Positions 1 through 64,000 of a stretch of DNA of 64,000 nucleotides are shown here, in pieces. The stretch covers positions 1,824,001 through 1,888,000 of the forward strand of contig CBDFLJ010000002.1 in assembly GCA_965248835.1 (NCBI GenBank). Direction: 5' to 3'. Made by a program: the position numbers and the translations under genes. The first letter of the stretch is position 1, and each line of letters starts with the position of its first letter. The notes under the pieces are model-generated. The model saw only the letters and a program-made list of their open reading frames with translations, did not search any database and was not told where the DNA came from. Source of the stretch: Alphaproteobacteria bacterium (lineage in GTDB: Bacteria; Pseudomonadota; Alphaproteobacteria; MPNO01).

Positions 1-1244
1 CCATAGCGGATAAAGGCGACGAAGGCGAGGAACGCGCGCGCTTCGTGTCCGAGCCCGGCGAAGGGAAACCGCAGCAGCCGGTTGAAGGTCTGGATCGCAC
101 GGTAACCCGGATGCTCGCGCCAACCGACATCGGCCAGGTGGCAAGCGACCAGCCGCAACCGGCGGCGGCCCTGATGGCGGCCCTCGAACAGCGGCTCGAT
201 CCAGTCGAACAACACCTTGCCGGTGGCGCCGAAACGCGCCTCGCGCGCGGCCAGCGCCTCGGCTGCGACCATCACCGGGTCCAGCGCTCGTTCCGGCTCG
301 CTCAACCGGGTGAACAGGAAGCCCTCGCGCAGGCCCTGGGCGGAGAACACGACCCGGTTGGTTGCTGAAGCGGCGAGCACTACGCGCATCAGGTCGCTGG
401 CCAGCGGCAGAGTGTCGCGCCTGCGGCGGGCGATGCCGGGGATCCGATATAGCGAGCGCGGGCTTAGCGAGGCGATCAGGTCGGTGATATCGCGCATGTC
501 GGCGGCCGACATCGCATAGCCGTCGATCATGTGCAGCGGATGGCCGGTATGAGCCATGTGCAGCCGTGCAACCGCGCGCCAGGCGCCGCCGACCGGATAG
601 AAAGTCCGCCCCTTGCCGCCGCGCAGCCAGTCGATCTCGGAGACCGCGCCATCGATGCGCTCGAGCGCGCCGGCGCGGTCCGCCGCGTGCCCGGCGCGGA
701 GCCGGAGGATGCCGAGCGGCAAGGTGGTGTGCCGGCGCAGCGCACCGTTGTGAACCTCGATCAACTCCAGGCTGCCGCCGCCGAGGTCGCCGATGATCCC
801 ATCGGCGTTGGGGATCGCCGAAATCACGCCCAGGGCCGAGATACGCGCCTCGTCCTCGCCGGTCAGAACCGTAACGGGCTCGCCGCAGATGCGCAGCACC
901 TGCTCGGCGAAGTCCGCGCCGTTGACCGCATCGCGCACCGCCGCGGTAGCGATCAACGAAAGCTGCCGGACACCCATGCCGCGGGCGAGCCGGCTGAACC
1001 GATTGATCGAGCGCAGCGCCTCCTCGATCGCGGCCGGGCTCAGGCGGTCGGCGCGCTCGAGGTCGCGGCCCAGCCCGCAGAACGCGCTCTCGTTGAACAT
1101 CACCAGCGGCGCCCGCGAGACACCGTCATAGACCACGAGCCTGACGGTGTTCGATCCGATATCGACGACACCGACGGGCCGCCCGGCAGCCACCCCGGCA
1201 TCGCTCCCGGGCGCGGCACCGAACATGCGCGCCGGTTCACTCAT
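1..1244 (-). CDS. ppx: Ppx/GppA family exopolyphosphatase (3' end runs off the window)
   Basis: Absent from the ORF track; translated by hand from ATG at 1244: MSEPARMFG...PVGVVDIGSNTVRLVVYDGVSRAPLVMFNESAFCGLGRDL. DIGSN is the Ppx/GppA motif, and the gene lies directly downstream of ppk1. Confidence 0.9.
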   Translation of the reverse strand, partial: MSEPARMFGAAPGSDAGVAAGRPVGVVDIGSNTVRLVVYDGVSRAPLVMFNESAFCGLGRDLERADRLSPAAIEEALRSINRFSRLARGMGVRQLSLIATAAVRDAVNGADFAEQVLRICGEPVTVLTGEDEARISALGVISAIPNADGIIGDLGGGSLELIEVHNGALRRHTTLPLGILRLRAGHAADRAGALERIDGAVSEIDWLRGGKGRTFYPVGGAWRAVARLHMAHTGHPLHMIDGYAMSAADMRDITDLIASLSPRSLYRIPGIARRRRDTLPLASDLMRVVLAASATNRVVFSAQGLREGFLFTRLSEPERALDPVMVAAEALAAREARFGATGKVLFDWIEPLFEGRHQGRRRLRLVACHLADVGWREHPGYRAIQTFNRLLRFPFAGLGHEARAFLAFVAFIRY

Positions 1245-1261
1245 CGCCGTAGGGTCATCGT

Positions 1262-3454
1262 TCAGGCCGATTCCTTCACCTGACCCTTGTGCACCGCGCT
1301 GCCGCGTCCGGAAAGACTCGGGTTGGTCATGAAGTAGTCGTGCGCGCTGAAGGCGCCTGCTCCCGCCTCGACCCGCCGGTACCCGCCATCGGCCTCGAGC
1401 TCCCAGCTTTGCGCCTGATCGAGCATGTTGGCCTGCATGATCCGGCCGAGCACCTGCTGATGGACCGTCCGGTTGATGACCGGAATCAGCGTTTCGACGC
1501 GCCGGTCGAGGTTGCGCGGCATCCAGTCGGCCGAGGAGATATAGACTTTCGCCTGCGGCGAACCGCTCTCGTGACCGGCGCCGAAGCACACGATCCGGCT
1601 ATGCTCGAGGAACCGGCCGATGATCGACTTGACGCGGATGTTCTCCGACATGCCGGGCACGTTCGGACGCAGACAGCAGATACCGCGGACGACGAGATCG
1701 ATTTCCACACCGGCCCGGGAGGCGGCGTAGAGGCGGTCGATCACCTCGCCGTCGACCAGGGAGTTCAGCTTGGCGAGGATCCAGGCCGGTTTTCCGGCCC
1801 GCGCGTTGTCGATCTCCTGGTCGATCAGCCCCAGCAGGGTCTCGCGCAGGTTGATCGGCGAGACCGCGATGTGCTCGGTCCTGCCCGGCTCGCCGGTGCC
1901 GGTCATGTAGTTGAACAGTTTCGCCGCGTCGCGGCACATCGTCTTGTCGCACGTAAAATACGACAAGTCGGTGTAGATCCGCGCGTTGACCGGATGATAG
2001 TTGCCGGTCCCGAAATGAACGTAGGTCTGCAGGCCGTTATGCTCCCGGCGAACGACCAGCGACACCTTGGCGTGGGTCTTCAACCGGACGAAACCGAAGA
2101 CCACCTGGGCGCCGGCCCGTTCGAGGTCGCGGGCCCAGCGGATGTTGCGCTCCTCGTCGAAGCGGGCCTTGAGCTCGACCAGGGCGGTGACCGACTTGCC
2201 GGCCTCGGCGGCGTCGAGCAGCGCGCGGACGATCGGCGAGTTCTCGCCCGTCCGGTAGAGCGTCTGCTTGATCGCCACCACGTCGGGGTCCTCGGCCGCC
2301 TGGCGCAGGAACCGTGCGACGACATCGAAGCTTTCATAGGGGTGATGGACGATGATGTCCTTCTGGCGGATCGCCGCGAAACAGTCGCCGTCATAGTCCT
2401 GGATGCGCTCGGGAAAGCGCGGCGTATGGGGCTTGAAGACCAGATCCGGGCGATCGCCCACGATGAGCTGGCTGGTCTCGGCCAGCCCCAGCAGGCCGTC
2501 GACATCGAAGACGTCCTCGTCGACCACGCCGAGGCTGTTGATCAGGAAGGTGCGGAGCTGCGGCGGCACGTCGGCATTGATCTTCAGCCTGATCACCGAG
2601 CCCAGCCGGCGCTTGCGAAGCAGCTCCTCTGACTCGCGCACCAGGTCCTCGGCCTCCTCCTCGATCTCGATATCGCTGTTGCGGATGACCCGGAAGACCC
2701 CGATGTTGCGGATCTCGAAGCCGGGAAAGAGTTGATCGAGGTAGATCTGCACGATCTGCTCGAGCGCGATGAACGCGGCCTTTCGCGTCGGCAGCCGCAC
2801 GAAGCGGTCGATCGCCGGCGGCAGGGCGACCAGCCCGGCCAGCTCCTCCTCGTCGCCGGGCCGTTTCATGCTAAGCACCAGCGAGAAGCCGAAATTGGGG
2901 ATGAACGGAAACGGATGCGCCGGATCGATCGCGACCGGGGTCAGCACGGGAAAGATCTGGTCGATGAAATGGCTCGATAGCCAGGCGCCCTCCTCCGCGC
3001 CGAGATCTTCGGGATCGAGCACCTCGATCCCCGCCTCGCCGATCGCGACCCGAAGGTCGCGCCAGCAGCGCTGCTGCTCGCGCATAAGGACATGGGCGCG
3101 TTCATTGATCGCTTTAAGCTGGGCGCTCGGGGTCAGGTCGTCCTGGCTGGGGGTGGTGACGCCGGATTCGACCTGGCCCTTGAGGCCGCCGACCCGGACC
3201 ATGAAGAACTCCTCCAGATTGGCCGCGGAGATCGACAGGAACCGGAGCCTTTCCAGCACGGGATGAGCGGGGTTCCAGGCCTCTTCGAGAACCCGCTCGT
3301 TGAAGGCGAGCCAGGACAGCTCGCGGTTTATGAATCGAGCCGGGCTGGCGAGCAACGCCGCCCCGTCGGAATATGCCGAGACGGTCGAGGCAGGCTCGAC
3401 CACGTCGACCGGCGCGTCTACCATCAACTGGTCATCCCGATCTGCGTCATCCAT
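1262..3454 (-). CDS. ppk1: Polyphosphate kinase 1
   Basis: [58 protein letters not shown] motifs. Confidence 0.97.
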
Positions 3455-3570
3455 GGCGATCGATCACAGCAGCCCCAGTGGCACGGAAGGGTTTATATTT
3501 TCGTGACGATCGTCAAGCCGCGCCTGGTCCCCGAAGCGATCTCCGGCGCTCGCGAACCAAGTGGAAGGTC

Positions 3571-4140
3571 ATGCGCAGGCTCTATCTGCTAAGGCACGCG
3601 AAGTCCGACTGGTCCGATGGGATCCTGGAGGACTTCGACAGACCGCTGTCCGAGAGGGGCCGGCGTGATGCGCCGCTGATCGGCGCCTACCTCGCCGCGT
3701 GCGCGGCGTCACCCGGGCTGGTGCTGTGCTCTTCCGCACGGCGCACCGTCCAGACTTGGGATCTCATCGGCCGCCGGCTGGACGGCGCACCACGGTGCGA
3801 ACTGCGCGAAGACCTCTATCTCGCCACACCGGACCGGATCATCGCCGCGATCCGCAGCGTCGACGAGGCGGCGGACTCGATGATGCTGATCGGGCACAAT
3901 CCGGGCATCCACGCCGCCGCGGTGAGCCTGGCTGCCGCGGGCACGGATCGTCTGGTCAGCCGGATGCGTCTGAAATATCCGACCGGGGCTCTGGCGGTCA
4001 TCGACTTCGAAACGGCGCGCTGGGGCGATATCGGGCCGCGGGCGGGATCGCTGGAGAGCTTCGTGCGGCCAAAGGATCTGCGCGGTCCGGATGCCGCCGC
4101 CCGGCTTGCGCGTGGCCGCCGGTTGGCCGAGACTTCCTGA
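3571..4140 (+). CDS. sixA: SixA-like histidine phosphatase
   Basis: MRRLYLLRHAKSDW, CSSARRTVQT, LIGHNPG. Start moved to ATG 3571. Confidence 0.9.
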   Translation: MRRLYLLRHAKSDWSDGILEDFDRPLSERGRRDAPLIGAYLAACAASPGLVLCSSARRTVQTWDLIGRRLDGAPRCELREDLYLATPDRIIAAIRSVDEAADSMMLIGHNPGIHAAAVSLAAAGTDRLVSRMRLKYPTGALAVIDFETARWGDIGPRAGSLESFVRPKDLRGPDAAARLARGRRLAETS

Positions 4141-4166
4141 TAAGAATTGTTCGACGGAGCCCGCGA

Positions 4167-5411
4167 ATGCACCCGGTACAACTGTTTTGCTGGCACTTCA
4201 TGGCCTACCCCTACCTGCCGGCGGACTTCGACGAGCGCTACGACACCGGCTGGGTGACGGTGCCCAACGCGCTGTGGGACCGCGAAAGGACCGACGGCCT
4301 CTATCAGGACTATATCGACCAGCTCGTCTACGGCGAGGAGCTCGGCTTCGACGGGTTGGTGCTGAACGAGCACCACCAGAACATCTACGGGTTGATGCCC
4401 TCGCCCAACGTGATCGCCGCGGCGCTGACCCAGCGGACCGACCGGGCGAAGCTGGTGGTCCTGGGCAACCTGCTGCCGCTGCACCTCAACCCGCTGCGGG
4501 TGGCCGAGGAGTACGCGATGATCGATTCGATCAGCGGCGGGCGCCTGATCGCCGGGTTCGCGGTGGGCGGCGGTCCGGAGGCCTACAACTACAATGTCCC
4601 CTCGCCGCAGTCGCGCGGGCGGTTCTACGAGGCCATCGACCTGATCATCCGGACCTGGACCGAGGACGGCCCGTTCGAGCACGAGGGGCCGAACTACCCT
4701 TTGCGCTACGTCAACATCTGGCCCAAGCCGCGGCAGGTGCCGCACCCGCCGGTCTGGGTGCCCGGCAGTTTGAGCACGGAAACCATGACCTTCTGCGCCC
4801 AGCGCGGCTTCGACTATTTCCTGTCCTCACGCACCCATGGGGCGGCGACCCGCATGGCGCGCGAGCGGTTCTCCGCGATCCTGAACGACCATGCAGACAG
4901 CTACCATCCGTTCCGGATGGGGGTGCTGCTGTCGGTCTATGTCGCCGAGACGGACGAGCAAGCCAAGGCGGAATCCCGCGAAGGGGTCTGGTATTTCCTC
5001 AAATACTGCCTGAAGGGTCATTTGCGCCGTATCGGCCGGACGCTGACATTCGGGGCGGGCGTGCCGTCCCAGTCGGTCTCCTCGTGGGAAGCGTTCCTCA
5101 GGAACTCGACGCCGGGCGCACCCATGCTGGGCGATGCCGACAGCTGGGAGGAGCTGGAGCAGATGGCATCGATCATCGTCGGCAGCCCGGCCACGGTGAT
5201 CGAGCGGCTGTGGCCGCTGATCGAAGAGGCGCGCGTCGGCAACCTCTTGATCCAGTTCCATTTCGGCAACATGGACGGCGATCTGGCGCGCGAGAGCATG
5301 CGGCTGTTTGCAACCGAGGTCGCGCCGGAACTGCGCGCGCGCTCGGCCGCCCTGTTCGACCGCGAGTATCCGATGCTGCAGGATCTGCCGGCCGCCGGTG
5401 CGGCCGAATGA
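4167..5411 (+). CDS. LLM-class (luciferase-like) flavin-dependent oxidoreductase
   Basis: GFDGLVLNEHHQ, PLRVAEEYAMID..SGGRL, PKPRQVPHPPVW. Start ATG 4167. Confidence 0.88.
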   Translation: MHPVQLFCWHFMAYPYLPADFDERYDTGWVTVPNALWDRERTDGLYQDYIDQLVYGEELGFDGLVLNEHHQNIYGLMPSPNVIAAALTQRTDRAKLVVLGNLLPLHLNPLRVAEEYAMIDSISGGRLIAGFAVGGGPEAYNYNVPSPQSRGRFYEAIDLIIRTWTEDGPFEHEGPNYPLRYVNIWPKPRQVPHPPVWVPGSLSTETMTFCAQRGFDYFLSSRTHGAATRMARERFSAILNDHADSYHPFRMGVLLSVYVAETDEQAKAESREGVWYFLKYCLKGHLRRIGRTLTFGAGVPSQSVSSWEAFLRNSTPGAPMLGDADSWEELEQMASIIVGSPATVIERLWPLIEEARVGNLLIQFHFGNMDGDLARESMRLFATEVAPELRARSAALFDREYPMLQDLPAAGAAE

Positions 5412-6226
5412 CCGGACGGGCGATCACGCTGAGCAGGGACCGCACGGTGTGGCTGGCCGAGGCCGGCAGCGGCCTGCCCCTGGTCTATCTCCACGGCATC
5501 GCGGACGTCCACGGCGCGGCCTTCGACCTTCTGCCCTTCCACCGGGCGCTTGCCCAGGGCTGCACGGTCATCGCACCCGCCCACCCGGGCTGCGCGGAGA
5601 CCACCGAGGACGAGACGATCGAGACCATCGACGACCTGGTCTTTCACTATCTCGAGGTGCTGGACGCGCTGGATGTGGATGCGTTCGAGCTGGTCGGCGC
5701 GTGCATCGGCGGATGGATCGCCGCCGAGATCGCCATCCGCCACCCCGACCGGGTGCGCGGGCTTACCCTGATCGGCGCCACCGGGCTGTTCGTCTCCGGC
5801 GCGCCGATCGCCGATGTGTTCTGGGAGACCCACCCGACCGACGGCGTCTCGCTCGCTCCGCTGCGCCGGCTGTTGTTCGGCGACGGCGATTGCGATGCCG
5901 CGCGGGCCATGTTCCCCGACATGCGCGGCGAGATCGACCAGGAGCTGTTGCGCTACAAGCTCTTCCGCTTCGCATCGCGGATCGGCTTCAGCCCACCCTA
6001 TCTCTACAACCGGTCACTGGTCGACCGTCTGAGCCGCTACCGCGGCCCGTCGCTTGCAGTCTGGGGCGCGGACGACCGCATGGTCCCGCGCAGCCATGCC
6101 GAGACCTATGCGCGGGGGTTGGGTGATGCCCGGCTGGAGATCGTTGCCGACGGCGGCCACAGCATCCATGTCGAGCGGCCCGAAGAGGTCGCGGCACTGG
6201 TCGAGGCCTTCCTCGCGGCCCGATGA
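5408..6226 (+). CDS. Alpha/beta fold hydrolase
   Basis: LVYLHG, GACIGG elbow (Cys at the nucleophile position), WGADDRMVP, GGHSIHVERP. ATGA overlap with the upstream gene. Confidence 0.85.
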   Translation: MTGRAITLSRDRTVWLAEAGSGLPLVYLHGIADVHGAAFDLLPFHRALAQGCTVIAPAHPGCAETTEDETIETIDDLVFHYLEVLDALDVDAFELVGACIGGWIAAEIAIRHPDRVRGLTLIGATGLFVSGAPIADVFWETHPTDGVSLAPLRRLLFGDGDCDAARAMFPDMRGEIDQELLRYKLFRFASRIGFSPPYLYNRSLVDRLSRYRGPSLAVWGADDRMVPRSHAETYARGLGDARLEIVADGGHSIHVERPEEVAALVEAFLAAR

Positions 6227-6729
6227 TCAGGGCCTGCACCCGGGCCGATTTCGAGCGCACGCTCGCCATCATCAACGCGGCCGCCGAGGCCTATCGCGGC
6301 ATCATCCCGGCCGATCGTTGGCAGGAGCCTTACATGCCGGCCGAGGCGCTGGCGCACGAGATCGAAGCGGGCATCGCCTTCGACGGCTACGAGGTGGAGG
6401 GGCCGGGACTCGTCGGCGTGATGGGAGTCCAGCCGGTCCAGGACGTGACCCTGATCCGCCACGCCTACGTCGATCCCGGCCATCAGCGCTCGGGCATCGG
6501 CTCGTCGCTGCTGCAAGGGCTGCTGCGGCGCCAGGACATGCCGGTCCTGATCGGCACCTGGGCCGCGGCGACCTGGGCGATCGCGTTCTACCGCCGGCAC
6601 GGGTTCACGCTGATCCGAGAGCCGGAGAAGTCCGCCCTGCTGCGGCGTTACTGGACTATCCCCGAGCGCCAGATCGAGACCTCGGTGGTGCTGGCCGATC
6701 CGGTATGGTGCGCGCGGGCCGATGGCTGA
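6223..6729 (+). CDS. GNAT family N-acetyltransferase
   Basis: HAYVDPGHQRSGIGSSLL acetyl-CoA motif; AIAFYRRHGF. Confidence 0.88.
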   Translation: MIRACTRADFERTLAIINAAAEAYRGIIPADRWQEPYMPAEALAHEIEAGIAFDGYEVEGPGLVGVMGVQPVQDVTLIRHAYVDPGHQRSGIGSSLLQGLLRRQDMPVLIGTWAAATWAIAFYRRHGFTLIREPEKSALLRRYWTIPERQIETSVVLADPVWCARADG

Positions 6730-7936
6730 GCCGCCGGTGCTGATCGCGGGCGCCGGGCCGGTCGGGCTGATGCTGGCGCTCGGGCTCGCCAGGGCGGGCC
6801 ACCCGGTCGAGGTCTTCGAGGCCCGTCCCGATCAGCACGACCAGCCGCGGGCCGCGACCATCCACCCTTCGACCCTCGACATGATGGACGACTACGGCCT
6901 GTACGCGGAGATCGAGCCGCAGGGCCTGGTCGCGCCCATCGTCCATTATTGGGACCGCGCGGCCGACGCGCTGATCGCCGCGTTCGACCACGCGGTGCTT
7001 GACGGCGAGACCCGCCATCCCTGGGTGTTGCAGTGCGAGCAGAACAAGATCGAGCAGTCCGCCTACGACCTCCTGCGCGCATTCCCCCACGCCGCGGTCC
7101 ATTTCGCAACGCCGCTGGTCGGGCTGAGCCAGGGCCCGGACGCGGTGAGCGCGACGGTGGCGGGTCCGGACGGCACCACACGCACCGTAAGCGGCCGCTA
7201 CCTCGTCGGCTGCGACGGCGGCAGATCGGTGGTGCGCGAGACCCTCGGCATCGCCTTCGAGGGCTTCACCTATGCCGACCGGGCGGTGATCATCGGCACG
7301 CCGTTCGACTTCATGGCAGCCAAGGGTTATGCGCTGCGCAACTACTTCTCCGACCCTGACCAGTGGGCCAACCTGTTCAAGATCTCCTGGACCGGCTCGC
7401 CCGGGGTATGGCGTCTGGTGCTGCCGACGCGGCCGGAAGAGCCGGAAGAGGAGATCCTTTCGCAGGCCGGCCTTCAGGAGCGGCTGCAGCGCTTCCATCG
7501 GCTCGACGGCGATTACGAGATCACGCTGGCGAACCTCTATACCGTCCACCAGAGGGTCGCCGCGGACTTCCGCAAGGGACGGATCGTGCTGGCCGGCGAT
7601 GCCGCGCATATCAACAGCCCGATCGGCGGGCTCGGCATGAACACCGGCCTCCACGACGCGGTGAACCTGGCGGAGAAGCTGGATCGGTTGCTGCGCGGCG
7701 AGGCCGAGGACGCCATTCTCGACCGGTACACCCGCCAGCGCCGCCATGTCGCGCTTGCCCACACCAAGGCCCAGACCATGCGCAACAAGCAGCGGCTGGA
7801 GGCCCGCGACCCGGCGGTCCGCAAGAGAAACCACGACGCGTTGCGCGCGGCGTCGCGTGATCCGCCGCGCGCCAAGGCGTTTCTGATGCGAACCGCCCTG
7901 ATCGACGGCGTCCGCGAAGCCGCGCTGATCGAATAG
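6722..7936 (+). CDS. FAD-dependent monooxygenase (MhpA/aromatic hydroxylase family)
   Basis: IAGAGPVGL, LVGCDGGRSVVR, LAGDAAHINSPIGGLGMNTGLHDA. Confidence 0.9.
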   Translation: MAEPPVLIAGAGPVGLMLALGLARAGHPVEVFEARPDQHDQPRAATIHPSTLDMMDDYGLYAEIEPQGLVAPIVHYWDRAADALIAAFDHAVLDGETRHPWVLQCEQNKIEQSAYDLLRAFPHAAVHFATPLVGLSQGPDAVSATVAGPDGTTRTVSGRYLVGCDGGRSVVRETLGIAFEGFTYADRAVIIGTPFDFMAAKGYALRNYFSDPDQWANLFKISWTGSPGVWRLVLPTRPEEPEEEILSQAGLQERLQRFHRLDGDYEITLANLYTVHQRVAADFRKGRIVLAGDAAHINSPIGGLGMNTGLHDAVNLAEKLDRLLRGEAEDAILDRYTRQRRHVALAHTKAQTMRNKQRLEARDPAVRKRNHDALRAASRDPPRAKAFLMRTALIDGVREAALIE

Positions 7937-8046
7937 CGCCCCGGGCGGCGCTTCGGGCGGCGCACCGACGATGGTTGCCGCGGACCGGCGGCGTGCCCAA
8001 TATGCCCGGGTCCCGAACGACACGGAATGTTTCGCCGGAGGTGCGC

Positions 8047-9621
8047 ATGAGCGGTGGGGTCGTGCCCGAAGGCTACCGGGTCTATCCGCCCAGGGTGAAC
8101 ATGTATGCCGAGACTGTGGGGCGTTCGATTGCCGCCGGCTGCGGCGCGATGCCGGCCCTGGTCTGGGACGGCGGCGCGCTGACATACGACGCGCTCGACC
8201 GGGCGGTCGGGCGGGTCGCCGCCGGGCTCCTTGAAGCCGGTCTCAACCAGGGCGATACGATCCTTCTGCGGTCCAACAATCGGCCGGAATCTCCGATCCT
8301 GGCGCTCGCCGCCTTTCGGGTGGGCGCGGTGGCGGTGATGTCGAGCTCGCTGCTGCTCCAGGACGAGGTCGGGTATCTCCTGGAGAACTCCGGCGCGCGG
8401 TTCGCCGCAGCGCCGGCCGATCTCGCCGCACCGCTGGCGGCGCTGCTCGCCGGGGGCGCGCTCGACCGGCTGATCGTGGTCGACGGGCCGGCCGAGACCC
8501 CGGGCCAGATCCCCTACGCGTCCTTCGAGACCAGGGAGCCGATCGGATGGACGGCCGATACCGAGGCGATGGCGCCGGCCTTCATGGTCTATTCATCGGG
8601 CACCACGGGCCGGCCCAAGGGCATATTGCACGGCCACCGCTGGGCGATCACGCTGGGCGATCCGGTGGTGCTGTACAACGAATACGAGCCCGGTGACGTG
8701 ACGATGACGCCGGGCGAATTCAGCTTCATGGGCACTTTCGGCAACAACTTCATCGGCCCGTTGCGCGCGGGCGCAACGATTGCGCTCTATTTCGGGCGCA
8801 CCACCCCCCGCGCGGTCCTCGAGGCGGTGGCGCGGTTCAAGGTGAACAAGTTCCTGAGCGTGCCGACCTTCTACCGCCGGGTGCTGGCCGAGCCCGGCGC
8901 CGAGGACGGGCTCGACCTTTCGGCAGTGCGCTTTTTCACCAGCGCCGGGGAGTCGCTCGGCTCCACCGTGCCCGAGCAATGGTCGCTGCGCTTCGAATTC
9001 CCGATCTACGAGATCTACGGTGTTTCCGAGGTCATGACATGCATGGCCAACACCGCCTACGACGAGGTCAGGTGGGGCTCGATGGGCAAGGCCTTGCCGG
9101 GCTATCGGATGGCGATCATGGACGACCGGCTGGAGGAGGTCGCAGTCGGCGAGCAGGGCCGGCTGATGATCCACCGCGACGATCCCGGCATGTTCCTGTG
9201 CTACCACAACCAATGGGAGAAATGGCAGGCCGCCCACAAGGGTGCGTGGTACGACACCGGCGACGTGATGCGCCAGGACGAGGACGGCTATTACTACTAC
9301 CTCGGACGCAAGGACGACCTGTTCAAGTCGCGCGGCTATTTCATCTCGCCGCAGGAGGTGGAGAACGCGCTGCTGAAGCATCCGGCGATCGCCGAGGCCG
9401 CGGTGATCGGCATCCCGGACGATGCCTACGGCAACCGGATCGCGGCCTTCGCCAGGCTCGCCGGCGGCAGCGCCCCGTCGGCGGCGCTGAGCGAAGAGGT
9501 GCTCGCCCAGACCGCTCGGCGGCTTGCGCCCTACAAGCTGCCCAAATCGCTGGCGTTCCTCGAGGAGATCCCCAAGAACGCGGTCGGCAAGATCCTGCGC
9601 AGCGCGCTGCCGAGACAGTGA
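8047..9621 (+). CDS. Acyl-CoA synthetase / aromatic acid-CoA ligase (AMP-binding family)
   Basis: YSSGTTGRPKG, YGVSE, YDTGD, GRKDD, PKNAVGKILR. GGAGG RBS before ATG 8047. Confidence 0.9.
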   Translation: MSGGVVPEGYRVYPPRVNMYAETVGRSIAAGCGAMPALVWDGGALTYDALDRAVGRVAAGLLEAGLNQGDTILLRSNNRPESPILALAAFRVGAVAVMSSSLLLQDEVGYLLENSGARFAAAPADLAAPLAALLAGGALDRLIVVDGPAETPGQIPYASFETREPIGWTADTEAMAPAFMVYSSGTTGRPKGILHGHRWAITLGDPVVLYNEYEPGDVTMTPGEFSFMGTFGNNFIGPLRAGATIALYFGRTTPRAVLEAVARFKVNKFLSVPTFYRRVLAEPGAEDGLDLSAVRFFTSAGESLGSTVPEQWSLRFEFPIYEIYGVSEVMTCMANTAYDEVRWGSMGKALPGYRMAIMDDRLEEVAVGEQGRLMIHRDDPGMFLCYHNQWEKWQAAHKGAWYDTGDVMRQDEDGYYYYLGRKDDLFKSRGYFISPQEVENALLKHPAIAEAAVIGIPDDAYGNRIAAFARLAGGSAPSAALSEEVLAQTARRLAPYKLPKSLAFLEEIPKNAVGKILRSALPRQ

Positions 9622-9631
9622 GCGCAGCCGC

Positions 9632-10405
9632 TTACCAGATCTCGTCCGGGCGCGGATATTCGACCGGGTTGCCCGCGTGATAGACCGGCGCGCGCTTTTC
9701 CAGGAACGCGCTCAGCCCTTCGGCGCAGGCCTGCGTGCGCGACAGCTCCAGCACCCGGTCGATCTCCAACCGCATGTCCTCGGGATTGCGGTCCTTGTTG
9801 CGGTACAGCCGAAGCGTTTCCTTGGCGAACTTGAGCCCGCGGGTCGGATATGACGCGATCCGCCCGGCCCAGGTAAGAGCGGTGTCCATCAGCGCATCGG
9901 CCGGCACGACCTTGTTGGCGAGCCCGATGCGGTGAGCCTCCTCGCCGAGCACGAACCGGCCGGTGAGGATCATCTCGGCCGCGCGGGCGTAACCGATGAT
10001 CTTGGGCAGCACCCGTGGCGAAGCCCACTCGCTCATGAAGCCCGCCGGCACGGCGATCTCGGAGAGCTTCGCGCGATCGGAGACGATCCTGAGATCGCAG
10101 CACAGAGTGAACTCGAACCCCATACCGACGCACACCCCGTCGATCGCAGCGATCGTCGGCATCGGCAGGTCTTCCCACTTGCGGCAGACCTGCTGAGCGA
10201 CCAGGTGGTGATGGTCGTTCATCCACCAGATCACCATGTCCATATAGGCGCCGTCGAGGCCATGGGTTTCCTCGGGGCGCTCGAGCGGGGCGGTCTCGAC
10301 CTTGAGGTCGCCGCCGCCGGAAAAGTTGCCGCCCGAACCGGTCAGGATCACCGCGCGCACGCGCGATTCGCGGATGTCGTCGACGATGCGATCGAGCTCC
10401 AGCGC
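9632..10405 (-). pseudogene. Enoyl-CoA hydratase/isomerase, 5'-truncated
   Basis: Crotonase motifs AVILTGSGGNFSGGGDL and AAIDGVCVGMGFEFTLCCDLRI. Similarity extends upstream only to ALELDRIVDDIRESRV (~10405); an in-frame TAG lies at ~10440 and the usual N-terminal TLNRP..NA segment is absent. Confidence 0.7.
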
Positions 10406-10538
10406 CGGCGCGGCGGCCCGCGCCGGGATCCGACCAGACTACCGGTTCGGCCGCGGCGGTTCGACGCGCCGCATCGCGTTGCGGCGGCGCGATCTTTCGC
10501 CCGGGCTCCGAAGCAGACAGGACAATGAAGGACAAAAG

Positions 10539-10571
10539 GGGACGTCGTACTTTTTCAAAAAACTGCGTCCC
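10539..10571. repeat. Imperfect inverted repeat GGGACG..TTTTT C AAAAAA..CGTCCC
   Basis: gggacgtcgtactttttcaaaaaactgcgtccc, read directly at the left edge of the cassette. Confidence 0.5.
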
Positions 10572-10591
10572 GAACTGGCGAAACCGCCGGC

Positions 10592-10647
10592 TTGACTCAT
10601 CGGAACTGTAAGATTCTATTACCATGTGTCGGATTAAGGAGGTGCCC
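10592..10647 (+). promoter_or_regulatory. Candidate sigma70-type promoter and strong RBS of the cassette operon
   Basis: TTGACT at 10592, an AT-rich tract with only a weak -10 (TCTATT, 17 nt spacer), and AAGGAGGT shortly before ATG 10648. Confidence 0.4.
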
Positions 10648-10953
10648 ATGGATCCCACCGCACTGAAAGGTAAGCTGATCGCCGTCCTCGGCCAGATTCA
10701 GGCCGACAGCGGCCTCGAGTGCCCGGCACTGACCGGCGCCACCAAGCCGATCGAGAACCTGCCCAAGTTCGACAGCAAGGTCTGGCCTGTCGCAATCACG
10801 ATCCTTGCGACCGAGATCGGCGCGACGATCCCGAACGACGTGAACATCTTCGTCGACGAGACGACCAAGCTCCCACGCTCCATCGACGAGACAGCCGTCT
10901 TCGTCTCCGACTTGCTTAGGAAGCAAAGCGAGCAGGAAGCGGCTGCGGCATGA
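10648..10953 (+). CDS. Acyl-carrier-protein-like small protein
   Basis: 101 aa. LPKFDSKVWPVAITILATEIGATIP parallels the ACP consensus LGxDSL...l...lEeefgi.Ip, and SIDETAVFV parallels TvgdlvdyI. Strong RBS; an acpS gene is in the same cassette. Confidence 0.65.
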   Translation: MDPTALKGKLIAVLGQIQADSGLECPALTGATKPIENLPKFDSKVWPVAITILATEIGATIPNDVNIFVDETTKLPRSIDETAVFVSDLLRKQSEQEAAAA

Positions 10954-11315
10954 CCAAACTCGATTCCGCCAAGCGGGCCCAGATTGCCGAGCGCCTGAAA
11001 GAGGCGCGCAAGCTTGCAGGCCTGTCACAAGGCCATGTCGCCAAGATGCTCGGCCTGCATCGCCCCTCCGTCAGCGAGATGGAAGCCGGCAACCGCCGCG
11101 TCTCAGCCGACGAGCTCGCCCGGCTTGCCGAGATATATGACGTCAGCGTCGTCTGGCTGCTTGGCGAGGCGCCCGAGACACTTGACGCCCAGGACCCGCG
11201 GCTTGAGCTCGCCGCGCGCGAACTCTCAAAACTCAAGCCCGACGACCTGGAACACCTGCTCAAGCTGTTGGCCGCCCTGCGCAGCGATTCCAACGCGACT
11301 GGAGGTGATCGCTGA
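10950..11315 (+). CDS. XRE family helix-turn-helix regulator
   Basis: RLKEARKLAGLSQGHVAKMLGLHRPSVSEMEAGNRRVS; ATGA coupling to the upstream gene. Confidence 0.92.
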   Translation: MTKLDSAKRAQIAERLKEARKLAGLSQGHVAKMLGLHRPSVSEMEAGNRRVSADELARLAEIYDVSVVWLLGEAPETLDAQDPRLELAARELSKLKPDDLEHLLKLLAALRSDSNATGGDR

Positions 11316-12217
11316 TGAACGTGATGCGCACCACCAAGCCCAGCTTCAACCGCCGCGCCCTGGCGACTCAAGCAATGCAGGCCGCCACGGCCACGCGGGC
11401 GAAGGCCGAGCTCGACCAAGCCGGACCGATCTGCATCTACGGGCTGTGCGAGACGCTGGGCATCGTGGTGCGCTTCAACAACATCAACATGGAAGGGATG
11501 TATCAGCGCGGCCTTCCACCACGCATCCATCTCTCGGCACGAAGGCCGCTGCCGCGGCGCACCTACAATTGCGCGCATGAGCTCGGTCATCACGTGTTCG
11601 GCCACGGCTCGTCGATCGACGAACTGCGCGAGGACGCCAAGGCGCAGCCTTGGGAAGACCCAAAGGAGTTCCTGGCCGACACCTTCGCTGGCTTCATCCT
11701 CATGCCGATCATTGGACTGCGCCGCGCCTTCTCGGTCCGGGGTTGGACGCCGGAAACGGCGACGCCGGCGCAGATCTTCACCATCGCTTGCGAGTTCGGC
11801 GTCGGGTACGCGACGCTTCTAACCCACCTCTCGGCAGGCGTGAACATGTTGTCGCGCGGCCGCGCCGCCGCTCTTCAGCGGATCACGCCCAAGGCCCTGC
11901 GCACGGATATCCTCGGTGCGTTGACGCCCGAGCCGCTGATCGTCGCCGATCACCATCGCACCGCGCCCACCTTGGACGCAGAGGTCAAGACGCTGCTTCT
12001 GCTGCCGCCCGGCGCCAAGGTGACGGGCGGCGGACTCGCCTTCGAGCGCGACCTCGCAGCCGGACGCCTGTTCCGGGCGGTGAAGCCAGGGATCTTCCAG
12101 GCAAGCGCCGGTGACTGGGCAGTCTTTGTGCGCCTAGCTCCGGTCCAGAAAAACGAGCCGCACGGCTATGTCGGTCTGGCGCAATACCGGCATCTGGAGG
12201 AGGACCCGGATGAGTAA
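11315..12217 (+). CDS. ImmA/IrrE family Zn metallo-endopeptidase with extra C-terminal region
   Basis: RRTYNCAHELGHH (HExxH), EFLADTFAGFILMP, IACEFGV; TGATG coupling to the XRE gene. Confidence 0.88.
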   Translation: MNVMRTTKPSFNRRALATQAMQAATATRAKAELDQAGPICIYGLCETLGIVVRFNNINMEGMYQRGLPPRIHLSARRPLPRRTYNCAHELGHHVFGHGSSIDELREDAKAQPWEDPKEFLADTFAGFILMPIIGLRRAFSVRGWTPETATPAQIFTIACEFGVGYATLLTHLSAGVNMLSRGRAAALQRITPKALRTDILGALTPEPLIVADHHRTAPTLDAEVKTLLLLPPGAKVTGGGLAFERDLAAGRLFRAVKPGIFQASAGDWAVFVRLAPVQKNEPHGYVGLAQYRHLEEDPDE

Positions 12218-13064
12218 GGCCAGGAATCTGGTGGCGCCGCCGCCCCTGGTGATCGACGACACCAATCTGTCGCGCGCCTGGGCACGGCTGCTTCTGCAGG
12301 TTCTCGACGGCGCCGGCACGGAGGTCGCCCCGTTAATCCTGAGCCTGAGCGGCTTCGCCCAAAACGGCGCCGCCGTCGAAGACCCTGCGGTGCGCCAAGC
12401 CCTCGATCAGCTGCTCAAGCGCAAGGGCCGAATCGTGGTCGAGAACGTCGCGTTCACGATCTTCCCACAGGGGCTCTGGGAGATGTCGCGCGGCGACCGG
12501 ACTCGCCTTTTCGCCCGCTATCGCGCGACATTCCCGCGCTGGCAGGCGATGAACCGCAGGGCCAATGGCCGCGGCCTGTATTTCGAGCGCATGGTCATGT
12601 ACGGGCGCGGCCCGTGCGACGGCAATCAACTGGAGTGGATCTTGTCTCAATTCAATTCCCGGAAGGGCGTGCGCCGTTCGATGCTTCAAGCGACCACCTT
12701 CGATCCAGGCCGCGACCACGTCGCCAGCGCGCAGCTCGGCTTTCCGTGCCTGCAGCAGGTGAGCTTCGAGCCTACCGCGGCCGGGCTCGTTACCAACGCC
12801 TTCTATGCGACCCAGCAGATTTTCGACAAAGCCTATGGCAACTATCTCGGCCTAGCCCAGCTCGGCGCCTTCATGGCCCGTGAGATGGGCATGTCGCTCG
12901 CGCGCCTGAACGTCATGGTCGGGGTCGCCAAGCTCGACCGGATCAACAAGAGCGATGCCGATCTTGTCCCGCTGGTCGCAGCCGCTCGGGCCCTCGTATC
13001 GCCGCCCACTGCCCCGGCGCCGCGAACGCCTATCTCCACTGCGAGCGCCGGAGCAACGCTTTGA
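12210..13064 (+). CDS. Divergent thymidylate-synthase-fold protein
   Basis: YFERM, NQLEWIL, RRSML, FDPGRD, FPCLQQVSF (catalytic PC) and AYGNY occur in TS motif order. GGAGGAGG RBS before ATG 12210. Confidence 0.7.
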   Translation: MSKARNLVAPPPLVIDDTNLSRAWARLLLQVLDGAGTEVAPLILSLSGFAQNGAAVEDPAVRQALDQLLKRKGRIVVENVAFTIFPQGLWEMSRGDRTRLFARYRATFPRWQAMNRRANGRGLYFERMVMYGRGPCDGNQLEWILSQFNSRKGVRRSMLQATTFDPGRDHVASAQLGFPCLQQVSFEPTAAGLVTNAFYATQQIFDKAYGNYLGLAQLGAFMAREMGMSLARLNVMVGVAKLDRINKSDADLVPLVAAARALVSPPTAPAPRTPISTASAGATL

Positions 13065-14203
13065 ATGCGAGGTCGCCCAAAGTCCCCAAGAAACGTCCGC
13101 GAGGCCGTCCCCGGAAACCTCGTCCCAGCGCAGTCAACGCATCGCTCCCGATGGAGCTGCCCTTCGCGGTTCGGCCCGCGGCGCCCGCGCCGATCATCCT
13201 GCGCCACCTTGCGCCAGCCACAGTGTCCGAGGTTTATGAGAACTATTGGCGCTTCGCCGCCGAAAGGCAGGCGGTGTTTTTCCGCCGTGTGCGCGGCGAG
13301 ACTCGCCCATGGACGGACAATCCGGTGCTGGCGATTTACAAGTTCACCAACGCCTACCGCGCGTCCGACCGCGTCAGCCAGTATCTCATCCGCCATGTCA
13401 TCTATCGAGACGATCTACCCAAGTCACCGCTCGAAGTGTTCTTCCGCATCCTGCTGTTCAAGCTGTTCAACAAGATCGAGACCTGGGAGCTCCTCGAAGG
13501 CGCGCTCGGCCCAATCACCTTCGAGGACTATCGCTTCGCCGCCCATGACGCCGTGCTCTCGCGCGCGATGCAGACCGGACGTCGCATCTACTCGGCCGCG
13601 TACATCATGCCGCCGGGCAGCCGCTCCTTCGGGCGATCGGCCAAGCACCAGAACCATCTGTTGCTGCTCGAACGCATGATGGCAGATCGGCTTGCCGAGC
13701 GATTGGCCCAGACCCGCACCATGCAGGAGGGCTTCGAGAAGCTGCGTGCCTACCCAACGATCGGCGACTTCCTCGCCTACCAATTCATCACCGACATCAA
13801 TTACAGCGAACTCACCGATTTCAGTGAGATGGACTTCGTCATACCCGGCCCGGGCGCGCGCGACGGCCTGCGAAAATGCTTCGTCGATCCGGGCGGCCTG
13901 AACGAACCCGAGCTCATCCGGCTGATGGCCGACCTGCAAGAACAAGAGTTCGAACGGCTGGGCCTCGACTTCCAATCACTCTGGGGCCGCCGCCTCCAGC
14001 TGATCGACTGCCAGAATCTGTTCTGCGAGGTCGATAAATATGCGCGCGTGGCGCACCCGCAGATCGCGGGAAAGACCGGCCGTGTACGCATCAAGCAGAA
14101 GTTCGTTCCGACCTCGGAGCCGATCGGTTTCTTCTACCCCCCCAAGTGGAAGCTCAACAACAAGATCCGCGTCGCCGCGCTGCAGCGCGCTGCAGCCACG
14201 TGA
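13061..14203 (+). CDS. aGPT-Pplase clade-1 / 5-hmdU-DNA modification helical-domain family protein (putative DNA base hypermodification protein)
   Basis: YWRFAAERQ, PWTDNPVL..YKFTNAYRASDRVSQ, LFKLFNK, IGDFLAYQFITDI, GPGARDGL, DCQNLFCEVDKY. TTG start overlaps the TS stop; a later ATG at 13151 is possible. Confidence 0.78.
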   Translation: MNARSPKVPKKRPRGRPRKPRPSAVNASLPMELPFAVRPAAPAPIILRHLAPATVSEVYENYWRFAAERQAVFFRRVRGETRPWTDNPVLAIYKFTNAYRASDRVSQYLIRHVIYRDDLPKSPLEVFFRILLFKLFNKIETWELLEGALGPITFEDYRFAAHDAVLSRAMQTGRRIYSAAYIMPPGSRSFGRSAKHQNHLLLLERMMADRLAERLAQTRTMQEGFEKLRAYPTIGDFLAYQFITDINYSELTDFSEMDFVIPGPGARDGLRKCFVDPGGLNEPELIRLMADLQEQEFERLGLDFQSLWGRRLQLIDCQNLFCEVDKYARVAHPQIAGKTGRVRIKQKFVPTSEPIGFFYPPKWKLNNKIRVAALQRAAAT

Positions 14204-14220
14204 CGCCGAAGGAGACGCGC

Positions 14221-15117
14221 ATGGATTTCAACGGCTATCAGAAGGAGGCGCTGCGCACCGATCGTGTGCCCGCGCGCGACGATGCCACCTCGTTGATCGT
14301 GCCCATGCTTGGCCTTGCCGGCGAAACCGGACAGCTACTCAGCGAATACAAGAAACACTTGCGCGACGGCGAGGCACATCGCCTATTCAAGGACCGCGTG
14401 TCCGAGGAATTGGGCGACCTGCTCTGGTATATCGCCAACGTTGCCAGCAAGTTCGATCTCTCGCTCTCCGACATCGCAGCGGCCAACTTGGCCAAGGTCA
14501 AGCAGCGCTGGGCGAGCGAGCGCGCCGAGCCGTTAACCTTTGACGCCGAGCTTCCCGAACGCGAGCGCCTGCCGCGCCGGTTCGAAGTCGAGGTGATCGA
14601 TGTCGAGGGGGGTGCGCGCCAGCACGTGCGGCTCCTGATCGATGGCAAGCCGCTTGGCGCGGAGCTCACCGACAACGCGTACGATCCCGACGGTTATCGC
14701 TTCCACGACGTCTTCCACTTCGCCTACGCCGCCGTGCTTGGCTGGTCACCAATCACGCGGGGGTTGCTCCGGCGAAAGCGCAAGAGCCGACCGCTGCTCG
14801 ACGAGGTGGAGGACGGCGGCCGCGCGGCCGTCATCGAAGAGGGCGTGGTGGCGCTCACGTTCGACTATGCGCGTCGCCATCACTTCCTCGACGGCGTGGC
14901 CGCCCTCGATTTTCAGTTGCTGCGCACGATCAAGGACATGACGTCCCATCTGGAAGTACGGCGATGCACCACCGGCGAATGGGAGCAAGCCATTCTGCAG
15001 GGCTTCGACGTGTGGCGTGTGGTGCTCGCCGCGCGCGGAGGCCATATCGCCGTCGATCTGGGCGCCCGGCGCATCACCTTTCTAGGCCCGTCCGCCGGTC
15101 AGGAACCGCGCGCATGA
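14221..15117 (+). CDS. MazG-like NTP pyrophosphohydrolase with C-terminal MazG-associated domain
   Basis: LGLAGETGQL..EYKK and EELGDLLWY (MazG fold); C-terminal DNAYDPDGYRFHDVFH..LGWSP..DEVEDGGRA. Confidence 0.85.
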   Translation: MDFNGYQKEALRTDRVPARDDATSLIVPMLGLAGETGQLLSEYKKHLRDGEAHRLFKDRVSEELGDLLWYIANVASKFDLSLSDIAAANLAKVKQRWASERAEPLTFDAELPERERLPRRFEVEVIDVEGGARQHVRLLIDGKPLGAELTDNAYDPDGYRFHDVFHFAYAAVLGWSPITRGLLRRKRKSRPLLDEVEDGGRAAVIEEGVVALTFDYARRHHFLDGVAALDFQLLRTIKDMTSHLEVRRCTTGEWEQAILQGFDVWRVVLAARGGHIAVDLGARRITFLGPSAGQEPRA

Positions 15118-15503
15118 GCCTCCGCACCCAATGCGAGAACGCTCGCCATCGCCACGCCGCCGGCATGGCTGATGCTGAGCCGCCAAGCGGTCACTCCCAA
15201 CGCCGTGGCGGCCTTCGCCGCGCCGCCCGAAAGTCGGACCTCCGGCGCCGCGCCCGGCGCGCGTTGGATCATCACATCGGTGAAGGCGACCCCTGCCCCG
15301 AAGCCGGTGCCGACCGCCTTGAGCACCGCTTCCTTAGCGGCGAACCGCCCCGCCAGGCGCTCGATCCGATCGACCCCATCGCCGATCTCATCCAGCTCGG
15401 CTTGCACGAAGCAACGCGGAATCAGTGGGTCGCGCGGATCCTCTATCCACCGCCGCATCTCGGCGATGTCCACTAGGTCAATGCCGTGTCCGACGACGTT
15501 CAT
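15099..15503 (-). CDS. acpS: Holo-[acyl-carrier-protein] synthase (AcpS-type PPTase)
   Basis: MNVVGHGIDLVDI, LAGRFAAKEAVLKAVGTG, LSISHAG. Start ATG 15503, within the longer listed ORF. Confidence 0.92.
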   Translation of the reverse strand: MNVVGHGIDLVDIAEMRRWIEDPRDPLIPRCFVQAELDEIGDGVDRIERLAGRFAAKEAVLKAVGTGFGAGVAFTDVMIQRAPGAAPEVRLSGGAAKAATALGVTAWRLSISHAGGVAMASVLALGAEAHARGS

Positions 15504-15596
15504 AAGACCCGTTTTTCCTCGAGGCGACACATGAATGGGGCCCCAACGCTCGGGAACGCCGTGAATCAATAATAGAGAGCAGGGGGAAACAAAGCG

Positions 15597-16349
15597 ATGA
15601 CCAAGCTGCCAGCCATGTTCTGGAGCGGGGAGACCCTCAGCGAACGGCTCAAGACGCTGATAGACCCGTTCGTCTCCGGACGAGTGGATTGCGCCGCTTA
15701 TACGCTTTCGATCGGCCCGGAAGTCTATGTGTCGCCCAACGACCAGACCGCCGATCCGACCACGGTCACGATCCGCAAGCTCAGCGAGGGAGAGGCGTTC
15801 ACCATCCCGCCCGGCCAGTTCGCCTTCCTGCTCACCGAGGAGGTCGTCTCCGTCCCAGCGGATGCGCTGGCCTTCATCTCCATTCGAGCGAAGACCAAGT
15901 TCCGTGGTTTGGTCAACGTATCCGGGTTTCATGTTGATCCTGGCTATCGCGGTCAGCTGACGTTCGCGGTCTTCAACGCCGGTCCTGTGCCAGTCCACCT
16001 CAAGCGCGGACAACCGACATTCCTGATCTGGTACGCGAGCCTCGACCGCGAGACCGCCTTCAAGAAGGACGGTACGATTCACAAGGGCATCGATCCCGAG
16101 CTAGTAACGGCCGTCGCCGGCGAACTGCAATCCTTCGCCGGCCTCTCCAAGAAGATTGAGGACGTCGACAAGGCGCTCCGCGACCGCGTCCATGCACTTG
16201 AAAAGGAGCAGACCGGATACCGCGTCATCGGCGCGGTCGCGTTGGCGCTCATGATTGCGCTGACCGTGAACTGGCTTACGGACAGCATCCCGTCTCGTTC
16301 GGCGCCGCCCCCGCAGGCAACATCGCCGTCGCAAGCGCCAACTCAGTAG
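15597..16349 (+). CDS. dcd: dCTP deaminase (trimeric dUTPase fold) with C-terminal coiled segment and transmembrane helix
   Basis: AAYTLSIG, IPPGQFAFLLTEE, GFHVDPGYRGQL; C-terminal VIGAVALALMIALTVNWL. Confidence 0.78.
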   Translation: MTKLPAMFWSGETLSERLKTLIDPFVSGRVDCAAYTLSIGPEVYVSPNDQTADPTTVTIRKLSEGEAFTIPPGQFAFLLTEEVVSVPADALAFISIRAKTKFRGLVNVSGFHVDPGYRGQLTFAVFNAGPVPVHLKRGQPTFLIWYASLDRETAFKKDGTIHKGIDPELVTAVAGELQSFAGLSKKIEDVDKALRDRVHALEKEQTGYRVIGAVALALMIALTVNWLTDSIPSRSAPPPQATSPSQAPTQ

Positions 16350-16633
16350 ATCGCCACGTCAACCTCGATGGCAGCTCGTCCGACGGGCCTGTCCGGCCCC
16401 GTCGTTCCGCCACGGCGCGCGCCAGCAGGATCGTCAGGCATTGCCAGTGCCCGGCAGCATTCTACCCTTGGCGGTCACGCCGCCGAGATCGGCGTCAATC
16501 GAGATTCCGCCGACGTTGAGGCCCGCCCCATCCCTGCACGCCCTAACGGATACGACCGCCCGGATTGGCGGACGCAGAAAACGGCCGCTGCGGCAGGAAA
16601 CCGGTCGGCTGCACACTCCGCCCCACCCCTCGG

Positions 16634-16729
16634 CCGAACGAATCCACGGCTTGTCCGAACGAATGCGCCTGTCGCGCGCTCGAATGCGTTGGAATTGAAT
16701 GAATCCGCTTACGGTCTGCTTACGTTACG
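16634..16729. repeat. Short phased direct repeats at the right edge of the cassette
   Basis: CCGAACGAAT at 16634 and 16655; CGAAT three times with 21-nt period; GCTTACG at 16707 and 16718 plus TTACG at 16725. Confidence 0.45.
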
Positions 16730-16784
16730 GCGTTGGATCATCGAACCGAGTCGCGCGTCAGATGCGCGTAGCGCGCCGTCGTCT

Positions 16785-17856
16785 CGGTCCGTCGGATGGA
16801 TCACCACGCCGCGCCCGCACAGATCGATCAGTTGATCGACCATGTGCGGGACGTTCTCGAGATAGTAGGCCCGGCCGAAATCGACGAAGATGTTGTTGGG
16901 CTTATAGAGCCCGCCCGGGGTGAATATCCCGGTTTCTTCGGCGGCGAGCGTGAACGCCCGGCAGGTTTCCCGAAAGCGCACCAGGTCGGCAACCTGGGAT
17001 TGCACGATCGGTGCGGCGTTGGTCCCCAGACTCTCGGTCACAAGAACCGCCAGACCCGCAATCAGCTCCGCATTGATGACGTGACGGGTCTGGGTCTCGA
17101 TATGGATCCAATCGAAGATCCGCTGCGGGTACGGCATCGCATGGTCGAGGTTGCCGAGAGGCCGGACACGGTCCCAGGGGATCAGCACGTCGTCGAAATA
17201 GGCCATGCTGCCGAGTTCGTCGCCTTGGCTCGATAGCGGCCAGTCATATTCGCTCGCCCCGTCCAAAGCGTTGGAACGCCGCGTCACATGGGTGATGTTG
17301 GGATGGTTGACCGGCACCATCGCGAAGACCTCCTGCTCGGGCACGGCTCCCGGCTTCCACAAGATGCCGACCTCGATCTCGTTGGCAAAGACGACCATCG
17401 GCGCGATGGCGCGATCCTGGCTCCGGAGTTCATTCCAGCAATCGCGGATGTTCTGGGCGAAGGGGCCGTCCTTGCCGAAAACGGTCTGCGCCTCCCAGAC
17501 TTCGGGGTCATCGACCAGGGTGAACATGACTGTGTTGGTGCTCCCCGGCGGGCGGGTCCACACCTGGGAGTGACACCAAAAGAACTCGTGTCAGTTGCGC
17601 CGGGCGAGGACGTCTTCCTTCGAGCGCGGCAACATCCAGTGCTTGGCCCGACACTCGCCGTCTTCGTCTGGTGCCGCGGATCGCGGTGCAAATCGTAGTA
17701 GCGCGCGATCATGGCGGCACAACCGCGCGTTTTGGGGTGGGTCGTCAGATCTTCGATTCGTTCACCGTCGCAATAGACGTTCCGCCCGTCTCTGATCGAG
17801 TCGAGATATTCTTCGCCGGTCCGCTCCCTTGATATGCATTTGGTTTCTGGCGACAT
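16785..17856 (-). pseudogene. Degraded two-component flavin monooxygenase, TftD/TcpA/HadA (chloro/nitrophenol 4-monooxygenase) branch of the HpaB family
   Basis: N-terminus RTGEEYLDSIRDGRNVY..TTHP is in one frame; DDPEVWEAQ, PLSSQGDELG, YPQRIFDW and GGLYKPN..DFGRA are in another. Internal segments and the C-terminus are missing. Confidence 0.8.
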
Positions 17857-17927
17857 CGAAATGTGTCGTCGATTTCGGGTATAGATTGCCAAGCCCAAAG
17901 TCCAGGATAGTAGCCTGAACTTAAGGC

Positions 17928-20024
17928 CTATTCGACCGTATCCGGCTCGGTTTCGAAGGTGATCAGGTAGTTGTCCAGGCGATCGACGTTCACGCGGTCG
18001 CCGGGGCCGACGACGACGGTGGTCGTCGCCTCCTCGATGATCGCGGGGCCGTGGAAGCTCTGGCCGGGGCGAAGATCGGCGCCGCTGTAGATCGGCGTGT
18101 CCAGAAAGCCCGCGGCGGTTCCGGTGTGGACCGGGCGCCGACCGGACGGCTCGGGCGGGTCCTCGGTGGTCTCCAGCACCACGTCGCGCAGCGGCGGCAG
18201 AGTGCCGATGCCGACCACCCGCAGCTTGGCGACGATGATCCGTCCGCCCGGGTTGGTGTGGCCGAACTGGCGGTCGTATTCGGCCTCGAAGGCTGCGCGA
18301 ATCTCGTCCTCGCCCGCGTCGGCGGCGGCCAGCAGCACGCGCACGTCCCACTGCTGGCCCTCATAGTGCAGGTCGAGTTCGTGCTGGAACCGGGTATCGC
18401 CGGGCTCGAAGCCCTCGCGGCGCAGGGCATCGGTCGTCTGGCGCTCCAGTGACGCGAACCCGGCGGCAACCGCCGGGCCGACCGCGCCGTCGAGCCGGTG
18501 CATCAACACCTGGACGAAGTCGCGGCGCACGTCGGCGTGCTGCATCCCGATCGCGCAGAAGGCGCCCGCCTGGCGCGGCACATAGACCGCGCGCGCGCCC
18601 AGCCGGCGACCGACGCTGGTACCGTGCATCGGGCCCGCGCCGCCGCAAGCGATCAGCATGAACCGGCCGGGGTTGTAGCCGCGCTGGATCGAGATCCGCT
18701 CGACGGCATGGAGCAGGTTCTGCTCGACGATGCGGATGATCCCGACCGCCGCCTCGGCCCGGTCGATGCCGAGCGGTTCGGCGATCGTCTCCTCGATCGC
18801 CTGCTCGGCGGCGGCGAGATCGAGGTTCACCGAGCCGTCGGCATAGGGTCCGGGCCGCAGCCGACCGAGCACCAGATGGGCATCGGTCACCGTCGGCGCG
18901 GTTCCGCCCAGCCCGTAGGCGGCGGGTCCCGGCGCCGCGCCCGCGCCCTGCGGCCCTGCGAACATCATGCCGGCCTGATCGATGCCCGCGATGGTGCCGC
19001 CGCCGGCGCCGACGGTATGGATATCGACCGAGGGCGTGACCAGGTCGTAGTCGTTGACCGAGAGCGCATCGGTGATCGCCACCCTGCCCTCCGACATCAG
19101 CATCACATCGCAACTCGTCCCGCCGATCTCCATGCTGACCAGGTTGGTCTCGCCCAGGCCGCGGGCGAGATGGGCCATCGCGCCGACCCCGGCGGACGGA
19201 CCGGACAGCAGCAGGTTGACCGGCTGCTCGATGAGCTGGTCGAGCGAGGCCGCGCCGCCGTTGCTCTGCAGCATCAAGAGCCGGGTCTTGAGCCCCATCT
19301 CGGACAACCGGTCCGACAGGGCGTGCAGGTAGGAGGCCACGCGCGGCATCACGTAGGCGTTGACCACCGTGGTCGAGCTGCGCTCGTACTCGCCCATGAT
19401 GGGCACGATCTCCGAAGAGACCGAGATCCACGGGCAGACGTCCTCCTCGCGCAAGATTTCTGCGGCGGCGCGTTCGTGGACCGGATTGATGAAACTGTTG
19501 ATCAGGCAGATCGCCACCGACTCGACGCCCTCGGCGCGGAAGGCCGCCGCGGCCGCGCGCACGTCATCGACCGAAAGCGGGGCGCTCTGCGTGCCGTCGG
19601 CATCGATCCGCCCGCGCGCCGGCAGGCGCAAATACCGTGGCACCAGCACCGGCGGATAGGGGGTGCGATGATCCCACGGGTCCTTGCGCAGGCCCCGCCG
19701 CGCTTCCAGGCTGTCGCGGAACCCCGCCGTGGTCAGCAGACCGACGCGCGCGCCCTTGGCTTCGAGCAGCGTGTTGGTCGCAACCGTCGAGCCGTGCAGA
19801 AAAAACGCGCACTCGCCGAGGAACGCCGCGGTCGATAGACCCAGCGCCTGGCATGCGCGCTCGAGCGCGGCGATCACCCCGCGGCCGGGGTCCTCGGTCG
19901 AGGACGGTACCTTGAAGACCTCGGTATGGCCCTCGGCGTCAGCGACCACCAGATCGGTGAAGGTGCCGCCGACATCGACGCCGACGCGCCAGGGCGGGCT
20001 TTCCAGGCTAAGATCGGCGTTCAT
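17928..20024 (-). CDS. Hydantoinase A / 5-oxoprolinase ATP-dependent subunit family
   Basis: VGVDVGGTFTD, HGSTVATN, EYERSSTTVVNAY, SGPSAG, GAGGGTIA. Start ATG 20024. Confidence 0.92.
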   Translation of the reverse strand: MNADLSLESPPWRVGVDVGGTFTDLVVADAEGHTEVFKVPSSTEDPGRGVIAALERACQALGLSTAAFLGECAFFLHGSTVATNTLLEAKGARVGLLTTAGFRDSLEARRGLRKDPWDHRTPYPPVLVPRYLRLPARGRIDADGTQSAPLSVDDVRAAAAAFRAEGVESVAICLINSFINPVHERAAAEILREEDVCPWISVSSEIVPIMGEYERSSTTVVNAYVMPRVASYLHALSDRLSEMGLKTRLLMLQSNGGAASLDQLIEQPVNLLLSGPSAGVGAMAHLARGLGETNLVSMEIGGTSCDVMLMSEGRVAITDALSVNDYDLVTPSVDIHTVGAGGGTIAGIDQAGMMFAGPQGAGAAPGPAAYGLGGTAPTVTDAHLVLGRLRPGPYADGSVNLDLAAAEQAIEETIAEPLGIDRAEAAVGIIRIVEQNLLHAVERISIQRGYNPGRFMLIACGGAGPMHGTSVGRRLGARAVYVPRQAGAFCAIGMQHADVRRDFVQVLMHRLDGAVGPAVAAGFASLERQTTDALRREGFEPGDTRFQHELDLHYEGQQWDVRVLLAAADAGEDEIRAAFEAEYDRQFGHTNPGGRIIVAKLRVVGIGTLPPLRDVVLETTEDPPEPSGRRPVHTGTAAGFLDTPIYSGADLRPGQSFHGPAIIEEATTTVVVGPGDRVNVDRLDNYLITFETEPDTVE

Positions 20025-20171
20025 GGTCTCGTCGCGCGCCGTCGGGGGGTTCCGCATGTGCGGCGAGACTAAGCGAGTGGGCCACACCACGCCAGCCGGA
20101 CCGGCCGAAATGAAGATCCATGCCAACGGAATCACTTCAACCGCCGGATCGACGGACCCGGGGGCAGACCG

Positions 20172-21224
20172 ATGAGCCAGCCGAGACTTGCCAATTTCTG
20201 GCACCCGATCGCGCCGATCGAGGAGATCACCGCCGCCCCGCGCCCCTATACGCTCCTGGGCGAGAGGATCGTCGCTTTCCGCGCGGGCGAAGGGGTGAGC
20301 GTGTTCCAGGATTTGTGCATCCATCGCGGCACCGCGCTGTCGCTCGGCAGCCTGGAAGGAGACAGGCTGGTCTGTGCCTATCACGGCTGGCAGTTCGACC
20401 GCGCAGGCAGATGCGTCCATATCCCCTCGTTGCCCGCGGGTGCGGCCATCCCGCACAAGGCGCGCCTGGTCGCCTACCATGCGGAGGAGGCCAACGGGCT
20501 GGTCTGGGTCGCGCTCGACGAGACCGTACATCCGGTCCCGGGCTGGACCGACGACGCCTGGAGCAACCCGGACTACCGCGTTTTCCTTGCCGGCGACTAT
20601 CTGTGGAACGCTTCGGCAGGGCGGGCGATCGAGAACGCGATGGACCTCGCCCACCTCAATTTCGTCCATAAGGGCCTGACCGAGCTCGGCGACGGCCCGG
20701 TGGTCAAGCCCCATGACGTGCCCGAGGTGGAGCACGGGCTCGTATACGCCTATGAGGACGGCAGGCTCCGGCGCGAATACACGCTCTACGCGCCGTTCAC
20801 CCTGCACGACAAGAAGCTGGTCATCCGCGCCGATCGCGGCGGCACGTGGTCGGAAGCCGGCGAGCCCCGCGAAGGCGATGCTTCGATCCTGTCGTTCATC
20901 GCCTCGCCGGTCGATGACACGCATTGCCGGTTCTTCGTCTTCATCGCGCGCAACCACGCCCTGGATGTCGATGACGCCGCGTTCAGCAAGGGGCTCGATG
21001 AGATCATGGAGCAGGACCGCATGATCGTCGAAAGCCAGCGGCCCGAGGCGCTGCCGGTCAGCCTGCGCGAGGAGCTGCACCTGAAGGTGCCCGACGCGGT
21101 CGCGATCGCCTACCGCCGGGTGCTCGGCCGCATCGGCGCGAGCGGTTCGTTCACCCCCCGGGCTGCAGCGGCGGGCGGCGCTGGAGCAGGCCGGCCGCCG
21201 TCTCGAAGGCGTGGGCGACCCTGA
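20172..21224 (+). CDS. Rieske non-heme iron oxygenase alpha subunit (VanA-like demethylase family)
   Basis: CIHRG...CAYHGW Rieske motif; ENAMDLAHLNFVH iron-binding motif; EQDRMIVESQ. Confidence 0.9.
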   Translation: MSQPRLANFWHPIAPIEEITAAPRPYTLLGERIVAFRAGEGVSVFQDLCIHRGTALSLGSLEGDRLVCAYHGWQFDRAGRCVHIPSLPAGAAIPHKARLVAYHAEEANGLVWVALDETVHPVPGWTDDAWSNPDYRVFLAGDYLWNASAGRAIENAMDLAHLNFVHKGLTELGDGPVVKPHDVPEVEHGLVYAYEDGRLRREYTLYAPFTLHDKKLVIRADRGGTWSEAGEPREGDASILSFIASPVDDTHCRFFVFIARNHALDVDDAAFSKGLDEIMEQDRMIVESQRPEALPVSLREELHLKVPDAVAIAYRRVLGRIGASGSFTPRAAAAGGAGAGRPPSRRRGRP

Positions 21225-22554
21225 GCACCGTCGCCTCGTCCCAGTGCCGGCCGGCGATCTGGGCGCCGATCGGCATGCCGTCGGCAAAGAACCCGGCGCG
21301 CACCACATGGCAGGGATGGGCGGTGAGGTTGAACGGGATGCCGATGGTCGGCACGTCGATATAGGGAAACGGCTCGGTGTCGTCGAACGGCGGCGTGGGC
21401 GTCAGCATGCCGGTGGTCACCACCACGTCGCAGCGGGCGAGCACCGCTTCGAGCTCGGCCAGGAGCTCGGTGCGCCGGCGCTGGGCCTGGATGTAGTCGA
21501 CCGCGCGGAACAGACTCCCCAGCATAAGCCGGTTGCGCGCCAGCCTGCCGTAGGTCTCCCATTGGGTTTGCAGCCGGTCCTCGTGGATCGCGAACGCCTC
21601 GGCCGGAACCAGAACGCGGCCCGCGGCGTGCCAGTCCATCAAGGACGAGACCTCGACGGTCTCGACCTCGGCGCCGAGCCCGGCGAGCACCGAGCCCACG
21701 GCGTCGACGGCGGCCACGATCTCCGGCGGGGCGGCGAAGTCGCTGGTGTAGAACTGGCGGATCATGCCGACGCGCAGGCCAGCCACGCCGTCCTCGATCC
21801 CCGAGACATAGTCCGCCACCGGCACGCGAGCGGTCGTGGGATCGCGCGGATCGTGGCCGGCGATCGCCTGCAGCATGATCGCGCAGTCGTGGGTGGACCA
21901 GGCCATCGGCCCGACGCAGTCGAAGGAATAGGTGAGCGGCATGTCGCCATGGGCGCTGACCCGGCCGATGGTCGGCTTGAGCCCGGCAATGCCGCAGAAC
22001 GCGGCCGGCAGGCGGATCGAGCCGCCGGCATCGGTGCCCAGCGCGCCCAGGCACAGCCCGGCCGCGACCGCAGCCCCCGAGCCGCTCGACGAGCCGCCGG
22101 TCACGCGCGCCGTGTTCCACGGGTTGAGCGCCGGCGGAAACGGCGGTTCGTGCGAGGGCCGGCCGCCGAAGGTGAACTCATAGGTGTTGAGCTGGCCGAG
22201 CAGGACCGCGCCGGCCTCCTTGAGCCGGACGATCACGGTCGCATCCTCGTCCGCCTCGAAGTCGATCATCACCCTGGAGTTCGAGGTCGTCTTGTGGCCT
22301 TTCCAGTAGAAAACGTCCTTGAGCGCGATGGGGATGCCGTGCAGCGGCCCGCGGTCGAGGCCGCTTGCGATCTCCTCATCGGCGGCGCGGGCAGCCGCGC
22401 GGGCCTCGTCCGCCAGCACCACGTGGTAGGCGTTGATATCCGGATCGATCGCCGCGATGCGGGCGAGACAATGCTCGGTCAGATCGCGGGCGGACAGCGT
22501 GCCGGCGCGGATCGCCGCGGCCGCCTCGGCAATACCGGGAAGTTCCGGGCTCAT
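21151..22554 (-). CDS. Amidase signature family protein
   Basis: GPLHGIPIALKD, GGSSSGSGAAVA, GTDAGGSIRLPAAFCG. Start ATG 22554. Confidence 0.92.
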   Translation of the reverse strand: MSPELPGIAEAAAAIRAGTLSARDLTEHCLARIAAIDPDINAYHVVLADEARAAARAADEEIASGLDRGPLHGIPIALKDVFYWKGHKTTSNSRVMIDFEADEDATVIVRLKEAGAVLLGQLNTYEFTFGGRPSHEPPFPPALNPWNTARVTGGSSSGSGAAVAAGLCLGALGTDAGGSIRLPAAFCGIAGLKPTIGRVSAHGDMPLTYSFDCVGPMAWSTHDCAIMLQAIAGHDPRDPTTARVPVADYVSGIEDGVAGLRVGMIRQFYTSDFAAPPEIVAAVDAVGSVLAGLGAEVETVEVSSLMDWHAAGRVLVPAEAFAIHEDRLQTQWETYGRLARNRLMLGSLFRAVDYIQAQRRRTELLAELEAVLARCDVVVTTGMLTPTPPFDDTEPFPYIDVPTIGIPFNLTAHPCHVVRAGFFADGMPIGAQIAGRHWDEATVLRVAHAFETAAGLLQRRPPLQPGG

Positions 22555-22751
22555 TCCGTCTCGCCCCGCGGCGGTCCGGGAACGAAATGCGGCAGCGTGC
22601 GCACTTCCCAGGTCCGGCCGGGATGGCGCGTCCGTCGGGCGAGCTTCATCAGCGCGCCATAGGCCTTGCGCAGATCGGCCTTCTCGTCGTCCCGCACCGG
22701 GACGCCCGAGGCCTTTATCAAGGCCTGGAACAGCTCGTCTTCCGCGCTCAT
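22551..22751 (-). CDS. Small hypothetical protein (66 aa) coupled to the amidase
   Basis: MSAEDELFQALIKASGVPVRDDEKADLRKAYG...; GGGGAG RBS; ATGA overlap with the amidase start. Confidence 0.65.
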   Translation of the reverse strand: MSAEDELFQALIKASGVPVRDDEKADLRKAYGALMKLARRTRHPGRTWEVRTLPHFVPGPPRGETE

Positions 22752-22860
22752 GGCGATCTCCCCGCAGCAGGCCTCGATTTTCGCACGGCCGGCGTGGTCT
22801 ATCCAACCCGAGCGGTTTGGCCGATGATCGGCATGCGGTGATCCGCCAGGGAGCCCAGCC

Positions 22861-23397
22861 ATGACCGAAATCCTCGCCCGTCATCCGCGCGCCGCAGCGG
22901 TCCGCGACATGGGCGTCGCCGAGATCGCCAGGCGTTACGTCGCCCACTTCAAGGACCGCAAGCCCGACTGGGCGGCGTTCGCCGATGCGCTGATCGACGG
23001 CTACCGGCGCGCCCAGCACCGGTTCATCGGCAACACCTCGGGCAAGGCCGCCGCGGATGCCGATGTGATCCCGGCCGGCAACTTTACCTTGTCGGTGATG
23101 TACGTCCCGCCGGGCGAAGGCAACGCACCCCACACCCACGAGGCCGAGGAGGTCTTCTTCGTCCTGCAGGGCCACCTGACGGTCTTCTTCGATGAGGAGG
23201 ACGGCGAACATGTCGAGGTCAATCTCGGGCCCTGGGACTGCGTCAGTTGCCCGGCGGGCGTCATCCACGGCTACCGCAACGACACCGTGGAGCCGATCTA
23301 CATGCAGGTGATGCTGGGTACCGGCAAGAAACCCGACCTGATGGGCTATGCCGACCAATCGCTCTACGACAGTCGGGATGCGCATATCCGGGATTGA
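22861..23397 (+). CDS. Cupin domain protein
   Basis: PHTHEAEEVFFVLQG and CPAGVIHGYRN cupin motifs. Confidence 0.88.
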   Translation: MTEILARHPRAAAVRDMGVAEIARRYVAHFKDRKPDWAAFADALIDGYRRAQHRFIGNTSGKAAADADVIPAGNFTLSVMYVPPGEGNAPHTHEAEEVFFVLQGHLTVFFDEEDGEHVEVNLGPWDCVSCPAGVIHGYRNDTVEPIYMQVMLGTGKKPDLMGYADQSLYDSRDAHIRD

Positions 23398-23473
23398 ACC
23401 GGCGGCCAACCCCGAAGGTCCTCGGGCGGGCCGCAGCTTGCCCGGCAAGCGCCCGGCGCTGTAGGTTCCGCCG

Positions 23474-23908
23474 GTGAACATTCCCGCCGCAGACCCCATT
23501 GCCTGGATCGTCGAGAGCTTTCGCGCCACCCCGATCACCACGCTGCTCGGCGCGAAGCTCCGGTCGTGGGATGAAGAGGCTGGGCTGATCGTCACCGAGT
23601 ACGACGGCAAGTCCGAATTCTGCAACCTGATCGGCACTATTCAGGGCGGCATCCTGACCGCCATGCTGGACAACGCGATGTCGTTCGCGGCCCTCGCAAA
23701 GTTGGGCGAGGACTTTCGAGTGCCCTCGCTCGAGGTCAAAACGAGCTACATCGCCGCTGCGCGGCCCGGCAGGCTGGTCGGCGAGGGCAAGGTCGTCCGC
23801 GCCGGCCGCTCGATCGTGTTCCTGGAAGGCCGGCTGTTCGACGAGGAGGGCACGCTGATCGCTACCGGCAGCGGCACTTCGATGGTCCGCAAGCACGCGC
23901 GGCCCTGA
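23474..23908 (+). CDS. PaaI family thioesterase
   Basis: NLIGTIQGGILTAMLD hot-dog motif. Confidence 0.85.
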   Translation: MNIPAADPIAWIVESFRATPITTLLGAKLRSWDEEAGLIVTEYDGKSEFCNLIGTIQGGILTAMLDNAMSFAALAKLGEDFRVPSLEVKTSYIAAARPGRLVGEGKVVRAGRSIVFLEGRLFDEEGTLIATGSGTSMVRKHARP

Positions 23909-23998
23909 ACCGGCGGCCCGACCGGCGGGGCGGATTCAATTTCCGGTACCGATGGTTTAGTCTCGCGCCCGTTCGCAATACGGCCGGGGAGAGCCGCC

Positions 23999-24277
23999 AT
24001 GCTTTACGCGCTGCACATGATCGACAAGCCGGGCGTCCTGGAAAAGCGCATGTCCGTCCTGCCCGCCCACCAGGAGTATCTCAAGAACGCGCCTATCGAG
24101 GTCGTGATGTCCGGTCCTCTGCTCGCCCAGGACGGCGAGTCGATCGTCGGCAGTCTCTACCTCGTCGAAGTCGCGGACCGGGCCGATATCGACACTTTCC
24201 TCGACCAGGATCCGCTGGCCAACGCAGAAGTGTGGGACCGGATCGACATCAACCGCTTCCATCGCCGGGTCGGCTGA
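23999..24277 (+). CDS. YciI family protein
   Basis: DKPG..R....AHQEYL, SGPL, GSLYLVE, DPL. Confidence 0.85.
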   Translation: MLYALHMIDKPGVLEKRMSVLPAHQEYLKNAPIEVVMSGPLLAQDGESIVGSLYLVEVADRADIDTFLDQDPLANAEVWDRIDINRFHRRVG

Positions 24278-24289
24278 GGGCGGCGCGGC

Positions 24290-25405
24290 TCACGCTTCCA
24301 GGAACGGATAGTCGGTGTAGCCTTCCGCCCCGCCGCCGTAGAAGGTTTTCTTCACCGGCTCGTTCAGCGCCGCGCCGACGATCAGCCGCTTGGGCAGGTC
24401 GGGGTTGGCCAGGAACAGCTTGGCATAGGCTACGAGATCCGCCTCGCCCGCGGTCAGCACCGCCTCGCCGCGGTCGCGGTCGTAGCCGGCATTGACGATC
24501 AGGACCCGGGAGAACGCCCGGCGCAGCGCTCCGAACAGCGGCGCCCGGGCTGCCATGAACGCCGCGGCGGCCGCCTCCGGGCCGGCCGCGCCCGGCGCAT
24601 CGGCCTCCACGACATGGAGATAGGCAAGGCCCAGCTCGTCGAGGGCCGTCGCCAAGGCCAGGAATGTCGCGTCCGGATCGCTGTCGGCCATGTCGTTGAA
24701 GACCTGGAAGGGCGAGATCCGATACCCCACCCTGTCCGCACCCCAGACTTCGACCACGGCCCCGGCGACCTCCAGCGGCAGCCGCAACCGGTTCTCGATC
24801 GTCCCGCCGTAGCGGTCGGTCCTGCGGTTGGTGCCGTCGCGGGTGAACTGGTCGAGCAGATAGCCGTTGCCGCCGTGCAGTTCGACCGCATCGAAGCCTG
24901 CGGCCTTGGCGCACTCGGCGCCGTGGCGGAACTGAGCGAGGATCCCGGCGATCTCCGCGGTCTCCAGCGCGCGCGGGGTCTCGAAGGGCTTCATCCCTTG
25001 ATCGGTGAAGGCATCGCCCGCCGCGGCGATCGCCGATGGCGCGACCGGCAGCGCGCCGCCCGGCTGCATCACCGAGTGCGAGATCCGCCCGACGTGCCAG
25101 AGCTGCAGCACGATCCGGCCGCCGACGCCGTGCACGGCGTCGGTCACGCGGCGCCAGCCGGCGATCTGCTCGGGCGAATGGATGCCGGGCGTCGCCGGAA
25201 AGCCCACGCCCTGCGGGCTGACCTGCGTCGCCTCGGTGACGATCAGCGCCGCGCTTGCGCGCTGCATGTAGTATTCCACCGCCAAGGCGGGCGGGACGTT
25301 GCCCGGTCCGGCGCGGTTGCGCGTCATCGGCGCCATGACGACCCGGCTGGACGCCTCCAGGGGCCCGATGCGGATCGAGCTTGCCAGCGTCGCCGGCTCG
25401 GCCAT
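24290..25405 (-). CDS. nemA: Alkene reductase, NemA/old yellow enzyme family
   Basis: VMAPMTRNRA, LQLWHVGRISH, ELHGGNGYLLDQF, YGGGAEGYTDYP. Confidence 0.88.
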   Translation of the reverse strand: MAEPATLASSIRIGPLEASSRVVMAPMTRNRAGPGNVPPALAVEYYMQRASAALIVTEATQVSPQGVGFPATPGIHSPEQIAGWRRVTDAVHGVGGRIVLQLWHVGRISHSVMQPGGALPVAPSAIAAAGDAFTDQGMKPFETPRALETAEIAGILAQFRHGAECAKAAGFDAVELHGGNGYLLDQFTRDGTNRRTDRYGGTIENRLRLPLEVAGAVVEVWGADRVGYRISPFQVFNDMADSDPDATFLALATALDELGLAYLHVVEADAPGAAGPEAAAAAFMAARAPLFGALRRAFSRVLIVNAGYDRDRGEAVLTAGEADLVAYAKLFLANPDLPKRLIVGAALNEPVKKTFYGGGAEGYTDYPFLEA

Positions 25406-25484
25406 GGCGGGTCTCCCGGGAGTGCGGACTGCCATCTGGTATGATGGCGGCAATCTTATCGGCAGCGGTGCGGGGAGCCAAAGG

Positions 25485-26459
25485 ATGATCGATGCGGCAT
25501 TGGTGGGGCTTGGCTGGTGGGGCCGCCAGCACCTGGACTCCGTCCAGGGCAAGAGCGATCGGCTGCGCTATGTCCGCGCCGTTACGCTGGAGCCCGAGGC
25601 GGCTTCCGGCCTGGTTGCCGGCCATGGAATCACCGTGTCGACGGATTACGACGACGCGCTCGCCGACCCGGCGGTCGCCGCCGTCGTGCTGGCGACGCCG
25701 CATTCGCTGCACGCCGATCAGGTGGCAGCCGCCGCAGCCGCCGGCAAGCACGTCTTCTGCGAGAAGCCGTTCACGCTCACCAAGGACGCGGCCGAGGCCG
25801 CGATCGCGGCCTGCACGCGCGCCGGGCTCGCGCTCGGGATCGGCCAGAACCGCCGCTTCTGGCCCTCGATGAAAGAGATCAAGGGGATCGTCGCATCAGG
25901 CGAGATCGGCACCGTGATGCATGTCGAGGCCAACTACAGCCACGACATTCTGGCCGAGGTCCCCGCGACCGGCTGGCGCGCTTCGCCCGAGGAGGCGCCG
26001 GCCGCCGGCATGACCGGCATGGGAGTCCATATCACCGACGCCTATATCGACATGATCGGGCCGATCGCCGAGGTGCACGCCTTGTGCGTCGACCGGACCC
26101 TGGGCCGCGCGGCGGGCGATACGGTCTCGGTGCTGCTGCGCTTCGCCGACGGGCCGACGGGCTATCTCGCCAGCACCTTCAAGACCGCCTTCATCTGGCA
26201 TTTCCGGGTGCTCGGCTCCGAGGGGATCGTCGAATCCCGCGGCGAGCGCGACGTCAGCGTCACGCCGCGAAAAGGCGAGCCGAGAAGCTACATGCTCGAG
26301 CCCGTCGATTCGGTCCGCGCCGAGATCGAGGCGTTCGCCGATGCCATCGAGGGCAAGGCCCCCTACCCGATCCCGGCCGATCAGATCATCCACAACGTTG
26401 CGGTGCTCGAGGCCATTTTCGAGTCCGCAGCGACGCGGCGCACGGTGACGGTGCGCTGA
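25485..26459 (+). CDS. Gfo/Idh/MocA family oxidoreductase
   Basis: VGLGWWG, AGKHVFCEKP, GQNRRF. Confidence 0.9.
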   Translation: MIDAALVGLGWWGRQHLDSVQGKSDRLRYVRAVTLEPEAASGLVAGHGITVSTDYDDALADPAVAAVVLATPHSLHADQVAAAAAAGKHVFCEKPFTLTKDAAEAAIAACTRAGLALGIGQNRRFWPSMKEIKGIVASGEIGTVMHVEANYSHDILAEVPATGWRASPEEAPAAGMTGMGVHITDAYIDMIGPIAEVHALCVDRTLGRAAGDTVSVLLRFADGPTGYLASTFKTAFIWHFRVLGSEGIVESRGERDVSVTPRKGEPRSYMLEPVDSVRAEIEAFADAIEGKAPYPIPADQIIHNVAVLEAIFESAATRRTVTVR

Positions 26460-26465
26460 TCGAGC

Positions 26466-27254
26466 TTAGACCATCTCAAAGAACCGCTTGAGCGCGGCGT
26501 TGAATTCCTCAGGCTTTTCCATCGACGAGATATGGCCGGCCGGCGACAGCGCGACGGTCTCGGTTCCGGGGATCATAGCGGCGATGCGCCGCATGTTGTC
26601 GGCCGGCGTGCCGATGTCGTCGGCGCCGGCGATGAATAGCGTGCGGGTGGTGATCTCGCCCAGCCGCGGCTCGAAGGCGAGGGTCTGGAGCGCCCGGGCG
26701 CAGCCGACATAGCCCGTCACCGAGGTGCCGGCGACCATGGCGCGCAGCTTTTCTAGCACCGGCGAGCCGGACTCGAAGAACGGCTTTGAGCACCAGCGCT
26801 CGACCGTCACTCCGGCAAGCGCGTCCATGCCCTTGTCCTCGGCGAGCGCGACGCGGCCGTTCCAGGCGTCGGCATCGGCCGGCGGCATGTCGGCGCGCGA
26901 ATTGGCGATCACCAGGCTCAGCAGTCGGTCGGGGTGGTCGATGCCCAGCCCCATCGCCGTCATACCGCCGATCGACAGGCCGACGAAATGGCTTTTTTCG
27001 ATGCCGAGCGCGTCCCACAGCCCGATCACGTCGCCGATCAGCATGTCGAACGTGTACGGCCCGTCGGGCGCGTCGCTGCCGCCGTGGCCGCGCTTGTCGT
27101 ATCGCAGGATGTGAAAGTCCGCCTTCAGCGGCTCCACCTGGGCGTCCCACATGTGCAGGTTGGTCGCCAGCGAGTTGGAGAAGGTGAGCCAGGGCTTCCC
27201 CTCGGACCCTTCGATCTCGCAGTTCAATCCGATGCCGTTCACTGTGACTTTCAT
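26466..27254 (-). CDS. pcaD: 3-oxoadipate enol-lactonase-like hydrolase
   Basis: FSNSLATNLHMWDAQ, RYDKRGHG, GLSIGG, AGHISSME. Confidence 0.75.
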   Translation of the reverse strand: MKVTVNGIGLNCEIEGSEGKPWLTFSNSLATNLHMWDAQVEPLKADFHILRYDKRGHGGSDAPDGPYTFDMLIGDVIGLWDALGIEKSHFVGLSIGGMTAMGLGIDHPDRLLSLVIANSRADMPPADADAWNGRVALAEDKGMDALAGVTVERWCSKPFFESGSPVLEKLRAMVAGTSVTGYVGCARALQTLAFEPRLGEITTRTLFIAGADDIGTPADNMRRIAAMIPGTETVALSPAGHISSMEKPEEFNAALKRFFEMV

Positions 27255-27299
27255 GATGATCCCATCCTGTTCGCTGGAGCATGTTCGGACCGTTATGGA

Positions 27300-28358
27300 T
27301 CAGTACCCGCGCGCCCAGTCTATGACGTTCTCAAGCGGCCGGCCGGCGAGATAGGATTCGAGATTGCGGCACAAGAGATCCATGGCGCCGGCTCTGGTTG
27401 CGGTGTCCGCGCCGCCGGAGACATGGGGCGTGATCAGCACGCGCGGGTCGCTCCATAGCCGGTCGTCGGGCGGGCCTTCAAACTCGCCCTCATAGACGTC
27501 GAACCCGACCCCGCGCAGCTTGCCTTCGGCAAGTGCGGCGATCAGCGCGGCCTCGTCGATGATCTCGCCGCGCGCGACGTTGACCAGCACCGTGCCGGGA
27601 CGCATCGCCGCGAACGCCGTCCGCCCGATCAGCCCTTCGGTGTCGGGCGTCCACTGGCAGCAGACCGCGACGAACTGCGCACGGCCGAGGAGGTCGTGGA
27701 GACCTTCCGGTCCGCGGATCTCATCGAACCCGGCCGGCGGAGCACTGCCCGCTTCGCGGCGCGTGCCCACCACCCGCATCCCGAGCGCGGCCGCAAGCCG
27801 CCCCACCTCGCGCCCGATGCCGCCTACACCGACGATACAAGCCGTCTTGCCGGCAAGCTGCACCGGCTGGTACGCGCTTGCCTCGAACAGCCGCGCCGAC
27901 CGGTCCCCGGCAGCGCGGTGCAGACCGCGGGCGAAGTGCAGAAAGCATGCGATGACATATTCCGCCATCGGCAGGTTGGCGGCGTATCCGCGCCCGGTCG
28001 TGACCACGACGCCGCTCCCCCAAAGATCGCCTTCCCTCTGATTGCTCGCCCCGGCGGGCTGCTGATGCACCCACTTCAGCCGCGGCGCCCGGGCGCGCAG
28101 ATCGAGCGGGAACGGGAACGTCACAACCGCGATCTCGGTCTCGGCCAGCAACGAATCCCGCTCGGCGCGCGTCCCGCTGCCCATCGAGCCGGTCGGCAGA
28201 AACCGCTCGGAGGCCGCCTTGGGCCAGGTCCGGCGGATCTCTCCGTCGAACCACCCGGCGGCCTCAACGACGCGAAGCCTCGGGTCCAACGATTCGATCC
28301 GCACCTTGTCTGCGGGCGCGACCGGCACGAGGAAAAGGATGTTGATCGGATGGTCCAT
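27300..28358 (-). CDS. D-2-hydroxyacid dehydrogenase family
   Basis: IVGVGGIG, VNVARGEIIDE, ITPHVSG. Confidence 0.9.
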   Translation of the reverse strand: MDHPINILFLVPVAPADKVRIESLDPRLRVVEAAGWFDGEIRRTWPKAASERFLPTGSMGSGTRAERDSLLAETEIAVVTFPFPLDLRARAPRLKWVHQQPAGASNQREGDLWGSGVVVTTGRGYAANLPMAEYVIACFLHFARGLHRAAGDRSARLFEASAYQPVQLAGKTACIVGVGGIGREVGRLAAALGMRVVGTRREAGSAPPAGFDEIRGPEGLHDLLGRAQFVAVCCQWTPDTEGLIGRTAFAAMRPGTVLVNVARGEIIDEAALIAALAEGKLRGVGFDVYEGEFEGPPDDRLWSDPRVLITPHVSGGADTATRAGAMDLLCRNLESYLAGRPLENVIDWARGY

Positions 28359-28547
28359 GGCGGCGCACTGTGACAAGGCACGACGGCACCGGCAATAACG
28401 GCGCGGCGATGAACTTCGTATGGCGCTTCGGTATCGACGGCGGCGCGACCGGCAAGGTGATCTATTGACGGCGCTTTCGCGCGAACCCGATAATCGGCCG
28501 CCACGTTGGCCGCGGTGCAGGGAGCCAGAACGCGCGTGAACCAGCCA

Positions 28548-29060
28548 ATGGAACCCCGGTTGACCGCGTGGCTGCGCATTCCTTCCGATGCGTTGGCAAC
28601 CATCGCCGGCGTGCTGATCGTGGTGATGATGATCCATGTGTCGGCCGACGTGTTCGGCCGGCTGGTGCTCGGCGAGCCGATTCACGGCACGCTCGAGATC
28701 GTTGCCGGTTATTACATGGTCGCCGTCCTGTTCTTGCCGCTCGCCTATGTCAGCCGCGGCGAGGGCCATATTTATATCGAGCTGTTCACCCGCAAGCTGC
28801 CGCCGCGGCTGCTCTCCGGAATCGATGCCGGCGCGGCGCTGTTGACCCTCGTCTATGTCGCTTTGATGGCCTGGCAGAGCGCGGCCGAGGCGCTGATCCA
28901 GACCGAGGACGGCGAGATGTGGGAAACCGCCGACGATCTGATCATGATCTGGCCGAGCCGCTGGCTCATTCCCGTCGGCTGCGCGTTGATGGCGATATTC
29001 TTCGCCCGCCTCGCGCTGCGGCATACCCGCCGGGCCCACGAGCGGGCAGGTCTGGGGTGA
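28548..29060 (+). CDS. dctQ: TRAP transporter small permease
   Basis: Four hydrophobic segments, DVFGR, GHIYIELF; precedes dctM. Start uncertain (GTG 28536 possible). Confidence 0.85.
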   Translation: MEPRLTAWLRIPSDALATIAGVLIVVMMIHVSADVFGRLVLGEPIHGTLEIVAGYYMVAVLFLPLAYVSRGEGHIYIELFTRKLPPRLLSGIDAGAALLTLVYVALMAWQSAAEALIQTEDGEMWETADDLIMIWPSRWLIPVGCALMAIFFARLALRHTRRAHERAGLG

Positions 29061-29097
29061 GCCGGTTGCGGCGATCGGCGCGGCCGACTGGGCTTCG

Positions 29098-30405
29098 ATG
29101 ACCTCGCTCGATATCGGCTTCGTCGGCATCGGCGCGGTGATCGTCCTGATCTCGCTCCGGGTTCCCATCGGCGCCGCGCTGGGGCTGGTCGCCCTGGTCG
29201 GAATCGCCAGCATCCGCAGCGTCGATATCGCCTTTTCGGCGCTGCGCACCACCCCCTTCGAGTTTGCCGCCCACTGGTCGCTCTCGGCGATCCCCATGTT
29301 CCTGCTGATGGGCGCGATAGCCTATCACTCGGGAATCGGCACCGCCTTGTTCAACGCCGCCCGCGTATGGGTCGGCGCTCTGCCGGGCGGGCTCGCGGTC
29401 GCCGCCACCTTCGCCTGCGCCGGCTTCGCGGCGGCCTCCGGCGCCTCGATCGCCACCGCCGCGGCGATGGGGCGCATCACGATCCCGGAGATGCTGCGGA
29501 TCAACTACGACAAGGGTCTGGCGGCCGGGGTCGTGGCCAGCGCCGGAACCCTGGGCACGCTGATCCCGCCGAGCATCCTGATGGTGCTTTACGGCATCTT
29601 CGCCGAGGTCTCGGTCAGCAAGCTGTTCATCGCCGGCATCCTGCCCGGAATCCTGACGGCGATCGTCTATAGCGGCATGATCATCGTGCGCTGCCGCATC
29701 AACCCGGATCTCGCGCCGACCATCGATTTCGCCGCGACATGGCGCGAGCGGTTCACGTCGCTCAAGGACATCTGGCCGCTGGCGGTACTGGTGATCGGCA
29801 TCATCGGCGGGCTGTATACCGGCGTGTTCACGGCGACCGAGGCGGGCGCCGCAGGCGCCGCCCTGGCCCTGGTGATCGTCACCCTGCAGGGACGGATGAC
29901 CATCGAACGGCTCAAGGCGAGCGTGCTCGAAGCACTGAGCAGCACGGCGCGGATTTTTTTCGTGGCGGTAGGCGCGGTGCTGCTGACCCGGTTCCTCGCC
30001 CTGACGGGCGTTCCTACCTTTCTCGCCGATGTCATAGGCGGCTGGGCGGGCGATCCGCTGCTTTTGGTGATCTCGGCCTCGCTGGTCTATGTCGTGCTCG
30101 GGATGTTCCTCGACCCGCTCGGCGTGATGCTGCTGACCCTGCCTTTGTTCCTGCCGATGTTCATGGCGCTCGACCTCGACCTGATCTGGTTCGGGATCCT
30201 GGTGATAAAATATCTTGAAATCGGTCTGATCACCCCGCCGGTGGGCATGAACGTCTATGTCATCAAAAGCGTGGTCGGCGATCAGATCGAGCTCGAGACG
30301 ATCTTTAAAGGCGTGGCCTGGTTCCTCGTCTGCGATGTCGTCGTGATCGCGCTGATCGTCGCCTTTCCCGACATTGCGCTCCTTCTGCCAAGCATGATGA
30401 AATAG
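29098..30405 (+). CDS. dctM: TRAP transporter large permease
   Basis: AIPMFLLMG, GTLGTLIPPS, GLITPPVGMN. Confidence 0.93.
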   Translation: MTSLDIGFVGIGAVIVLISLRVPIGAALGLVALVGIASIRSVDIAFSALRTTPFEFAAHWSLSAIPMFLLMGAIAYHSGIGTALFNAARVWVGALPGGLAVAATFACAGFAAASGASIATAAAMGRITIPEMLRINYDKGLAAGVVASAGTLGTLIPPSILMVLYGIFAEVSVSKLFIAGILPGILTAIVYSGMIIVRCRINPDLAPTIDFAATWRERFTSLKDIWPLAVLVIGIIGGLYTGVFTATEAGAAGAALALVIVTLQGRMTIERLKASVLEALSSTARIFFVAVGAVLLTRFLALTGVPTFLADVIGGWAGDPLLLVISASLVYVVLGMFLDPLGVMLLTLPLFLPMFMALDLDLIWFGILVIKYLEIGLITPPVGMNVYVIKSVVGDQIELETIFKGVAWFLVCDVVVIALIVAFPDIALLLPSMMK

Positions 30406-30450
30406 GCAATGACCGAGGACCCCGCCAACAACGAATTGAGGGAGGATCGA

Positions 30451-31572
30451 ATGGTTCACCAACGGACTCTATGGGCCGGCGCTCTGCTCGCCGCGGGCTT
30501 GACTCTGGCCGGAAACGCCGTCGCCAAGGAGCTGATCTTCGGCAGCGCGCTGCCGCCGCAGCATAACGTCAACAAGCTGGGGCTTGCGCCGACCTTGGCG
30601 GCGATCGAGAAGAAGTCAGGTGGATCGCTCAAGTGGAAACTGCTTACCGGCGGCCAGCTTTTCGGCTTGCGCGCGTCCTTGACCAGTGTCGGCGGCGGCA
30701 TGGCCGATGCCGGAATCATCATCCCGAGCTTCGTCCAGTCCAAGCTGCCCCATGTCTACACCATCGTCGACATGGCGATGTTCGCCGAGGACGGCGTGGT
30801 CGCGGCGGCCGCGGCCGCGGAAACCATCTTCCATGACTGCCCGGAATGCCTGGCCGATTTCAAGAAGCAGAAGACGGTGCCGCTCGGGTTCTACGCCCTG
30901 ACCACCTATCACCTGATGTGCAACACCAAGGTTACCAACCTCGCCGAGGTCAAGGGTAAGCGCATGCGGACCTCGGGGGCCAATGGCAGATGGGCCAGGG
31001 CGATGGGCGGCACACCGATCCAGATGAGCGGCGCCGACATGATCGAAGCCCTCCAGCGCGGGCAAATCGATTGCACGATCGGCCCGTTAGGTTGGATCAA
31101 AGCCTATTCGATCGCCGAGTACATCACCCATGTGATCGATTTCCCGATGGGTAATTTCGCCGCCGCCGGGCATTTCGTGATGAACCGCGCGGCCTGGGAC
31201 GGGCTGACCCTGGCGGAGAAGAAGATCATGATCGAAGCCATGCCCAATTCCGGCGCGATGGCCTCGATCGACGGCTACGCGCGCGACGAGAAGACCGGCG
31301 CCGACATGGTCCGCAAGCGCGGCGCGGTGTTCAGCAAGGGCGGCAAGGAGTTCCAGGACCTGATGGAGCAGCACCGCGCCAACGAGTTGACCACCATCAT
31401 CGCCGCCGCCAAGAAGCGGCGGGTCAAGAACCCGGAGAAGGTGATCGAGGCTTACCGCGCCAATGTCGCGAAGTGGCAAAAATTGCTGGAAGGCAAGACC
31501 CGCGATACCGCGACGATCAGGGATCTGCTGTGGACGGAGATCTACTCCAGGATCGATCCCGCCACGCTGTGA
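30451..31572 (+). CDS. dctP: TRAP substrate-binding protein
   Basis: Signal peptide, KGKRMR, EALQRGQID; GGAGG RBS. Confidence 0.88.
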   Translation: MVHQRTLWAGALLAAGLTLAGNAVAKELIFGSALPPQHNVNKLGLAPTLAAIEKKSGGSLKWKLLTGGQLFGLRASLTSVGGGMADAGIIIPSFVQSKLPHVYTIVDMAMFAEDGVVAAAAAAETIFHDCPECLADFKKQKTVPLGFYALTTYHLMCNTKVTNLAEVKGKRMRTSGANGRWARAMGGTPIQMSGADMIEALQRGQIDCTIGPLGWIKAYSIAEYITHVIDFPMGNFAAAGHFVMNRAAWDGLTLAEKKIMIEAMPNSGAMASIDGYARDEKTGADMVRKRGAVFSKGGKEFQDLMEQHRANELTTIIAAAKKRRVKNPEKVIEAYRANVAKWQKLLEGKTRDTATIRDLLWTEIYSRIDPATL

Positions 31573-31644
31573 TCGCCCGGTAATCCGAAGCCCGGCGGCG
31601 CGGCCGAGCGTCGGCCGCCGGGTTGCGCGCACGCGGAGCGGAGA

Positions 31645-33369
31645 ATGGACCACGACCCGATCATCCTCGCGCTGACCCAGAACCGGCTCGACCACATCTC
31701 CCACCAGATGGGCTGGGTCATGGTGCGCACCGCGCGCAGCCCGATCTTCAGCCAGGCGCACGACTTCTCGTGTTTCATCGCCGGTCCCAACGGCGAGGTA
31801 GTCAGCCAGGCCGACGGCATCCCGATCCATACCGGCAGCGGCGGGTTCGGGGTGCGCGCCATCCTGCGCGACTTCGCCGACGTGATGGAGGAAGGCGACG
31901 TCTATCTGCTGAACGACCCCTGGGCGGCCGGCGGCAACCACCTGCCCGACTGGGTGATCGCACGGCCGGTGTTCGTCGCCGGCAGCTTCGTCGGAATGAC
32001 ATGCAACCGCGCGCACCAGTCCGACATCGGCGGCGGGGCTGCCGGGGCCTACAACCCCTCGGCCACCGACGTCTTTCAGGAGGGCATCCGGCTGCCGGTG
32101 CTGCGCCTTGTCGAGGCCGGCACGATGCGCAACGACCTGTGGCGGCTGTTGATGCTCAATACGCGCACGCCGCACCTGCTGGACGGCGACCTGCGCGCCA
32201 TGCTGGGCTCGACCCGGATCGGGATGGAGCGGGTCGCGGCACTGGCCGAGGAGCTCGGCACAGAGGCCGCTCTGTCCTATTTCCACGGCGTGCTGGACCA
32301 CGCCGACCGCTGCCTGCGCGCCGAGATCGCGGCCATGCCGGACGGGGTCTACGAGGCCGAGGACCGTTCGGACAACGACTGCTTCGAGATCCGCGACGTG
32401 ACGGTCCGCGTTGCGGTGACCATCAAGGGCGATTCACTCACGGTCGACTTCACCGGAAGCGATGCACAGATCAAGGGCTTCAAGAACTCGTCGCTGGCCA
32501 ACACCCATTCCGCGGTCTACACCGCGCTTGCCTCGTTCCTCGATCCCACGCTGCCGCACAACGAGGGCGCTTTCCGCTGCGTCGACCTGGTCGCGCCGGA
32601 AGGCACGATCGTCAACGCCCGCGAAGGCGCGCCGACCACCATGTGCACCGTCTTCTTCGCCCACGAGATCATCCACGCCGTCTGGAAGGCGCTGGCCAAG
32701 GCCGACCCGGCGCGCGGCTGCGCCGGCTGGGCGAAGAACGTCTTCGGCATCTCGGTCGGCAAGGAGGCCAACGGCGATCCCTACGTCTTCTACCACGGCG
32801 CTGCGGCGGCCGGCAGCGGGGCGGTCGACGGCCGCGACGGGTTCAACCAGATCGGCCATGTCTGCACCCTGGGCGGGCTGACCATGCCCAATATCGAGGT
32901 CTACGAGCAGCTCTACCCCGTCCGGTTCCACCGTCAGGAGTTCCGGCTCGACGCCGCGGGCCACGGCACTTGGCGCGGCGGCAGCGGTGCGAACTACGAG
33001 GTCGAGATGCTGACCGATGCCACCCATTCCTTTCGCGGCGAGGGGCTCGACTACGAGACCGGCTACGGCGTGAACGGCGGCGGCCCCGGCGCGCCGGGGC
33101 GGATGCATCTGCGCTTCGCCGAAGGAAGCGAGACGCCGGCGCCGAAGTTCGGGCTCGAAGCGACCGGCCCGGTCCGCTTTCTCACCCAGTCGCCGGGCGG
33201 CGGCGGCTGGGGCGATCCGCTGGAGCGCAACCCCGAGCGCGTCGTGCGCGACCTGCGCGACGAGATCATCTCCGAGGCGACGATGCGCGATGTCTACGGC
33301 GTCGTGCTTGCCGCCGACGGCAAGAGCGTCGACGCCGAGGCGACTGCGGCCCTCCGCCGGGGTCGTTGA
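31645..33369 (+). CDS. Hydantoinase B / oxoprolinase family subunit
   Basis: RTARSPI, NDPWAAGGNHLPD, AHQSDIGG, QEGIRLP, PGGGGWGDPLER. Confidence 0.92.
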   Translation: MDHDPIILALTQNRLDHISHQMGWVMVRTARSPIFSQAHDFSCFIAGPNGEVVSQADGIPIHTGSGGFGVRAILRDFADVMEEGDVYLLNDPWAAGGNHLPDWVIARPVFVAGSFVGMTCNRAHQSDIGGGAAGAYNPSATDVFQEGIRLPVLRLVEAGTMRNDLWRLLMLNTRTPHLLDGDLRAMLGSTRIGMERVAALAEELGTEAALSYFHGVLDHADRCLRAEIAAMPDGVYEAEDRSDNDCFEIRDVTVRVAVTIKGDSLTVDFTGSDAQIKGFKNSSLANTHSAVYTALASFLDPTLPHNEGAFRCVDLVAPEGTIVNAREGAPTTMCTVFFAHEIIHAVWKALAKADPARGCAGWAKNVFGISVGKEANGDPYVFYHGAAAAGSGAVDGRDGFNQIGHVCTLGGLTMPNIEVYEQLYPVRFHRQEFRLDAAGHGTWRGGSGANYEVEMLTDATHSFRGEGLDYETGYGVNGGGPGAPGRMHLRFAEGSETPAPKFGLEATGPVRFLTQSPGGGGWGDPLERNPERVVRDLRDEIISEATMRDVYGVVLAADGKSVDAEATAALRRGR

Positions 33370-33426
33370 CAAGCCGGGACAAACTGCCGAGGCTCCACCG
33401 GCAATAATCGGAACCGGGAGGAGTCA

Positions 33427-34449
33427 ATGAGCGCCCGTTCGAGTACGCCGCTGTCGCGCAGGGAATTCGTCAAGACCTCGGCCGCCGCAGCGGTCGGCAC
33501 CGGGGCCGCAATCACCGGCTTCCCGGCGATCGGCGCGTCCAAGCGCAAGCTGCGTTACATAACGATCATCAACAAGAAGACCGTCTGGGGGAAATGCTAC
33601 GAGTTCCTCGCCGCCGAGGTCGACAGGATGTCGGGCGGCGAGCTGAAGATCGAATATGCCGGCGGCTCCGAGGTCATCAGCGGGTTCGACGCGCCCGAGG
33701 CCGTCGCCAACGGCGTCTTCGACATGAGCCACTCGGCGAACTCCTATTTCGCCGGCGCCATGCCGTCCTCGATCTCGCTGGCCAGCGGCAACGCCTCGAT
33801 CGAGCAGCTGCGCGATGCCGGTGCGCTGGATGCCTACGCCGATATCATGATGAAGAAGCGCGGCACGATCCTGCTCGGCATCCCGATGAGCGGCGTGGGC
33901 TATGTCTTCCAGGTCAGTTTCCGGCCGACGGATCTTTCGGCGTTCAAAGGCAGGAAAATCCGCTCCATTCCGCTCTACGACCCGATCCTGGAAACGCTGG
34001 GCGCAATCCCGGTGACGACCTCGCCCGCCGAGGCCTACACCGCGATGGAGCGCGGCGTGGTCGACGGGCTCGGCTGGCCCGATCTCGGCCTGCTCGACTT
34101 CAAGTTCTACGAGCACGCCAAGTACATCGTCTCGCCGACCTACTACCAGCTCCGCACCTGTACGCTGATCAACCCGAACAGCTTCAATCGGCTCCCCGAG
34201 GAGCTCCAGAACATCCTGGTCAAGGCCTCGAACTCGGCCGACCGGATCGGTGAGGCATGGTGCAAAGAGACCCGCGACGCCGAGCATGCCGAGATGAAGA
34301 AACACGGTGTCGAGATCGTCGCGCTGCCGCCGGCCGATGCCAAGCGGTTCGTCGATCTGACCGAGGAGAAGCTCTGGGCCAAGATCCTCAAGCAGGCGCC
34401 GGAGAACGGCGCACGGCTCAAGGTGCTGTTCGAAAAGGCGGCCGCCTGA
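33427..34449 (+). CDS. dctP: TRAP substrate-binding protein with Tat signal
   Basis: SRREFVK twin-arginine motif; KGRKIR; EAYTAMERGVVDG. Confidence 0.9.
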   Translation: MSARSSTPLSRREFVKTSAAAAVGTGAAITGFPAIGASKRKLRYITIINKKTVWGKCYEFLAAEVDRMSGGELKIEYAGGSEVISGFDAPEAVANGVFDMSHSANSYFAGAMPSSISLASGNASIEQLRDAGALDAYADIMMKKRGTILLGIPMSGVGYVFQVSFRPTDLSAFKGRKIRSIPLYDPILETLGAIPVTTSPAEAYTAMERGVVDGLGWPDLGLLDFKFYEHAKYIVSPTYYQLRTCTLINPNSFNRLPEELQNILVKASNSADRIGEAWCKETRDAEHAEMKKHGVEIVALPPADAKRFVDLTEEKLWAKILKQAPENGARLKVLFEKAAA

Positions 34450-34528
34450 GGGCCGGACTCCCTCCCCTACGCGACGGCGGCAGGCGCGCGAGTCCGCCGC
34501 CGCCCTGCCGCCTGGTGGAGCGGACGTC

Positions 34529-35077
34529 ATGGATCGGCTGATAAAAATCGTCGAGTGGCCGGCCCGGTGGCTAGCCTATTTGTCGGCGCTCCTCATCCTG
34601 TCGATGAGCCTGTGGATCACCTATGACGTTCTCACCCGCAACCTGCTGGGCTGGTCCTCGCCCTGGGCGTTCGACCTGTCGGAATACGCGCTGGTCTGGA
34701 TGACCTTCCTCGCGGCCCCGTGGATCCTGCTGCGCGACGGTCACGTCCGCGTCGAGCTCGTGGTCGATGCCGTGGGCGTGCGCACCCAGCGGGCGATCGG
34801 CATCACGGTATCGATCATCGGGCTCATGGTTTGCCTGGTGCTCGCCTGGCGCACCGGGATCGCGGCCATCGAATATGCCCAGAACGATGTCCGGATGGCC
34901 CGGATCTGGAACATCGCGCGAATATACCCCTACATCGCGGTGCCGTTCGGCAGCGCCGCCCTGGCGGTCGCCTTCATCGCGCGGTTGGCTCTCTACCTGC
35001 GGGACCGCGACCCCGAAGCGCGCTTGCGCGCGGCCGGCGGCCATGCCGGGGGCACCGACGCGACGGGCCGGATCTGA
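34529..35077 (+). CDS. dctQ: TRAP transporter small permease
   Basis: DVLTRN, SEYALVW, GHVRVEL. Confidence 0.88.
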   Translation: MDRLIKIVEWPARWLAYLSALLILSMSLWITYDVLTRNLLGWSSPWAFDLSEYALVWMTFLAAPWILLRDGHVRVELVVDAVGVRTQRAIGITVSIIGLMVCLVLAWRTGIAAIEYAQNDVRMARIWNIARIYPYIAVPFGSAALAVAFIARLALYLRDRDPEARLRAAGGHAGGTDATGRI

Positions 35078-35089
35078 AGGGGTAGGCGG

Positions 35090-36406
35090 TTGGAGGTCGA
35101 CTGGTCGGTCCTGCTGCTGATCTTCTTCGTCCTGCTGATCCTCGTCCTGGGCAGCGGGATGCCGGTGGCCTTCGGCTTCCTGACCCTCAACATCCTCGGG
35201 CTCTATTTCTTCATGGGCGGCGAGGTCGCGCTGTCGCTGCTGGCGACCAGCGCGTTCTCCTCGGTTGGCCAGTTCGTGCTGATCCCGATCCCGCTGTTCA
35301 TTCTGATGGGCGAACTGCTGATGCGCACCGGGCTGGCCAACATGACCGTCGATGCAGCCGATCACTGGATCGGGCGGTTGCCGGGCCGGCTTGCGGTCTC
35401 GGCCGTCGGCGGCGGAACGCTGTTCGGGGCGCTCAGCGGCGCCAGCATGGCTTCGGTCGCGATGCTCGGCTCGACGCTTGTGCCGGAGATGCAGCGCCGC
35501 GAATACAAACCGGAACTCTCGGTCGGCGCGATCCTGGCCGGCGGCGGGCTGGCGGTGCTGATCCCGCCCAGCGCGCTCGGCGTGCTGCTGGGCGCGCTCG
35601 CCAAGGTCTCGATCGCCAAGCTGCTGCTCGCCGGGCTGCTGCCGGGGCTCGTCCTGGCCGGGCTGTATTTCGCCTACTTCACCCTGCGCGCCAAGTTCCA
35701 GCCCCACCTGGCTCCGCCTTACGTCGCGCCGCCGATGACGCTGCCGCAGCGCCTGCGCAGTCTGCTGGTGGTCTCGCCTTTGTTCAGCCTGATCATCGTG
35801 GTGACCGGGTTCATCTTCCTGGGCATCGCGACGCCCACCGAGGCCGCGGCGATGGGCGCGGTGGCGACCCTGATCATCGCGGCCTGCTACCGCCGGCTGA
35901 GCTGGCAGGCGGTCAAGACCGCGCTGATCTCGACGACGACCACAACCTCGATGATGCTGCTGGTGATCGTGGGCTCGTCCGGGTTCTCGCAGATCCTGGC
36001 CGCTACCGGCACGACCTCCTCGCTGGTGGACGCGGTCAGCGCGCTCGATCTGTCGCCGATCGTGATGGTGATCATCATGCAGCTCATGGTGCTGGTGCTC
36101 GGCTGCTTCATCGACACGATCTCGATCATGATGGTCTCGATCCCGGTCTTCATGCCGCTGGTGCTGTCCCTGGGGCTCGATCCGATCTGGTTCTCGATCC
36201 TGATCCTGGTCCAGCTCGAGCTTGCCGGGATCACCCCGCCCTTCGGGGTGCTGCTGTTCGTCATGAAGGGCGTCCAGCCGCTCCTCGGCATGTCGCAGAT
36301 CTATCGCGCGGCGCTGCCGATCGTGGTGATCCAGATCGCGCTGGTCGGACTCCTGATGGTCTTTCCCGGCATCGTCACCATCCTGCCGACGATGATGGGC
36401 CGATAG
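35090..36406 (+). CDS. dctM: TRAP transporter large permease
   Basis: PIPLFILMG, GGLAVLIPPS, ITPPFG. Confidence 0.93.
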   Translation: MEVDWSVLLLIFFVLLILVLGSGMPVAFGFLTLNILGLYFFMGGEVALSLLATSAFSSVGQFVLIPIPLFILMGELLMRTGLANMTVDAADHWIGRLPGRLAVSAVGGGTLFGALSGASMASVAMLGSTLVPEMQRREYKPELSVGAILAGGGLAVLIPPSALGVLLGALAKVSIAKLLLAGLLPGLVLAGLYFAYFTLRAKFQPHLAPPYVAPPMTLPQRLRSLLVVSPLFSLIIVVTGFIFLGIATPTEAAAMGAVATLIIAACYRRLSWQAVKTALISTTTTTSMMLLVIVGSSGFSQILAATGTTSSLVDAVSALDLSPIVMVIIMQLMVLVLGCFIDTISIMMVSIPVFMPLVLSLGLDPIWFSILILVQLELAGITPPFGVLLFVMKGVQPLLGMSQIYRAALPIVVIQIALVGLLMVFPGIVTILPTMMGR

Positions 36407-36496
36407 GGACCGTTCTCGGACGCGCCGGACGACGGCCGAATCAAGCCGTTTCCGTGATCCCCCGGAACGCCGGTCCGGGCTTGAAGGACCGGACGG

Positions 36497-37603
36497 TCAA
36501 TAGCTCGGATTGAAGATCCGCGCGGCTTGATACTGCTTGGGCCAGGCCGGATCCTCGGTGCCCATCGCGCGCGCGGCGTGGCGGGTGAAATAGGGATCGT
36601 AGAGATGGCCCTTTGCGAGCACGCAGAGGTCCGCCTTGCCTTCGGCGATGATCGCGTTGATCTCGTCCGGCCCGGAGATGTTTCCCACCGTCATCGTCGG
36701 AATGCCCGCTTCCTTGCGCACCTTCTCGCTGAACGGGGTCTGGAACAGCCCGCCCGCCGTTGGCCGCGCGCCGGCGACCACGTTGCCGCTGGAGACCGTC
36801 AGGATGTCGAGACCCGCCTGCTTGGCCATGCGACCGATCTCGACGGCATCTTCGGCCGTCGTGCCGCCGGGGATCCAATCCACCGCCGAAATCCGCGCGG
36901 AAATCGGTTTGTCCTGCGGCCAGTTCTCGCGGACAGCGGAGAAGACCTCGAGCGGGAAACGCATGCGGTTCTCCAGCGGCCCGCCATATTCGTCCTCCCG
37001 CTTGTTGCTGACCGGCGAGATGAAGGTGGACAGAAGATAGCCGTGGGCGAAATGGAGCTCGATCGCATCGAAGCCCGCTTCGTCGGCCATCCGGGCGCCG
37101 CGCGCGAAATCGCCGCGGACCTTGTCCATGTCCGCGCGGTCCATCGCCCTGGGCGTCTGGCTGCCCTCGCCGAACGGGATCGCCGAGGGCGCGTAGATCT
37201 GCCAGCTTTCGGCCGCCTCCAGCGGGCCGCCGCCTTCCCAGGCGACCTTGGTGGCGGCCTTGCGCCCGGCATGGGCAAGCTGGATGCCGATCCTGGCCTC
37301 GCTATTGGCATGGACGAAGTCGACGATGCGGCGCCAGGCTCCGACATGCTCGGGCTTGTACATCCCGGCGCAGCCGGGCGAGATCCGCCCCTCGCGCGAG
37401 ACGTCGGTCATCTCGGTCAGCACCAGGCCCGCCCCGCCCATCGCCCGGCTGCCGAGGTGGACCAGATGGAAGTCGCCGACCGTGCCGTCGTCGGCCGAAT
37501 ACATGCACATCGGCGAGACCACGACACGATTGTTCAGTTCCATCCCGCGCAGGGAAAACGGCGTGAAGATCGGCGCCAGGACGGCGCCGGCATCATCGGG
37601 CAT
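36497..37603 (-). CDS. NADH:flavin oxidoreductase (OYE family)
   Basis: NRVVVSPMCMYSA, QLAHAGRKA, ELHFAHGYLLSTF. Confidence 0.9.
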   Translation of the reverse strand: MPDDAGAVLAPIFTPFSLRGMELNNRVVVSPMCMYSADDGTVGDFHLVHLGSRAMGGAGLVLTEMTDVSREGRISPGCAGMYKPEHVGAWRRIVDFVHANSEARIGIQLAHAGRKAATKVAWEGGGPLEAAESWQIYAPSAIPFGEGSQTPRAMDRADMDKVRGDFARGARMADEAGFDAIELHFAHGYLLSTFISPVSNKREDEYGGPLENRMRFPLEVFSAVRENWPQDKPISARISAVDWIPGGTTAEDAVEIGRMAKQAGLDILTVSSGNVVAGARPTAGGLFQTPFSEKVRKEAGIPTMTVGNISGPDEINAIIAEGKADLCVLAKGHLYDPYFTRHAARAMGTEDPAWPKQYQAARIFNPSY

Positions 37604-38468
37604 TCTCGTACTCTGCAATGGTCTCGAAGGGCTGGGCACCCTCCGTCGTCGTGCGCTGCAGAAGCCGGCGCTCGGATCCGGGGAAATCGGTCCGCGCGTG
37701 GGTGACGCAGCGGTTGTCCCACATCACCAGGTCGCCCGGCCGCCAGACATGTTCGTAGACGATCGCCGGGTCCTCCGAGTAGCTCAGCAACTCCTCGATC
37801 AAAGCATCGCTTTCCGCCTCGTCCATCCCGTTGATCCGGGCGGTCATCAGCCGGTTGACGTAGAGCGCCTGGCGGCCGGTCTCGGCATGGGTGATCGCCA
37901 CCGGGTGGGAGAAATGCGCGACATCGGAAATGTCGGCGCGCAATCGCGGCCGGTCGGTGCGCAGGTATTCGTGCATCTGCAGCGCGGTGCGGCCGCGGAT
38001 TCTTTCCCTGGTCCGCTCGGGCAGCCGTTCGTAGGCGGTGTACATGTTGGCGAACAGCGTGTTGCCCCCGACCGGGGGGATCTCGATGCCGTACAGCAGG
38101 GTCGCCTTGTGCGGGCTGCGGTCGTAGCACATGTCGGAATGGAACCACATTTCGCCGTCATGGGGCAGACCGAGCGGCTTGCCGTCGCGACGGACATTGG
38201 AGACGATCATGATCCCCGGCTCCAGCGGCTTGCCGTCGAGGCCGACCTGCGGCCGCGGCGAGCGCACCCCGCCCGGGACCCCGAAATGCCGGGTGAAGGC
38301 GAGCTGCTGGTGCTGGTCGATCTGCTGGCCGCGGAAGACGATCACCAGATGGTCGAGCCAGGCCCGGTGAATCCGGGCCAACACCTGCGGGCCGAGCGGC
38401 CGGGCGAGATCGACACCCTTGATCTCCGCGCCCAAGGCCGACGAGAGGGGGACCACCTCGATGTTCAT
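37593..38468 (-). CDS. TauD/TfdA family 2-oxoglutarate dioxygenase
   Basis: LGAEIKGVDL, WFHSD, GGNTLFA, WDNRCVTHAR. Confidence 0.92.
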   Translation of the reverse strand: MNIEVVPLSSALGAEIKGVDLARPLGPQVLARIHRAWLDHLVIVFRGQQIDQHQQLAFTRHFGVPGGVRSPRPQVGLDGKPLEPGIMIVSNVRRDGKPLGLPHDGEMWFHSDMCYDRSPHKATLLYGIEIPPVGGNTLFANMYTAYERLPERTRERIRGRTALQMHEYLRTDRPRLRADISDVAHFSHPVAITHAETGRQALYVNRLMTARINGMDEAESDALIEELLSYSEDPAIVYEHVWRPGDLVMWDNRCVTHARTDFPGSERRLLQRTTTEGAQPFETIAEYENAR

Positions 38469-38888
38469 CAACCATCTCCCATGCCGGTTCGCTGCACCGG
38501 CGCCGTCACCACCGGGCGGACCCGGGCGCTCTCGGCTTCCCGAAAAGCGGCGTATTTCGCGGCGTCGCGGACGACTGCGCGCCAATTGTATTGCGCATCG
38601 CGCGCGGCCTGGCAGTCGCCGCGACAGGATGCCATATTCCGTCTTCCCTTGACGCCACCGGCCGCGCGCGAATTATGCCGTCGCAATGAATCGGCGGCAA
38701 TCCTGGCGTGCCGACGGGCCGGGGCAGCGCCAAATCCGGTTGACGGATCAGCGCTTTCCCGCCAGCATGGCCAACCAAATCAATTAGCATTCCAAGGGAG
38801 GCTCCAGTCGAACAGCCATGGACGGAAGTCCTGCCCGGCCGGAGCGGAAGGCGGCGCAGCCCGCTAGACAAGCGATGGGAGCACGTAG

Positions 38889-39923
38889 ATGACCAAGTCC
38901 GGGATCCTTCGGACCGCTGCGGCGGTTTCGCTGGTTTCGATGACGGCAGCGTCCGCCACCATGGCCAAGGAGACACTGAACACCGTCACCGCGCTGCAGC
39001 GGTCCAACACGATCGCCAAGGCGTTCCTCACCAATTTCCTCGAGGCGACAAACGCCGCGAACGGACCGATAAACATGAAATATGTCGGCGGCCAGGAGGT
39101 CGTGCCGCCGCGCAAGGCGGCCAATGCGCTCAAGCGCGGCCAGTTCGATGCGTTGAGCTGCCCGACAGCCTATTACATCGGGACGGTGCCGGAGGGCTAC
39201 GCACTGTTGGCGGCCAACCAGGGCCCGACGGCGCTGCGCGCCAACGGTGCCTGGGAGATTCTTGAAGAGGCCTATATGAAGAAGGCTGGCGCAGTGCTGC
39301 TCGCCTGGGGCGAGAACATGACGTCGTACAACACCTATCTGAACGTCATGCCCAAGTTCGACGCCGATGGCGTGCCCGACCTGACGGGCATCAAGATGCG
39401 GGCGACCGGCACCTACCGGCCGCTGTTCCGCGCGCTCGGCGCCTCGACCATCAACATCAAATCCTCGGAGATCTTCACCGCCCTGCAACGCGGCACGGTC
39501 CAGGGGTTCGGCTGGCCGGACGTGGCGATCGTCACGCTGGGATTGCACAAGATCGTCAAGTACCGCATCACGCCCAACTTCTACCAGACCAACCAGGTGC
39601 TGACGATCAACCCCACCGTCTGGAACGCGCTGACCAAGGCGCAGCGCGCGTTCCTGAAGAAACAAGCCCTGACCTACGAGACGACCTCGGTGAGGTGGCT
39701 CGAGCAAGAGCGCGCCAAGGAAGAGAAGCAGATGCTGACGGCTGGGGTGAAGGACATCAAGCTCACCGGCAAGGCGGCGGACAGGTACCTCGACATCGCG
39801 CACCAGGAGATCTGGAAGCAGCTCAAGGAGCGCTCGGAGTATCATGATCGGCTCAAACCGCTGATGTACATCCCCGGCAAGCCCAACCGTCAGGTCAAGC
39901 TCGACAGGGGTCTGCGCCAATAG
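38889..39923 (+). CDS. dctP: TRAP substrate-binding protein (copy 1 of 3)
   Basis: Signal peptide; GIKMRATG; SEIFTALQRGTVQG. Confidence 0.9.
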   Translation: MTKSGILRTAAAVSLVSMTAASATMAKETLNTVTALQRSNTIAKAFLTNFLEATNAANGPINMKYVGGQEVVPPRKAANALKRGQFDALSCPTAYYIGTVPEGYALLAANQGPTALRANGAWEILEEAYMKKAGAVLLAWGENMTSYNTYLNVMPKFDADGVPDLTGIKMRATGTYRPLFRALGASTINIKSSEIFTALQRGTVQGFGWPDVAIVTLGLHKIVKYRITPNFYQTNQVLTINPTVWNALTKAQRAFLKKQALTYETTSVRWLEQERAKEEKQMLTAGVKDIKLTGKAADRYLDIAHQEIWKQLKERSEYHDRLKPLMYIPGKPNRQVKLDRGLRQ

Positions 39924-39929
39924 TGCGAT

Positions 39930-39962
39930 CGGCCTTCCGGCGGGGTTTCCGCCGGAAGGCCG
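39930..39962 (+). other. Intergenic GC stem-loop (degenerate second copy at ~41062-41094)
   Basis: cggccttccggcgg-ggttt-ccgccggaaggccg is a perfect 14-bp stem with no U tract. Confidence 0.7.
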
Positions 39963-40017
39963 GCCATGTCCGCCGCACCGAGCGGTCGGCATCTGCAATT
40001 ACAACGGGAGTAGCGCA

Positions 40018-41055
40018 ATGAACACCTATGGCCTTACCGCGACCTTCGCGGCGGTTTCTCTAGCCGCGGCGGCATCGGTCCAGACGGCCTCGGCCAAGGA
40101 CCAGCTTTCCGCCGTCACCTCGCTCGACCAGAACAATGTCCTGGTGGTCAGTTTCCGGACCAACTACGTCAAGCCGGTGAACGAGAAGCTCAAGGGCAGC
40201 CTGGCGATCAAGTACCTCGGCGGCCAGGAGATCGTGCCGCCGCGCAAGGCGGTCACGGCGCTGCGGCGCCAGCAGTTCGACATGCTGCACAGCCCGACCG
40301 CCTATTATATCGGCACCGTGCCCGAGGGCTATGCGCTCCAGGCCGCCAACCAGGGACCGGCAGCGCTGCGCAAGAACGGCGCCTGGAAGATCCTGCAGGA
40401 GGCCTATCTGAAGAAGGCCGGCGCGCATCTGCTGGCCTGGGGCGAAAACATGACCTCCTACGTCACCTATCTGCAGGTCATGCCCAAGTTCGACAAAGAC
40501 GGCGTGCCCGATCTGACCGGCATCAAGATGCGGGCGACCGGAACCTACCGGCCGCTGTTCCGCGCGCTCGGCGCATCGACCATCAACATCAAGTCCTCGG
40601 AGATCTACACCGCTGTGCAGCGCGGCACCGTCCAGGGCTTCGGCTGGGTCGACGTCTCGCTGGTCCCGCTCGGCCTGCACAAGATCGCGAAGTACCGCGT
40701 GACCCCAAACTACTATCAGACCAACACCGTGGTGACCGCCAATCCCGCTTCCTTGAAAGAGCTTACCCGGGAGCAGCGGGATACGCTCGAGCAGTTCGCG
40801 CTGGAATACGAGACCACCGCGGTGCACTGGATGGAAAAGCAGCGCCGGGCGGAGGAAAAGCAGATCAAGGCGGCCGGGGTCAAGGACATCGCGCTTACCG
40901 GCGCGGCGGCGGCGAAGTATCTCGATATCGCTCATAGCGAGATCTGGAAGCAGCTCAAGGAACGCTCCGAGTATCACGATAGGCTCAGGCCGTTGATGTA
41001 CATCCCCGGCAAGCCCAACCGTCAGGTCAAGCTCGACAGGGGTTTGCGCCAATAG
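40018..41055 (+). CDS. dctP: TRAP substrate-binding protein (copy 2 of 3)
   Basis: Paralogue of copies 1 and 3 with the same motifs. Confidence 0.9.
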   Translation: MNTYGLTATFAAVSLAAAASVQTASAKDQLSAVTSLDQNNVLVVSFRTNYVKPVNEKLKGSLAIKYLGGQEIVPPRKAVTALRRQQFDMLHSPTAYYIGTVPEGYALQAANQGPAALRKNGAWKILQEAYLKKAGAHLLAWGENMTSYVTYLQVMPKFDKDGVPDLTGIKMRATGTYRPLFRALGASTINIKSSEIYTAVQRGTVQGFGWVDVSLVPLGLHKIAKYRVTPNYYQTNTVVTANPASLKELTREQRDTLEQFALEYETTAVHWMEKQRRAEEKQIKAAGVKDIALTGAAAAKYLDIAHSEIWKQLKERSEYHDRLRPLMYIPGKPNRQVKLDRGLRQ

Positions 41056-41149
41056 TGCGATCGGCCTTCCGGTGGGGTTTCCGCCGCAAGGCCGGCCATG
41101 TCCGCCGCACCGAGCGGTCGGCATCTGCAATCACAATGGGAGTAGCGCA

Positions 41150-42187
41150 ATGAAAACCTACGGCCTTACCGCAACCCTCGCGGCGGTTTCTCTAGCCGCG
41201 GCGGCATCGGTCCAGACGGCCTCGGCCGAGGACCAGCTTTCCGCCGTCACCTCGCTCGACCAGAACAATGTCCTGGTGGTCAGTTTCCGGACCAACTACG
41301 TCAAGCCCGCGAACGCGATGCTCAAGGGCAGCATCAATATCAAATATCTCGGCGGCCAGGAGATCGTGCCGCCGCGCAAGGCGGTCACGGCGCTGCGGCG
41401 CCAGCAGTTCGACGTGCTGCACAGCCCGACGGCCTACTACATCGGCACCGTGCCGGAAGGGTATGCGATCCTCGCCGCCAACCAGGGTCCGGCGGCGCTG
41501 CGCAAGAACGGCGCCTGGAAGATCCTCCAGGAGATTTACCTCGAGAAGGCGGGCGCCCACCTGCTTGCTTGGGGCGAGAACATGACCTCCTACAACACCT
41601 ACCTGCAGGCCATGCCCAAATTCGACAAGGACGGCGTTCCGGACCTCACCGGTATCAAGATGCGGGCGACCGGCACCTATCGGCCGCTGTTCCGCGCGCT
41701 CGGCGCCTCGACCATCAACATCAAGTCCTCGGAGATCTACACCGCCCTGCAGCGCGGCACCGTCGAGGGCTTCGGCTATACTGACGTCTCGCTGGTTCCG
41801 CTTGGCCTGCACAAGGTCGTCAAATACCGCGTGACGCCGAACTACTACCAGACCAACACCGTCGTGACGGTTAATCCCAAGTCCTGGAACGCGCTGTCCG
41901 GGCAGCAGCGGGATGCGCTGGAAAAGCTCGCGATCGAGTACGAGACCACCTCGATCCATTGGGTGGAGAAGCAGCGGCGGACCGAGGAAGATGAGATCAA
42001 GGCTGCCGGCGTCAAGGACATCGCGCTCAGCGGCGCGGCTGCCGCGAAATATCTCGACATCGCGCACCGCGAGATCTGGAAGCAGCTCAAGGAACGTTCG
42101 AAGTATCACGACAGGCTCAGGCCGCTGATGTACATCCCGGGCAAGCCCAACCGCCAGGCCGACCTCGGCCGCGCGCTCCGCCAATAG
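41150..42187 (+). CDS. dctP: TRAP substrate-binding protein (copy 3 of 3)
   Basis: Start MKTYGL at 41150, by alignment with copy 2. Confidence 0.9.
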   Translation: MKTYGLTATLAAVSLAAAASVQTASAEDQLSAVTSLDQNNVLVVSFRTNYVKPANAMLKGSINIKYLGGQEIVPPRKAVTALRRQQFDVLHSPTAYYIGTVPEGYAILAANQGPAALRKNGAWKILQEIYLEKAGAHLLAWGENMTSYNTYLQAMPKFDKDGVPDLTGIKMRATGTYRPLFRALGASTINIKSSEIYTALQRGTVEGFGYTDVSLVPLGLHKVVKYRVTPNYYQTNTVVTVNPKSWNALSGQQRDALEKLAIEYETTSIHWVEKQRRTEEDEIKAAGVKDIALSGAAAAKYLDIAHREIWKQLKERSKYHDRLRPLMYIPGKPNRQADLGRALRQ

Positions 42188-42199
42188 GACGCTCCGTCC

Positions 42200-42718
42200 T
42201 TGCTGGAGGCATTCGACAAGAAACTCGAAGCGGTGGTGGGGGCGCTGGTCTGGGTGGCCTGCGCCCTCATCCCGTGCATCTTCATCATGATCACGATCGA
42301 TGTTTCGATCCGTACCATCGGGTTCACGCCGCCGCTGTTTACGTCTTCGATCGTCGAATATGCACTGCTCTACATCGCGATGTGCTCGGCGCCATGGCTG
42401 GTCCGCCAGAAGGGCCACGTCGCGATCGAGGCGTTGGTGGCCATGCTGCCCACCAACGTGCGCGAGCCGCTGGCCAAGATCGTCTATCTGGTCTGCGCGG
42501 TCATCGCGGTCTATTTCGCCTGGCTGTCGGTGGAGCTGTTCATCGAGGCGATCGAGACCGGCAATCTCGATGTCCGCGGCATCGACATGCCCTATTGGAC
42601 CCAGTTCCTTCCGATGCCATTCGGCTACCTTCTGGTGGGGCTGGAGTTCCTGATGTTCTTCCTGGGGCTCAGGCACTACTACACCTACGATCTCGGCGAA
42701 GTGAAGGACAGCGTCTGA
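42200..42718 (+). CDS. dctQ: TRAP transporter small permease
   Basis: DVSIR, VEYALLY, GHVAIE. Confidence 0.87.
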   Translation: MLEAFDKKLEAVVGALVWVACALIPCIFIMITIDVSIRTIGFTPPLFTSSIVEYALLYIAMCSAPWLVRQKGHVAIEALVAMLPTNVREPLAKIVYLVCAVIAVYFAWLSVELFIEAIETGNLDVRGIDMPYWTQFLPMPFGYLLVGLEFLMFFLGLRHYYTYDLGEVKDSV

Positions 42719-42721
42719 GCG

Positions 42722-44029
42722 ATGGAATGGTATGAAGCAGGGGCGGCCCTCCTCGGCTGCGTCGTCGCCGGCATGGCGTTGGGCTTCCCGGTCGCGTTTA
42801 CATTTCTGATCGCCAACGTCTTGGGCATGTTCGTCTTCGCCAACGGCTGGTCGAACCTGATCCAGATCGCCGACAACGCGCCGCAGCTCATCACCACCTT
42901 CACCCTGTCGCCGATCCCGATGTTCATCCTGATGGGGGCGCTGTTCTTCCATACCGGGTTGGCGATCCGTGTGTTCGACGCGCTCGACAAGCTGCTCGGG
43001 CGGATCCCCGGGCGGCTGTGCTTCCTGACGGTGATCGGCGGCTCGCTGTTCTCGACGCTGACCGGCTCGACGATGGCCAATACCGCCATGCTGGGCTCGC
43101 TGCTGGTGCCGGAGATGACCCGGCGCGGCTACAACAAGCGCATGTCGATGGGCCCGATCCTGGGCACCGGCGGGCTGGCGATGATCATCCCGCCGTCATC
43201 GCTGGGCGTGCTGCTGGCTTCGATCGCGGGCGTCGACGTCGGCGCGCTGCTGATCGCGGGCCTCTTGCCGGGCTTCCTGCTGGCCGTTCTCTACGCCGCG
43301 ATGATCCTGTTCCAGCTCTATATCAACCCGGAGGCCGCGCCGAGCTACGAGATCGAGTCCACGACCTGGCGTGAGAAGCTCTACCAAGTCGTGGTCAACA
43401 TCCTGCCGATGAGCCTGGTCGTGTTCATGGTCATCGGGTTCATCGTCCTGGGCTGGGCGACGCCTTCGGAGTCGGCCTCCTTCGGGGTGGTCGGCGTGTG
43501 CATCCTGGCCATCGCCTTCCGCGCGTTTACCTGGAAGGCGTTCAAGACCTCGCTGGTCGGCGCGATCCGCGTCGTCGGCATGGTCTTCTTCATCCTGATG
43601 AACTCCACGGTGTTCAGCCAGCTCCTTGCGATGTCGGGCGCGGGCCGCGGGCTGACGGAATGGGCGACCGGGTTCGAAGTGGCCCCGCTGGTGATCCTGT
43701 CGGCGATGTTCGTGGTCCTGATCGTGCTCGGCATGTTCATGGACCAAGTCTCCATGATGCTGATCACGGTGCCGATCTTCTACCCGATCGCCCAGACTCT
43801 GGGCTACGACCTGATCTGGTTCTCGCTGATCGTGCTGATGTCGCTGGAGATGAGCGCGACCACGCCGCCCTTCGGGTTGCTGCTCTACATCATGATGGGA
43901 ATGGTGCGCGGGACATCGCTGTTCGAGGTCGCCTCGTATGCGATTCCGTTCCTGTTCTGCGACCTGATCCTGATCATCATCCTGGTCATCGCACCGGGCA
44001 TTGCGCTGTATTTGCCGAGTCTGATGTGA
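42722..44029 (+). CDS. dctM: TRAP transporter large permease
   Basis: PIPMFILMG, GGLAMIIPPSS, TTPPFG. Confidence 0.93.
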   Translation: MEWYEAGAALLGCVVAGMALGFPVAFTFLIANVLGMFVFANGWSNLIQIADNAPQLITTFTLSPIPMFILMGALFFHTGLAIRVFDALDKLLGRIPGRLCFLTVIGGSLFSTLTGSTMANTAMLGSLLVPEMTRRGYNKRMSMGPILGTGGLAMIIPPSSLGVLLASIAGVDVGALLIAGLLPGFLLAVLYAAMILFQLYINPEAAPSYEIESTTWREKLYQVVVNILPMSLVVFMVIGFIVLGWATPSESASFGVVGVCILAIAFRAFTWKAFKTSLVGAIRVVGMVFFILMNSTVFSQLLAMSGAGRGLTEWATGFEVAPLVILSAMFVVLIVLGMFMDQVSMMLITVPIFYPIAQTLGYDLIWFSLIVLMSLEMSATTPPFGLLLYIMMGMVRGTSLFEVASYAIPFLFCDLILIIILVIAPGIALYLPSLM

Positions 44030-44075
44030 GAGCCGGCCGCTTCGGGCGGCCGGGAGCATGAAGGGGGAATGGGCG

Positions 44076-44945
44076 ATGGATCCGCGCGATCGCATCGAGT
44101 ACAGCGCCATCGTCGACCGGGCGCCGCTCAAGCTGCCCGACGGCGCGCGGATCATCGTCTGGCCGGTCTTCAACATCGAGAACTGGGACACCAACGCGCC
44201 GATGCCGCGCGCGATCCTGACCCCGCCGGGCGAGCAGCTCTTCGTCCCCGACATCCCCAACTGGAGCTGGCAGGAATACGGCATGCGGGTCGGGTTCTGG
44301 CGCATCAAGGCGGCCTTCGACCGGCTCGGCATCAAGCCGACATTCTCGCTCAACGCCTCGGTCTGCGACGTCTATCCGCGGGTGGCCCAGGCTGCGCTCG
44401 ATGCCGGCTGGGAGTTCCTGCCGCACACCTATCACCAGATGCCGATGCACAAGCTCGATGACGAGCGCAAGACCATCCGCGAGACCGTCGCGCGGATCGA
44501 GGCGTTCACCGGTACCCGGCCGCGCGGCTGGATCGGCCCCGGCCTGACCCAGACCTACGAGACCTCGGACCTTCTGGTCGAGGAGGGGCTGGACTATGTG
44601 GCGGACTTCGTCTGGGACGACGAGCCGACGACGGTGCGCACGCGGGCGGGCGATCTGGTCAACGTGCCCTATTCGGTCGAGCTCAACGACATCGCGATGA
44701 TGCTCCTGCAGCATCACCGGGCGGATGAGCTCTACGCTCGCACCATGGACCAGTTCGAGCGGCTTTACGAGGAAGGTGCGGAGCGCGCCAAGGTGATGGG
44801 CTTCGGCATCCACCCCTATATCAGCGGCGTGCCCCACCGCATCAAGCATCTCGAGGCGATGCTGGCCCAGATCGCCGCGCGGCCCGGCGTCCTGTTCTGG
44901 TCCGGCGCGGAGATCGTCGACTGGTACAAGGCCGCTTCGGGCTGA
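44076..44945 (+). CDS. Polysaccharide deacetylase family protein (PuuE/allantoinase-like)
   Basis: EYGMRVGFWR, RPRGWIGPG, VPYSVELND, HPYISGVPHR. Confidence 0.85.
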   Translation: MDPRDRIEYSAIVDRAPLKLPDGARIIVWPVFNIENWDTNAPMPRAILTPPGEQLFVPDIPNWSWQEYGMRVGFWRIKAAFDRLGIKPTFSLNASVCDVYPRVAQAALDAGWEFLPHTYHQMPMHKLDDERKTIRETVARIEAFTGTRPRGWIGPGLTQTYETSDLLVEEGLDYVADFVWDDEPTTVRTRAGDLVNVPYSVELNDIAMMLLQHHRADELYARTMDQFERLYEEGAERAKVMGFGIHPYISGVPHRIKHLEAMLAQIAARPGVLFWSGAEIVDWYKAASG

Positions 44946-44989
44946 AGGAAGAAGGGGCAGCACCGTTTTCGCGGTGCCGCCGGCAAGGC

Positions 44990-45898
44990 GTGGTCGGCGG
45001 TGGAGGGCGATCGACGAGCCGCGCCGGCCCGGCCGCGCGCATGCTGCCCGACGGCAAGCGGCTGCATCTACAGCACGGCCCGATCGACCTGATCATCGGG
45101 GCCGCGGGGCCTGCAGCCGAAGTCCGCGCGGCCTACGCCCGCGCCACGGACCGTTTTCAGGATGTGCTCGATCGCCTGGTCGGTGAGCTGCCGCTGTTGC
45201 GCCGCCCGATCGCTGCGCCGCGGCCGCTGCCGGACGGGCCGGTCGCGCGGCGCATGGTCGCGGCCGTGTGGCCGCACCGTGCCGTCTTCGTCACCCCGAT
45301 GGCCGCGGTCGCCGGCGCGGTGGCCGATGAGATGCTCGCGGCAATGACGGAAGGGCAGCGGCTGGAGACGGCCTACGTCAACAACGGCGGTGACATCGCG
45401 GTCCACCTGGCCGAAGGCGCCCGCCTGAGGCTCGGCATCGTCGGCGAGATCGACAACCCGGCGATCGATGCCACCGCGGCGATCAGCCACGGGAGTCCGG
45501 TTCGAGGCATCGCCACCAGCGGCTGGCGCGGCCGTAGCTGGTCCTTCGGCATCGCCGATGCGGTGACCGTGCTGGCGACCAGCGCCGCCGCCGCCGATGT
45601 CGCCGCGACCCTGATCGCCAACGAGGTGACGGTCGATCACCCGGCGATTACCCGTGCGCCCGCCTCCGAGATCGACGATAACACCGATCTCGGCCGGCGC
45701 CCGGTCATCGTTGCGGTCGGCGACCTCGACCCCGCCGCGGTCGCAGCGGCGCTGGACCGCGGCGCGTCGTGTGCCGAGGCGATGCGCAGGGCTGGACACG
45801 CTACCGCGGCGATGCTGGTATTGTGCGGGGACCGCCGCATCGTCGGCGAGGCCGAGGCGCTTGCCGCCGGCACCAGAGAGGACCGAAGCGATGGATGA
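44990..45898 (+). CDS. UPF0280 family (ApbE-like) protein
   Basis: LHLQHGPIDL, TPMAAVAGAVAD, VNNGGDIA, GIATSGWRGRS. Confidence 0.85.
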   Translation: MVGGGGRSTSRAGPAARMLPDGKRLHLQHGPIDLIIGAAGPAAEVRAAYARATDRFQDVLDRLVGELPLLRRPIAAPRPLPDGPVARRMVAAVWPHRAVFVTPMAAVAGAVADEMLAAMTEGQRLETAYVNNGGDIAVHLAEGARLRLGIVGEIDNPAIDATAAISHGSPVRGIATSGWRGRSWSFGIADAVTVLATSAAAADVAATLIANEVTVDHPAITRAPASEIDDNTDLGRRPVIVAVGDLDPAAVAAALDRGASCAEAMRRAGHATAAMLVLCGDRRIVGEAEALAAGTREDRSDG

Positions 45899-46520
45899 CG
45901 CCCGCAGCGTGATCGAGACTGCCGCCGAGGGCGATTTCGGCGAGCTGGTAAAAGTCAGAAAATTCGTCATGCATGTCGAGGAGGTGCTGCACGAGTTCGG
46001 CCCGCCGGCCGAAACGCCGCAATGGAAGGGCTATATCGCCGCGGTCACCGGCAACCCCTATGCCGGGCGCTATGTCGAGGACCTGATGCCGCTCATGGAC
46101 GCGCTGAAGCCGCTCGGCCTTGCGATGGCCAGGCGGCTGATGGACGTGCTGGGCGGCCCCGACCGGATCGTCGCCTACGGCAAGTCGGCCATTGTCGGCG
46201 AGAACGGCGAGCTCGAGCACGCCGCCCTCTGGCACGAGCCCGGCGGCTACGGCATGCGCCAGCTGATGGAGAAATCGGCCGCGATCGTTCCCAGCACCAA
46301 GAAGGTCGGCGGCCCGGGCTGTGCGGTCGATGTCCCGATCGCCCACGCCAATGCGGCCTATGTACGCTCGCACTTCGATGCGATCGAATGCTCGATCCCC
46401 GACGCGCCACGCGCCAACGAGATCGTCTGGATCCAGTCGATGTCGACCGCGCCCCGCATATACGACCGGGCCGGCGGTCTCAAGGACGCCGATACCAAGG
46501 GTGAGGACGGGCTGCGATAG
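45891..46520 (+). CDS. 'Amino acid synthesis' (DUF1185) family protein
   Basis: NPYAGRYVEDL, YGKSAIVGENGELEH, AAYVRSHFD, DAPRANEI. Confidence 0.83.
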   Translation: MDDARSVIETAAEGDFGELVKVRKFVMHVEEVLHEFGPPAETPQWKGYIAAVTGNPYAGRYVEDLMPLMDALKPLGLAMARRLMDVLGGPDRIVAYGKSAIVGENGELEHAALWHEPGGYGMRQLMEKSAAIVPSTKKVGGPGCAVDVPIAHANAAYVRSHFDAIECSIPDAPRANEIVWIQSMSTAPRIYDRAGGLKDADTKGEDGLR

Positions 46521-46655
46521 GCCCGCCGAGCGCGAACGGCGGGCGTGACTTCGGCCGGATTATGGTCGAGAATCGATCAGGCTTCGAGGATCACGATCAC
46601 AATTGGGATTCCCGGTCGAGGCGGCGAATCGAACAGCGAGCCGAAGAGGTTGGAG

Positions 46656-47858
46656 ATGAATGATCAAGCCGATGCCGTGGCAATCGAGACCGCGGCAGAG
46701 GAGGTCATCGAGCGGGCCGCGGCGATCGCGCCGGTCCTGAAGGAGCGTGCGCGCAAAGCCGAGGAGCTGCGACGGCTGCCGGCCGAGAACGTCGCAGCGG
46801 TGCAAAAGGCCGGCCTGTTGAAAGTGCTCCAGCCCAGGCGCTTCGGCGGCTACCAGTTTGACCTCCACACCCATCTCGACGTGGTCAGCGAGGTCGCGCG
46901 CGGATGCGGCTCGACCGGGTGGTGCCTGGGCGTGATGCACGCCCATAGCTGGCTCTCCGGCCTGCTGCCCGAGGATGCCCAGAAGGAGCTCTACGGCGCC
47001 AACCCCGATGCGATCATCTCGGCGGTCATCGCCCCGCGCGGCACCGCGAGGAAGGTGGACGGCGGCTACGTGCTCAACGGCTTCTGGCCCTTCGGCTCGG
47101 GTTGCGAGCATTCGGACTGGCTTTTCCTCGGCGCAGCCGTCCAGGACGAGCACGGCGAGACCACCGACGAGGCCGATTTCCTGATCCCCACCGCCGACAT
47201 AGAAATCAGGGACGACTGGCACGTGGTGGGCCTGCGCGGAACCGGGAGTTGCAGTCTCGTCGCCAAGGATGTCTTCGTGCCCGCGCACCGCTACATCTCC
47301 CTGATCGCCGCGATCGCGGGGAACTATCCCGGCGCACACCTGCATGACGGCTGGCTCCACAAGGCGGCCTTCGTCCCGGTGCTGGCGATCGCGCTGACCG
47401 GGCCGGCGCTGGGCGTCGCCAAGGCCGCGCTCGAGGACTTCAAGGCCTACGTCCCCGGCCGGACCATCGCCTATACGCCCGAAGAGGTGCAGATCGACAA
47501 CACCGCGACCCATCTCGAGGTCGCCGAGGCGTCGATCAAGATCGATGCCGCGCACTTGCTGCTCCACCGCAGCGCCGATGACATCGAGGACGCGGCCAAG
47601 GCGGGCGGAGAGATGCCGCTGGAGATCCGCGCTCGGGTGCGGATGGACTGCGCCTACGCGGTCCGGCTGTGCCTGGAGGCGGTGGAGATCCTTTATCTCG
47701 CCACCGGCGGCAGCGGGATCGCCGCGAAAAACCCGATCCAGCGGGCGCAACGCGACATCCACGCCATCAACATGCATGGGCTTCTGTCGCTGAAGACGAA
47801 TCTGGAGATGTACGGCCGCATCCTGCTGGGACTGCCGCAGAACACGCCGCTGATCTGA
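46656..47858 (+). CDS. Flavin-dependent monooxygenase, acyl-CoA dehydrogenase fold (HsaA-like)
   Basis: QPRRFGG, CGSTGW, WPFGSGCEHSDW, DDWHVVGLRGTGS, IQRAQRD. Confidence 0.87.
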   Translation: MNDQADAVAIETAAEEVIERAAAIAPVLKERARKAEELRRLPAENVAAVQKAGLLKVLQPRRFGGYQFDLHTHLDVVSEVARGCGSTGWCLGVMHAHSWLSGLLPEDAQKELYGANPDAIISAVIAPRGTARKVDGGYVLNGFWPFGSGCEHSDWLFLGAAVQDEHGETTDEADFLIPTADIEIRDDWHVVGLRGTGSCSLVAKDVFVPAHRYISLIAAIAGNYPGAHLHDGWLHKAAFVPVLAIALTGPALGVAKAALEDFKAYVPGRTIAYTPEEVQIDNTATHLEVAEASIKIDAAHLLLHRSADDIEDAAKAGGEMPLEIRARVRMDCAYAVRLCLEAVEILYLATGGSGIAAKNPIQRAQRDIHAINMHGLLSLKTNLEMYGRILLGLPQNTPLI

Positions 47859-48014
47859 GCGCGGCCGCCAGCGCAACATCGCACGCAGGAGGCGCTCGTG
47901 CGCTGAGGACGGTCCGCCCGCCCCGCTTATCTCCGAATTCCGAATTACTCTGCCGGGTTGTGCGGGGCTCCGGGATAGAATGGCCGCCGCAAACGAATAC
48001 GGAGACTGGACGAT

Positions 48015-50453
48015 TTGCCGGCGCGTTCGAGCCATCGACCACCGTCTCGTTCGGTGACAAGACGGCCGTCCACCGCCCCGGTCCGCCGGAGCGGCGACGA
48101 AAGCGAGCGCACGACCGCGGTCTACCTGTCGCTGTCGCTGCACGCGGTAGCCGCGGTCGCCTTGCTGATCGGCTACCTGACCAGGTCGGATCTGCCGACC
48201 ATTACCCTCCACCAGGAAATCGATATCGTCTCGGTCAGCGAGTTCGACCCACTGTGGTCCGGACGCCTGCTCACCCGCGAGCCCTTGGACAGCGCGGACC
48301 GTGCGGCCCGCGTCAAGCCCGCCGACGCCGCATCGGAGCCGGTACCGACGCTGGCGGCCGCGCCGCCGGGCGAGCCGTTGCGCCAGACCCCCGAGACCGC
48401 GCCGTCGGCGCGCTCCCCGCTGCGGCCAGAGGTCGTGTCGCAGGAGGCGGACGATCAAGCAGTGCGCCCGCCGGCCTCCGGCACGCCGGAAAGCGCAAGC
48501 GAGGCACCGGCTTCCAACGGAGCGGCGATCGCTGCGGTCGGCGCCTCGGGCATCGAGCGGCCGACTGCGCGGCAGGAGCGCAGCCAGCCGCGATCCATTC
48601 GCGCCCCGGTGGCGGTCCGCAGCATCCCGACACCCGACTCCGTGCGCCGCGCGCCGATCGCCGTCTCGCCGTCCAGGGCACCGGAAAGCGCGGCCCGACC
48701 GGTCCCCGGCTTGATCGCCGGAGCGCCGGCCGGAGTCTCCGAAACCGCGGGCCGACCGGCGCGCGCTCTGGCAGCCGGCGGACCGGCCACGGCACCGGAA
48801 GACACCGCCCGCCCGGCCCCCAGCTTGATCGCCGGAGCACCGGCCGGGGTCCCCGAAAGCAAGGGCCCGCCAGCGCGCGCTGCGGCATCGGGCGGACCGG
48901 CCAGGGCACCGGAAAATACCGCCCGCCCGATCGCCGGTGTGATCGCCGGAGCACCGGCCGGAGTCCCCGAAACCGTGGGCCGACCAGCGAACGCTCCGGC
49001 ATCCGGCAGACCGGCAAGGGCACCGGAAAATACCGCCCGCCCGATCCCCGGTGTGATCGCCGGAGCACCGGCCGAACTTTCACCCAGCCGGAATCGTCCG
49101 GTACGCGCACCTGTGTCCAACAGCCCGGCCGAGGCGCCGGAGATCGCCAACCGACAGCCACCTGCCCCCGTCTCGGACGATCCGGCGGATGCGCCGGAAG
49201 GCGAGACGCCGCCCCGCATCCGATCGGTCGATGTCGCGGTGGCAGCGCCGCGTCCGGCCGCCGCTCCGCTGCGGGCAGGCGAGGTCAAATCGCCGGACCG
49301 GCGCCACCCCCCCGCCGCCGCGCTGGACAGCCTCGCGCCGGCCAGCAGCCGGCTGGAGACGGCCGTCGAGGCTCCGCACGGCGGAGCGCAAGCAGAGGCC
49401 GGGAGCCCTGCTTTAGCCGCGGAGGGACGGCTGCCGGCCAGCGTTGAGGCCGACGGCTCGCCACGCAGGTTCCTGCGCGCGGCGGCCGCCGGCGCGGCGG
49501 CCTCGGCGATCGAACTGTCTTTCAGGGAAACCGGCACCGAAGCCGCAGGCGGACGGGCGGCGCCGGAACCGGTCGAAGGGGTCGATACCGCCTCGATCCC
49601 GGCCAGGATCAACGCCGCCGACGTGCTCGATGGGCTCCTGCCGTTTCAGCGGCCGAAGCCGACGCCGGCGCCCACCCCGGCGCCCACCTCGGCCGCCGAC
49701 CTGAGCAAGATCGCCGGGCTGCTGGCCGGGGTCGCCTGCGGCCGACTGTCGGGTGATCTGGATGAGACGACGGGATCGCTGCGGCTTGACGGCCATGTTC
49801 CCTCGCTGACCGAGCGCGCCAAGATCGTCGGCGCGCTGGCCAGGATCGAGGGGATCACCGAAATCCGCGATGGTGGCACGGTCATCCTGCCGCAGCCGCT
49901 GTGTCAGGTGCTGGATACGCTCCGCACCGCGGGGTTGAGCGCATCGAAAGCCCATCAGGTCCGCCCGCAGATGCTCGCCCGCCCGACCCAGGCCGGCATC
50001 AAGCGGTTCGCTCACGGCGAGAGGATCGTCGTGCGCCTGACCACGCCGCGCTGGCCCGCCTACGTCCATGTCGATTTCTACGATCTGCGCGGACAGGTGA
50101 CGCACCTGGTTCCCAACCCCCAGGTGAAACGGAACCGGTTCGAGCCGGGGAGCGTCCTGTCGATCGGCGAGCAAGGCTCCGGCACGGAGCTGCGCGCCGG
50201 TGCGCCCTACGGGGTGAATATCCTGGTCGCGATCGGTACCTCGCACCCCCTGTTCGACCGTGCCCGCCCCCCGGTCGAATCCGCTGACGGCTACCTCGCG
50301 GATCTCGCGAGCGTGATCGCCCGATTGCGCCGTGCGGACACCGAGGTCGCAGAGGAATACGTCTATGTCTTCCTGATCACCCAGGACATTCGACGGCGCA
50401 GCGAGGCGGCCGGAAACCGACGCGGAAATAGACTTGCCTCCGGGGCCCGGTGA
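48015..50453 (+). CDS. Membrane-anchored Pro/Ala-rich repeat protein with C-terminal DUF4384-like domain
   Basis: N-terminal TM VYLSLSLHAVAAVALLIGY; low-complexity stalk; C-terminal YVHVDFYDLRGQVTHLVP...GAPYG..ILVAI..HPLF. TTG start with GGAG RBS. Confidence 0.65.
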   Translation: MPARSSHRPPSRSVTRRPSTAPVRRSGDESERTTAVYLSLSLHAVAAVALLIGYLTRSDLPTITLHQEIDIVSVSEFDPLWSGRLLTREPLDSADRAARVKPADAASEPVPTLAAAPPGEPLRQTPETAPSARSPLRPEVVSQEADDQAVRPPASGTPESASEAPASNGAAIAAVGASGIERPTARQERSQPRSIRAPVAVRSIPTPDSVRRAPIAVSPSRAPESAARPVPGLIAGAPAGVSETAGRPARALAAGGPATAPEDTARPAPSLIAGAPAGVPESKGPPARAAASGGPARAPENTARPIAGVIAGAPAGVPETVGRPANAPASGRPARAPENTARPIPGVIAGAPAELSPSRNRPVRAPVSNSPAEAPEIANRQPPAPVSDDPADAPEGETPPRIRSVDVAVAAPRPAAAPLRAGEVKSPDRRHPPAAALDSLAPASSRLETAVEAPHGGAQAEAGSPALAAEGRLPASVEADGSPRRFLRAAAAGAAASAIELSFRETGTEAAGGRAAPEPVEGVDTASIPARINAADVLDGLLPFQRPKPTPAPTPAPTSAADLSKIAGLLAGVACGRLSGDLDETTGSLRLDGHVPSLTERAKIVGALARIEGITEIRDGGTVILPQPLCQVLDTLRTAGLSASKAHQVRPQMLARPTQAGIKRFAHGERIVVRLTTPRWPAYVHVDFYDLRGQVTHLVPNPQVKRNRFEPGSVLSIGEQGSGTELRAGAPYGVNILVAIGTSHPLFDRARPPVESADGYLADLASVIARLRRADTEVAEEYVYVFLITQDIRRRSEAAGNRRGNRLASGAR
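48672..49074 (+). repeat. 114-bp (38-aa) intragenic tandem repeat, ~3.5 copies
   Basis: GGCACCGGAA at 48677, 48791, 48905 and 49019; unit approximately RAPENTARPxPGxIAGAPAGVPEtxGrPAxAxAsGgPA. Confidence 0.88.
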
Positions 50454-50542
50454 CGGCAGGTTAGAGCATATTCTGAACCCGCCGAACCGGGCCGCCGAGT
50501 CGTCCGGCTAGCCCCCGAAGGCGTCTGAACGAGAGTGTGCCG

Positions 50543-50986
50543 ATGCGCTTGCCAACGGTCCTGATCGGAATTGCCCTCGGCCTCGCGCTGAGCCAGGCGG
50601 CGGCTGCCCAGAAGCCCGCCCCTGCGGCCACATCGGCCGGCAAGATATCCATCGAGCTCAACAAGCTGGAAGAAAAGCAAGGCAGTTGCCGGCTTTATCT
50701 AGTGATCCGTAACCGCACGGCGAAGGATGTGAAGAACCTCGAGCTCGACGTGTTCATCTTCGACCGCAACGACGTCATCACCCGCCGGGTCGGGCTGAAC
50801 ACCCGCCGGCTCAAGCCGTCGCGGATCTACGTGCGCCTGTTCGACATCACCAAGGTGACGTGCTCGGGCATAGCAAGGCTGGTGCTGAATGAGGTCCTGT
50901 CCTGCACCTCGACCGCCGGTGCCGCGATCGACTGCGAGGACGACCTTGCGCTGAGCAGCCGGGCGCGGGCGACGTTCCAAGACTGA
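50543..50986 (+). CDS. Secreted hypothetical protein with four Cys
   Basis: Signal peptide; ISIELNKLEE..GSCRLYLVIRN; coding-like codon usage. Confidence 0.75.
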   Translation: MRLPTVLIGIALGLALSQAAAAQKPAPAATSAGKISIELNKLEEKQGSCRLYLVIRNRTAKDVKNLELDVFIFDRNDVITRRVGLNTRRLKPSRIYVRLFDITKVTCSGIARLVLNEVLSCTSTAGAAIDCEDDLALSSRARATFQD

Positions 50987-51095
50987 CGCGGCCGGGCATA
51001 TTGGTAGCCGACGGCCGGCCCTCCGGTTATCCTTTACGGCGCTTCATCGGCGTGTCGGTGAGGTGGGATGGACCGGGCCGGGAGCCCCGCCGAGG

Positions 51096-51911
51096 ATGAT
51101 CGAATCGCCCAACCCGACCGTGAAAGCGTCCGTCGACGGCGGCGTCTGCACGATCACGCTCAACCGGCCCGACGCGCTCAACGCCCTGGACCGCGACATG
51201 GCGGCAGCGCTTGTCGCCGTGACGCGGGCGGCGGAGGCCGATGACGGCGTCCGCGCGGTGCTGATCCGCGGCGCGGGCGAGCACTTCATGGCTGGCGGCG
51301 ACATCAAGACGTTCTCGAACTGGCTCGCGGAGCTGCCGGACCGGTCCCAGCGCCGCGACAGGTTCGAGTCCTTCATTCACGAGGTCCATCCCTGCATCCT
51401 CGCTATCACCGCCATGCCCAAGCCGGTCCTCGCCGCCGTCCGCGGCGCGGTCGCCGGGTTCGGGATGAGCCTGATGATGGCCTGCGACATGGCGCTGGCG
51501 GCCGAGGATTCGGTGTTCACGCTGGCCTATTGTCATATCGGCACCAGCCCGGACGGGTCATCGACCTACATGCTGCCGCGCGCGGTCGGCAGCAAGCGCG
51601 CCTTCGAGATCGCCTGCCTCGGCGAGCGGTTCGGCGCGGACGAGGCCAGGCAGATCGGGTTGATCAACCGCGTGGTGGAGTCCTCCGGCCTCGACGCCGA
51701 GGCCGGAGGACTCGCGGCCCGGCTGGCGGCCGGCCCGACGCTGGCCTATGCCAAGACAAAGGCCTTGCTGAACGCATCGCCCCATCGCGGCCTGGAGAAC
51801 CAGCTTGCCGCCGAGGCGGCGGCGTTCGGCGAATGTGCCGCGGGCGAGGACTTCGCCGAGGGGTTGGCGGCCTTCCTCGCCAAGCGCGCGGCGCGCTTCA
51901 TCGGCCGCTGA
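51096..51911 (+). CDS. Enoyl-CoA hydratase/isomerase family (PaaG-like)
   Basis: ITLNRPDALNAL, FMAGGDI, AVRGAVAGFG, SPDG. Confidence 0.9.
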   Translation: MIESPNPTVKASVDGGVCTITLNRPDALNALDRDMAAALVAVTRAAEADDGVRAVLIRGAGEHFMAGGDIKTFSNWLAELPDRSQRRDRFESFIHEVHPCILAITAMPKPVLAAVRGAVAGFGMSLMMACDMALAAEDSVFTLAYCHIGTSPDGSSTYMLPRAVGSKRAFEIACLGERFGADEARQIGLINRVVESSGLDAEAGGLAARLAAGPTLAYAKTKALLNASPHRGLENQLAAEAAAFGECAAGEDFAEGLAAFLAKRAARFIGR

Positions 51912-51929
51912 GCCGGTCCCGGACGCGCT

Positions 51930-53408
51930 CTATTCGGCGGCCTCGGAGCGGCCGGCCGAGGGCGACTCGTAGCTGTCCAGAACGGTCTTGACGATCCCGC
52001 GCATCTCATCCCACGGGCAGTTCGCATAGCTGTAATGGGTATTGATGAAAGCCGGGCCGGCGTAGAAGCGCTCGTACTGGGAATGGCGTCCGGCGAAGTC
52101 CGAGCCGAGCAGGTCCCAGGCGAGCTTCATGAACTTCATGCGCTCGACCGCCGACTGTCCGGGGACCGACCAATAGGTCTCGAACTGCGCCAGCAGCTTG
52201 GGGTCGTCGACCACCGAGAGGTCGGCCGGCATCTGGAAGGGACCGGCGCCCAGCAGTTCGCGCACGATCTCGCAGATCTCGTGATAGTTGTGGGTGCACC
52301 AGTGCAGCGCCGCATACATCGCGCGCCGGTTGACGGTCAGATATCCCGGCACGATCTCCTCGGCCGCCTGAATCTGGCCGTGGATCATCGCGCCCAGCCC
52401 CGCCTCCATCGCCGCCAGCCTGCCGAGCGTGCCCTGGACGGCCTGGATGTGGCCGACGCCGTTGATCTCCGTCATCTGGCTGGCAATGCCGATGATCAGC
52501 TTCAACTTCTCCCAGAACCGGACATTGGACTGGTGATTGCCCATCGCGTGGCTCGGCGTGTCGAAATAGATGTCGCGCGACAGGGCTGCATCGTCGTGGA
52601 TGAAGACCCTCTCCCACGGCACATGCACGTCCTCGAAGATGACCATCGAATCGGTCTCGTCGAACCGCGATGAAAGGGGGTTGTCGAACGTCGAGACCGC
52701 GTAGCGCTCGAACGGCTTGCGCGACCAGATCGAGACGCCGGGCGCGTTCAGGGCCACCGCACAGGTGATCGACTCCTTGCCTTGGTCCGGCGCCAGCGGC
52801 AGCAAATTGCCGACCCATGTATCGTCGGCGAAAATCGCCGAGGTGCCGAGCATCTTCATGCCGTTCAGCCACACGCCCGCATCGTCTTCGGCGGTGACGC
52901 GCAGCGTCGGAACCTGCAGGCCTTCGCGCTGGTAGAGGTCGGGTTTGCGTGCGCCCTGCGGCGGCAGGACGGTGTAGCAGGCAAACAGATCCTCGCGGCG
53001 CATCTTGTCTTGATAGGCGACCAGGTTGTCGCCGAAGCCGGTGCGGTTGGCTTCGAAGATCTCCGGCCGCATCGCAAGCCCGGTGACGAAGGACGCCACG
53101 TGGTCGGGCGACCGGCCGAGCAGGCCGCACGACCAGGCGGCGATCCGGCGGTGGGTCTCCATCCGCTTGACCAGGTCCTGCGTGGTCCTGGGCATGAGGA
53201 ACCACGAGGTGTAGCGTGCGCCGGATTCCTCGAAGGACATCACCTCGATGTTCTCCGGATCGCGCTTGCGGTCGTACAGCATCGCAAAGGAGGCCGCGGC
53301 GTTGCGGAAGGCGGGATGGGTGGTCACGTCCTCGACCAGCTCGCCGCCGATATAGACCCTGCGGCCGTCGCGCAGGCTCTCCAGATAGTCCGCGCCGGTC
53401 CTCAACAT
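51930..53408 (-). CDS. 4-hydroxyphenylacetate 3-hydroxylase (HpaB) family oxygenase
   Basis: RTGADYLESLRDGR, GRSPDHV, RFDETD, VPWERVF, FAGRHSQYERFYAG. Confidence 0.9.
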   Translation of the reverse strand: MLRTGADYLESLRDGRRVYIGGELVEDVTTHPAFRNAAASFAMLYDRKRDPENIEVMSFEESGARYTSWFLMPRTTQDLVKRMETHRRIAAWSCGLLGRSPDHVASFVTGLAMRPEIFEANRTGFGDNLVAYQDKMRREDLFACYTVLPPQGARKPDLYQREGLQVPTLRVTAEDDAGVWLNGMKMLGTSAIFADDTWVGNLLPLAPDQGKESITCAVALNAPGVSIWSRKPFERYAVSTFDNPLSSRFDETDSMVIFEDVHVPWERVFIHDDAALSRDIYFDTPSHAMGNHQSNVRFWEKLKLIIGIASQMTEINGVGHIQAVQGTLGRLAAMEAGLGAMIHGQIQAAEEIVPGYLTVNRRAMYAALHWCTHNYHEICEIVRELLGAGPFQMPADLSVVDDPKLLAQFETYWSVPGQSAVERMKFMKLAWDLLGSDFAGRHSQYERFYAGPAFINTHYSYANCPWDEMRGIVKTVLDSYESPSAGRSEAAE

Positions 53409-53427
53409 CGGTAATCTCCCCGGTCGT

Positions 53428-54387
53428 TCAATGGGCGCCGACCGGCGGTGTGCTGCGCACCGGCCAGGGCTTGTCGGAGACGACGGCCGGCCGTACCGCG
53501 ATCTCGTCGGCGATGTCGATGACCATCAGGTCGTAGCCGATCTCGACCCATCCGTCGAAGGACTCCTTGACCTGCTCGAGCGCCGGGCCGACGACATCGT
53601 CGTTGTTGTACATGTGATAGATCACACCGAGGCGCGGCCGGGCCTCGGCCATCACCGCGCCGGCCTCGCGCGGGGCCGTATGGATGTCCTCGGCGATGAT
53701 CCGGGCCAGCGCGATCGGCCGTCCCGCCTTCTGCGCGTAGACCTCGACCGGCGGAAACGCCTCGTGGATCAGCAGGTCAACGCCGGCGGCCTGCTCGATC
53801 AGGGCGGGGCATTTCTTGGTATCGCCGGAAAAGACCATCGTGCGTCCGGCGTAATCGATGCGGAAGCCGAAGGTGTTGTGCGGCGGGGTGTGCAGGACCT
53901 CGAACGCGCTCAGGCGCACGCCGTCCTCCTGCCAGACCACGCCTTCGGCGTATTCGCGCGCCTCGAGCTCGGAGCCGTCGAGGGTCTCGAACACCCTGCG
54001 CCTGGTCTCGATATCCCAGGCATAGATGCCGCGCAGATGCTCGACGATCCGGGCGGTGCCCGGCGGGCCCCAGACCCGCAGCGGACGCCGCCTGCCATAG
54101 GTCCAGCCGCCGATCCAGAACTGATCCAGCCCGCCGATATGATCGACGTGGTGATGGGTGAGAAAGACCTTGTCCACCGCATCGAACGGGATCTCCAGCG
54201 AGGTGAAGTTCGCCGGCGCGCCCGGCCCGACATCCAGCAGGAACTTCTGCGTCCCCGCCTCCACCAGGACCCCGGCGGACGCCTGGTCGCGGCGCGGAAA
54301 CGGCGTTCCGGTCCCCAGCAGCGTGACCCGCATCGCATCGCCGGCGAGCGGCTCGCCGGGATAGAAAAAATGCCTGGAGTGCGCCAT
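53428..54387 (-). CDS. MBL-fold metallo-hydrolase (RNase Z/arylsulfatase-like)
   Basis: LLGTGTP, THHHVDH, FSGDT, LIHE, HT, YH. Confidence 0.88.
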   Translation of the reverse strand: MAHSRHFFYPGEPLAGDAMRVTLLGTGTPFPRRDQASAGVLVEAGTQKFLLDVGPGAPANFTSLEIPFDAVDKVFLTHHHVDHIGGLDQFWIGGWTYGRRRPLRVWGPPGTARIVEHLRGIYAWDIETRRRVFETLDGSELEAREYAEGVVWQEDGVRLSAFEVLHTPPHNTFGFRIDYAGRTMVFSGDTKKCPALIEQAAGVDLLIHEAFPPVEVYAQKAGRPIALARIIAEDIHTAPREAGAVMAEARPRLGVIYHMYNNDDVVGPALEQVKESFDGWVEIGYDLMVIDIADEIAVRPAVVSDKPWPVRSTPPVGAH

Positions 54388-54575
54388 CGCCGCCTTCGTT
54401 CCTGAACGGACGGCACTCGAAACCGGGCCGGACCGCGCCCGAACCTAGAGGGACCGGCACCCGCGGTGCAAGCACCGGTCGGCGCGGGCGGTCGATCGTT
54501 GTGGCAATTGCTTGTCCCGACGATCACAATGACCTTTGGCCTGCCGCCAGCGATTGGAGAGGACCTGTTCACGCC

Positions 54576-55688
54576 ATGAGCGAGGACGAACGGCGCATCC
54601 TGCGCCGCGACCGGCGTCCCCACCTCCTGCGCCCGGTGCGCTTTCGATCGGTCGGCGCGCGCAACCGGATCATGATGTCGCCGATGTGCCAGTATTCGGC
54701 GGCCGAGGGCGCGGCCGATGACTGGCACCTCGTCCATCTCGGCGCGCGCGCGGTGGGCGGCGCGGGGATCGTCTTCACCGAGGCCACCCATGTCGAGCCG
54801 CGCGGCAGGATAACCCCGGGCTGCCTCGGCCTGTGGAACGACGGCCAGCGCGATGCGCTTGCCCGGATCGCCCGCTTCATCGAAGCCCAGGGTGCGGTGC
54901 CGGGGCTGCAGCTCGCCCATGCCGGGCGCAAGGCCTCGGTCAGCAGGCCGTGGGAGGGCACCCGGCCGCTCGCCCCCGCCGAGGGCGGCTGGCCGGTGAT
55001 CGGCCCCTCGGCGCTCGCCTTCGACACCGGCCACCCGGTGCCCGAAGCGCTCGACCAGGCAGGGATCGACGCGACGCTGGCGGCCTTCGCAACCGCCGCC
55101 GCCCGGGGCCGGCAGGCCGGCTTCAAGATCATCGAGCTGCACTGCGCACACGGCTATCTCGCCCACGCGTTCCTGTCGCCGCTCAGCAACGCCCGCACCG
55201 ACCTCTATGGCGGCGATGGGCCGGCGCGGCAGCGCTTCGTGCTGGAGCTGGTCGAGGCGGTGCGCAGCGAATGGCCGGACGATTTGCCGCTGTTCGTGCG
55301 GATCTCCTGCACCGACTGGGTCGACGGCGGCTGGGACCTTGCCGGCAGCGTGGCGCTCGCCAAGGCGCTCGAACGCACGGGGCTGGTCGACCTGATCGAC
55401 TGCTCGAGCGGCGGCAACGATCCGCGCCAGCAGATCCCGACCCACCCGGGCTATCAGGTCCCGTTCGCCGAGGCGATCCGGCGCGAGGCCGGGATTGCCA
55501 CCGCCGCGGTGGGGCTGCTGCACAGCCCCGACGGGGCGGAGGAGATCATCGCCAACGGGCGCGCCGACCTGGTGGTGCTCGGCCGCGCCATGCTGGCCGA
55601 CCCGTACTGGGCCCTGCACGCCGCACGCAGCCTGCGCGCCACCGATGCCGCTTGGCCGGTCCAGTACGAACGCGCCGATATTTTTTAG
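54576..55688 (+). CDS. NADH:flavin oxidoreductase (YqjM/NamA-like OYE)
   Basis: NRIMMSPMCQYSA, QLAHAGRKAS, HCAHGYL, PGYQVPFAE, WPVQYERA. Confidence 0.9.
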   Translation: MSEDERRILRRDRRPHLLRPVRFRSVGARNRIMMSPMCQYSAAEGAADDWHLVHLGARAVGGAGIVFTEATHVEPRGRITPGCLGLWNDGQRDALARIARFIEAQGAVPGLQLAHAGRKASVSRPWEGTRPLAPAEGGWPVIGPSALAFDTGHPVPEALDQAGIDATLAAFATAAARGRQAGFKIIELHCAHGYLAHAFLSPLSNARTDLYGGDGPARQRFVLELVEAVRSEWPDDLPLFVRISCTDWVDGGWDLAGSVALAKALERTGLVDLIDCSSGGNDPRQQIPTHPGYQVPFAEAIRREAGIATAAVGLLHSPDGAEEIIANGRADLVVLGRAMLADPYWALHAARSLRATDAAWPVQYERADIF

Positions 55689-55701
55689 AGTATAGCCGGG
55701 G

Positions 55702-56871
55702 TCAGGACATTTCCGGCCGGTCGACCAGCATCGCCTCGGGCGCGGCCGGGTCGCGCCGGCGGCGCTGCGCCTCGTCGGTCTCGCCGTAGAAGAACCCGAA
55801 AACGCCGATCCGCCGGCCCTCGGTCACCGGCAAAGCCTCGTGCAGCAGGCTGCAGGAAAAGATCACCGCGCCGCCGCGCGCGACATCGAAGATCTGTGCG
55901 CCGTATTCCGGGAAGCGCAGCTCTCCGCCGCGGTATTCGCCGGTATTGAGGTTCAGCGACATCGCGAACTGGCGATGGCTGGTTGCCGGGGTGGTATCGT
56001 CGCGATGCGGTTTGAAATGTCCGCGCTCGCGCGCATCGTAGCCGCCGATGCGCAGGGTCTCGGCGCGGGTGACGCGAAACTTGAACGCCCTGGCGACCTC
56101 CGGGAAGAGCCGGCGCTGGAACAGCTTCACCAGCGCCCCCGCCTCGGCGCCGTCATTGGCGAGGTAGACGTCGCCGCGCCGCTTGATGTCGGTATCGACG
56201 ACCGCCCCGCCGGCTCCGGCTGCCCGGGACACGGTCCCGCGTATCTTCTCGCTCGCCTCCCAACAGCCGACCAGCCGGGCGCAATGGTCCCGGTCCAACA
56301 GCTCCGGCACGACCAGCACCGGCGCCAGCCGATCGGCGACCACCCGGACCGGCGGCGGACGGGCGGCGCACGCGCGGAGTGCGGCTTTGGCGTGGCTCGG
56401 TCCGGAATCGGGTCCGAAGATCCTCTCGATGCGGCGGTTCTCGTCGACTAGGACGGTCGCGAAAGACGGCGGCTTGGCGGTGCGCGCCTTGCGGCCGCCC
56501 GGCGGCGGCCCGGCGAGCCCGAGCGCCGCGCCGGTCGAGAACGTCGGATCGCTCAGGACAGGGACGGCGAGTCCGAGCCTGCGGCTCAGGGCGGCATTGT
56601 CGGCCGGGCTCCGCGGCGACAGCACGAGTGCCAGCGCGCCGGCCTCGGCGAATGCCGGTGCGAGCTCGGAGAACCGGGCAAGCTCGGCCTCGGCCGCCCG
56701 TTCCGCCCGGGCGCCCAGCACCAGCAGCACCAGCTTGCGGCCGGCGAACCGGTCGGCGGAGATCGGGAACTCGCGGCCGTCGAGCCCGAACCAGGCCGGC
56801 GCCGTCAACGGCTCGCCGGGAACGAGCCCGGCCTGCACCCCGGGTGCCGGCACTGTCGGGCCGAGAGACAT
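55702..56871 (-). CDS. Redoxin-like domain fused to 2OG-Fe(II) oxygenase
   Basis: N-terminal AhpC/TSA-like segments (PGEP..AP, PVLSDP, TVLVDENRRI); C-terminal HRDDT, SLNLN..Y.GGEL.FPE, LLHEALPVTEGRR. Confidence 0.8.
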   Translation of the reverse strand: MSLGPTVPAPGVQAGLVPGEPLTAPAWFGLDGREFPISADRFAGRKLVLLVLGARAERAAEAELARFSELAPAFAEAGALALVLSPRSPADNAALSRRLGLAVPVLSDPTFSTGAALGLAGPPPGGRKARTAKPPSFATVLVDENRRIERIFGPDSGPSHAKAALRACAARPPPVRVVADRLAPVLVVPELLDRDHCARLVGCWEASEKIRGTVSRAAGAGGAVVDTDIKRRGDVYLANDGAEAGALVKLFQRRLFPEVARAFKFRVTRAETLRIGGYDARERGHFKPHRDDTTPATSHRQFAMSLNLNTGEYRGGELRFPEYGAQIFDVARGGAVIFSCSLLHEALPVTEGRRIGVFGFFYGETDEAQRRRRDPAAPEAMLVDRPEMS

Positions 56872-56964
56872 CGCCCAGCGCTCCGCCGTCAGGATCGAAC
56901 GGCGGCGATCCTAGCCGGGCGCGCCGGGCCGGACAAGCCGGCCGGCTCATCGATCATGCTCCCT

Positions 56965-57240
56965 GCGCCCTCGGCGATGCGGCCGAGAAGCTGTTTCGCC
57001 AGCCGCCGCGGGGCGGGTCGGGGCAAGCTGGCCGTGGCGCCCGATCGCCAAGCGCTTGTTCGGCGCCTTGCGGCCGCCATCGCCGGCACGATAGTTGACG
57101 ATGAAGGTTTTGACGCCCGAAGGCTGCACCCTGACGCCGAAACCGACGAGCTTGTCGTCCCAGGCGATCCAGGGCTTGTCGGCCGGGACCAGCGGGTCTA
57201 CCGCGCGTTTGGTCAACGCCGGCTTGACCTTCGGGACCGG
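56965..57240 (-). pseudogene. Tyrosine integrase remnant (N-terminal arm-DNA-binding domain only)
   Basis: LTKRAVD..WDDKLVGFGVRVQPSGVKTFIVNYR..KRLAIGRHG, then a frameshift to RRLAKQLLGRIAEG. No catalytic domain follows. Confidence 0.85.
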
Positions 57241-57307
57241 TTTGCCCGACCGCGTTTTCACGCCGGAGGCAATCACCGGGTTTGCTCGACACGCGTTTTC
57301 ACGCCGG
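57236..57307. repeat. Two imperfect ~32-bp direct repeats
   Basis: accggtttgcccgaccgcgttttcacgccgg and accgggtttgctcgacacgcgttttcacgccgg. Confidence 0.75.
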
Positions 57308-57364
57308 CACGGGTTTGGCAACGGGTTTGGCACAGGGTTTGGCACGGGTTTGGCACGGGTTTGG
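57308..57364. repeat. Five tandem 11-12 bp repeats CACGGGTTTGG
   Basis: cacgggtttgg caacgggtttgg cacagggtttgg cacgggtttgg cacgggtttgg. Confidence 0.9.
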
Positions 57365-57607
57365 AATTTTCAAGCCAACACCGGCATGCGCGCGCGAGGC
57401 ATGGCCGCAACAATCGGCCGTCCGCGGCGGCAGGTCGGGAACTTTGTTGCAAACAAGCAACATTGCGCCGGGAATCGCGCAGCCTCGGCGCGGGGTGAAT
57501 TGACCCTCTTCCCCGCTGCAGGTTATCAATTCGATGCAGGCACGTGGTCGGCGGTCTTCGCTATCCGTGCGGCACCACGTAAACAGGTTGCGTTCCAAGG
57601 AGGGGCA

Positions 57608-58815
57608 ATGAAAAAGCAGTTCATGAAAACGACCGCGCTGGTCGCCGCCGCACTGATCGGCGGCGTCGGCTCGGCAGCGCTGGCGCAGGACAAGATGCAG
57701 GCCAACAAGCCGATGATGAGCCTCGGCGGGTATTACAGGGCGACATCGGCTTCCCGATCAACAACGTGATGGCGCGGCCAAGCATTCGACGATCGACTAC
57801 CACGCCGAGTCGGAGGTCCACTTCAACGGCGCGGTCAAGCTCGACAACGGCGTCTCGATCAGGGTGCGCTGGGAGCTCGAAGGCGATGCCGACGGCTCGC
57901 CGGCGCCCAATTCCTCTGCGCACAACCATGGTATCGATGCCGATAAAGACGGCGAATTAAGTGACACCGAAGCCGACGCCGCTGAGGAGGCGGAGGTAAA
58001 CTCCGTGGTCGGCCGCGACCCGATCGACGAGGTCCTATGTGACGGTCTCGGGTGCCTTCGGCCAGTTCATCCTGGGCTCGACCGACAACGCGGCGTACAA
58101 GATGCACACCGGCTATAGTGGAAGCTGGGCGACCGCCGTCGCTCAGAACCCCACCTTCGACGCCTGGGAATGGACGGCGACCAAACCGGCCGCGTTCGCC
58201 ACGACGCGCGATTCGCGGGCCTCCAGCTTCGATGGCGATGCCGAGAAGATCAGCTACTTCACGCCGCGCGTGTCGGGCTTACAGGTCGGCTTCAGCTACA
58301 CGCCGAACACCCGCGAGCAGGACACCGATGATTCAGGTAAGATGGCCGACGCCGTGGGCAGCTATCACAACGGCATCGCCGTCGGCGTCAACTACACTAG
58401 CAAGTTCGACATGGCTTCGATCGCCGTCGCCGGCGGCTATGTCAGCGTCGAGGCGCCGACGGGCGAGGACGAGAAAGACCCCGTGCTTTGGGTGGCCGCT
58501 ATTCGTGTCGATGCCGGACCGGTGCGCGTCGCCGCCGGATACAAGAATATCACCGAAGGCTCTCTGCGGCCGCAGGGCAGGATATACGATCTCGGCGCCC
58601 GCTACTCGATGGGGCCGAACCGGTGGAGCCTGACCTACTCCCACGGCAAGGAGAAGGAGTCCAACGACTCGTCGCAGGTCGGGATGCTGGGGTTTGCCCG
58701 CACGCTCGGCCCCGGCACAAGATGGCATGCCAACCTGATCTACAACAAGTCCAACTTGGATGGAAACAGCGACAACGCCTGGGCCTTTGCCACCGGCATC
58801 CGGGTCGGTTTCTGA
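57608..58815 (+). pseudogene. Alphaproteobacterial porin, frameshifted (real or assembly indels)
   Basis: MKKQFMKTTAL signal peptide; ESEVHFNGAVKLDNG..RWELEG in a second frame; VSGAFGQFILG, DAEKISYFTPR and terminal GIRVGF in a third. Confidence 0.82.
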
Positions 58816-58840
58816 TCCCAACGCCGAGACACGACCCACC

Positions 58841-58870
58841 GAAGGGCGGCGCAAGCCGCCCTTCTCTTTT
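58841..58870 (+). terminator. Intrinsic terminator after the porin
   Basis: gaagggcggc-gcaa-gccgcccttc followed by tctttt. Confidence 0.8.
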
Positions 58871-58910
58871 CGTGCCCGTCGCGCCGCGGCGGCCGGGCGC
58901 AGCAACGGAG

Positions 58911-59357
58911 CTACCCGACTGCGCCGGCGGCGATCGCGCGACCGTGGCGGATGATCCGCCGGGTCTCCTGCCAGAGCGGGATGTCCTCGATCCCGGCGAC
59001 CGCGGCCCAGCGGACCGCAGCCACATCGCTCGCCGCGCGGGCGGTGCCCGACACCCAGATTGCGGCGAAATCGACCAGGGTGTAGTGATAGCGCACGCCG
59101 CCGGCATCGTCGCGGGTGATGCCGTCGACGACATCGATCAGCCCGGCGATCCGCGCCTCGAGGCCGGTCTCCTCGTGCAGCTCGCGCAGCGCCGCTTCGC
59201 GGACGGTCTCGCCGAGCTCCTGCGCGCCGCCGGGGATGCTCCAGCGGTCCGAGACCGGCGGCTTGGCGCGCTTGACCAGCAAGACCTCATCGCCGCGGAA
59301 GACGGCGACGCCGACGCCGACGAAGGGTCGGTCGGGGTAGGACCGGTCCTCGCTCAC
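58911..59357 (-). CDS. NUDIX hydrolase
   Basis: Nudix box PGGAQELGETVREAALRELHEETGL. GTG start at 59357. Confidence 0.92.
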   Translation of the reverse strand: MSEDRSYPDRPFVGVGVAVFRGDEVLLVKRAKPPVSDRWSIPGGAQELGETVREAALRELHEETGLEARIAGLIDVVDGITRDDAGGVRYHYTLVDFAAIWVSGTARAASDVAAVRWAAVAGIEDIPLWQETRRIIRHGRAIAAGAVG

Positions 59358-59529
59358 GCCTTCCGGCCCGGTTTCGCAATCATCGGTGATCTCCCATCCG
59401 GCCGGAGGCGGTCGTATTGACGCCGCCGCGCGGGCGCCGCTAGGGTGCCGGCCGGCCCGGGCAGCAATGCCTGAAAATCCAGGCCATTCCAAGGCAATTC
59501 GGCCCGCGGGGCCGGGCGAGGGAGCGCGT

Positions 59530-60210
59530 TTGCGGCTTGTGCTGGAGACATCCGACGGCGAGCGTCCGATCGATTTCACGCCCGCAGACCTGGTGATTGC
59601 CGGCTGGACCGGGCGCGACATCCAGGCGGTCGAGGCGCACATCGCGGAGCTTGCGGCGATCGGCGTGGCACGCCCGCCGCATGTGCCCTGCTTCTACCGC
59701 GTGTCCGCCGCCCTGCTGACCGCCGCCGGCACGATCCAGGTCTCGGGCACGGATTCCAGCGGCGAGGTGGAGTTCGTGCTCTACGGCGCCGCGGGCGGCA
59801 TGCTGGTCGGGCTCGGCTCGGACCATACCGACCGCAAGGTCGAGACCTATTCGGTGAGGGTCTCCAAGCAGATGTGCGCCAAGCCGATATGCGGCTCGGT
59901 CTGGCGCTTCGAGGACGTGGCCGATCATTGGGATTCGCTGATCCTGCGGTCCTGGGCGGTAAACGGGGGCGAGCGCGCGCGCTATCAGGAAGGCAAGGTA
60001 AGCGCCATGCGCACGCCCGACGACCTGATCGGCCGCTATACCGGCGGCGCGGCGGCGCTGCCGGTCGGAACCGTCATGTTCGGCGGGACGCTCGTCGTCC
60101 AAGGCGGGCTGCGCCCGGCCGAGCGCTTCGAGATGGAGATCGCCGATCCGGTCCTCGGCCGCAGCCTGAGCCATGCCTACGACACCGTTGCCTTGCCGGC
60201 CGAAGGCTGA
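59530..60210 (+). CDS. DUF2848 family protein
   Basis: VIAGWTGRD, HIAELAAIGV, SSGEVE, GSDHTDRKVE, SKQMCAKP. Start uncertain (ATG 59467 or TTG 59530). Confidence 0.82.
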   Translation: MRLVLETSDGERPIDFTPADLVIAGWTGRDIQAVEAHIAELAAIGVARPPHVPCFYRVSAALLTAAGTIQVSGTDSSGEVEFVLYGAAGGMLVGLGSDHTDRKVETYSVRVSKQMCAKPICGSVWRFEDVADHWDSLILRSWAVNGGERARYQEGKVSAMRTPDDLIGRYTGGAAALPVGTVMFGGTLVVQGGLRPAERFEMEIADPVLGRSLSHAYDTVALPAEG

Positions 60211-60239
60211 TCGCGACACCCGGATCGAGGAGACCGACG

Positions 60240-60626
60240 ATGCCCGTCAACAAGCAGCACCTGGAGTTCCATCCGCTCGACCTGGAGGGCGGCTTCGAGG
60301 CGGTTCCCGGCTATCCGCCCGGCGTGACCCAGAAGATCCTGACCGGCACCCTCGACGAGGCGGAAAAGACCGGCGGCCGGACGCGGCTGCTCCGCTTCGC
60401 GCCGGGCGCGTTCACCACCGAGCCCTTCGTCCACGACTACTGGGAGGAGGTCTATCAGGTCACCGGCGATTTGTGGGTGGGCAGCAATGCCCAGGGCAAG
60501 GGCGGCGAACGGTTCGCGCCCAACACCTACGCCTGCCGACCGCCGGGCGCCTATCATGGCCCGTTTCGCTCCGAAGGCGGCTGTGTGCTGCTCGAGCACC
60601 ACTATTACGACGAAACCCCAACCTGA
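60240..60626 (+). CDS. Cupin (ChrR-like) domain protein
   Basis: RTRLLRFAPG, HDYWEEVY, YACRPPGAYHGPF. Confidence 0.85.
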   Translation: MPVNKQHLEFHPLDLEGGFEAVPGYPPGVTQKILTGTLDEAEKTGGRTRLLRFAPGAFTTEPFVHDYWEEVYQVTGDLWVGSNAQGKGGERFAPNTYACRPPGAYHGPFRSEGGCVLLEHHYYDETPT

Positions 60627-60640
60627 ACCGGAGAGCCGCC

Positions 60641-62008
60641 GTGCCGCTCGGATCCAGACCGCTCGCCAGCCTCGCCGCCGATCTCGCCTCCGGCGCCACC
60701 ACCAGCCGCGATCTGGTCGAGGCCGCGATCGCCGCGGCCGAGGACCGCGACGGCGAGGGCGATCGGGTTTTCCTCCGCCTCGACGCCGAGCGCGCGCGTG
60801 CCGAGGCCGAGGCGAGCGACCGGCTGCGCGCGGCAGGCATCGTCGCTTCGCCGCTCGCCGGGCTGCCGGTCTCGATCAAGGATCTGTTCGATGTCGCGGG
60901 CGAGGTGACGACCGCGGCCTCGCGCACGCTTGCCGACATGCCGCCGGCAAGGCGGGATTCGGCCGTCGTCGCGCGGATCAGAGCCGCCGGCGGGATTCCG
61001 TTCGGCCGCACCAACCTGACCGAGTTCGCCTATTCGGGGATCGGCATCAACCCCCATTTCGGCACGCCGAAGAACCCCTGGGACCGCGCGCGCGGGCGCA
61101 TCCCGGGCGGATCCTCGGCCGGCGCCGCAGTCTCGGTGACCGACGGCATGGCCGCCGCCGCGCTCGGCAGCGACACCGGCGGCTCGGTGCGCATCCCGGC
61201 CGCGCTGTGCGGTCTGACCGGGTTCAAGACCACCACCGGCCGCATCCCGCTCGATGGCGTCTTCCCGCTGTCCAATACGCTCGATTCGGCCGGGCCGCTG
61301 GCGCCGTCCGTCGCCTGCTGCGCCTTGCTCGATGCGGTCATGGCCGGCCGCGACCCCTTCGCCGCCGCCGCGCCCCTTCCCGTCAAGGGGATGCGCCTTG
61401 GCGTCGCGGCGACGCTCGCCCAGGACGGTATGGACGGGACCGTGGGCGCGGCGTTCCAGGCGGCGCTTTCGGCCCTGTCGGCCGCCGGTGCCGCGGTCCG
61501 GGACATCGCGCTCGAGGACATGGGCAGGATCCCCGAGGTCAGCGTCCACGGCGGGATATTGGGGGCGGAGGCCTACGCGCTCCACCGCGCGCGCCTTGCC
61601 GAGCGCGGCGCGATGGTCGACCCGCGGGTAAGGGTCCGGATCGAGCGCGGGGCCAACATCTCATCGGCCGATCTCCTGGACATCCTGGCCGCGCGCGCCG
61701 AGATAAGGGCGCGGACCGATGCGGTCACCGCCGACTACGACGCGGTGCTGATGCCGACGGTCGCCGTCATCGCCCCGCCGATCGATGACATCATCGCCAG
61801 CGACGATCTCTATGCGGAGATGAACCCGTTCATCCTGCGCAACACGACGCTCGGCAACTTCCTCGACCGCTGCGCGCTGAGCATCCCGATCCACGCGCCC
61901 GGCGAGGCGCCGGTCGGGCTGATGGTGATGGACCACAGCGGCGCCGACGACCACCTTGTCCGCATCGGGCTCGGCATCGAGCCGGTGGTCAGGCGGCTTC
62001 CGGGTTAG
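60641..62008 (+). CDS. Amidase signature family protein
   Basis: GLPVSIKDLFD, GRTNLTEFAYSG, GGSSAG, GSDTGGSVRIPAALCG. Confidence 0.92.
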   Translation: MPLGSRPLASLAADLASGATTSRDLVEAAIAAAEDRDGEGDRVFLRLDAERARAEAEASDRLRAAGIVASPLAGLPVSIKDLFDVAGEVTTAASRTLADMPPARRDSAVVARIRAAGGIPFGRTNLTEFAYSGIGINPHFGTPKNPWDRARGRIPGGSSAGAAVSVTDGMAAAALGSDTGGSVRIPAALCGLTGFKTTTGRIPLDGVFPLSNTLDSAGPLAPSVACCALLDAVMAGRDPFAAAAPLPVKGMRLGVAATLAQDGMDGTVGAAFQAALSALSAAGAAVRDIALEDMGRIPEVSVHGGILGAEAYALHRARLAERGAMVDPRVRVRIERGANISSADLLDILAARAEIRARTDAVTADYDAVLMPTVAVIAPPIDDIIASDDLYAEMNPFILRNTTLGNFLDRCALSIPIHAPGEAPVGLMVMDHSGADDHLVRIGLGIEPVVRRLPG

Positions 62009-62038
62009 AGCCCGTCCCGGTCGGGTCGCGCACGCGCC

Positions 62039-63526
62039 CTACTCCGCCGCTTCGGCTTTGCGCCCGCCGATCGAGGCGGCGAGATCGTAGCGGGCGAGAA
62101 TCTCGTCGACCATTCCGGTCGCCGCCGTCCAGTCGTAGGTGCGGTAGGCGTGGCCGCGGGTGACGAACTGGGCGCCGGCGTAAAACATCTCGTACTGGGT
62201 GTGGCGCGAGGCGAATTCCGAGCCCACGGCATCCCAGGCGAGCTTCATGAACTTCACCCTGCCTTCGGGGTCGGTCGCCGGGGATTTCTGGGTCTTGTGG
62301 ATGAGGTTCGAAAGCTCCGGGTTAGCGAAATCCCTGGCCGAGGACGGCAGCATGATCAGGCCGCCGCCGGCGAGTTCGCGGATGGCGTTGATGAACCGGG
62401 GATAGAGATCCTGGGTCAGAACCTGGGCGGAGTACATCAGGTTGCGGTCCGGCACGTAGTAGCCGTGGTATTCCCCGCCGGCGGCTTCCATGCCGTAGAC
62501 CAGGCCTTTGACCATGGCGGCTTGAGCGGCGAGGTTGCCGAGCTGCTCGCGGATTTGCGGAAAGCCCAGGATGCCGTTGGTCTCGGCCACCTTGTGGGCG
62601 ACACCGACGAGAAACCGCATCTTGACCATCAGGCGGATCTGCGCCTGGTAGTTCTGCAGGTAGTGCGCGTAGGTGTCGGAGAACTGCGCCCGGCACATGT
62701 CGGTGTCGCGATAGACGAAGACCCGCTCCCAGGGGACGTGCACGTCGTCGAAATAGACCAGCGCATCGTTCTCGTCGAAATGGGCCGACAGCGGGTAGTC
62801 GTATTCGGTGGTCACCGAGGCCTCATAGGAGCGCCGCGACATGATCTTGACGCCCTTTTGCGCGATCGGCACGGCGAACGAGACCGCGTATTTCTCCTCG
62901 CCCGGCTTCAGGGGCTGGATGTTGGCGACCAGGACCTCGTTGGCCATGATCGAGCCGGTGCCCAGCATCTTCGCACCGCGCACGGTGATGCCCGTCGGGT
63001 CTTCGTCGACCACGCCGCAGGCCAGGAACTCGTCGGCCTGCTCACCGGTGTCCCTGGAACGGTCGGCCTGGGGGTTGATGATGACGTAGGTCATGTAGAT
63101 GTCGGCATCCCGCGCCCAGGCGTAATAGTCGAGCAGCGCCTTGGCGCGCGCCTCGCTGTGCTGGCGGAAGACATGGATACCCATCACCTGGCCGGCCATG
63201 GACGAGGCGATGTGATCGGGCGAGCGGCCGAGCCAGCCGCCGCTCAGGCCCGACCAGGCGGCGATCGCCTGCCGGCGCTCGACAAGCTCTCCATAGGTCC
63301 GGGGGAGCTGCCAGGCGCGGTTGACGCGCTCGCCGCTGGTCGGCGATACGAAGGTCATCAGGTCCAGGTTCTCGGGTGCGGCCTGGAAGTCGTAGAGCGA
63401 AGCGGCCGCGGCGACGGCGTTCCGGTAGGCCGCATGGACGGTCACGTCGCCGACGCATTTTCCGTCGAGGAAGACCTGGCGCCCGTCCTTGAGGCTTTGC
63501 AGATGTTCGGCCCCGGTTTTGGGCAT
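62039..63526 (-). CDS. 4-hydroxyphenylacetate 3-hydroxylase (HpaB) family oxygenase
   Basis: KTGAEHLQSLKDGR, GRSPDH, FDENDA, VPWERVF, FASRHTQYEMFYAG. Confidence 0.9.
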   Translation of the reverse strand: MPKTGAEHLQSLKDGRQVFLDGKCVGDVTVHAAYRNAVAAAASLYDFQAAPENLDLMTFVSPTSGERVNRAWQLPRTYGELVERRQAIAAWSGLSGGWLGRSPDHIASSMAGQVMGIHVFRQHSEARAKALLDYYAWARDADIYMTYVIINPQADRSRDTGEQADEFLACGVVDEDPTGITVRGAKMLGTGSIMANEVLVANIQPLKPGEEKYAVSFAVPIAQKGVKIMSRRSYEASVTTEYDYPLSAHFDENDALVYFDDVHVPWERVFVYRDTDMCRAQFSDTYAHYLQNYQAQIRLMVKMRFLVGVAHKVAETNGILGFPQIREQLGNLAAQAAMVKGLVYGMEAAGGEYHGYYVPDRNLMYSAQVLTQDLYPRFINAIRELAGGGLIMLPSSARDFANPELSNLIHKTQKSPATDPEGRVKFMKLAWDAVGSEFASRHTQYEMFYAGAQFVTRGHAYRTYDWTAATGMVDEILARYDLAASIGGRKAEAAE

Positions 63527-63720
63527 GGTTGCGCTCCTCATCGCGAAGGGATCACCGGCTGCGCGTCACACCGCCTGGACCGAGTTCGGCGCAGACGGGA
63601 CTCTTCCACCTGGCGCCGCCAAGGTCAAGGAAACCCGCCGCCAAGCCGCTGGAAATCCTGGCGATATTGCCCGGCCGGCCGCGCCTGCCTATGGTGGCGC
63701 CGGCCACGAAAGGATCAGCG

Positions 63721-64000
63721 ATGGAACACTGCGCCACGGGCTTTCCCACACCCGGCCCGCTCTATCTGAAACCGACCGGGTATTTCGACTTCGACAACCC
63801 GGCGGTCGCCGCGTTCGCCCGGACCGCATCCGCGGGCGCCGAGACACCGATTGCCCGTGCGGTCAAGCTGTTCTACGCGATCCGCGACGACATCCGCTAC
63901 GACCCCTACACGATGTCCGGCGAGCCGGCAGACTACAGGGCAAGCCACGTGCTGGCCACCGGTGCGGCGTTCTGCGTGCCCAAGGCGAACCTGATGGTCG
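63721..64000 (+). CDS. Transglutaminase-like protein (3' end runs off the window)
   Basis: Hand translation: MEHCATG..YLKPTGYFDFDNPAV..AVKLFYAIRDDIRYDPY..RASHVLATGAAFCVPKANL. Confidence 0.85.
   Translation, partial: MEHCATGFPTPGPLYLKPTGYFDFDNPAVAAFARTASAGAETPIARAVKLFYAIRDDIRYDPYTMSGEPADYRASHVLATGAAFCVPKANLMV

Follow-up and report, generated by a model that had tools for sequence, protein, structure and literature searches.

A horizontally transferred candidate conflict cassette that joins a predicted carrier protein and an AcpS-type transferase to a thymidylate-synthase-fold enzyme

Introduction

Several described systems share domains with the locus analyzed here. DefensePredictor (PMC13092281) yielded a validated E. 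coli system ('DS') with TS, dNMP kinase, '5hmdUk' and NMAD domains, and its Fig. 6F presents unvalidated systems with aGPT-Pplase, MazG, MazG-C, dUTPase and HTH domains; in the portion of the paper available to us, the authors propose a defence role together with nucleotide modification and give no mechanism. In the thymidine-hypermodification clusters of phages M6, ViI and PaMx11 (PMC8989533, likewise available in part), the chemistry involves an exocyclic methylene at C5 to which nucleophiles can add, as the thiol β-mercaptoethanol was shown to do in vitro.

The cassette of eight genes (g1–g8) described below was found in a window of 64 kb, the whole stretch of DNA that was analyzed. Its domains in common with the DefensePredictor systems, as far as the available portion of that paper describes them, are a TS fold, a PF18723-type protein, MazG with MazG_C, a dUTPase fold and an HTH regulator; the dNMP kinase and NMAD domains of the validated system are absent. 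The terms ACP, PPTase and carrier have no occurrence in the available text of the paper (PMC13092281), and the searchable literature text on related systems makes no mention of a carrier protein or AcpS. It is only by the text of the paper that the cassette is set apart from the systems of Fig. 6F, which may depict the same operon. The first-pass annotation had known of no characterized system that combines these elements; this stands for the carrier protein and its transferase within the text available, but related sets of the other domains had already been predicted as defence, or validated in a different combination, by DefensePredictor. The phage clusters resemble the cassette in that a PF18723 gene adjoins the gene of a TS-like hydroxymethylase. 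They differ in their P-loop 5-hmdU DNA kinase, clade-2 amino-acid:DNA transferase and PLP/radical-SAM tailoring enzymes, all of which the cassette lacks; hhalign places the cassette's TS-fold protein at some distance from the phage TS-like protein (E 0.78), and no carrier protein is encoded in the phage cluster examined. We favor, as a somewhat probable reading, a self-contained, horizontally transferred and inducible conflict system, most likely anti-phage, that acts on the C5 position of pyrimidine deoxynucleotides and/or on DNA.

Results

Layout, distribution and genomic context of the cassette

All eight open reading frames were confirmed at the positions first annotated, with small corrections of start sites; the g4 start, for example, is 12210 rather than 12168 and corresponds to a conserved MSKA- start. 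The assigned identities also hold, six of them (g2, g3, g5, g6, g7 and g8) by clear family matches in Pfam/NCBIfam and two (g1 and g4), for which the Pfam search returned nothing, through structure work. The overlaps described among the first five genes were borne out at 4 nt (g1/g2), 1 nt (g2/g3), 8 nt (g3/g4) and 4 nt (g4/g5), followed by a 17-nt gap between g5 and g6, and g6 converges with g7 in a 19-nt overlap. The cassette had been judged unrelated to its surroundings, and the genomes of relatives agree: within window positions 7000–20000 the cassette part was matched in 0 of 20 relatives and the flanks were matched at 80–88% among the matches listed. This copy is surrounded by catabolic genes, and neither an integrase nor a tRNA lies in its vicinity.

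A locus scan found 54 loci across several phyla, of which 49 had enough sequence to judge. Genes g1–g7 have the same order and orientation in 32 of these 49, an arrangement far beyond chance, and 10 of the 49 retain only g1 and g2, adjoining IS elements. Of the 36 loci having g1–g6, 32 also carry the transferase gene g7, which confirms that the ACP-like gene and acpS stand beside the TS, PF18723 and MazG genes; conservation of the dcd-like g8, also expected from the first reading, was partial (20/32 full cassettes, missing from the other 12). The g1 family comprises 589 homologues, and the 120 matches listed are 81–91% identical and come from Alphaproteobacteria, Gammaproteobacteria and Acidobacteriota. 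Among 401 sampled genomes of the phylum, MazG_C was found in six and the g4 family in four, the window's own genome included in both counts.

Clusters of Pfam-checked flanking ORFs at the 54 loci comprised integrase (10 loci), HipA (6 + 3), Fic (5) and AbiEii (5), and further ArdC (4), OLD-like ATPase (3) and SbcC-like ATPase (3). The g4 family occurs on 16 plasmids, of which 11 are conjugative; on one plasmid it adjoins VapBC, an integrase and an 'ABC-three component system', and on another it is flanked by AbiE on one side and type IV secretion genes on the other. Integrases, toxin and Abi genes and conjugative plasmids thus make up a mobile, defence-like context. Copies on conjugative plasmids, adjoining type IV secretion and ArdC anti-restriction genes, are also what one would expect if the cassette served plasmids and ICEs for anti-restriction or self-modification: on induction, the element would hypermodify thymidine or uracil positions in its DNA, or in that of the host, and thereby evade restriction on entering a new host, in the manner of phages. 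ImmA/XRE pairs control ICE induction, the g5 family is otherwise seen in phage thymidine-hypermodification clusters, and g5 bears a DNA-binding AT-hook. We nevertheless consider such a role unlikely. A Pfam search of the cassette gave no match to the P-loop 5-hmdU DNA kinase or to a clade-2 aGPT-Pplase, searches of viral contigs yielded no member of the g1 or g4 family, and the window's copy and many others lie outside any recognizable element. A repressed, damage-induced operon would be an odd means of maintaining a protective epigenetic mark, and the g1+g2 remnants beside IS elements are more in keeping with a cargo that is costly than with a modification that is benign.

A CapH/CapP-like pair behind a conserved palindrome

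Alignment of the upstream regions of 17 loci delineated a putative promoter with operator (10592–10622, plus strand) ahead of g1. A −35-like TTGACT (10592–10597) precedes the palindrome GTAAGATTCTATTAC (10608–10622; consensus GTAAGATTATCTTAC), which overlies the −10 region, and a Shine-Dalgarno sequence, AAGGAG, follows at 10636–10641. TTGAC, the palindrome and the Shine-Dalgarno sequence are invariant or nearly so across the aligned loci, and the remaining upstream sequence varies. The palindrome pattern occurs once in the window compared with 0.07 occurrences expected; a strict sigma-70 scan gave no promoter match.

The second gene, g2 (10950–11315, plus strand), encodes an XRE-family HTH repressor (HTH_3 1.6e-14; PADLOC capH 6.2e-18) and was found in all 54 loci. 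It is followed by g3 (11315–12217, plus strand), an ImmA/IrrE (M78) metallopeptidase (Peptidase_M78 8.3e-15; PADLOC capP 5.9e-10) whose H88-E89-x-x-H92 motif is retained in at least 95% of 38 orthologues and whose C-terminal extension of ∼130 residues had no family match. No PADLOC model matched g1 or g4–g8. On these sequence grounds g2 and g3 form an XRE/ImmA pair resembling CapH/CapP and preceded by a conserved palindrome as putative operator, and the regulatory switch of the original proposal is upheld. The likeness to the CapH/CapP pairs of CBASS and other defence systems extends to the PADLOC matches, the intact HEXXH and a palindrome at the operon's own promoter, whereas the effector set differs from that of CBASS, without a CD-NTase, and the carrier-protein gene stands before the repressor.

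The carrier-protein fold of g1 and its AcpS-type transferase

The first gene, g1 (10648–10953, plus strand), encodes a 101-residue protein that had no match in Pfam, NCBIfam, PHROG or PADLOC, remains below the threshold of Pfam PP-binding (PF00550) and aligned with the genome's own AcpP over only 14 columns in hhalign. Its AF2 model (pLDDT 91) has an acyl-carrier-protein fold: essentially all top Foldseek matches in the PDB were acyl carrier proteins, the best being 4dxe_I (E 0.018, TM 0.69 by target), and PF00550 is found in 23% of the members of a neighboring Atlas cluster. The F41-D42-S43 motif is invariant in a 19-sequence alignment, with Ser43 as the putative phosphopantetheine attachment site. 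The convergent g7 (15099–15503, minus strand) is an AcpS-type 4'-phosphopantetheinyl transferase (ACPS 1.4e-13; TIGR00516 70.9 bits, cut-off 59.8) that retains D8 and E57 in at least 95% of 34 orthologues. Another acpS (G000:C2:574465), a two-domain dcd and a dut are encoded elsewhere in the genome, so g7 and the dcd-like g8 are extra copies. A dedicated AcpS is not universal, because acpS is missing from the fetched flanks of the L070/L071, Allocoleopsis and Streptomyces variants.

The four-helix fold with serine at the start of helix II, the cognate AcpS-type transferase and the modeled docking through helix II liken g1 to AcpP of fatty-acid synthesis and to stand-alone PCPs. Unlike these type II carriers, g1 is under the PF00550 threshold, has a TS-fold enzyme as its modeled partner and is accompanied by no loading or condensing enzyme. 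None of the eight proteins showed an adenylating, ligase, ketosynthase or condensation domain in Pfam or NCBIfam searches; the cassette therefore has no means of loading the carrier, and the earlier suggestion that it delivers an acyl or aminoacyl group was not sustained.

The TS-fold enzyme g4 and its modeled complex with g1

The 284-residue product of g4 (12210–13064, plus strand) is assigned to the thymidylate-synthase/pyrimidine-C5 hydroxymethylase fold. Its TIGR03283 match (3.6e-09) was under the cut-off, and a profile search against PDB sequences aligned the cysteine of MilA (E 0.065). Foldseek with the g4 model, which has a pLDDT of 62 and is poor over residues 108–179, gave MilA as the best match (E 1.1e-06), then AfhB and ThyA. 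The F-P-C180-L-Q motif is invariant; with conserved catalytic-type residues in g3, g4, g6 and g7, these four enzymes look intact by sequence.

MilA, the closest solved fold, is the CMP hydroxymethylase of mildiomycin biosynthesis, and secondary metabolism characteristically pairs a carrier protein with a phosphopantetheinyl transferase; these features might suggest a small gene cluster that makes a natural product of modified-nucleoside or -nucleotide type, such as a 5-hydroxymethyl-pyrimidine antibiotic precursor, with the aid of a carrier protein. We regard that as very improbable, given that Pfam and NCBIfam disclosed no adenylation, condensation, ketosynthase, thioesterase, glycosyl-transfer or export function, that near-identical cassettes adjoin toxin-antitoxin and Abi genes across phyla, and that XRE/ImmA control is typical of mobile or defence loci.

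The model of g4 with g1, the sole pairing of g1 with another cassette protein that was modeled, scored 0.82 (the model's own confidence), compared with 0.03 for the best of three controls. Among solved complexes, 58 of 80 attained the mark for this score, as did 2 of 110 mismatched pairs, counts that hold only roughly for g4+g1 because our own alignments were used as input. Runs agreed in at least 97% of contacts, with partner pLDDT values of at least 91. The predicted interface involves g1 residues 17, 20–22, 43–45, 47–48, 50–51, 55, 63–64 and 66 and g4 residues 79–94 and 103–115, placing helix II of g1, including Ser43, on g4. The TS-fold enzyme is thus the carrier's partner in the model; part of the docking signal may be generic, because carrier proteins generally dock via helix II. 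We know of no described partnership between a carrier protein and a TS fold, and a literature search found none.

The modeled position of g1, on a helix lining the g4 active site, could also be that of a regulatory or inhibitory, antitoxin-like subunit, tuned by AcpS, that acts as a plug or gate on either the TS-fold enzyme or the ImmA protease and has no role as a chemical carrier. Such a subunit would suit a first gene translationally coupled to the repressor gene, the persistence of g1 and g2 in 10 of 49 loci after loss of the enzymes, as in orphan antitoxins, and the lack of any carrier-loading function. The invariant attachment serine and the co-inherited, dedicated AcpS point instead to a functional prosthetic arm, and we find the antitoxin-like role doubtful.

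PF18723, MazG and Dcd-fold proteins

The PF18723 match of g5 (13061–14203, plus strand; 1.2e-110) covers profile positions 2–280 of 281, and an N-terminal AT-hook with an RGRP core is present in 28 of 38 orthologues. This family is named 'HMUDK_hel' by Pfam, aGPT-Pplase clade 1 by phage depositors and 'nucleotide kinase domain-containing' by PGAP. Homologues occur in 490 phage records, all below 60% identity, and two of them (H25 and H28) are annotated aGPT-Pplase1. As a clade-1 aGPT-Pplase, g5 is not the clade-2 amino-acid:DNA transferase, a point on which the first-pass reading is not supported; its M6 counterpart by synteny, gp55, is dispensable in vitro according to the available part of the phage study (PMC8989533). 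The g6 product (14221–15117, plus strand) is a MazG NTP pyrophosphohydrolase (23.5 bits, cut-off 22) fused to MazG_C (PF18722, 5.9e-77), with E35, E42, E62-E63 and D66 retained in at least 95% of 32 orthologues. Searches for a solved structure of PF18723 or of MazG_C gave none.

The accessory g8 (15597–16349, plus strand) has a Dcd/dUTPase fold (DCD 2.6e-16; TIGR02274 72.4 bits, cut-off 92.8), and the 'dcd' label is right for the fold only, because the deaminase glutamate is lacking. The best PDB alignments place alanine opposite the catalytic Glu, with the E138A mutant entry 1xs4 ranked second, and the orthologues have Ala (18/21) or Ser (3/21) at this position. Replacement in all 21 orthologues and absence from 12 of 32 full cassettes argue against the dCTP to dUTP step of the earlier scheme. 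A C-terminal extension, as read from the sequence, ends in a hydrophobic segment that is probably membrane-spanning. Compared with the dCTP deaminase and dNTP-depletion defences, whose fold it has, g8 lacks the catalytic Glu and a fused kinase domain, bears this membrane segment and is optional.

MazG and dUTPase-fold proteins are well known for house-cleaning, and with an SOS-type switch they could form a stress-induced operon for nucleotide-pool sanitation or salvage with no role in conflict. To this we give hardly any credence: the cassette is rare and patchy (∼1% of sampled genomes), absent from 20 relatives and horizontally transferred, g8 is without its catalytic residue, and housekeeping dcd, dut and acpS genes are present elsewhere in the genome.

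Discussion

In the conflict system that we favor, g2 bound to the palindrome over the −10 region would hold the g1–g6 operon low at rest. If the pair works as CapH/CapP and ImmR/ImmA do, DNA damage, infection or a similar trigger would lead the ImmA protease g3 to remove g2, and the separately transcribed AcpS g7 would turn g1 into its holo form at Ser43. Helix II of holo-g1 is modeled to dock on the g4 helix that in TS-family enzymes forms part of the wall of the active-site cavity, and from there the phosphopantetheine arm could reach the site of C5 chemistry. From family knowledge, g6 would supply or process the nucleotide (dNTP to dNMP) and may re-phosphorylate it, and g5 would act on the DNA polymer. 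The output may be a C5-modified deoxyuridine-type nucleotide or a DNA lesion, by which phage replication would be halted or the infected cell sacrificed. The cassette encodes no nuclease or polymerase and no obvious killing effector. Its sole membrane protein, g8, dispensable in 12 of 32 cassettes, would be an optional, non-catalytic, membrane-anchored nucleotide-binding protein. Gene identities, the cassette as a unit, the switch and the mobile, defence-like context thus survive from the first-pass interpretation, and dCTP deamination and acyl or aminoacyl delivery do not.

Distant variants in Cyanobacteriota and Streptomyces retain the order ACP-XRE-ImmA-TS-like. The first genes of the L071 and Allocoleopsis variants match g1 in hhalign (98.3% and 99.4%, respectively), the latter under the RefSeq name 'acyl carrier protein'; in the Streptomyces variant the first gene is recorded as ACP, and homology to g4 extends to the TS-like gene (99.6%). 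As a lead only, the Atlas cluster nearest to the small first gene of the type D variant is auto-named 'Acyl carrier protein' (score 0.95).

Gene content of the cassette

All eight genes that the first-pass annotation had placed at 10648-16349 are present; they are numbered here g1 to g8 by position. Profile searches named six of them outright, i.e., the XRE regulator (g2), the ImmA/IrrE peptidase (g3), the PF18723 protein (g5), MazG (g6), AcpS (g7), and the Dcd-fold protein (g8), and no Pfam match was obtained for g1 or g4. Comparison across loci led to revision of the starts of g4, g6, and g7 to positions 12210, 14221, and 15503, respectively. The junctions from g1 to g5 overlap by 1 to 8 nt, and the convergent g6 and g7 overlap by 19 nt. 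Because the genome possesses another acpS (C2:574465, in contig coordinates), a two-domain dcd, and dut elsewhere, the acpS and dcd-like genes of the cassette are extra copies. The possibility that acpS is a housekeeping gene located here by chance was ruled out by this second copy and by the co-inheritance of acpS with the cassette. GC content is slightly lower across the cassette (0.63-0.66) than in most flanks (0.66-0.73) over window positions 10000-17000. There was no Rfam match in this interval, no tRNA in the window, and no convincing flanking direct repeats around the cassette.

A carrier-protein fold encoded by the first gene and its AcpS

The first gene (g1, 10648-10953, plus strand) has 589 homologues, with 81-91% identity among the 120 matches listed, which include other classes and phyla. 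Its AF2 model (pLDDT 91) contains helices at residues 3-21, 34-37, 46-57, and 79-100, consistent with the small helical bundle of a carrier protein. When this model was compared with the PDB by Foldseek, nearly all of the top 50 matches were ACPs (TM scores by target of 0.54-0.74; best E 0.018); the first was the ACP of an AcpS-ACP complex, a weak match at E 0.018 with a TM score by target of 0.69. In an alignment of 19 sequences, F41-D42-S43 and W46 are invariant, placing Ser43 as the conserved serine of a D-S-x motif where helix II begins. This FDS is in register with the DSL serine of the genome's own AcpP, in a weak hhalign comparison that aligned only 14 columns. A much stronger hhalign match (99.4%, E 1.9e-21), with GFDSL in register, was obtained with the first cassette gene of an Allocoleopsis plasmid, which has the RefSeq record name 'acyl carrier protein'. 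As a further lead, the Atlas cluster neighboring that of g1 has PF00550 in 23% of its members. The g1 sequence did not reach the PF00550 threshold (E up to 0.01), a whole-genome PF00550 search returned three other places and not g1, and the hhalign comparison of the g1 profile with an 87-aa phage ORF gave E 0.93. Judged by the alignment, hhalign, and AF2/Foldseek comparisons, we assign g1 as a carrier-protein-fold protein.

The convergent g7 (15099-15503, minus strand) is an AcpS, scoring 70.9 bits against TIGR00516 (cut-off 59.8) and 51.2 bits against PF01648 (cut-off 25). At least 95% of 34 orthologues retain D8 and E57, which we take to be the catalytic acidic residues of the AcpS family.

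The thymidylate synthase-fold enzyme

The protein encoded by g4 (12210-13064, plus strand) contains F178-P179-C180-L181-Q182 and the stretch F-D-K-A-Y-G-N-Y-L-G-L, both invariant in 18 sequences, so that the catalytic cysteine of the thymidylate synthase (TS) superfamily is found in its P-C context; this cysteine also is conserved in a Streptomyces homologue. A profile search of PDB sequences returned MilA, a CMP hydroxymethylase, as the sole match (E 0.065), with the cysteine region aligned with the MilA active-site cysteine. The AF2 model of g4 is mediocre (pLDDT 62) and unreliable over residues 108-179. Foldseek nevertheless gave 76 matches with E up to 0.001, and all of those shown belong to the TS superfamily (MilA at 1.1e-06, then AfhB and ThyA), with TM scores of just 0.3-0.5 because of the weak model. 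Sequence and model together identify g4 as a TS-fold enzyme; given the weak model over residues 108-179, we make no claim for dUMP versus dCMP as its substrate. A bona fide ThyA was ruled out by the lack of a Pfam match and by a TIGR03283 score of 36.4 bits, far under the cut-off of 174.55. Comparison of the g4 profile with a phage TS-like protein by hhalign gave E 0.78.

Modeled docking of the carrier on the TS-fold enzyme

Complex modeling was applied to the single pair of g4 and g1, each supplied as an alignment, in three runs with three controls. The pair scored 0.82, compared to 0.03 for the best control, and the three runs shared at least 97% of contacts with a partner pLDDT of at least 91. 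Among solved complexes, 58 of 80 attain this score mark, as do 2 of 110 mismatched pairs; these figures are a rough guide here, where our own alignments were used. On the g1 side, the modeled interface comprises residues 43-51 (Ser43 and helix II), 17, 20-22, 55, 63-64, and 66; on the g4 side, it comprises residues 79-94 and 103-115. By alignment with MilA, g4 residues 81-92 form a helix with an E-L-L-W-type motif, which presumably lines the active-site cavity as in TS-family enzymes. We know of no solved TS-carrier complex, and the score is therefore unlikely to reflect memory of a structure. Docking via helix II is generic for carrier proteins, which is a caveat on the score of this pair. 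The model supports, but does not prove, binding of g1 to g4.

The PF18723, MazG, and Dcd-fold proteins

The g5 product (13061-14203, plus strand) matches PF18723 over essentially its full length (369.7 bits with a cut-off of 25, E 1.2e-110, profile positions 2-280 of 281). A total of 490 phage records contain homologues, each at less than 60% identity; ViI-like and M6-like phages are among them, and two depositors gave these homologues the name aGPT-Pplase clade 1 (aGPT-Pplase1). The gene order in one M6-like phage is aGPT-Pplase2, a PLP enzyme, a radical-SAM enzyme, a kinase, aGPT-Pplase1, Nmad5, and TS. The phage pathway described in passages of PMC8989533 employs P-loop kinases as the 5-hmdU DNA kinases and clade-2 proteins as amino-acid:DNA transferases; M6 gp55 was not needed in the in vitro work that those passages cover. 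By synteny, we infer that gp55 is a clade-1 protein; being both clade 1 and dispensable in vitro, it would leave no established activity behind the names 'HMUDK_hel' (Pfam) and 'nucleotide kinase domain-containing protein' (PGAP). None of the eight cassette proteins gave a Pfam match to a P-loop 5-hmdU DNA kinase or to a clade-2 aGPT-Pplase, the enzymes expected of a hypermodification pathway. The N-terminus of g5 (13061-13130) encodes a basic tail with the canonical AT-hook core P-R-G-R-P-R-K-P, of which 28 of 38 orthologues retain RGRP; this AT-hook points to DNA as the substrate or platform of g5.

The g6 product (14221-15117, plus strand) is a MazG protein with a strong match to MazG_C (PF18722, 258 bits, 5.9e-77) and a marginal one to PF03819 (23.5 bits versus 22). 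The acidic residues E35, E42, E62, E63, and D66, which we take to be the MazG metal-binding motif, are conserved in no fewer than 95% of 32 orthologues.

The situation is different for g8 (15597-16349, plus strand), which matches PF22769 (2.6e-16) and scores 72.4 bits against TIGR02274, versus a cut-off of 92.8. The protein has alanine opposite the Dcd catalytic glutamate (E138 in E. coli numbering), and the entry for the E. coli E138A mutant was second among its PDB matches. Among 21 orthologues with at least 80% coverage and 60% identity, this position is alanine in 18 and serine in 3; two distant copies also have alanine. With the catalytic glutamate replaced, g8 is not a deaminase, and the previously proposed step in which it supplies dUTP from dCTP is rejected. 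The C-terminus, as read from the sequence, is a hydrophobic segment. As this case shows, the annotation 'dCTP deaminase' can mask a catalytically dead, membrane-anchored nucleotide binder in loci of this kind.

A predicted protease-controlled switch

The g2 product (10950-11315, plus strand) is an XRE helix-turn-helix protein (PF01381, 1.6e-14; PADLOC capH, 6.2e-18), and the g3 product (11315-12217, plus strand) is an ImmA/IrrE M78 peptidase (8.3e-15; PADLOC capP, 5.9e-10) with an intact HEXXH motif. The regions upstream of 17 loci have in common only a TTGAC -35 element, the palindrome GTAAGATTATCTTAC over the -10 element, and a Shine-Dalgarno sequence. In the window this operator reads GTAAGATTCTATTAC (10608-10622) and is the sole such site in the 64 kb, with no second copy near acpS or g8. 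A strict promoter scan gave no match, and terminator-like sites were no commoner than in shuffled sequence. The combination that defines CapH/CapP-type control, i.e., a helix-turn-helix repressor, an M78 HEXXH protease, and an operator at the controlled promoter, is found here. The palindrome looks like an autoregulated XRE operator and, by analogy with the CapH/CapP and ImmR/ImmA families, induction would proceed via repressor cleavage.

Contigs from RNA libraries (three metatranscriptome runs of one study) are 90-99% alike to all parts of the cassette (e.g., 10831-11460 and 14820-15897); they represent sequence of relatives and are silent on the transcription, transcript structure, and expression level of the window copy.

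Conservation and mobility

A pattern scan of one genome per species yielded 54 loci with a g1 relative, from Alphaproteobacteria, Gammaproteobacteria, Acidobacteriota, Gemmatimonadota, Binatia, and one Actinomycetota metagenome-assembled genome. Gene content was counted by tblastn at the 49 loci with at least 6 kb 3' of g1. Genes g1 to g7 are kept in the same order and orientation at 32 of these, with at least 80% coverage of every gene in 28. The co-occurrence of acpS and the ACP-like gene with the TS, aGPT-Pplase, and MazG genes, a test that had been suggested for the original assignment, holds well, with g7 found in 32 of the 36 loci containing g1 to g6 and in 34 of 39 containing g4. Conservation of the dcd-like gene beside these genes is partial: g8 is present in 20 of the 32 full cassettes but not in the other 12. 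The shared sequence starts approximately 60-100 nt upstream of g1 and stops after g7 or g8, and the flanks differ between loci. No cassette was found among the matches listed for 20 relatives of the window's genome, in which the flanks lie in separate places at 80-88% identity. In a phylum-wide sample, MazG_C occurred in 6 of 401 genomes and the g4 family in 4 of 401, the window's genome being counted in both. Pattern-based scans of viral contigs, which may miss distant relatives, confirmed no g4 or g1 relative. Relatives of g4 were found on 16 plasmids, 11 of them predicted to be conjugative. The cassette is a conserved, mobile unit.

The flanks of the 54 loci were surveyed using 503 ORFs within 8 kb of the cassette, with only ORFs showing a GC3 excess being included. 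Recurrent clusters comprised a tyrosine integrase (10 loci), transposase-like proteins (7), HipA (6 and 3), Fic (5), AbiEii (5) with DUF6088 (4), ArdC (4), an OLD-like ATPase-TOPRIM protein (3), and an SbcC-like ATPase (3); Pfam confirmed 9 of 10 cluster representatives. On a Sinorhizobium fredii plasmid, VapBC and an integrase lie on one side of the cassette and an 'ABC-three component system' on the other; on a Tardibacter plasmid, it is bordered by AbiE and by type IV secretion genes. The window's own copy has no toxin, Abi, or integrase-type neighbors.

Ten loci (L008, L010-L015, L019, L035, and L057) retain intact g1 and g2, at times a truncated g3, and none of the enzymes; IS/transposase-like or unrelated ORFs follow. 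Given the truncated g3 and the nature of these downstream ORFs, we read such loci as remnants and not as carriers of alternative effectors. As a separate observation, a divergent Fic gene lies upstream in four of the ten, and five have a HipA gene in common.

Variants and the constant core

Distant variants differ in their accessory genes. Type C (L070 and L071, two genomes of another class) comprises a g1 homologue (hhalign 98.3%), XRE, ImmA, a TS-like protein, PF18723, and MazG, and neither acpS nor a dcd-like gene lies within 10 kb; the Allocoleopsis plasmid carries these six genes too, with the name ACP given to the first, and has no acpS. Type B (L058, and L032 in part) has, on one strand, g1, XRE, ImmA, a TS-like protein, a 170-194-aa protein with no Pfam match, a Dcd-like membrane protein, and AcpS; L058 is without a PF18723 or MazG_C gene. 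On a Streptomyces plasmid, a protein with the record name ACP is followed by HTH, ImmA, and TS-like proteins; a MazG gene and a PF18723-type gene flank this set, one at each side, on the opposite strand. The Streptomyces TS-like protein matches g4 (hhalign 99.6%), and its ACP has no detectable similarity to the g1 profile (E 0.13). In type D (L067-L069 and the Tardibacter plasmid), the first gene encodes 89 aa and is followed by XRE, ImmA, a C1 peptidase, and a TS-like protein; these converge with a uracil-DNA-glycosylase-like gene (UDG, as named in the Tardibacter record), MazG-MazG_C, and DUF4031. The papain-family C1 peptidase lies between ImmA and the TS-like protein (7325-7975 in L067; 5310-5990 in L088). 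For the 89-aa first gene, the nearest Atlas cluster is auto-named 'Acyl carrier protein' (score 0.95, a lead), and its hhalign comparison with the g1 profile was not significant (E 0.34). The genes shared among these variants define a core of a carrier-like protein, XRE, ImmA, and a TS-fold enzyme, which a MazG-type pyrophosphatase usually accompanies; this core is often joined by PF18723, AcpS, and the Dcd-like protein.

On Sinorhizobium fredii plasmid pSfreNXT3a (L086), positions 2683-5167, just 5' of and divergent from the cassette, contain a second TS-family gene, a Dcd-like gene, and a gene for a 167-aa hypothetical protein. This second TS-family protein is longer (351 aa; TIGR03283, 1.3e-24). 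The extra genes may form an added nucleotide sub-module like the type B pair of the 170-aa and Dcd-like proteins.

Proposed function and relation to known systems

Computation establishes which genes make up the cassette, how they are conserved and how mobile they are, the operator, the folds, and which catalytic residues are intact or missing, and it yields a confident model of the complex. The reading that we tend to favor, with modest assurance, is a conflict system that is inducible, built on a carrier-TS core, and directed at pyrimidines or DNA. The XRE protein would repress the operon until its proteolysis induces expression. AcpS would place phosphopantetheine on Ser43, and holo-g1 would serve g4 at its active site; MazG/MazG_C may feed or process nucleotides, and g5 may act on DNA. 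The output would be anti-phage, as suggested by the genomic context of Abi/toxin neighbors and plasmid settings.

The first-pass annotation had proposed that the carrier delivers an acyl or aminoacyl group. Pfam and NCBIfam searches of the cassette proteins revealed no enzyme able to load such a group, which speaks against this proposal. Since no cassette enzyme could load the arm, its free thiol would be the likely player if the arm is chemically active. Precedent for a thiol role is provided by the phage pathway, in which, according to passages of PMC8989533, beta-mercaptoethanol adds in vitro to the exocyclic methylene intermediate at C5. On a speculative reading that we consider improbable, the phosphopantetheine thiol of the holo-carrier would act as the nucleophile or a one-carbon shuttle in a TS-type reaction, and joining of the arm to the C5-methylene of deoxyuridine would yield a protein-tethered nucleotide or a DNA-protein crosslink as an immune weapon, possibly with help from PF18723 on DNA. 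If true, this thiol adduct would represent a role for carrier proteins not seen before and a novel type of nucleic-acid modification.

Carrier proteins and phosphopantetheinyl transferases are familiar components of lipid, polyketide, and peptide synthesis; to our knowledge, they have no part in nucleotide or DNA chemistry or in immunity. In the present family of TS-fold cassettes, which spans at least four phyla, the conserved first gene encodes a carrier protein that is often accompanied by its own AcpS and is modeled to dock at the entrance of the TS-fold active site. The nearest systems in print are those of DefensePredictor (PMC13092281). Its main text describes an E. coli system that was validated and that contains TS, dNMP kinase, '5hmdUk', and NMAD domains, as well as unvalidated systems with aGPT-Pplase, MazG, MazG-C, dUTPase, and HTH, and cites Burroughs 2015 for earlier predictions. 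That main text, to which the comparison was confined, contains no mention of a carrier protein or phosphopantetheinyl transferase. Full-text literature searches, with Iyer 2013 and Burroughs 2015 outside their scope, returned no paper tying either protein to such a system or to defense. The Brig3/BapA preprint offers a conceptual parallel only. We file the cassette under a still uncharacterized sort of system that had already been predicted, the new element being a carrier protein with a dedicated AcpS as core partner of the TS-fold enzyme. If the docking model holds, it provides a testable handle on the predicted TS/PF18723/MazG/MazG_C defense candidates, of which one relative is validated.

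Sequences 3' of the cassette

Two minor features were noted downstream of g8. The intergenic stretch at 16386-16525 has a 75% match on the same contig (G000:C2:1744053-1744192, in the window's own genome) and may be a small repeat. Beyond it, a minus-strand gene (16709-18351), which we take to be HpaB-like (4-hydroxyphenylacetate 3-monooxygenase large subunit), is broken into overlapping frames at 16709-17563 and 17284-18351; such a split suggests either a frameshifted pseudogene or an error in sequencing. A paralogue of this stretch, at 77-84% identity, is located at G000:C2:638071-639233.
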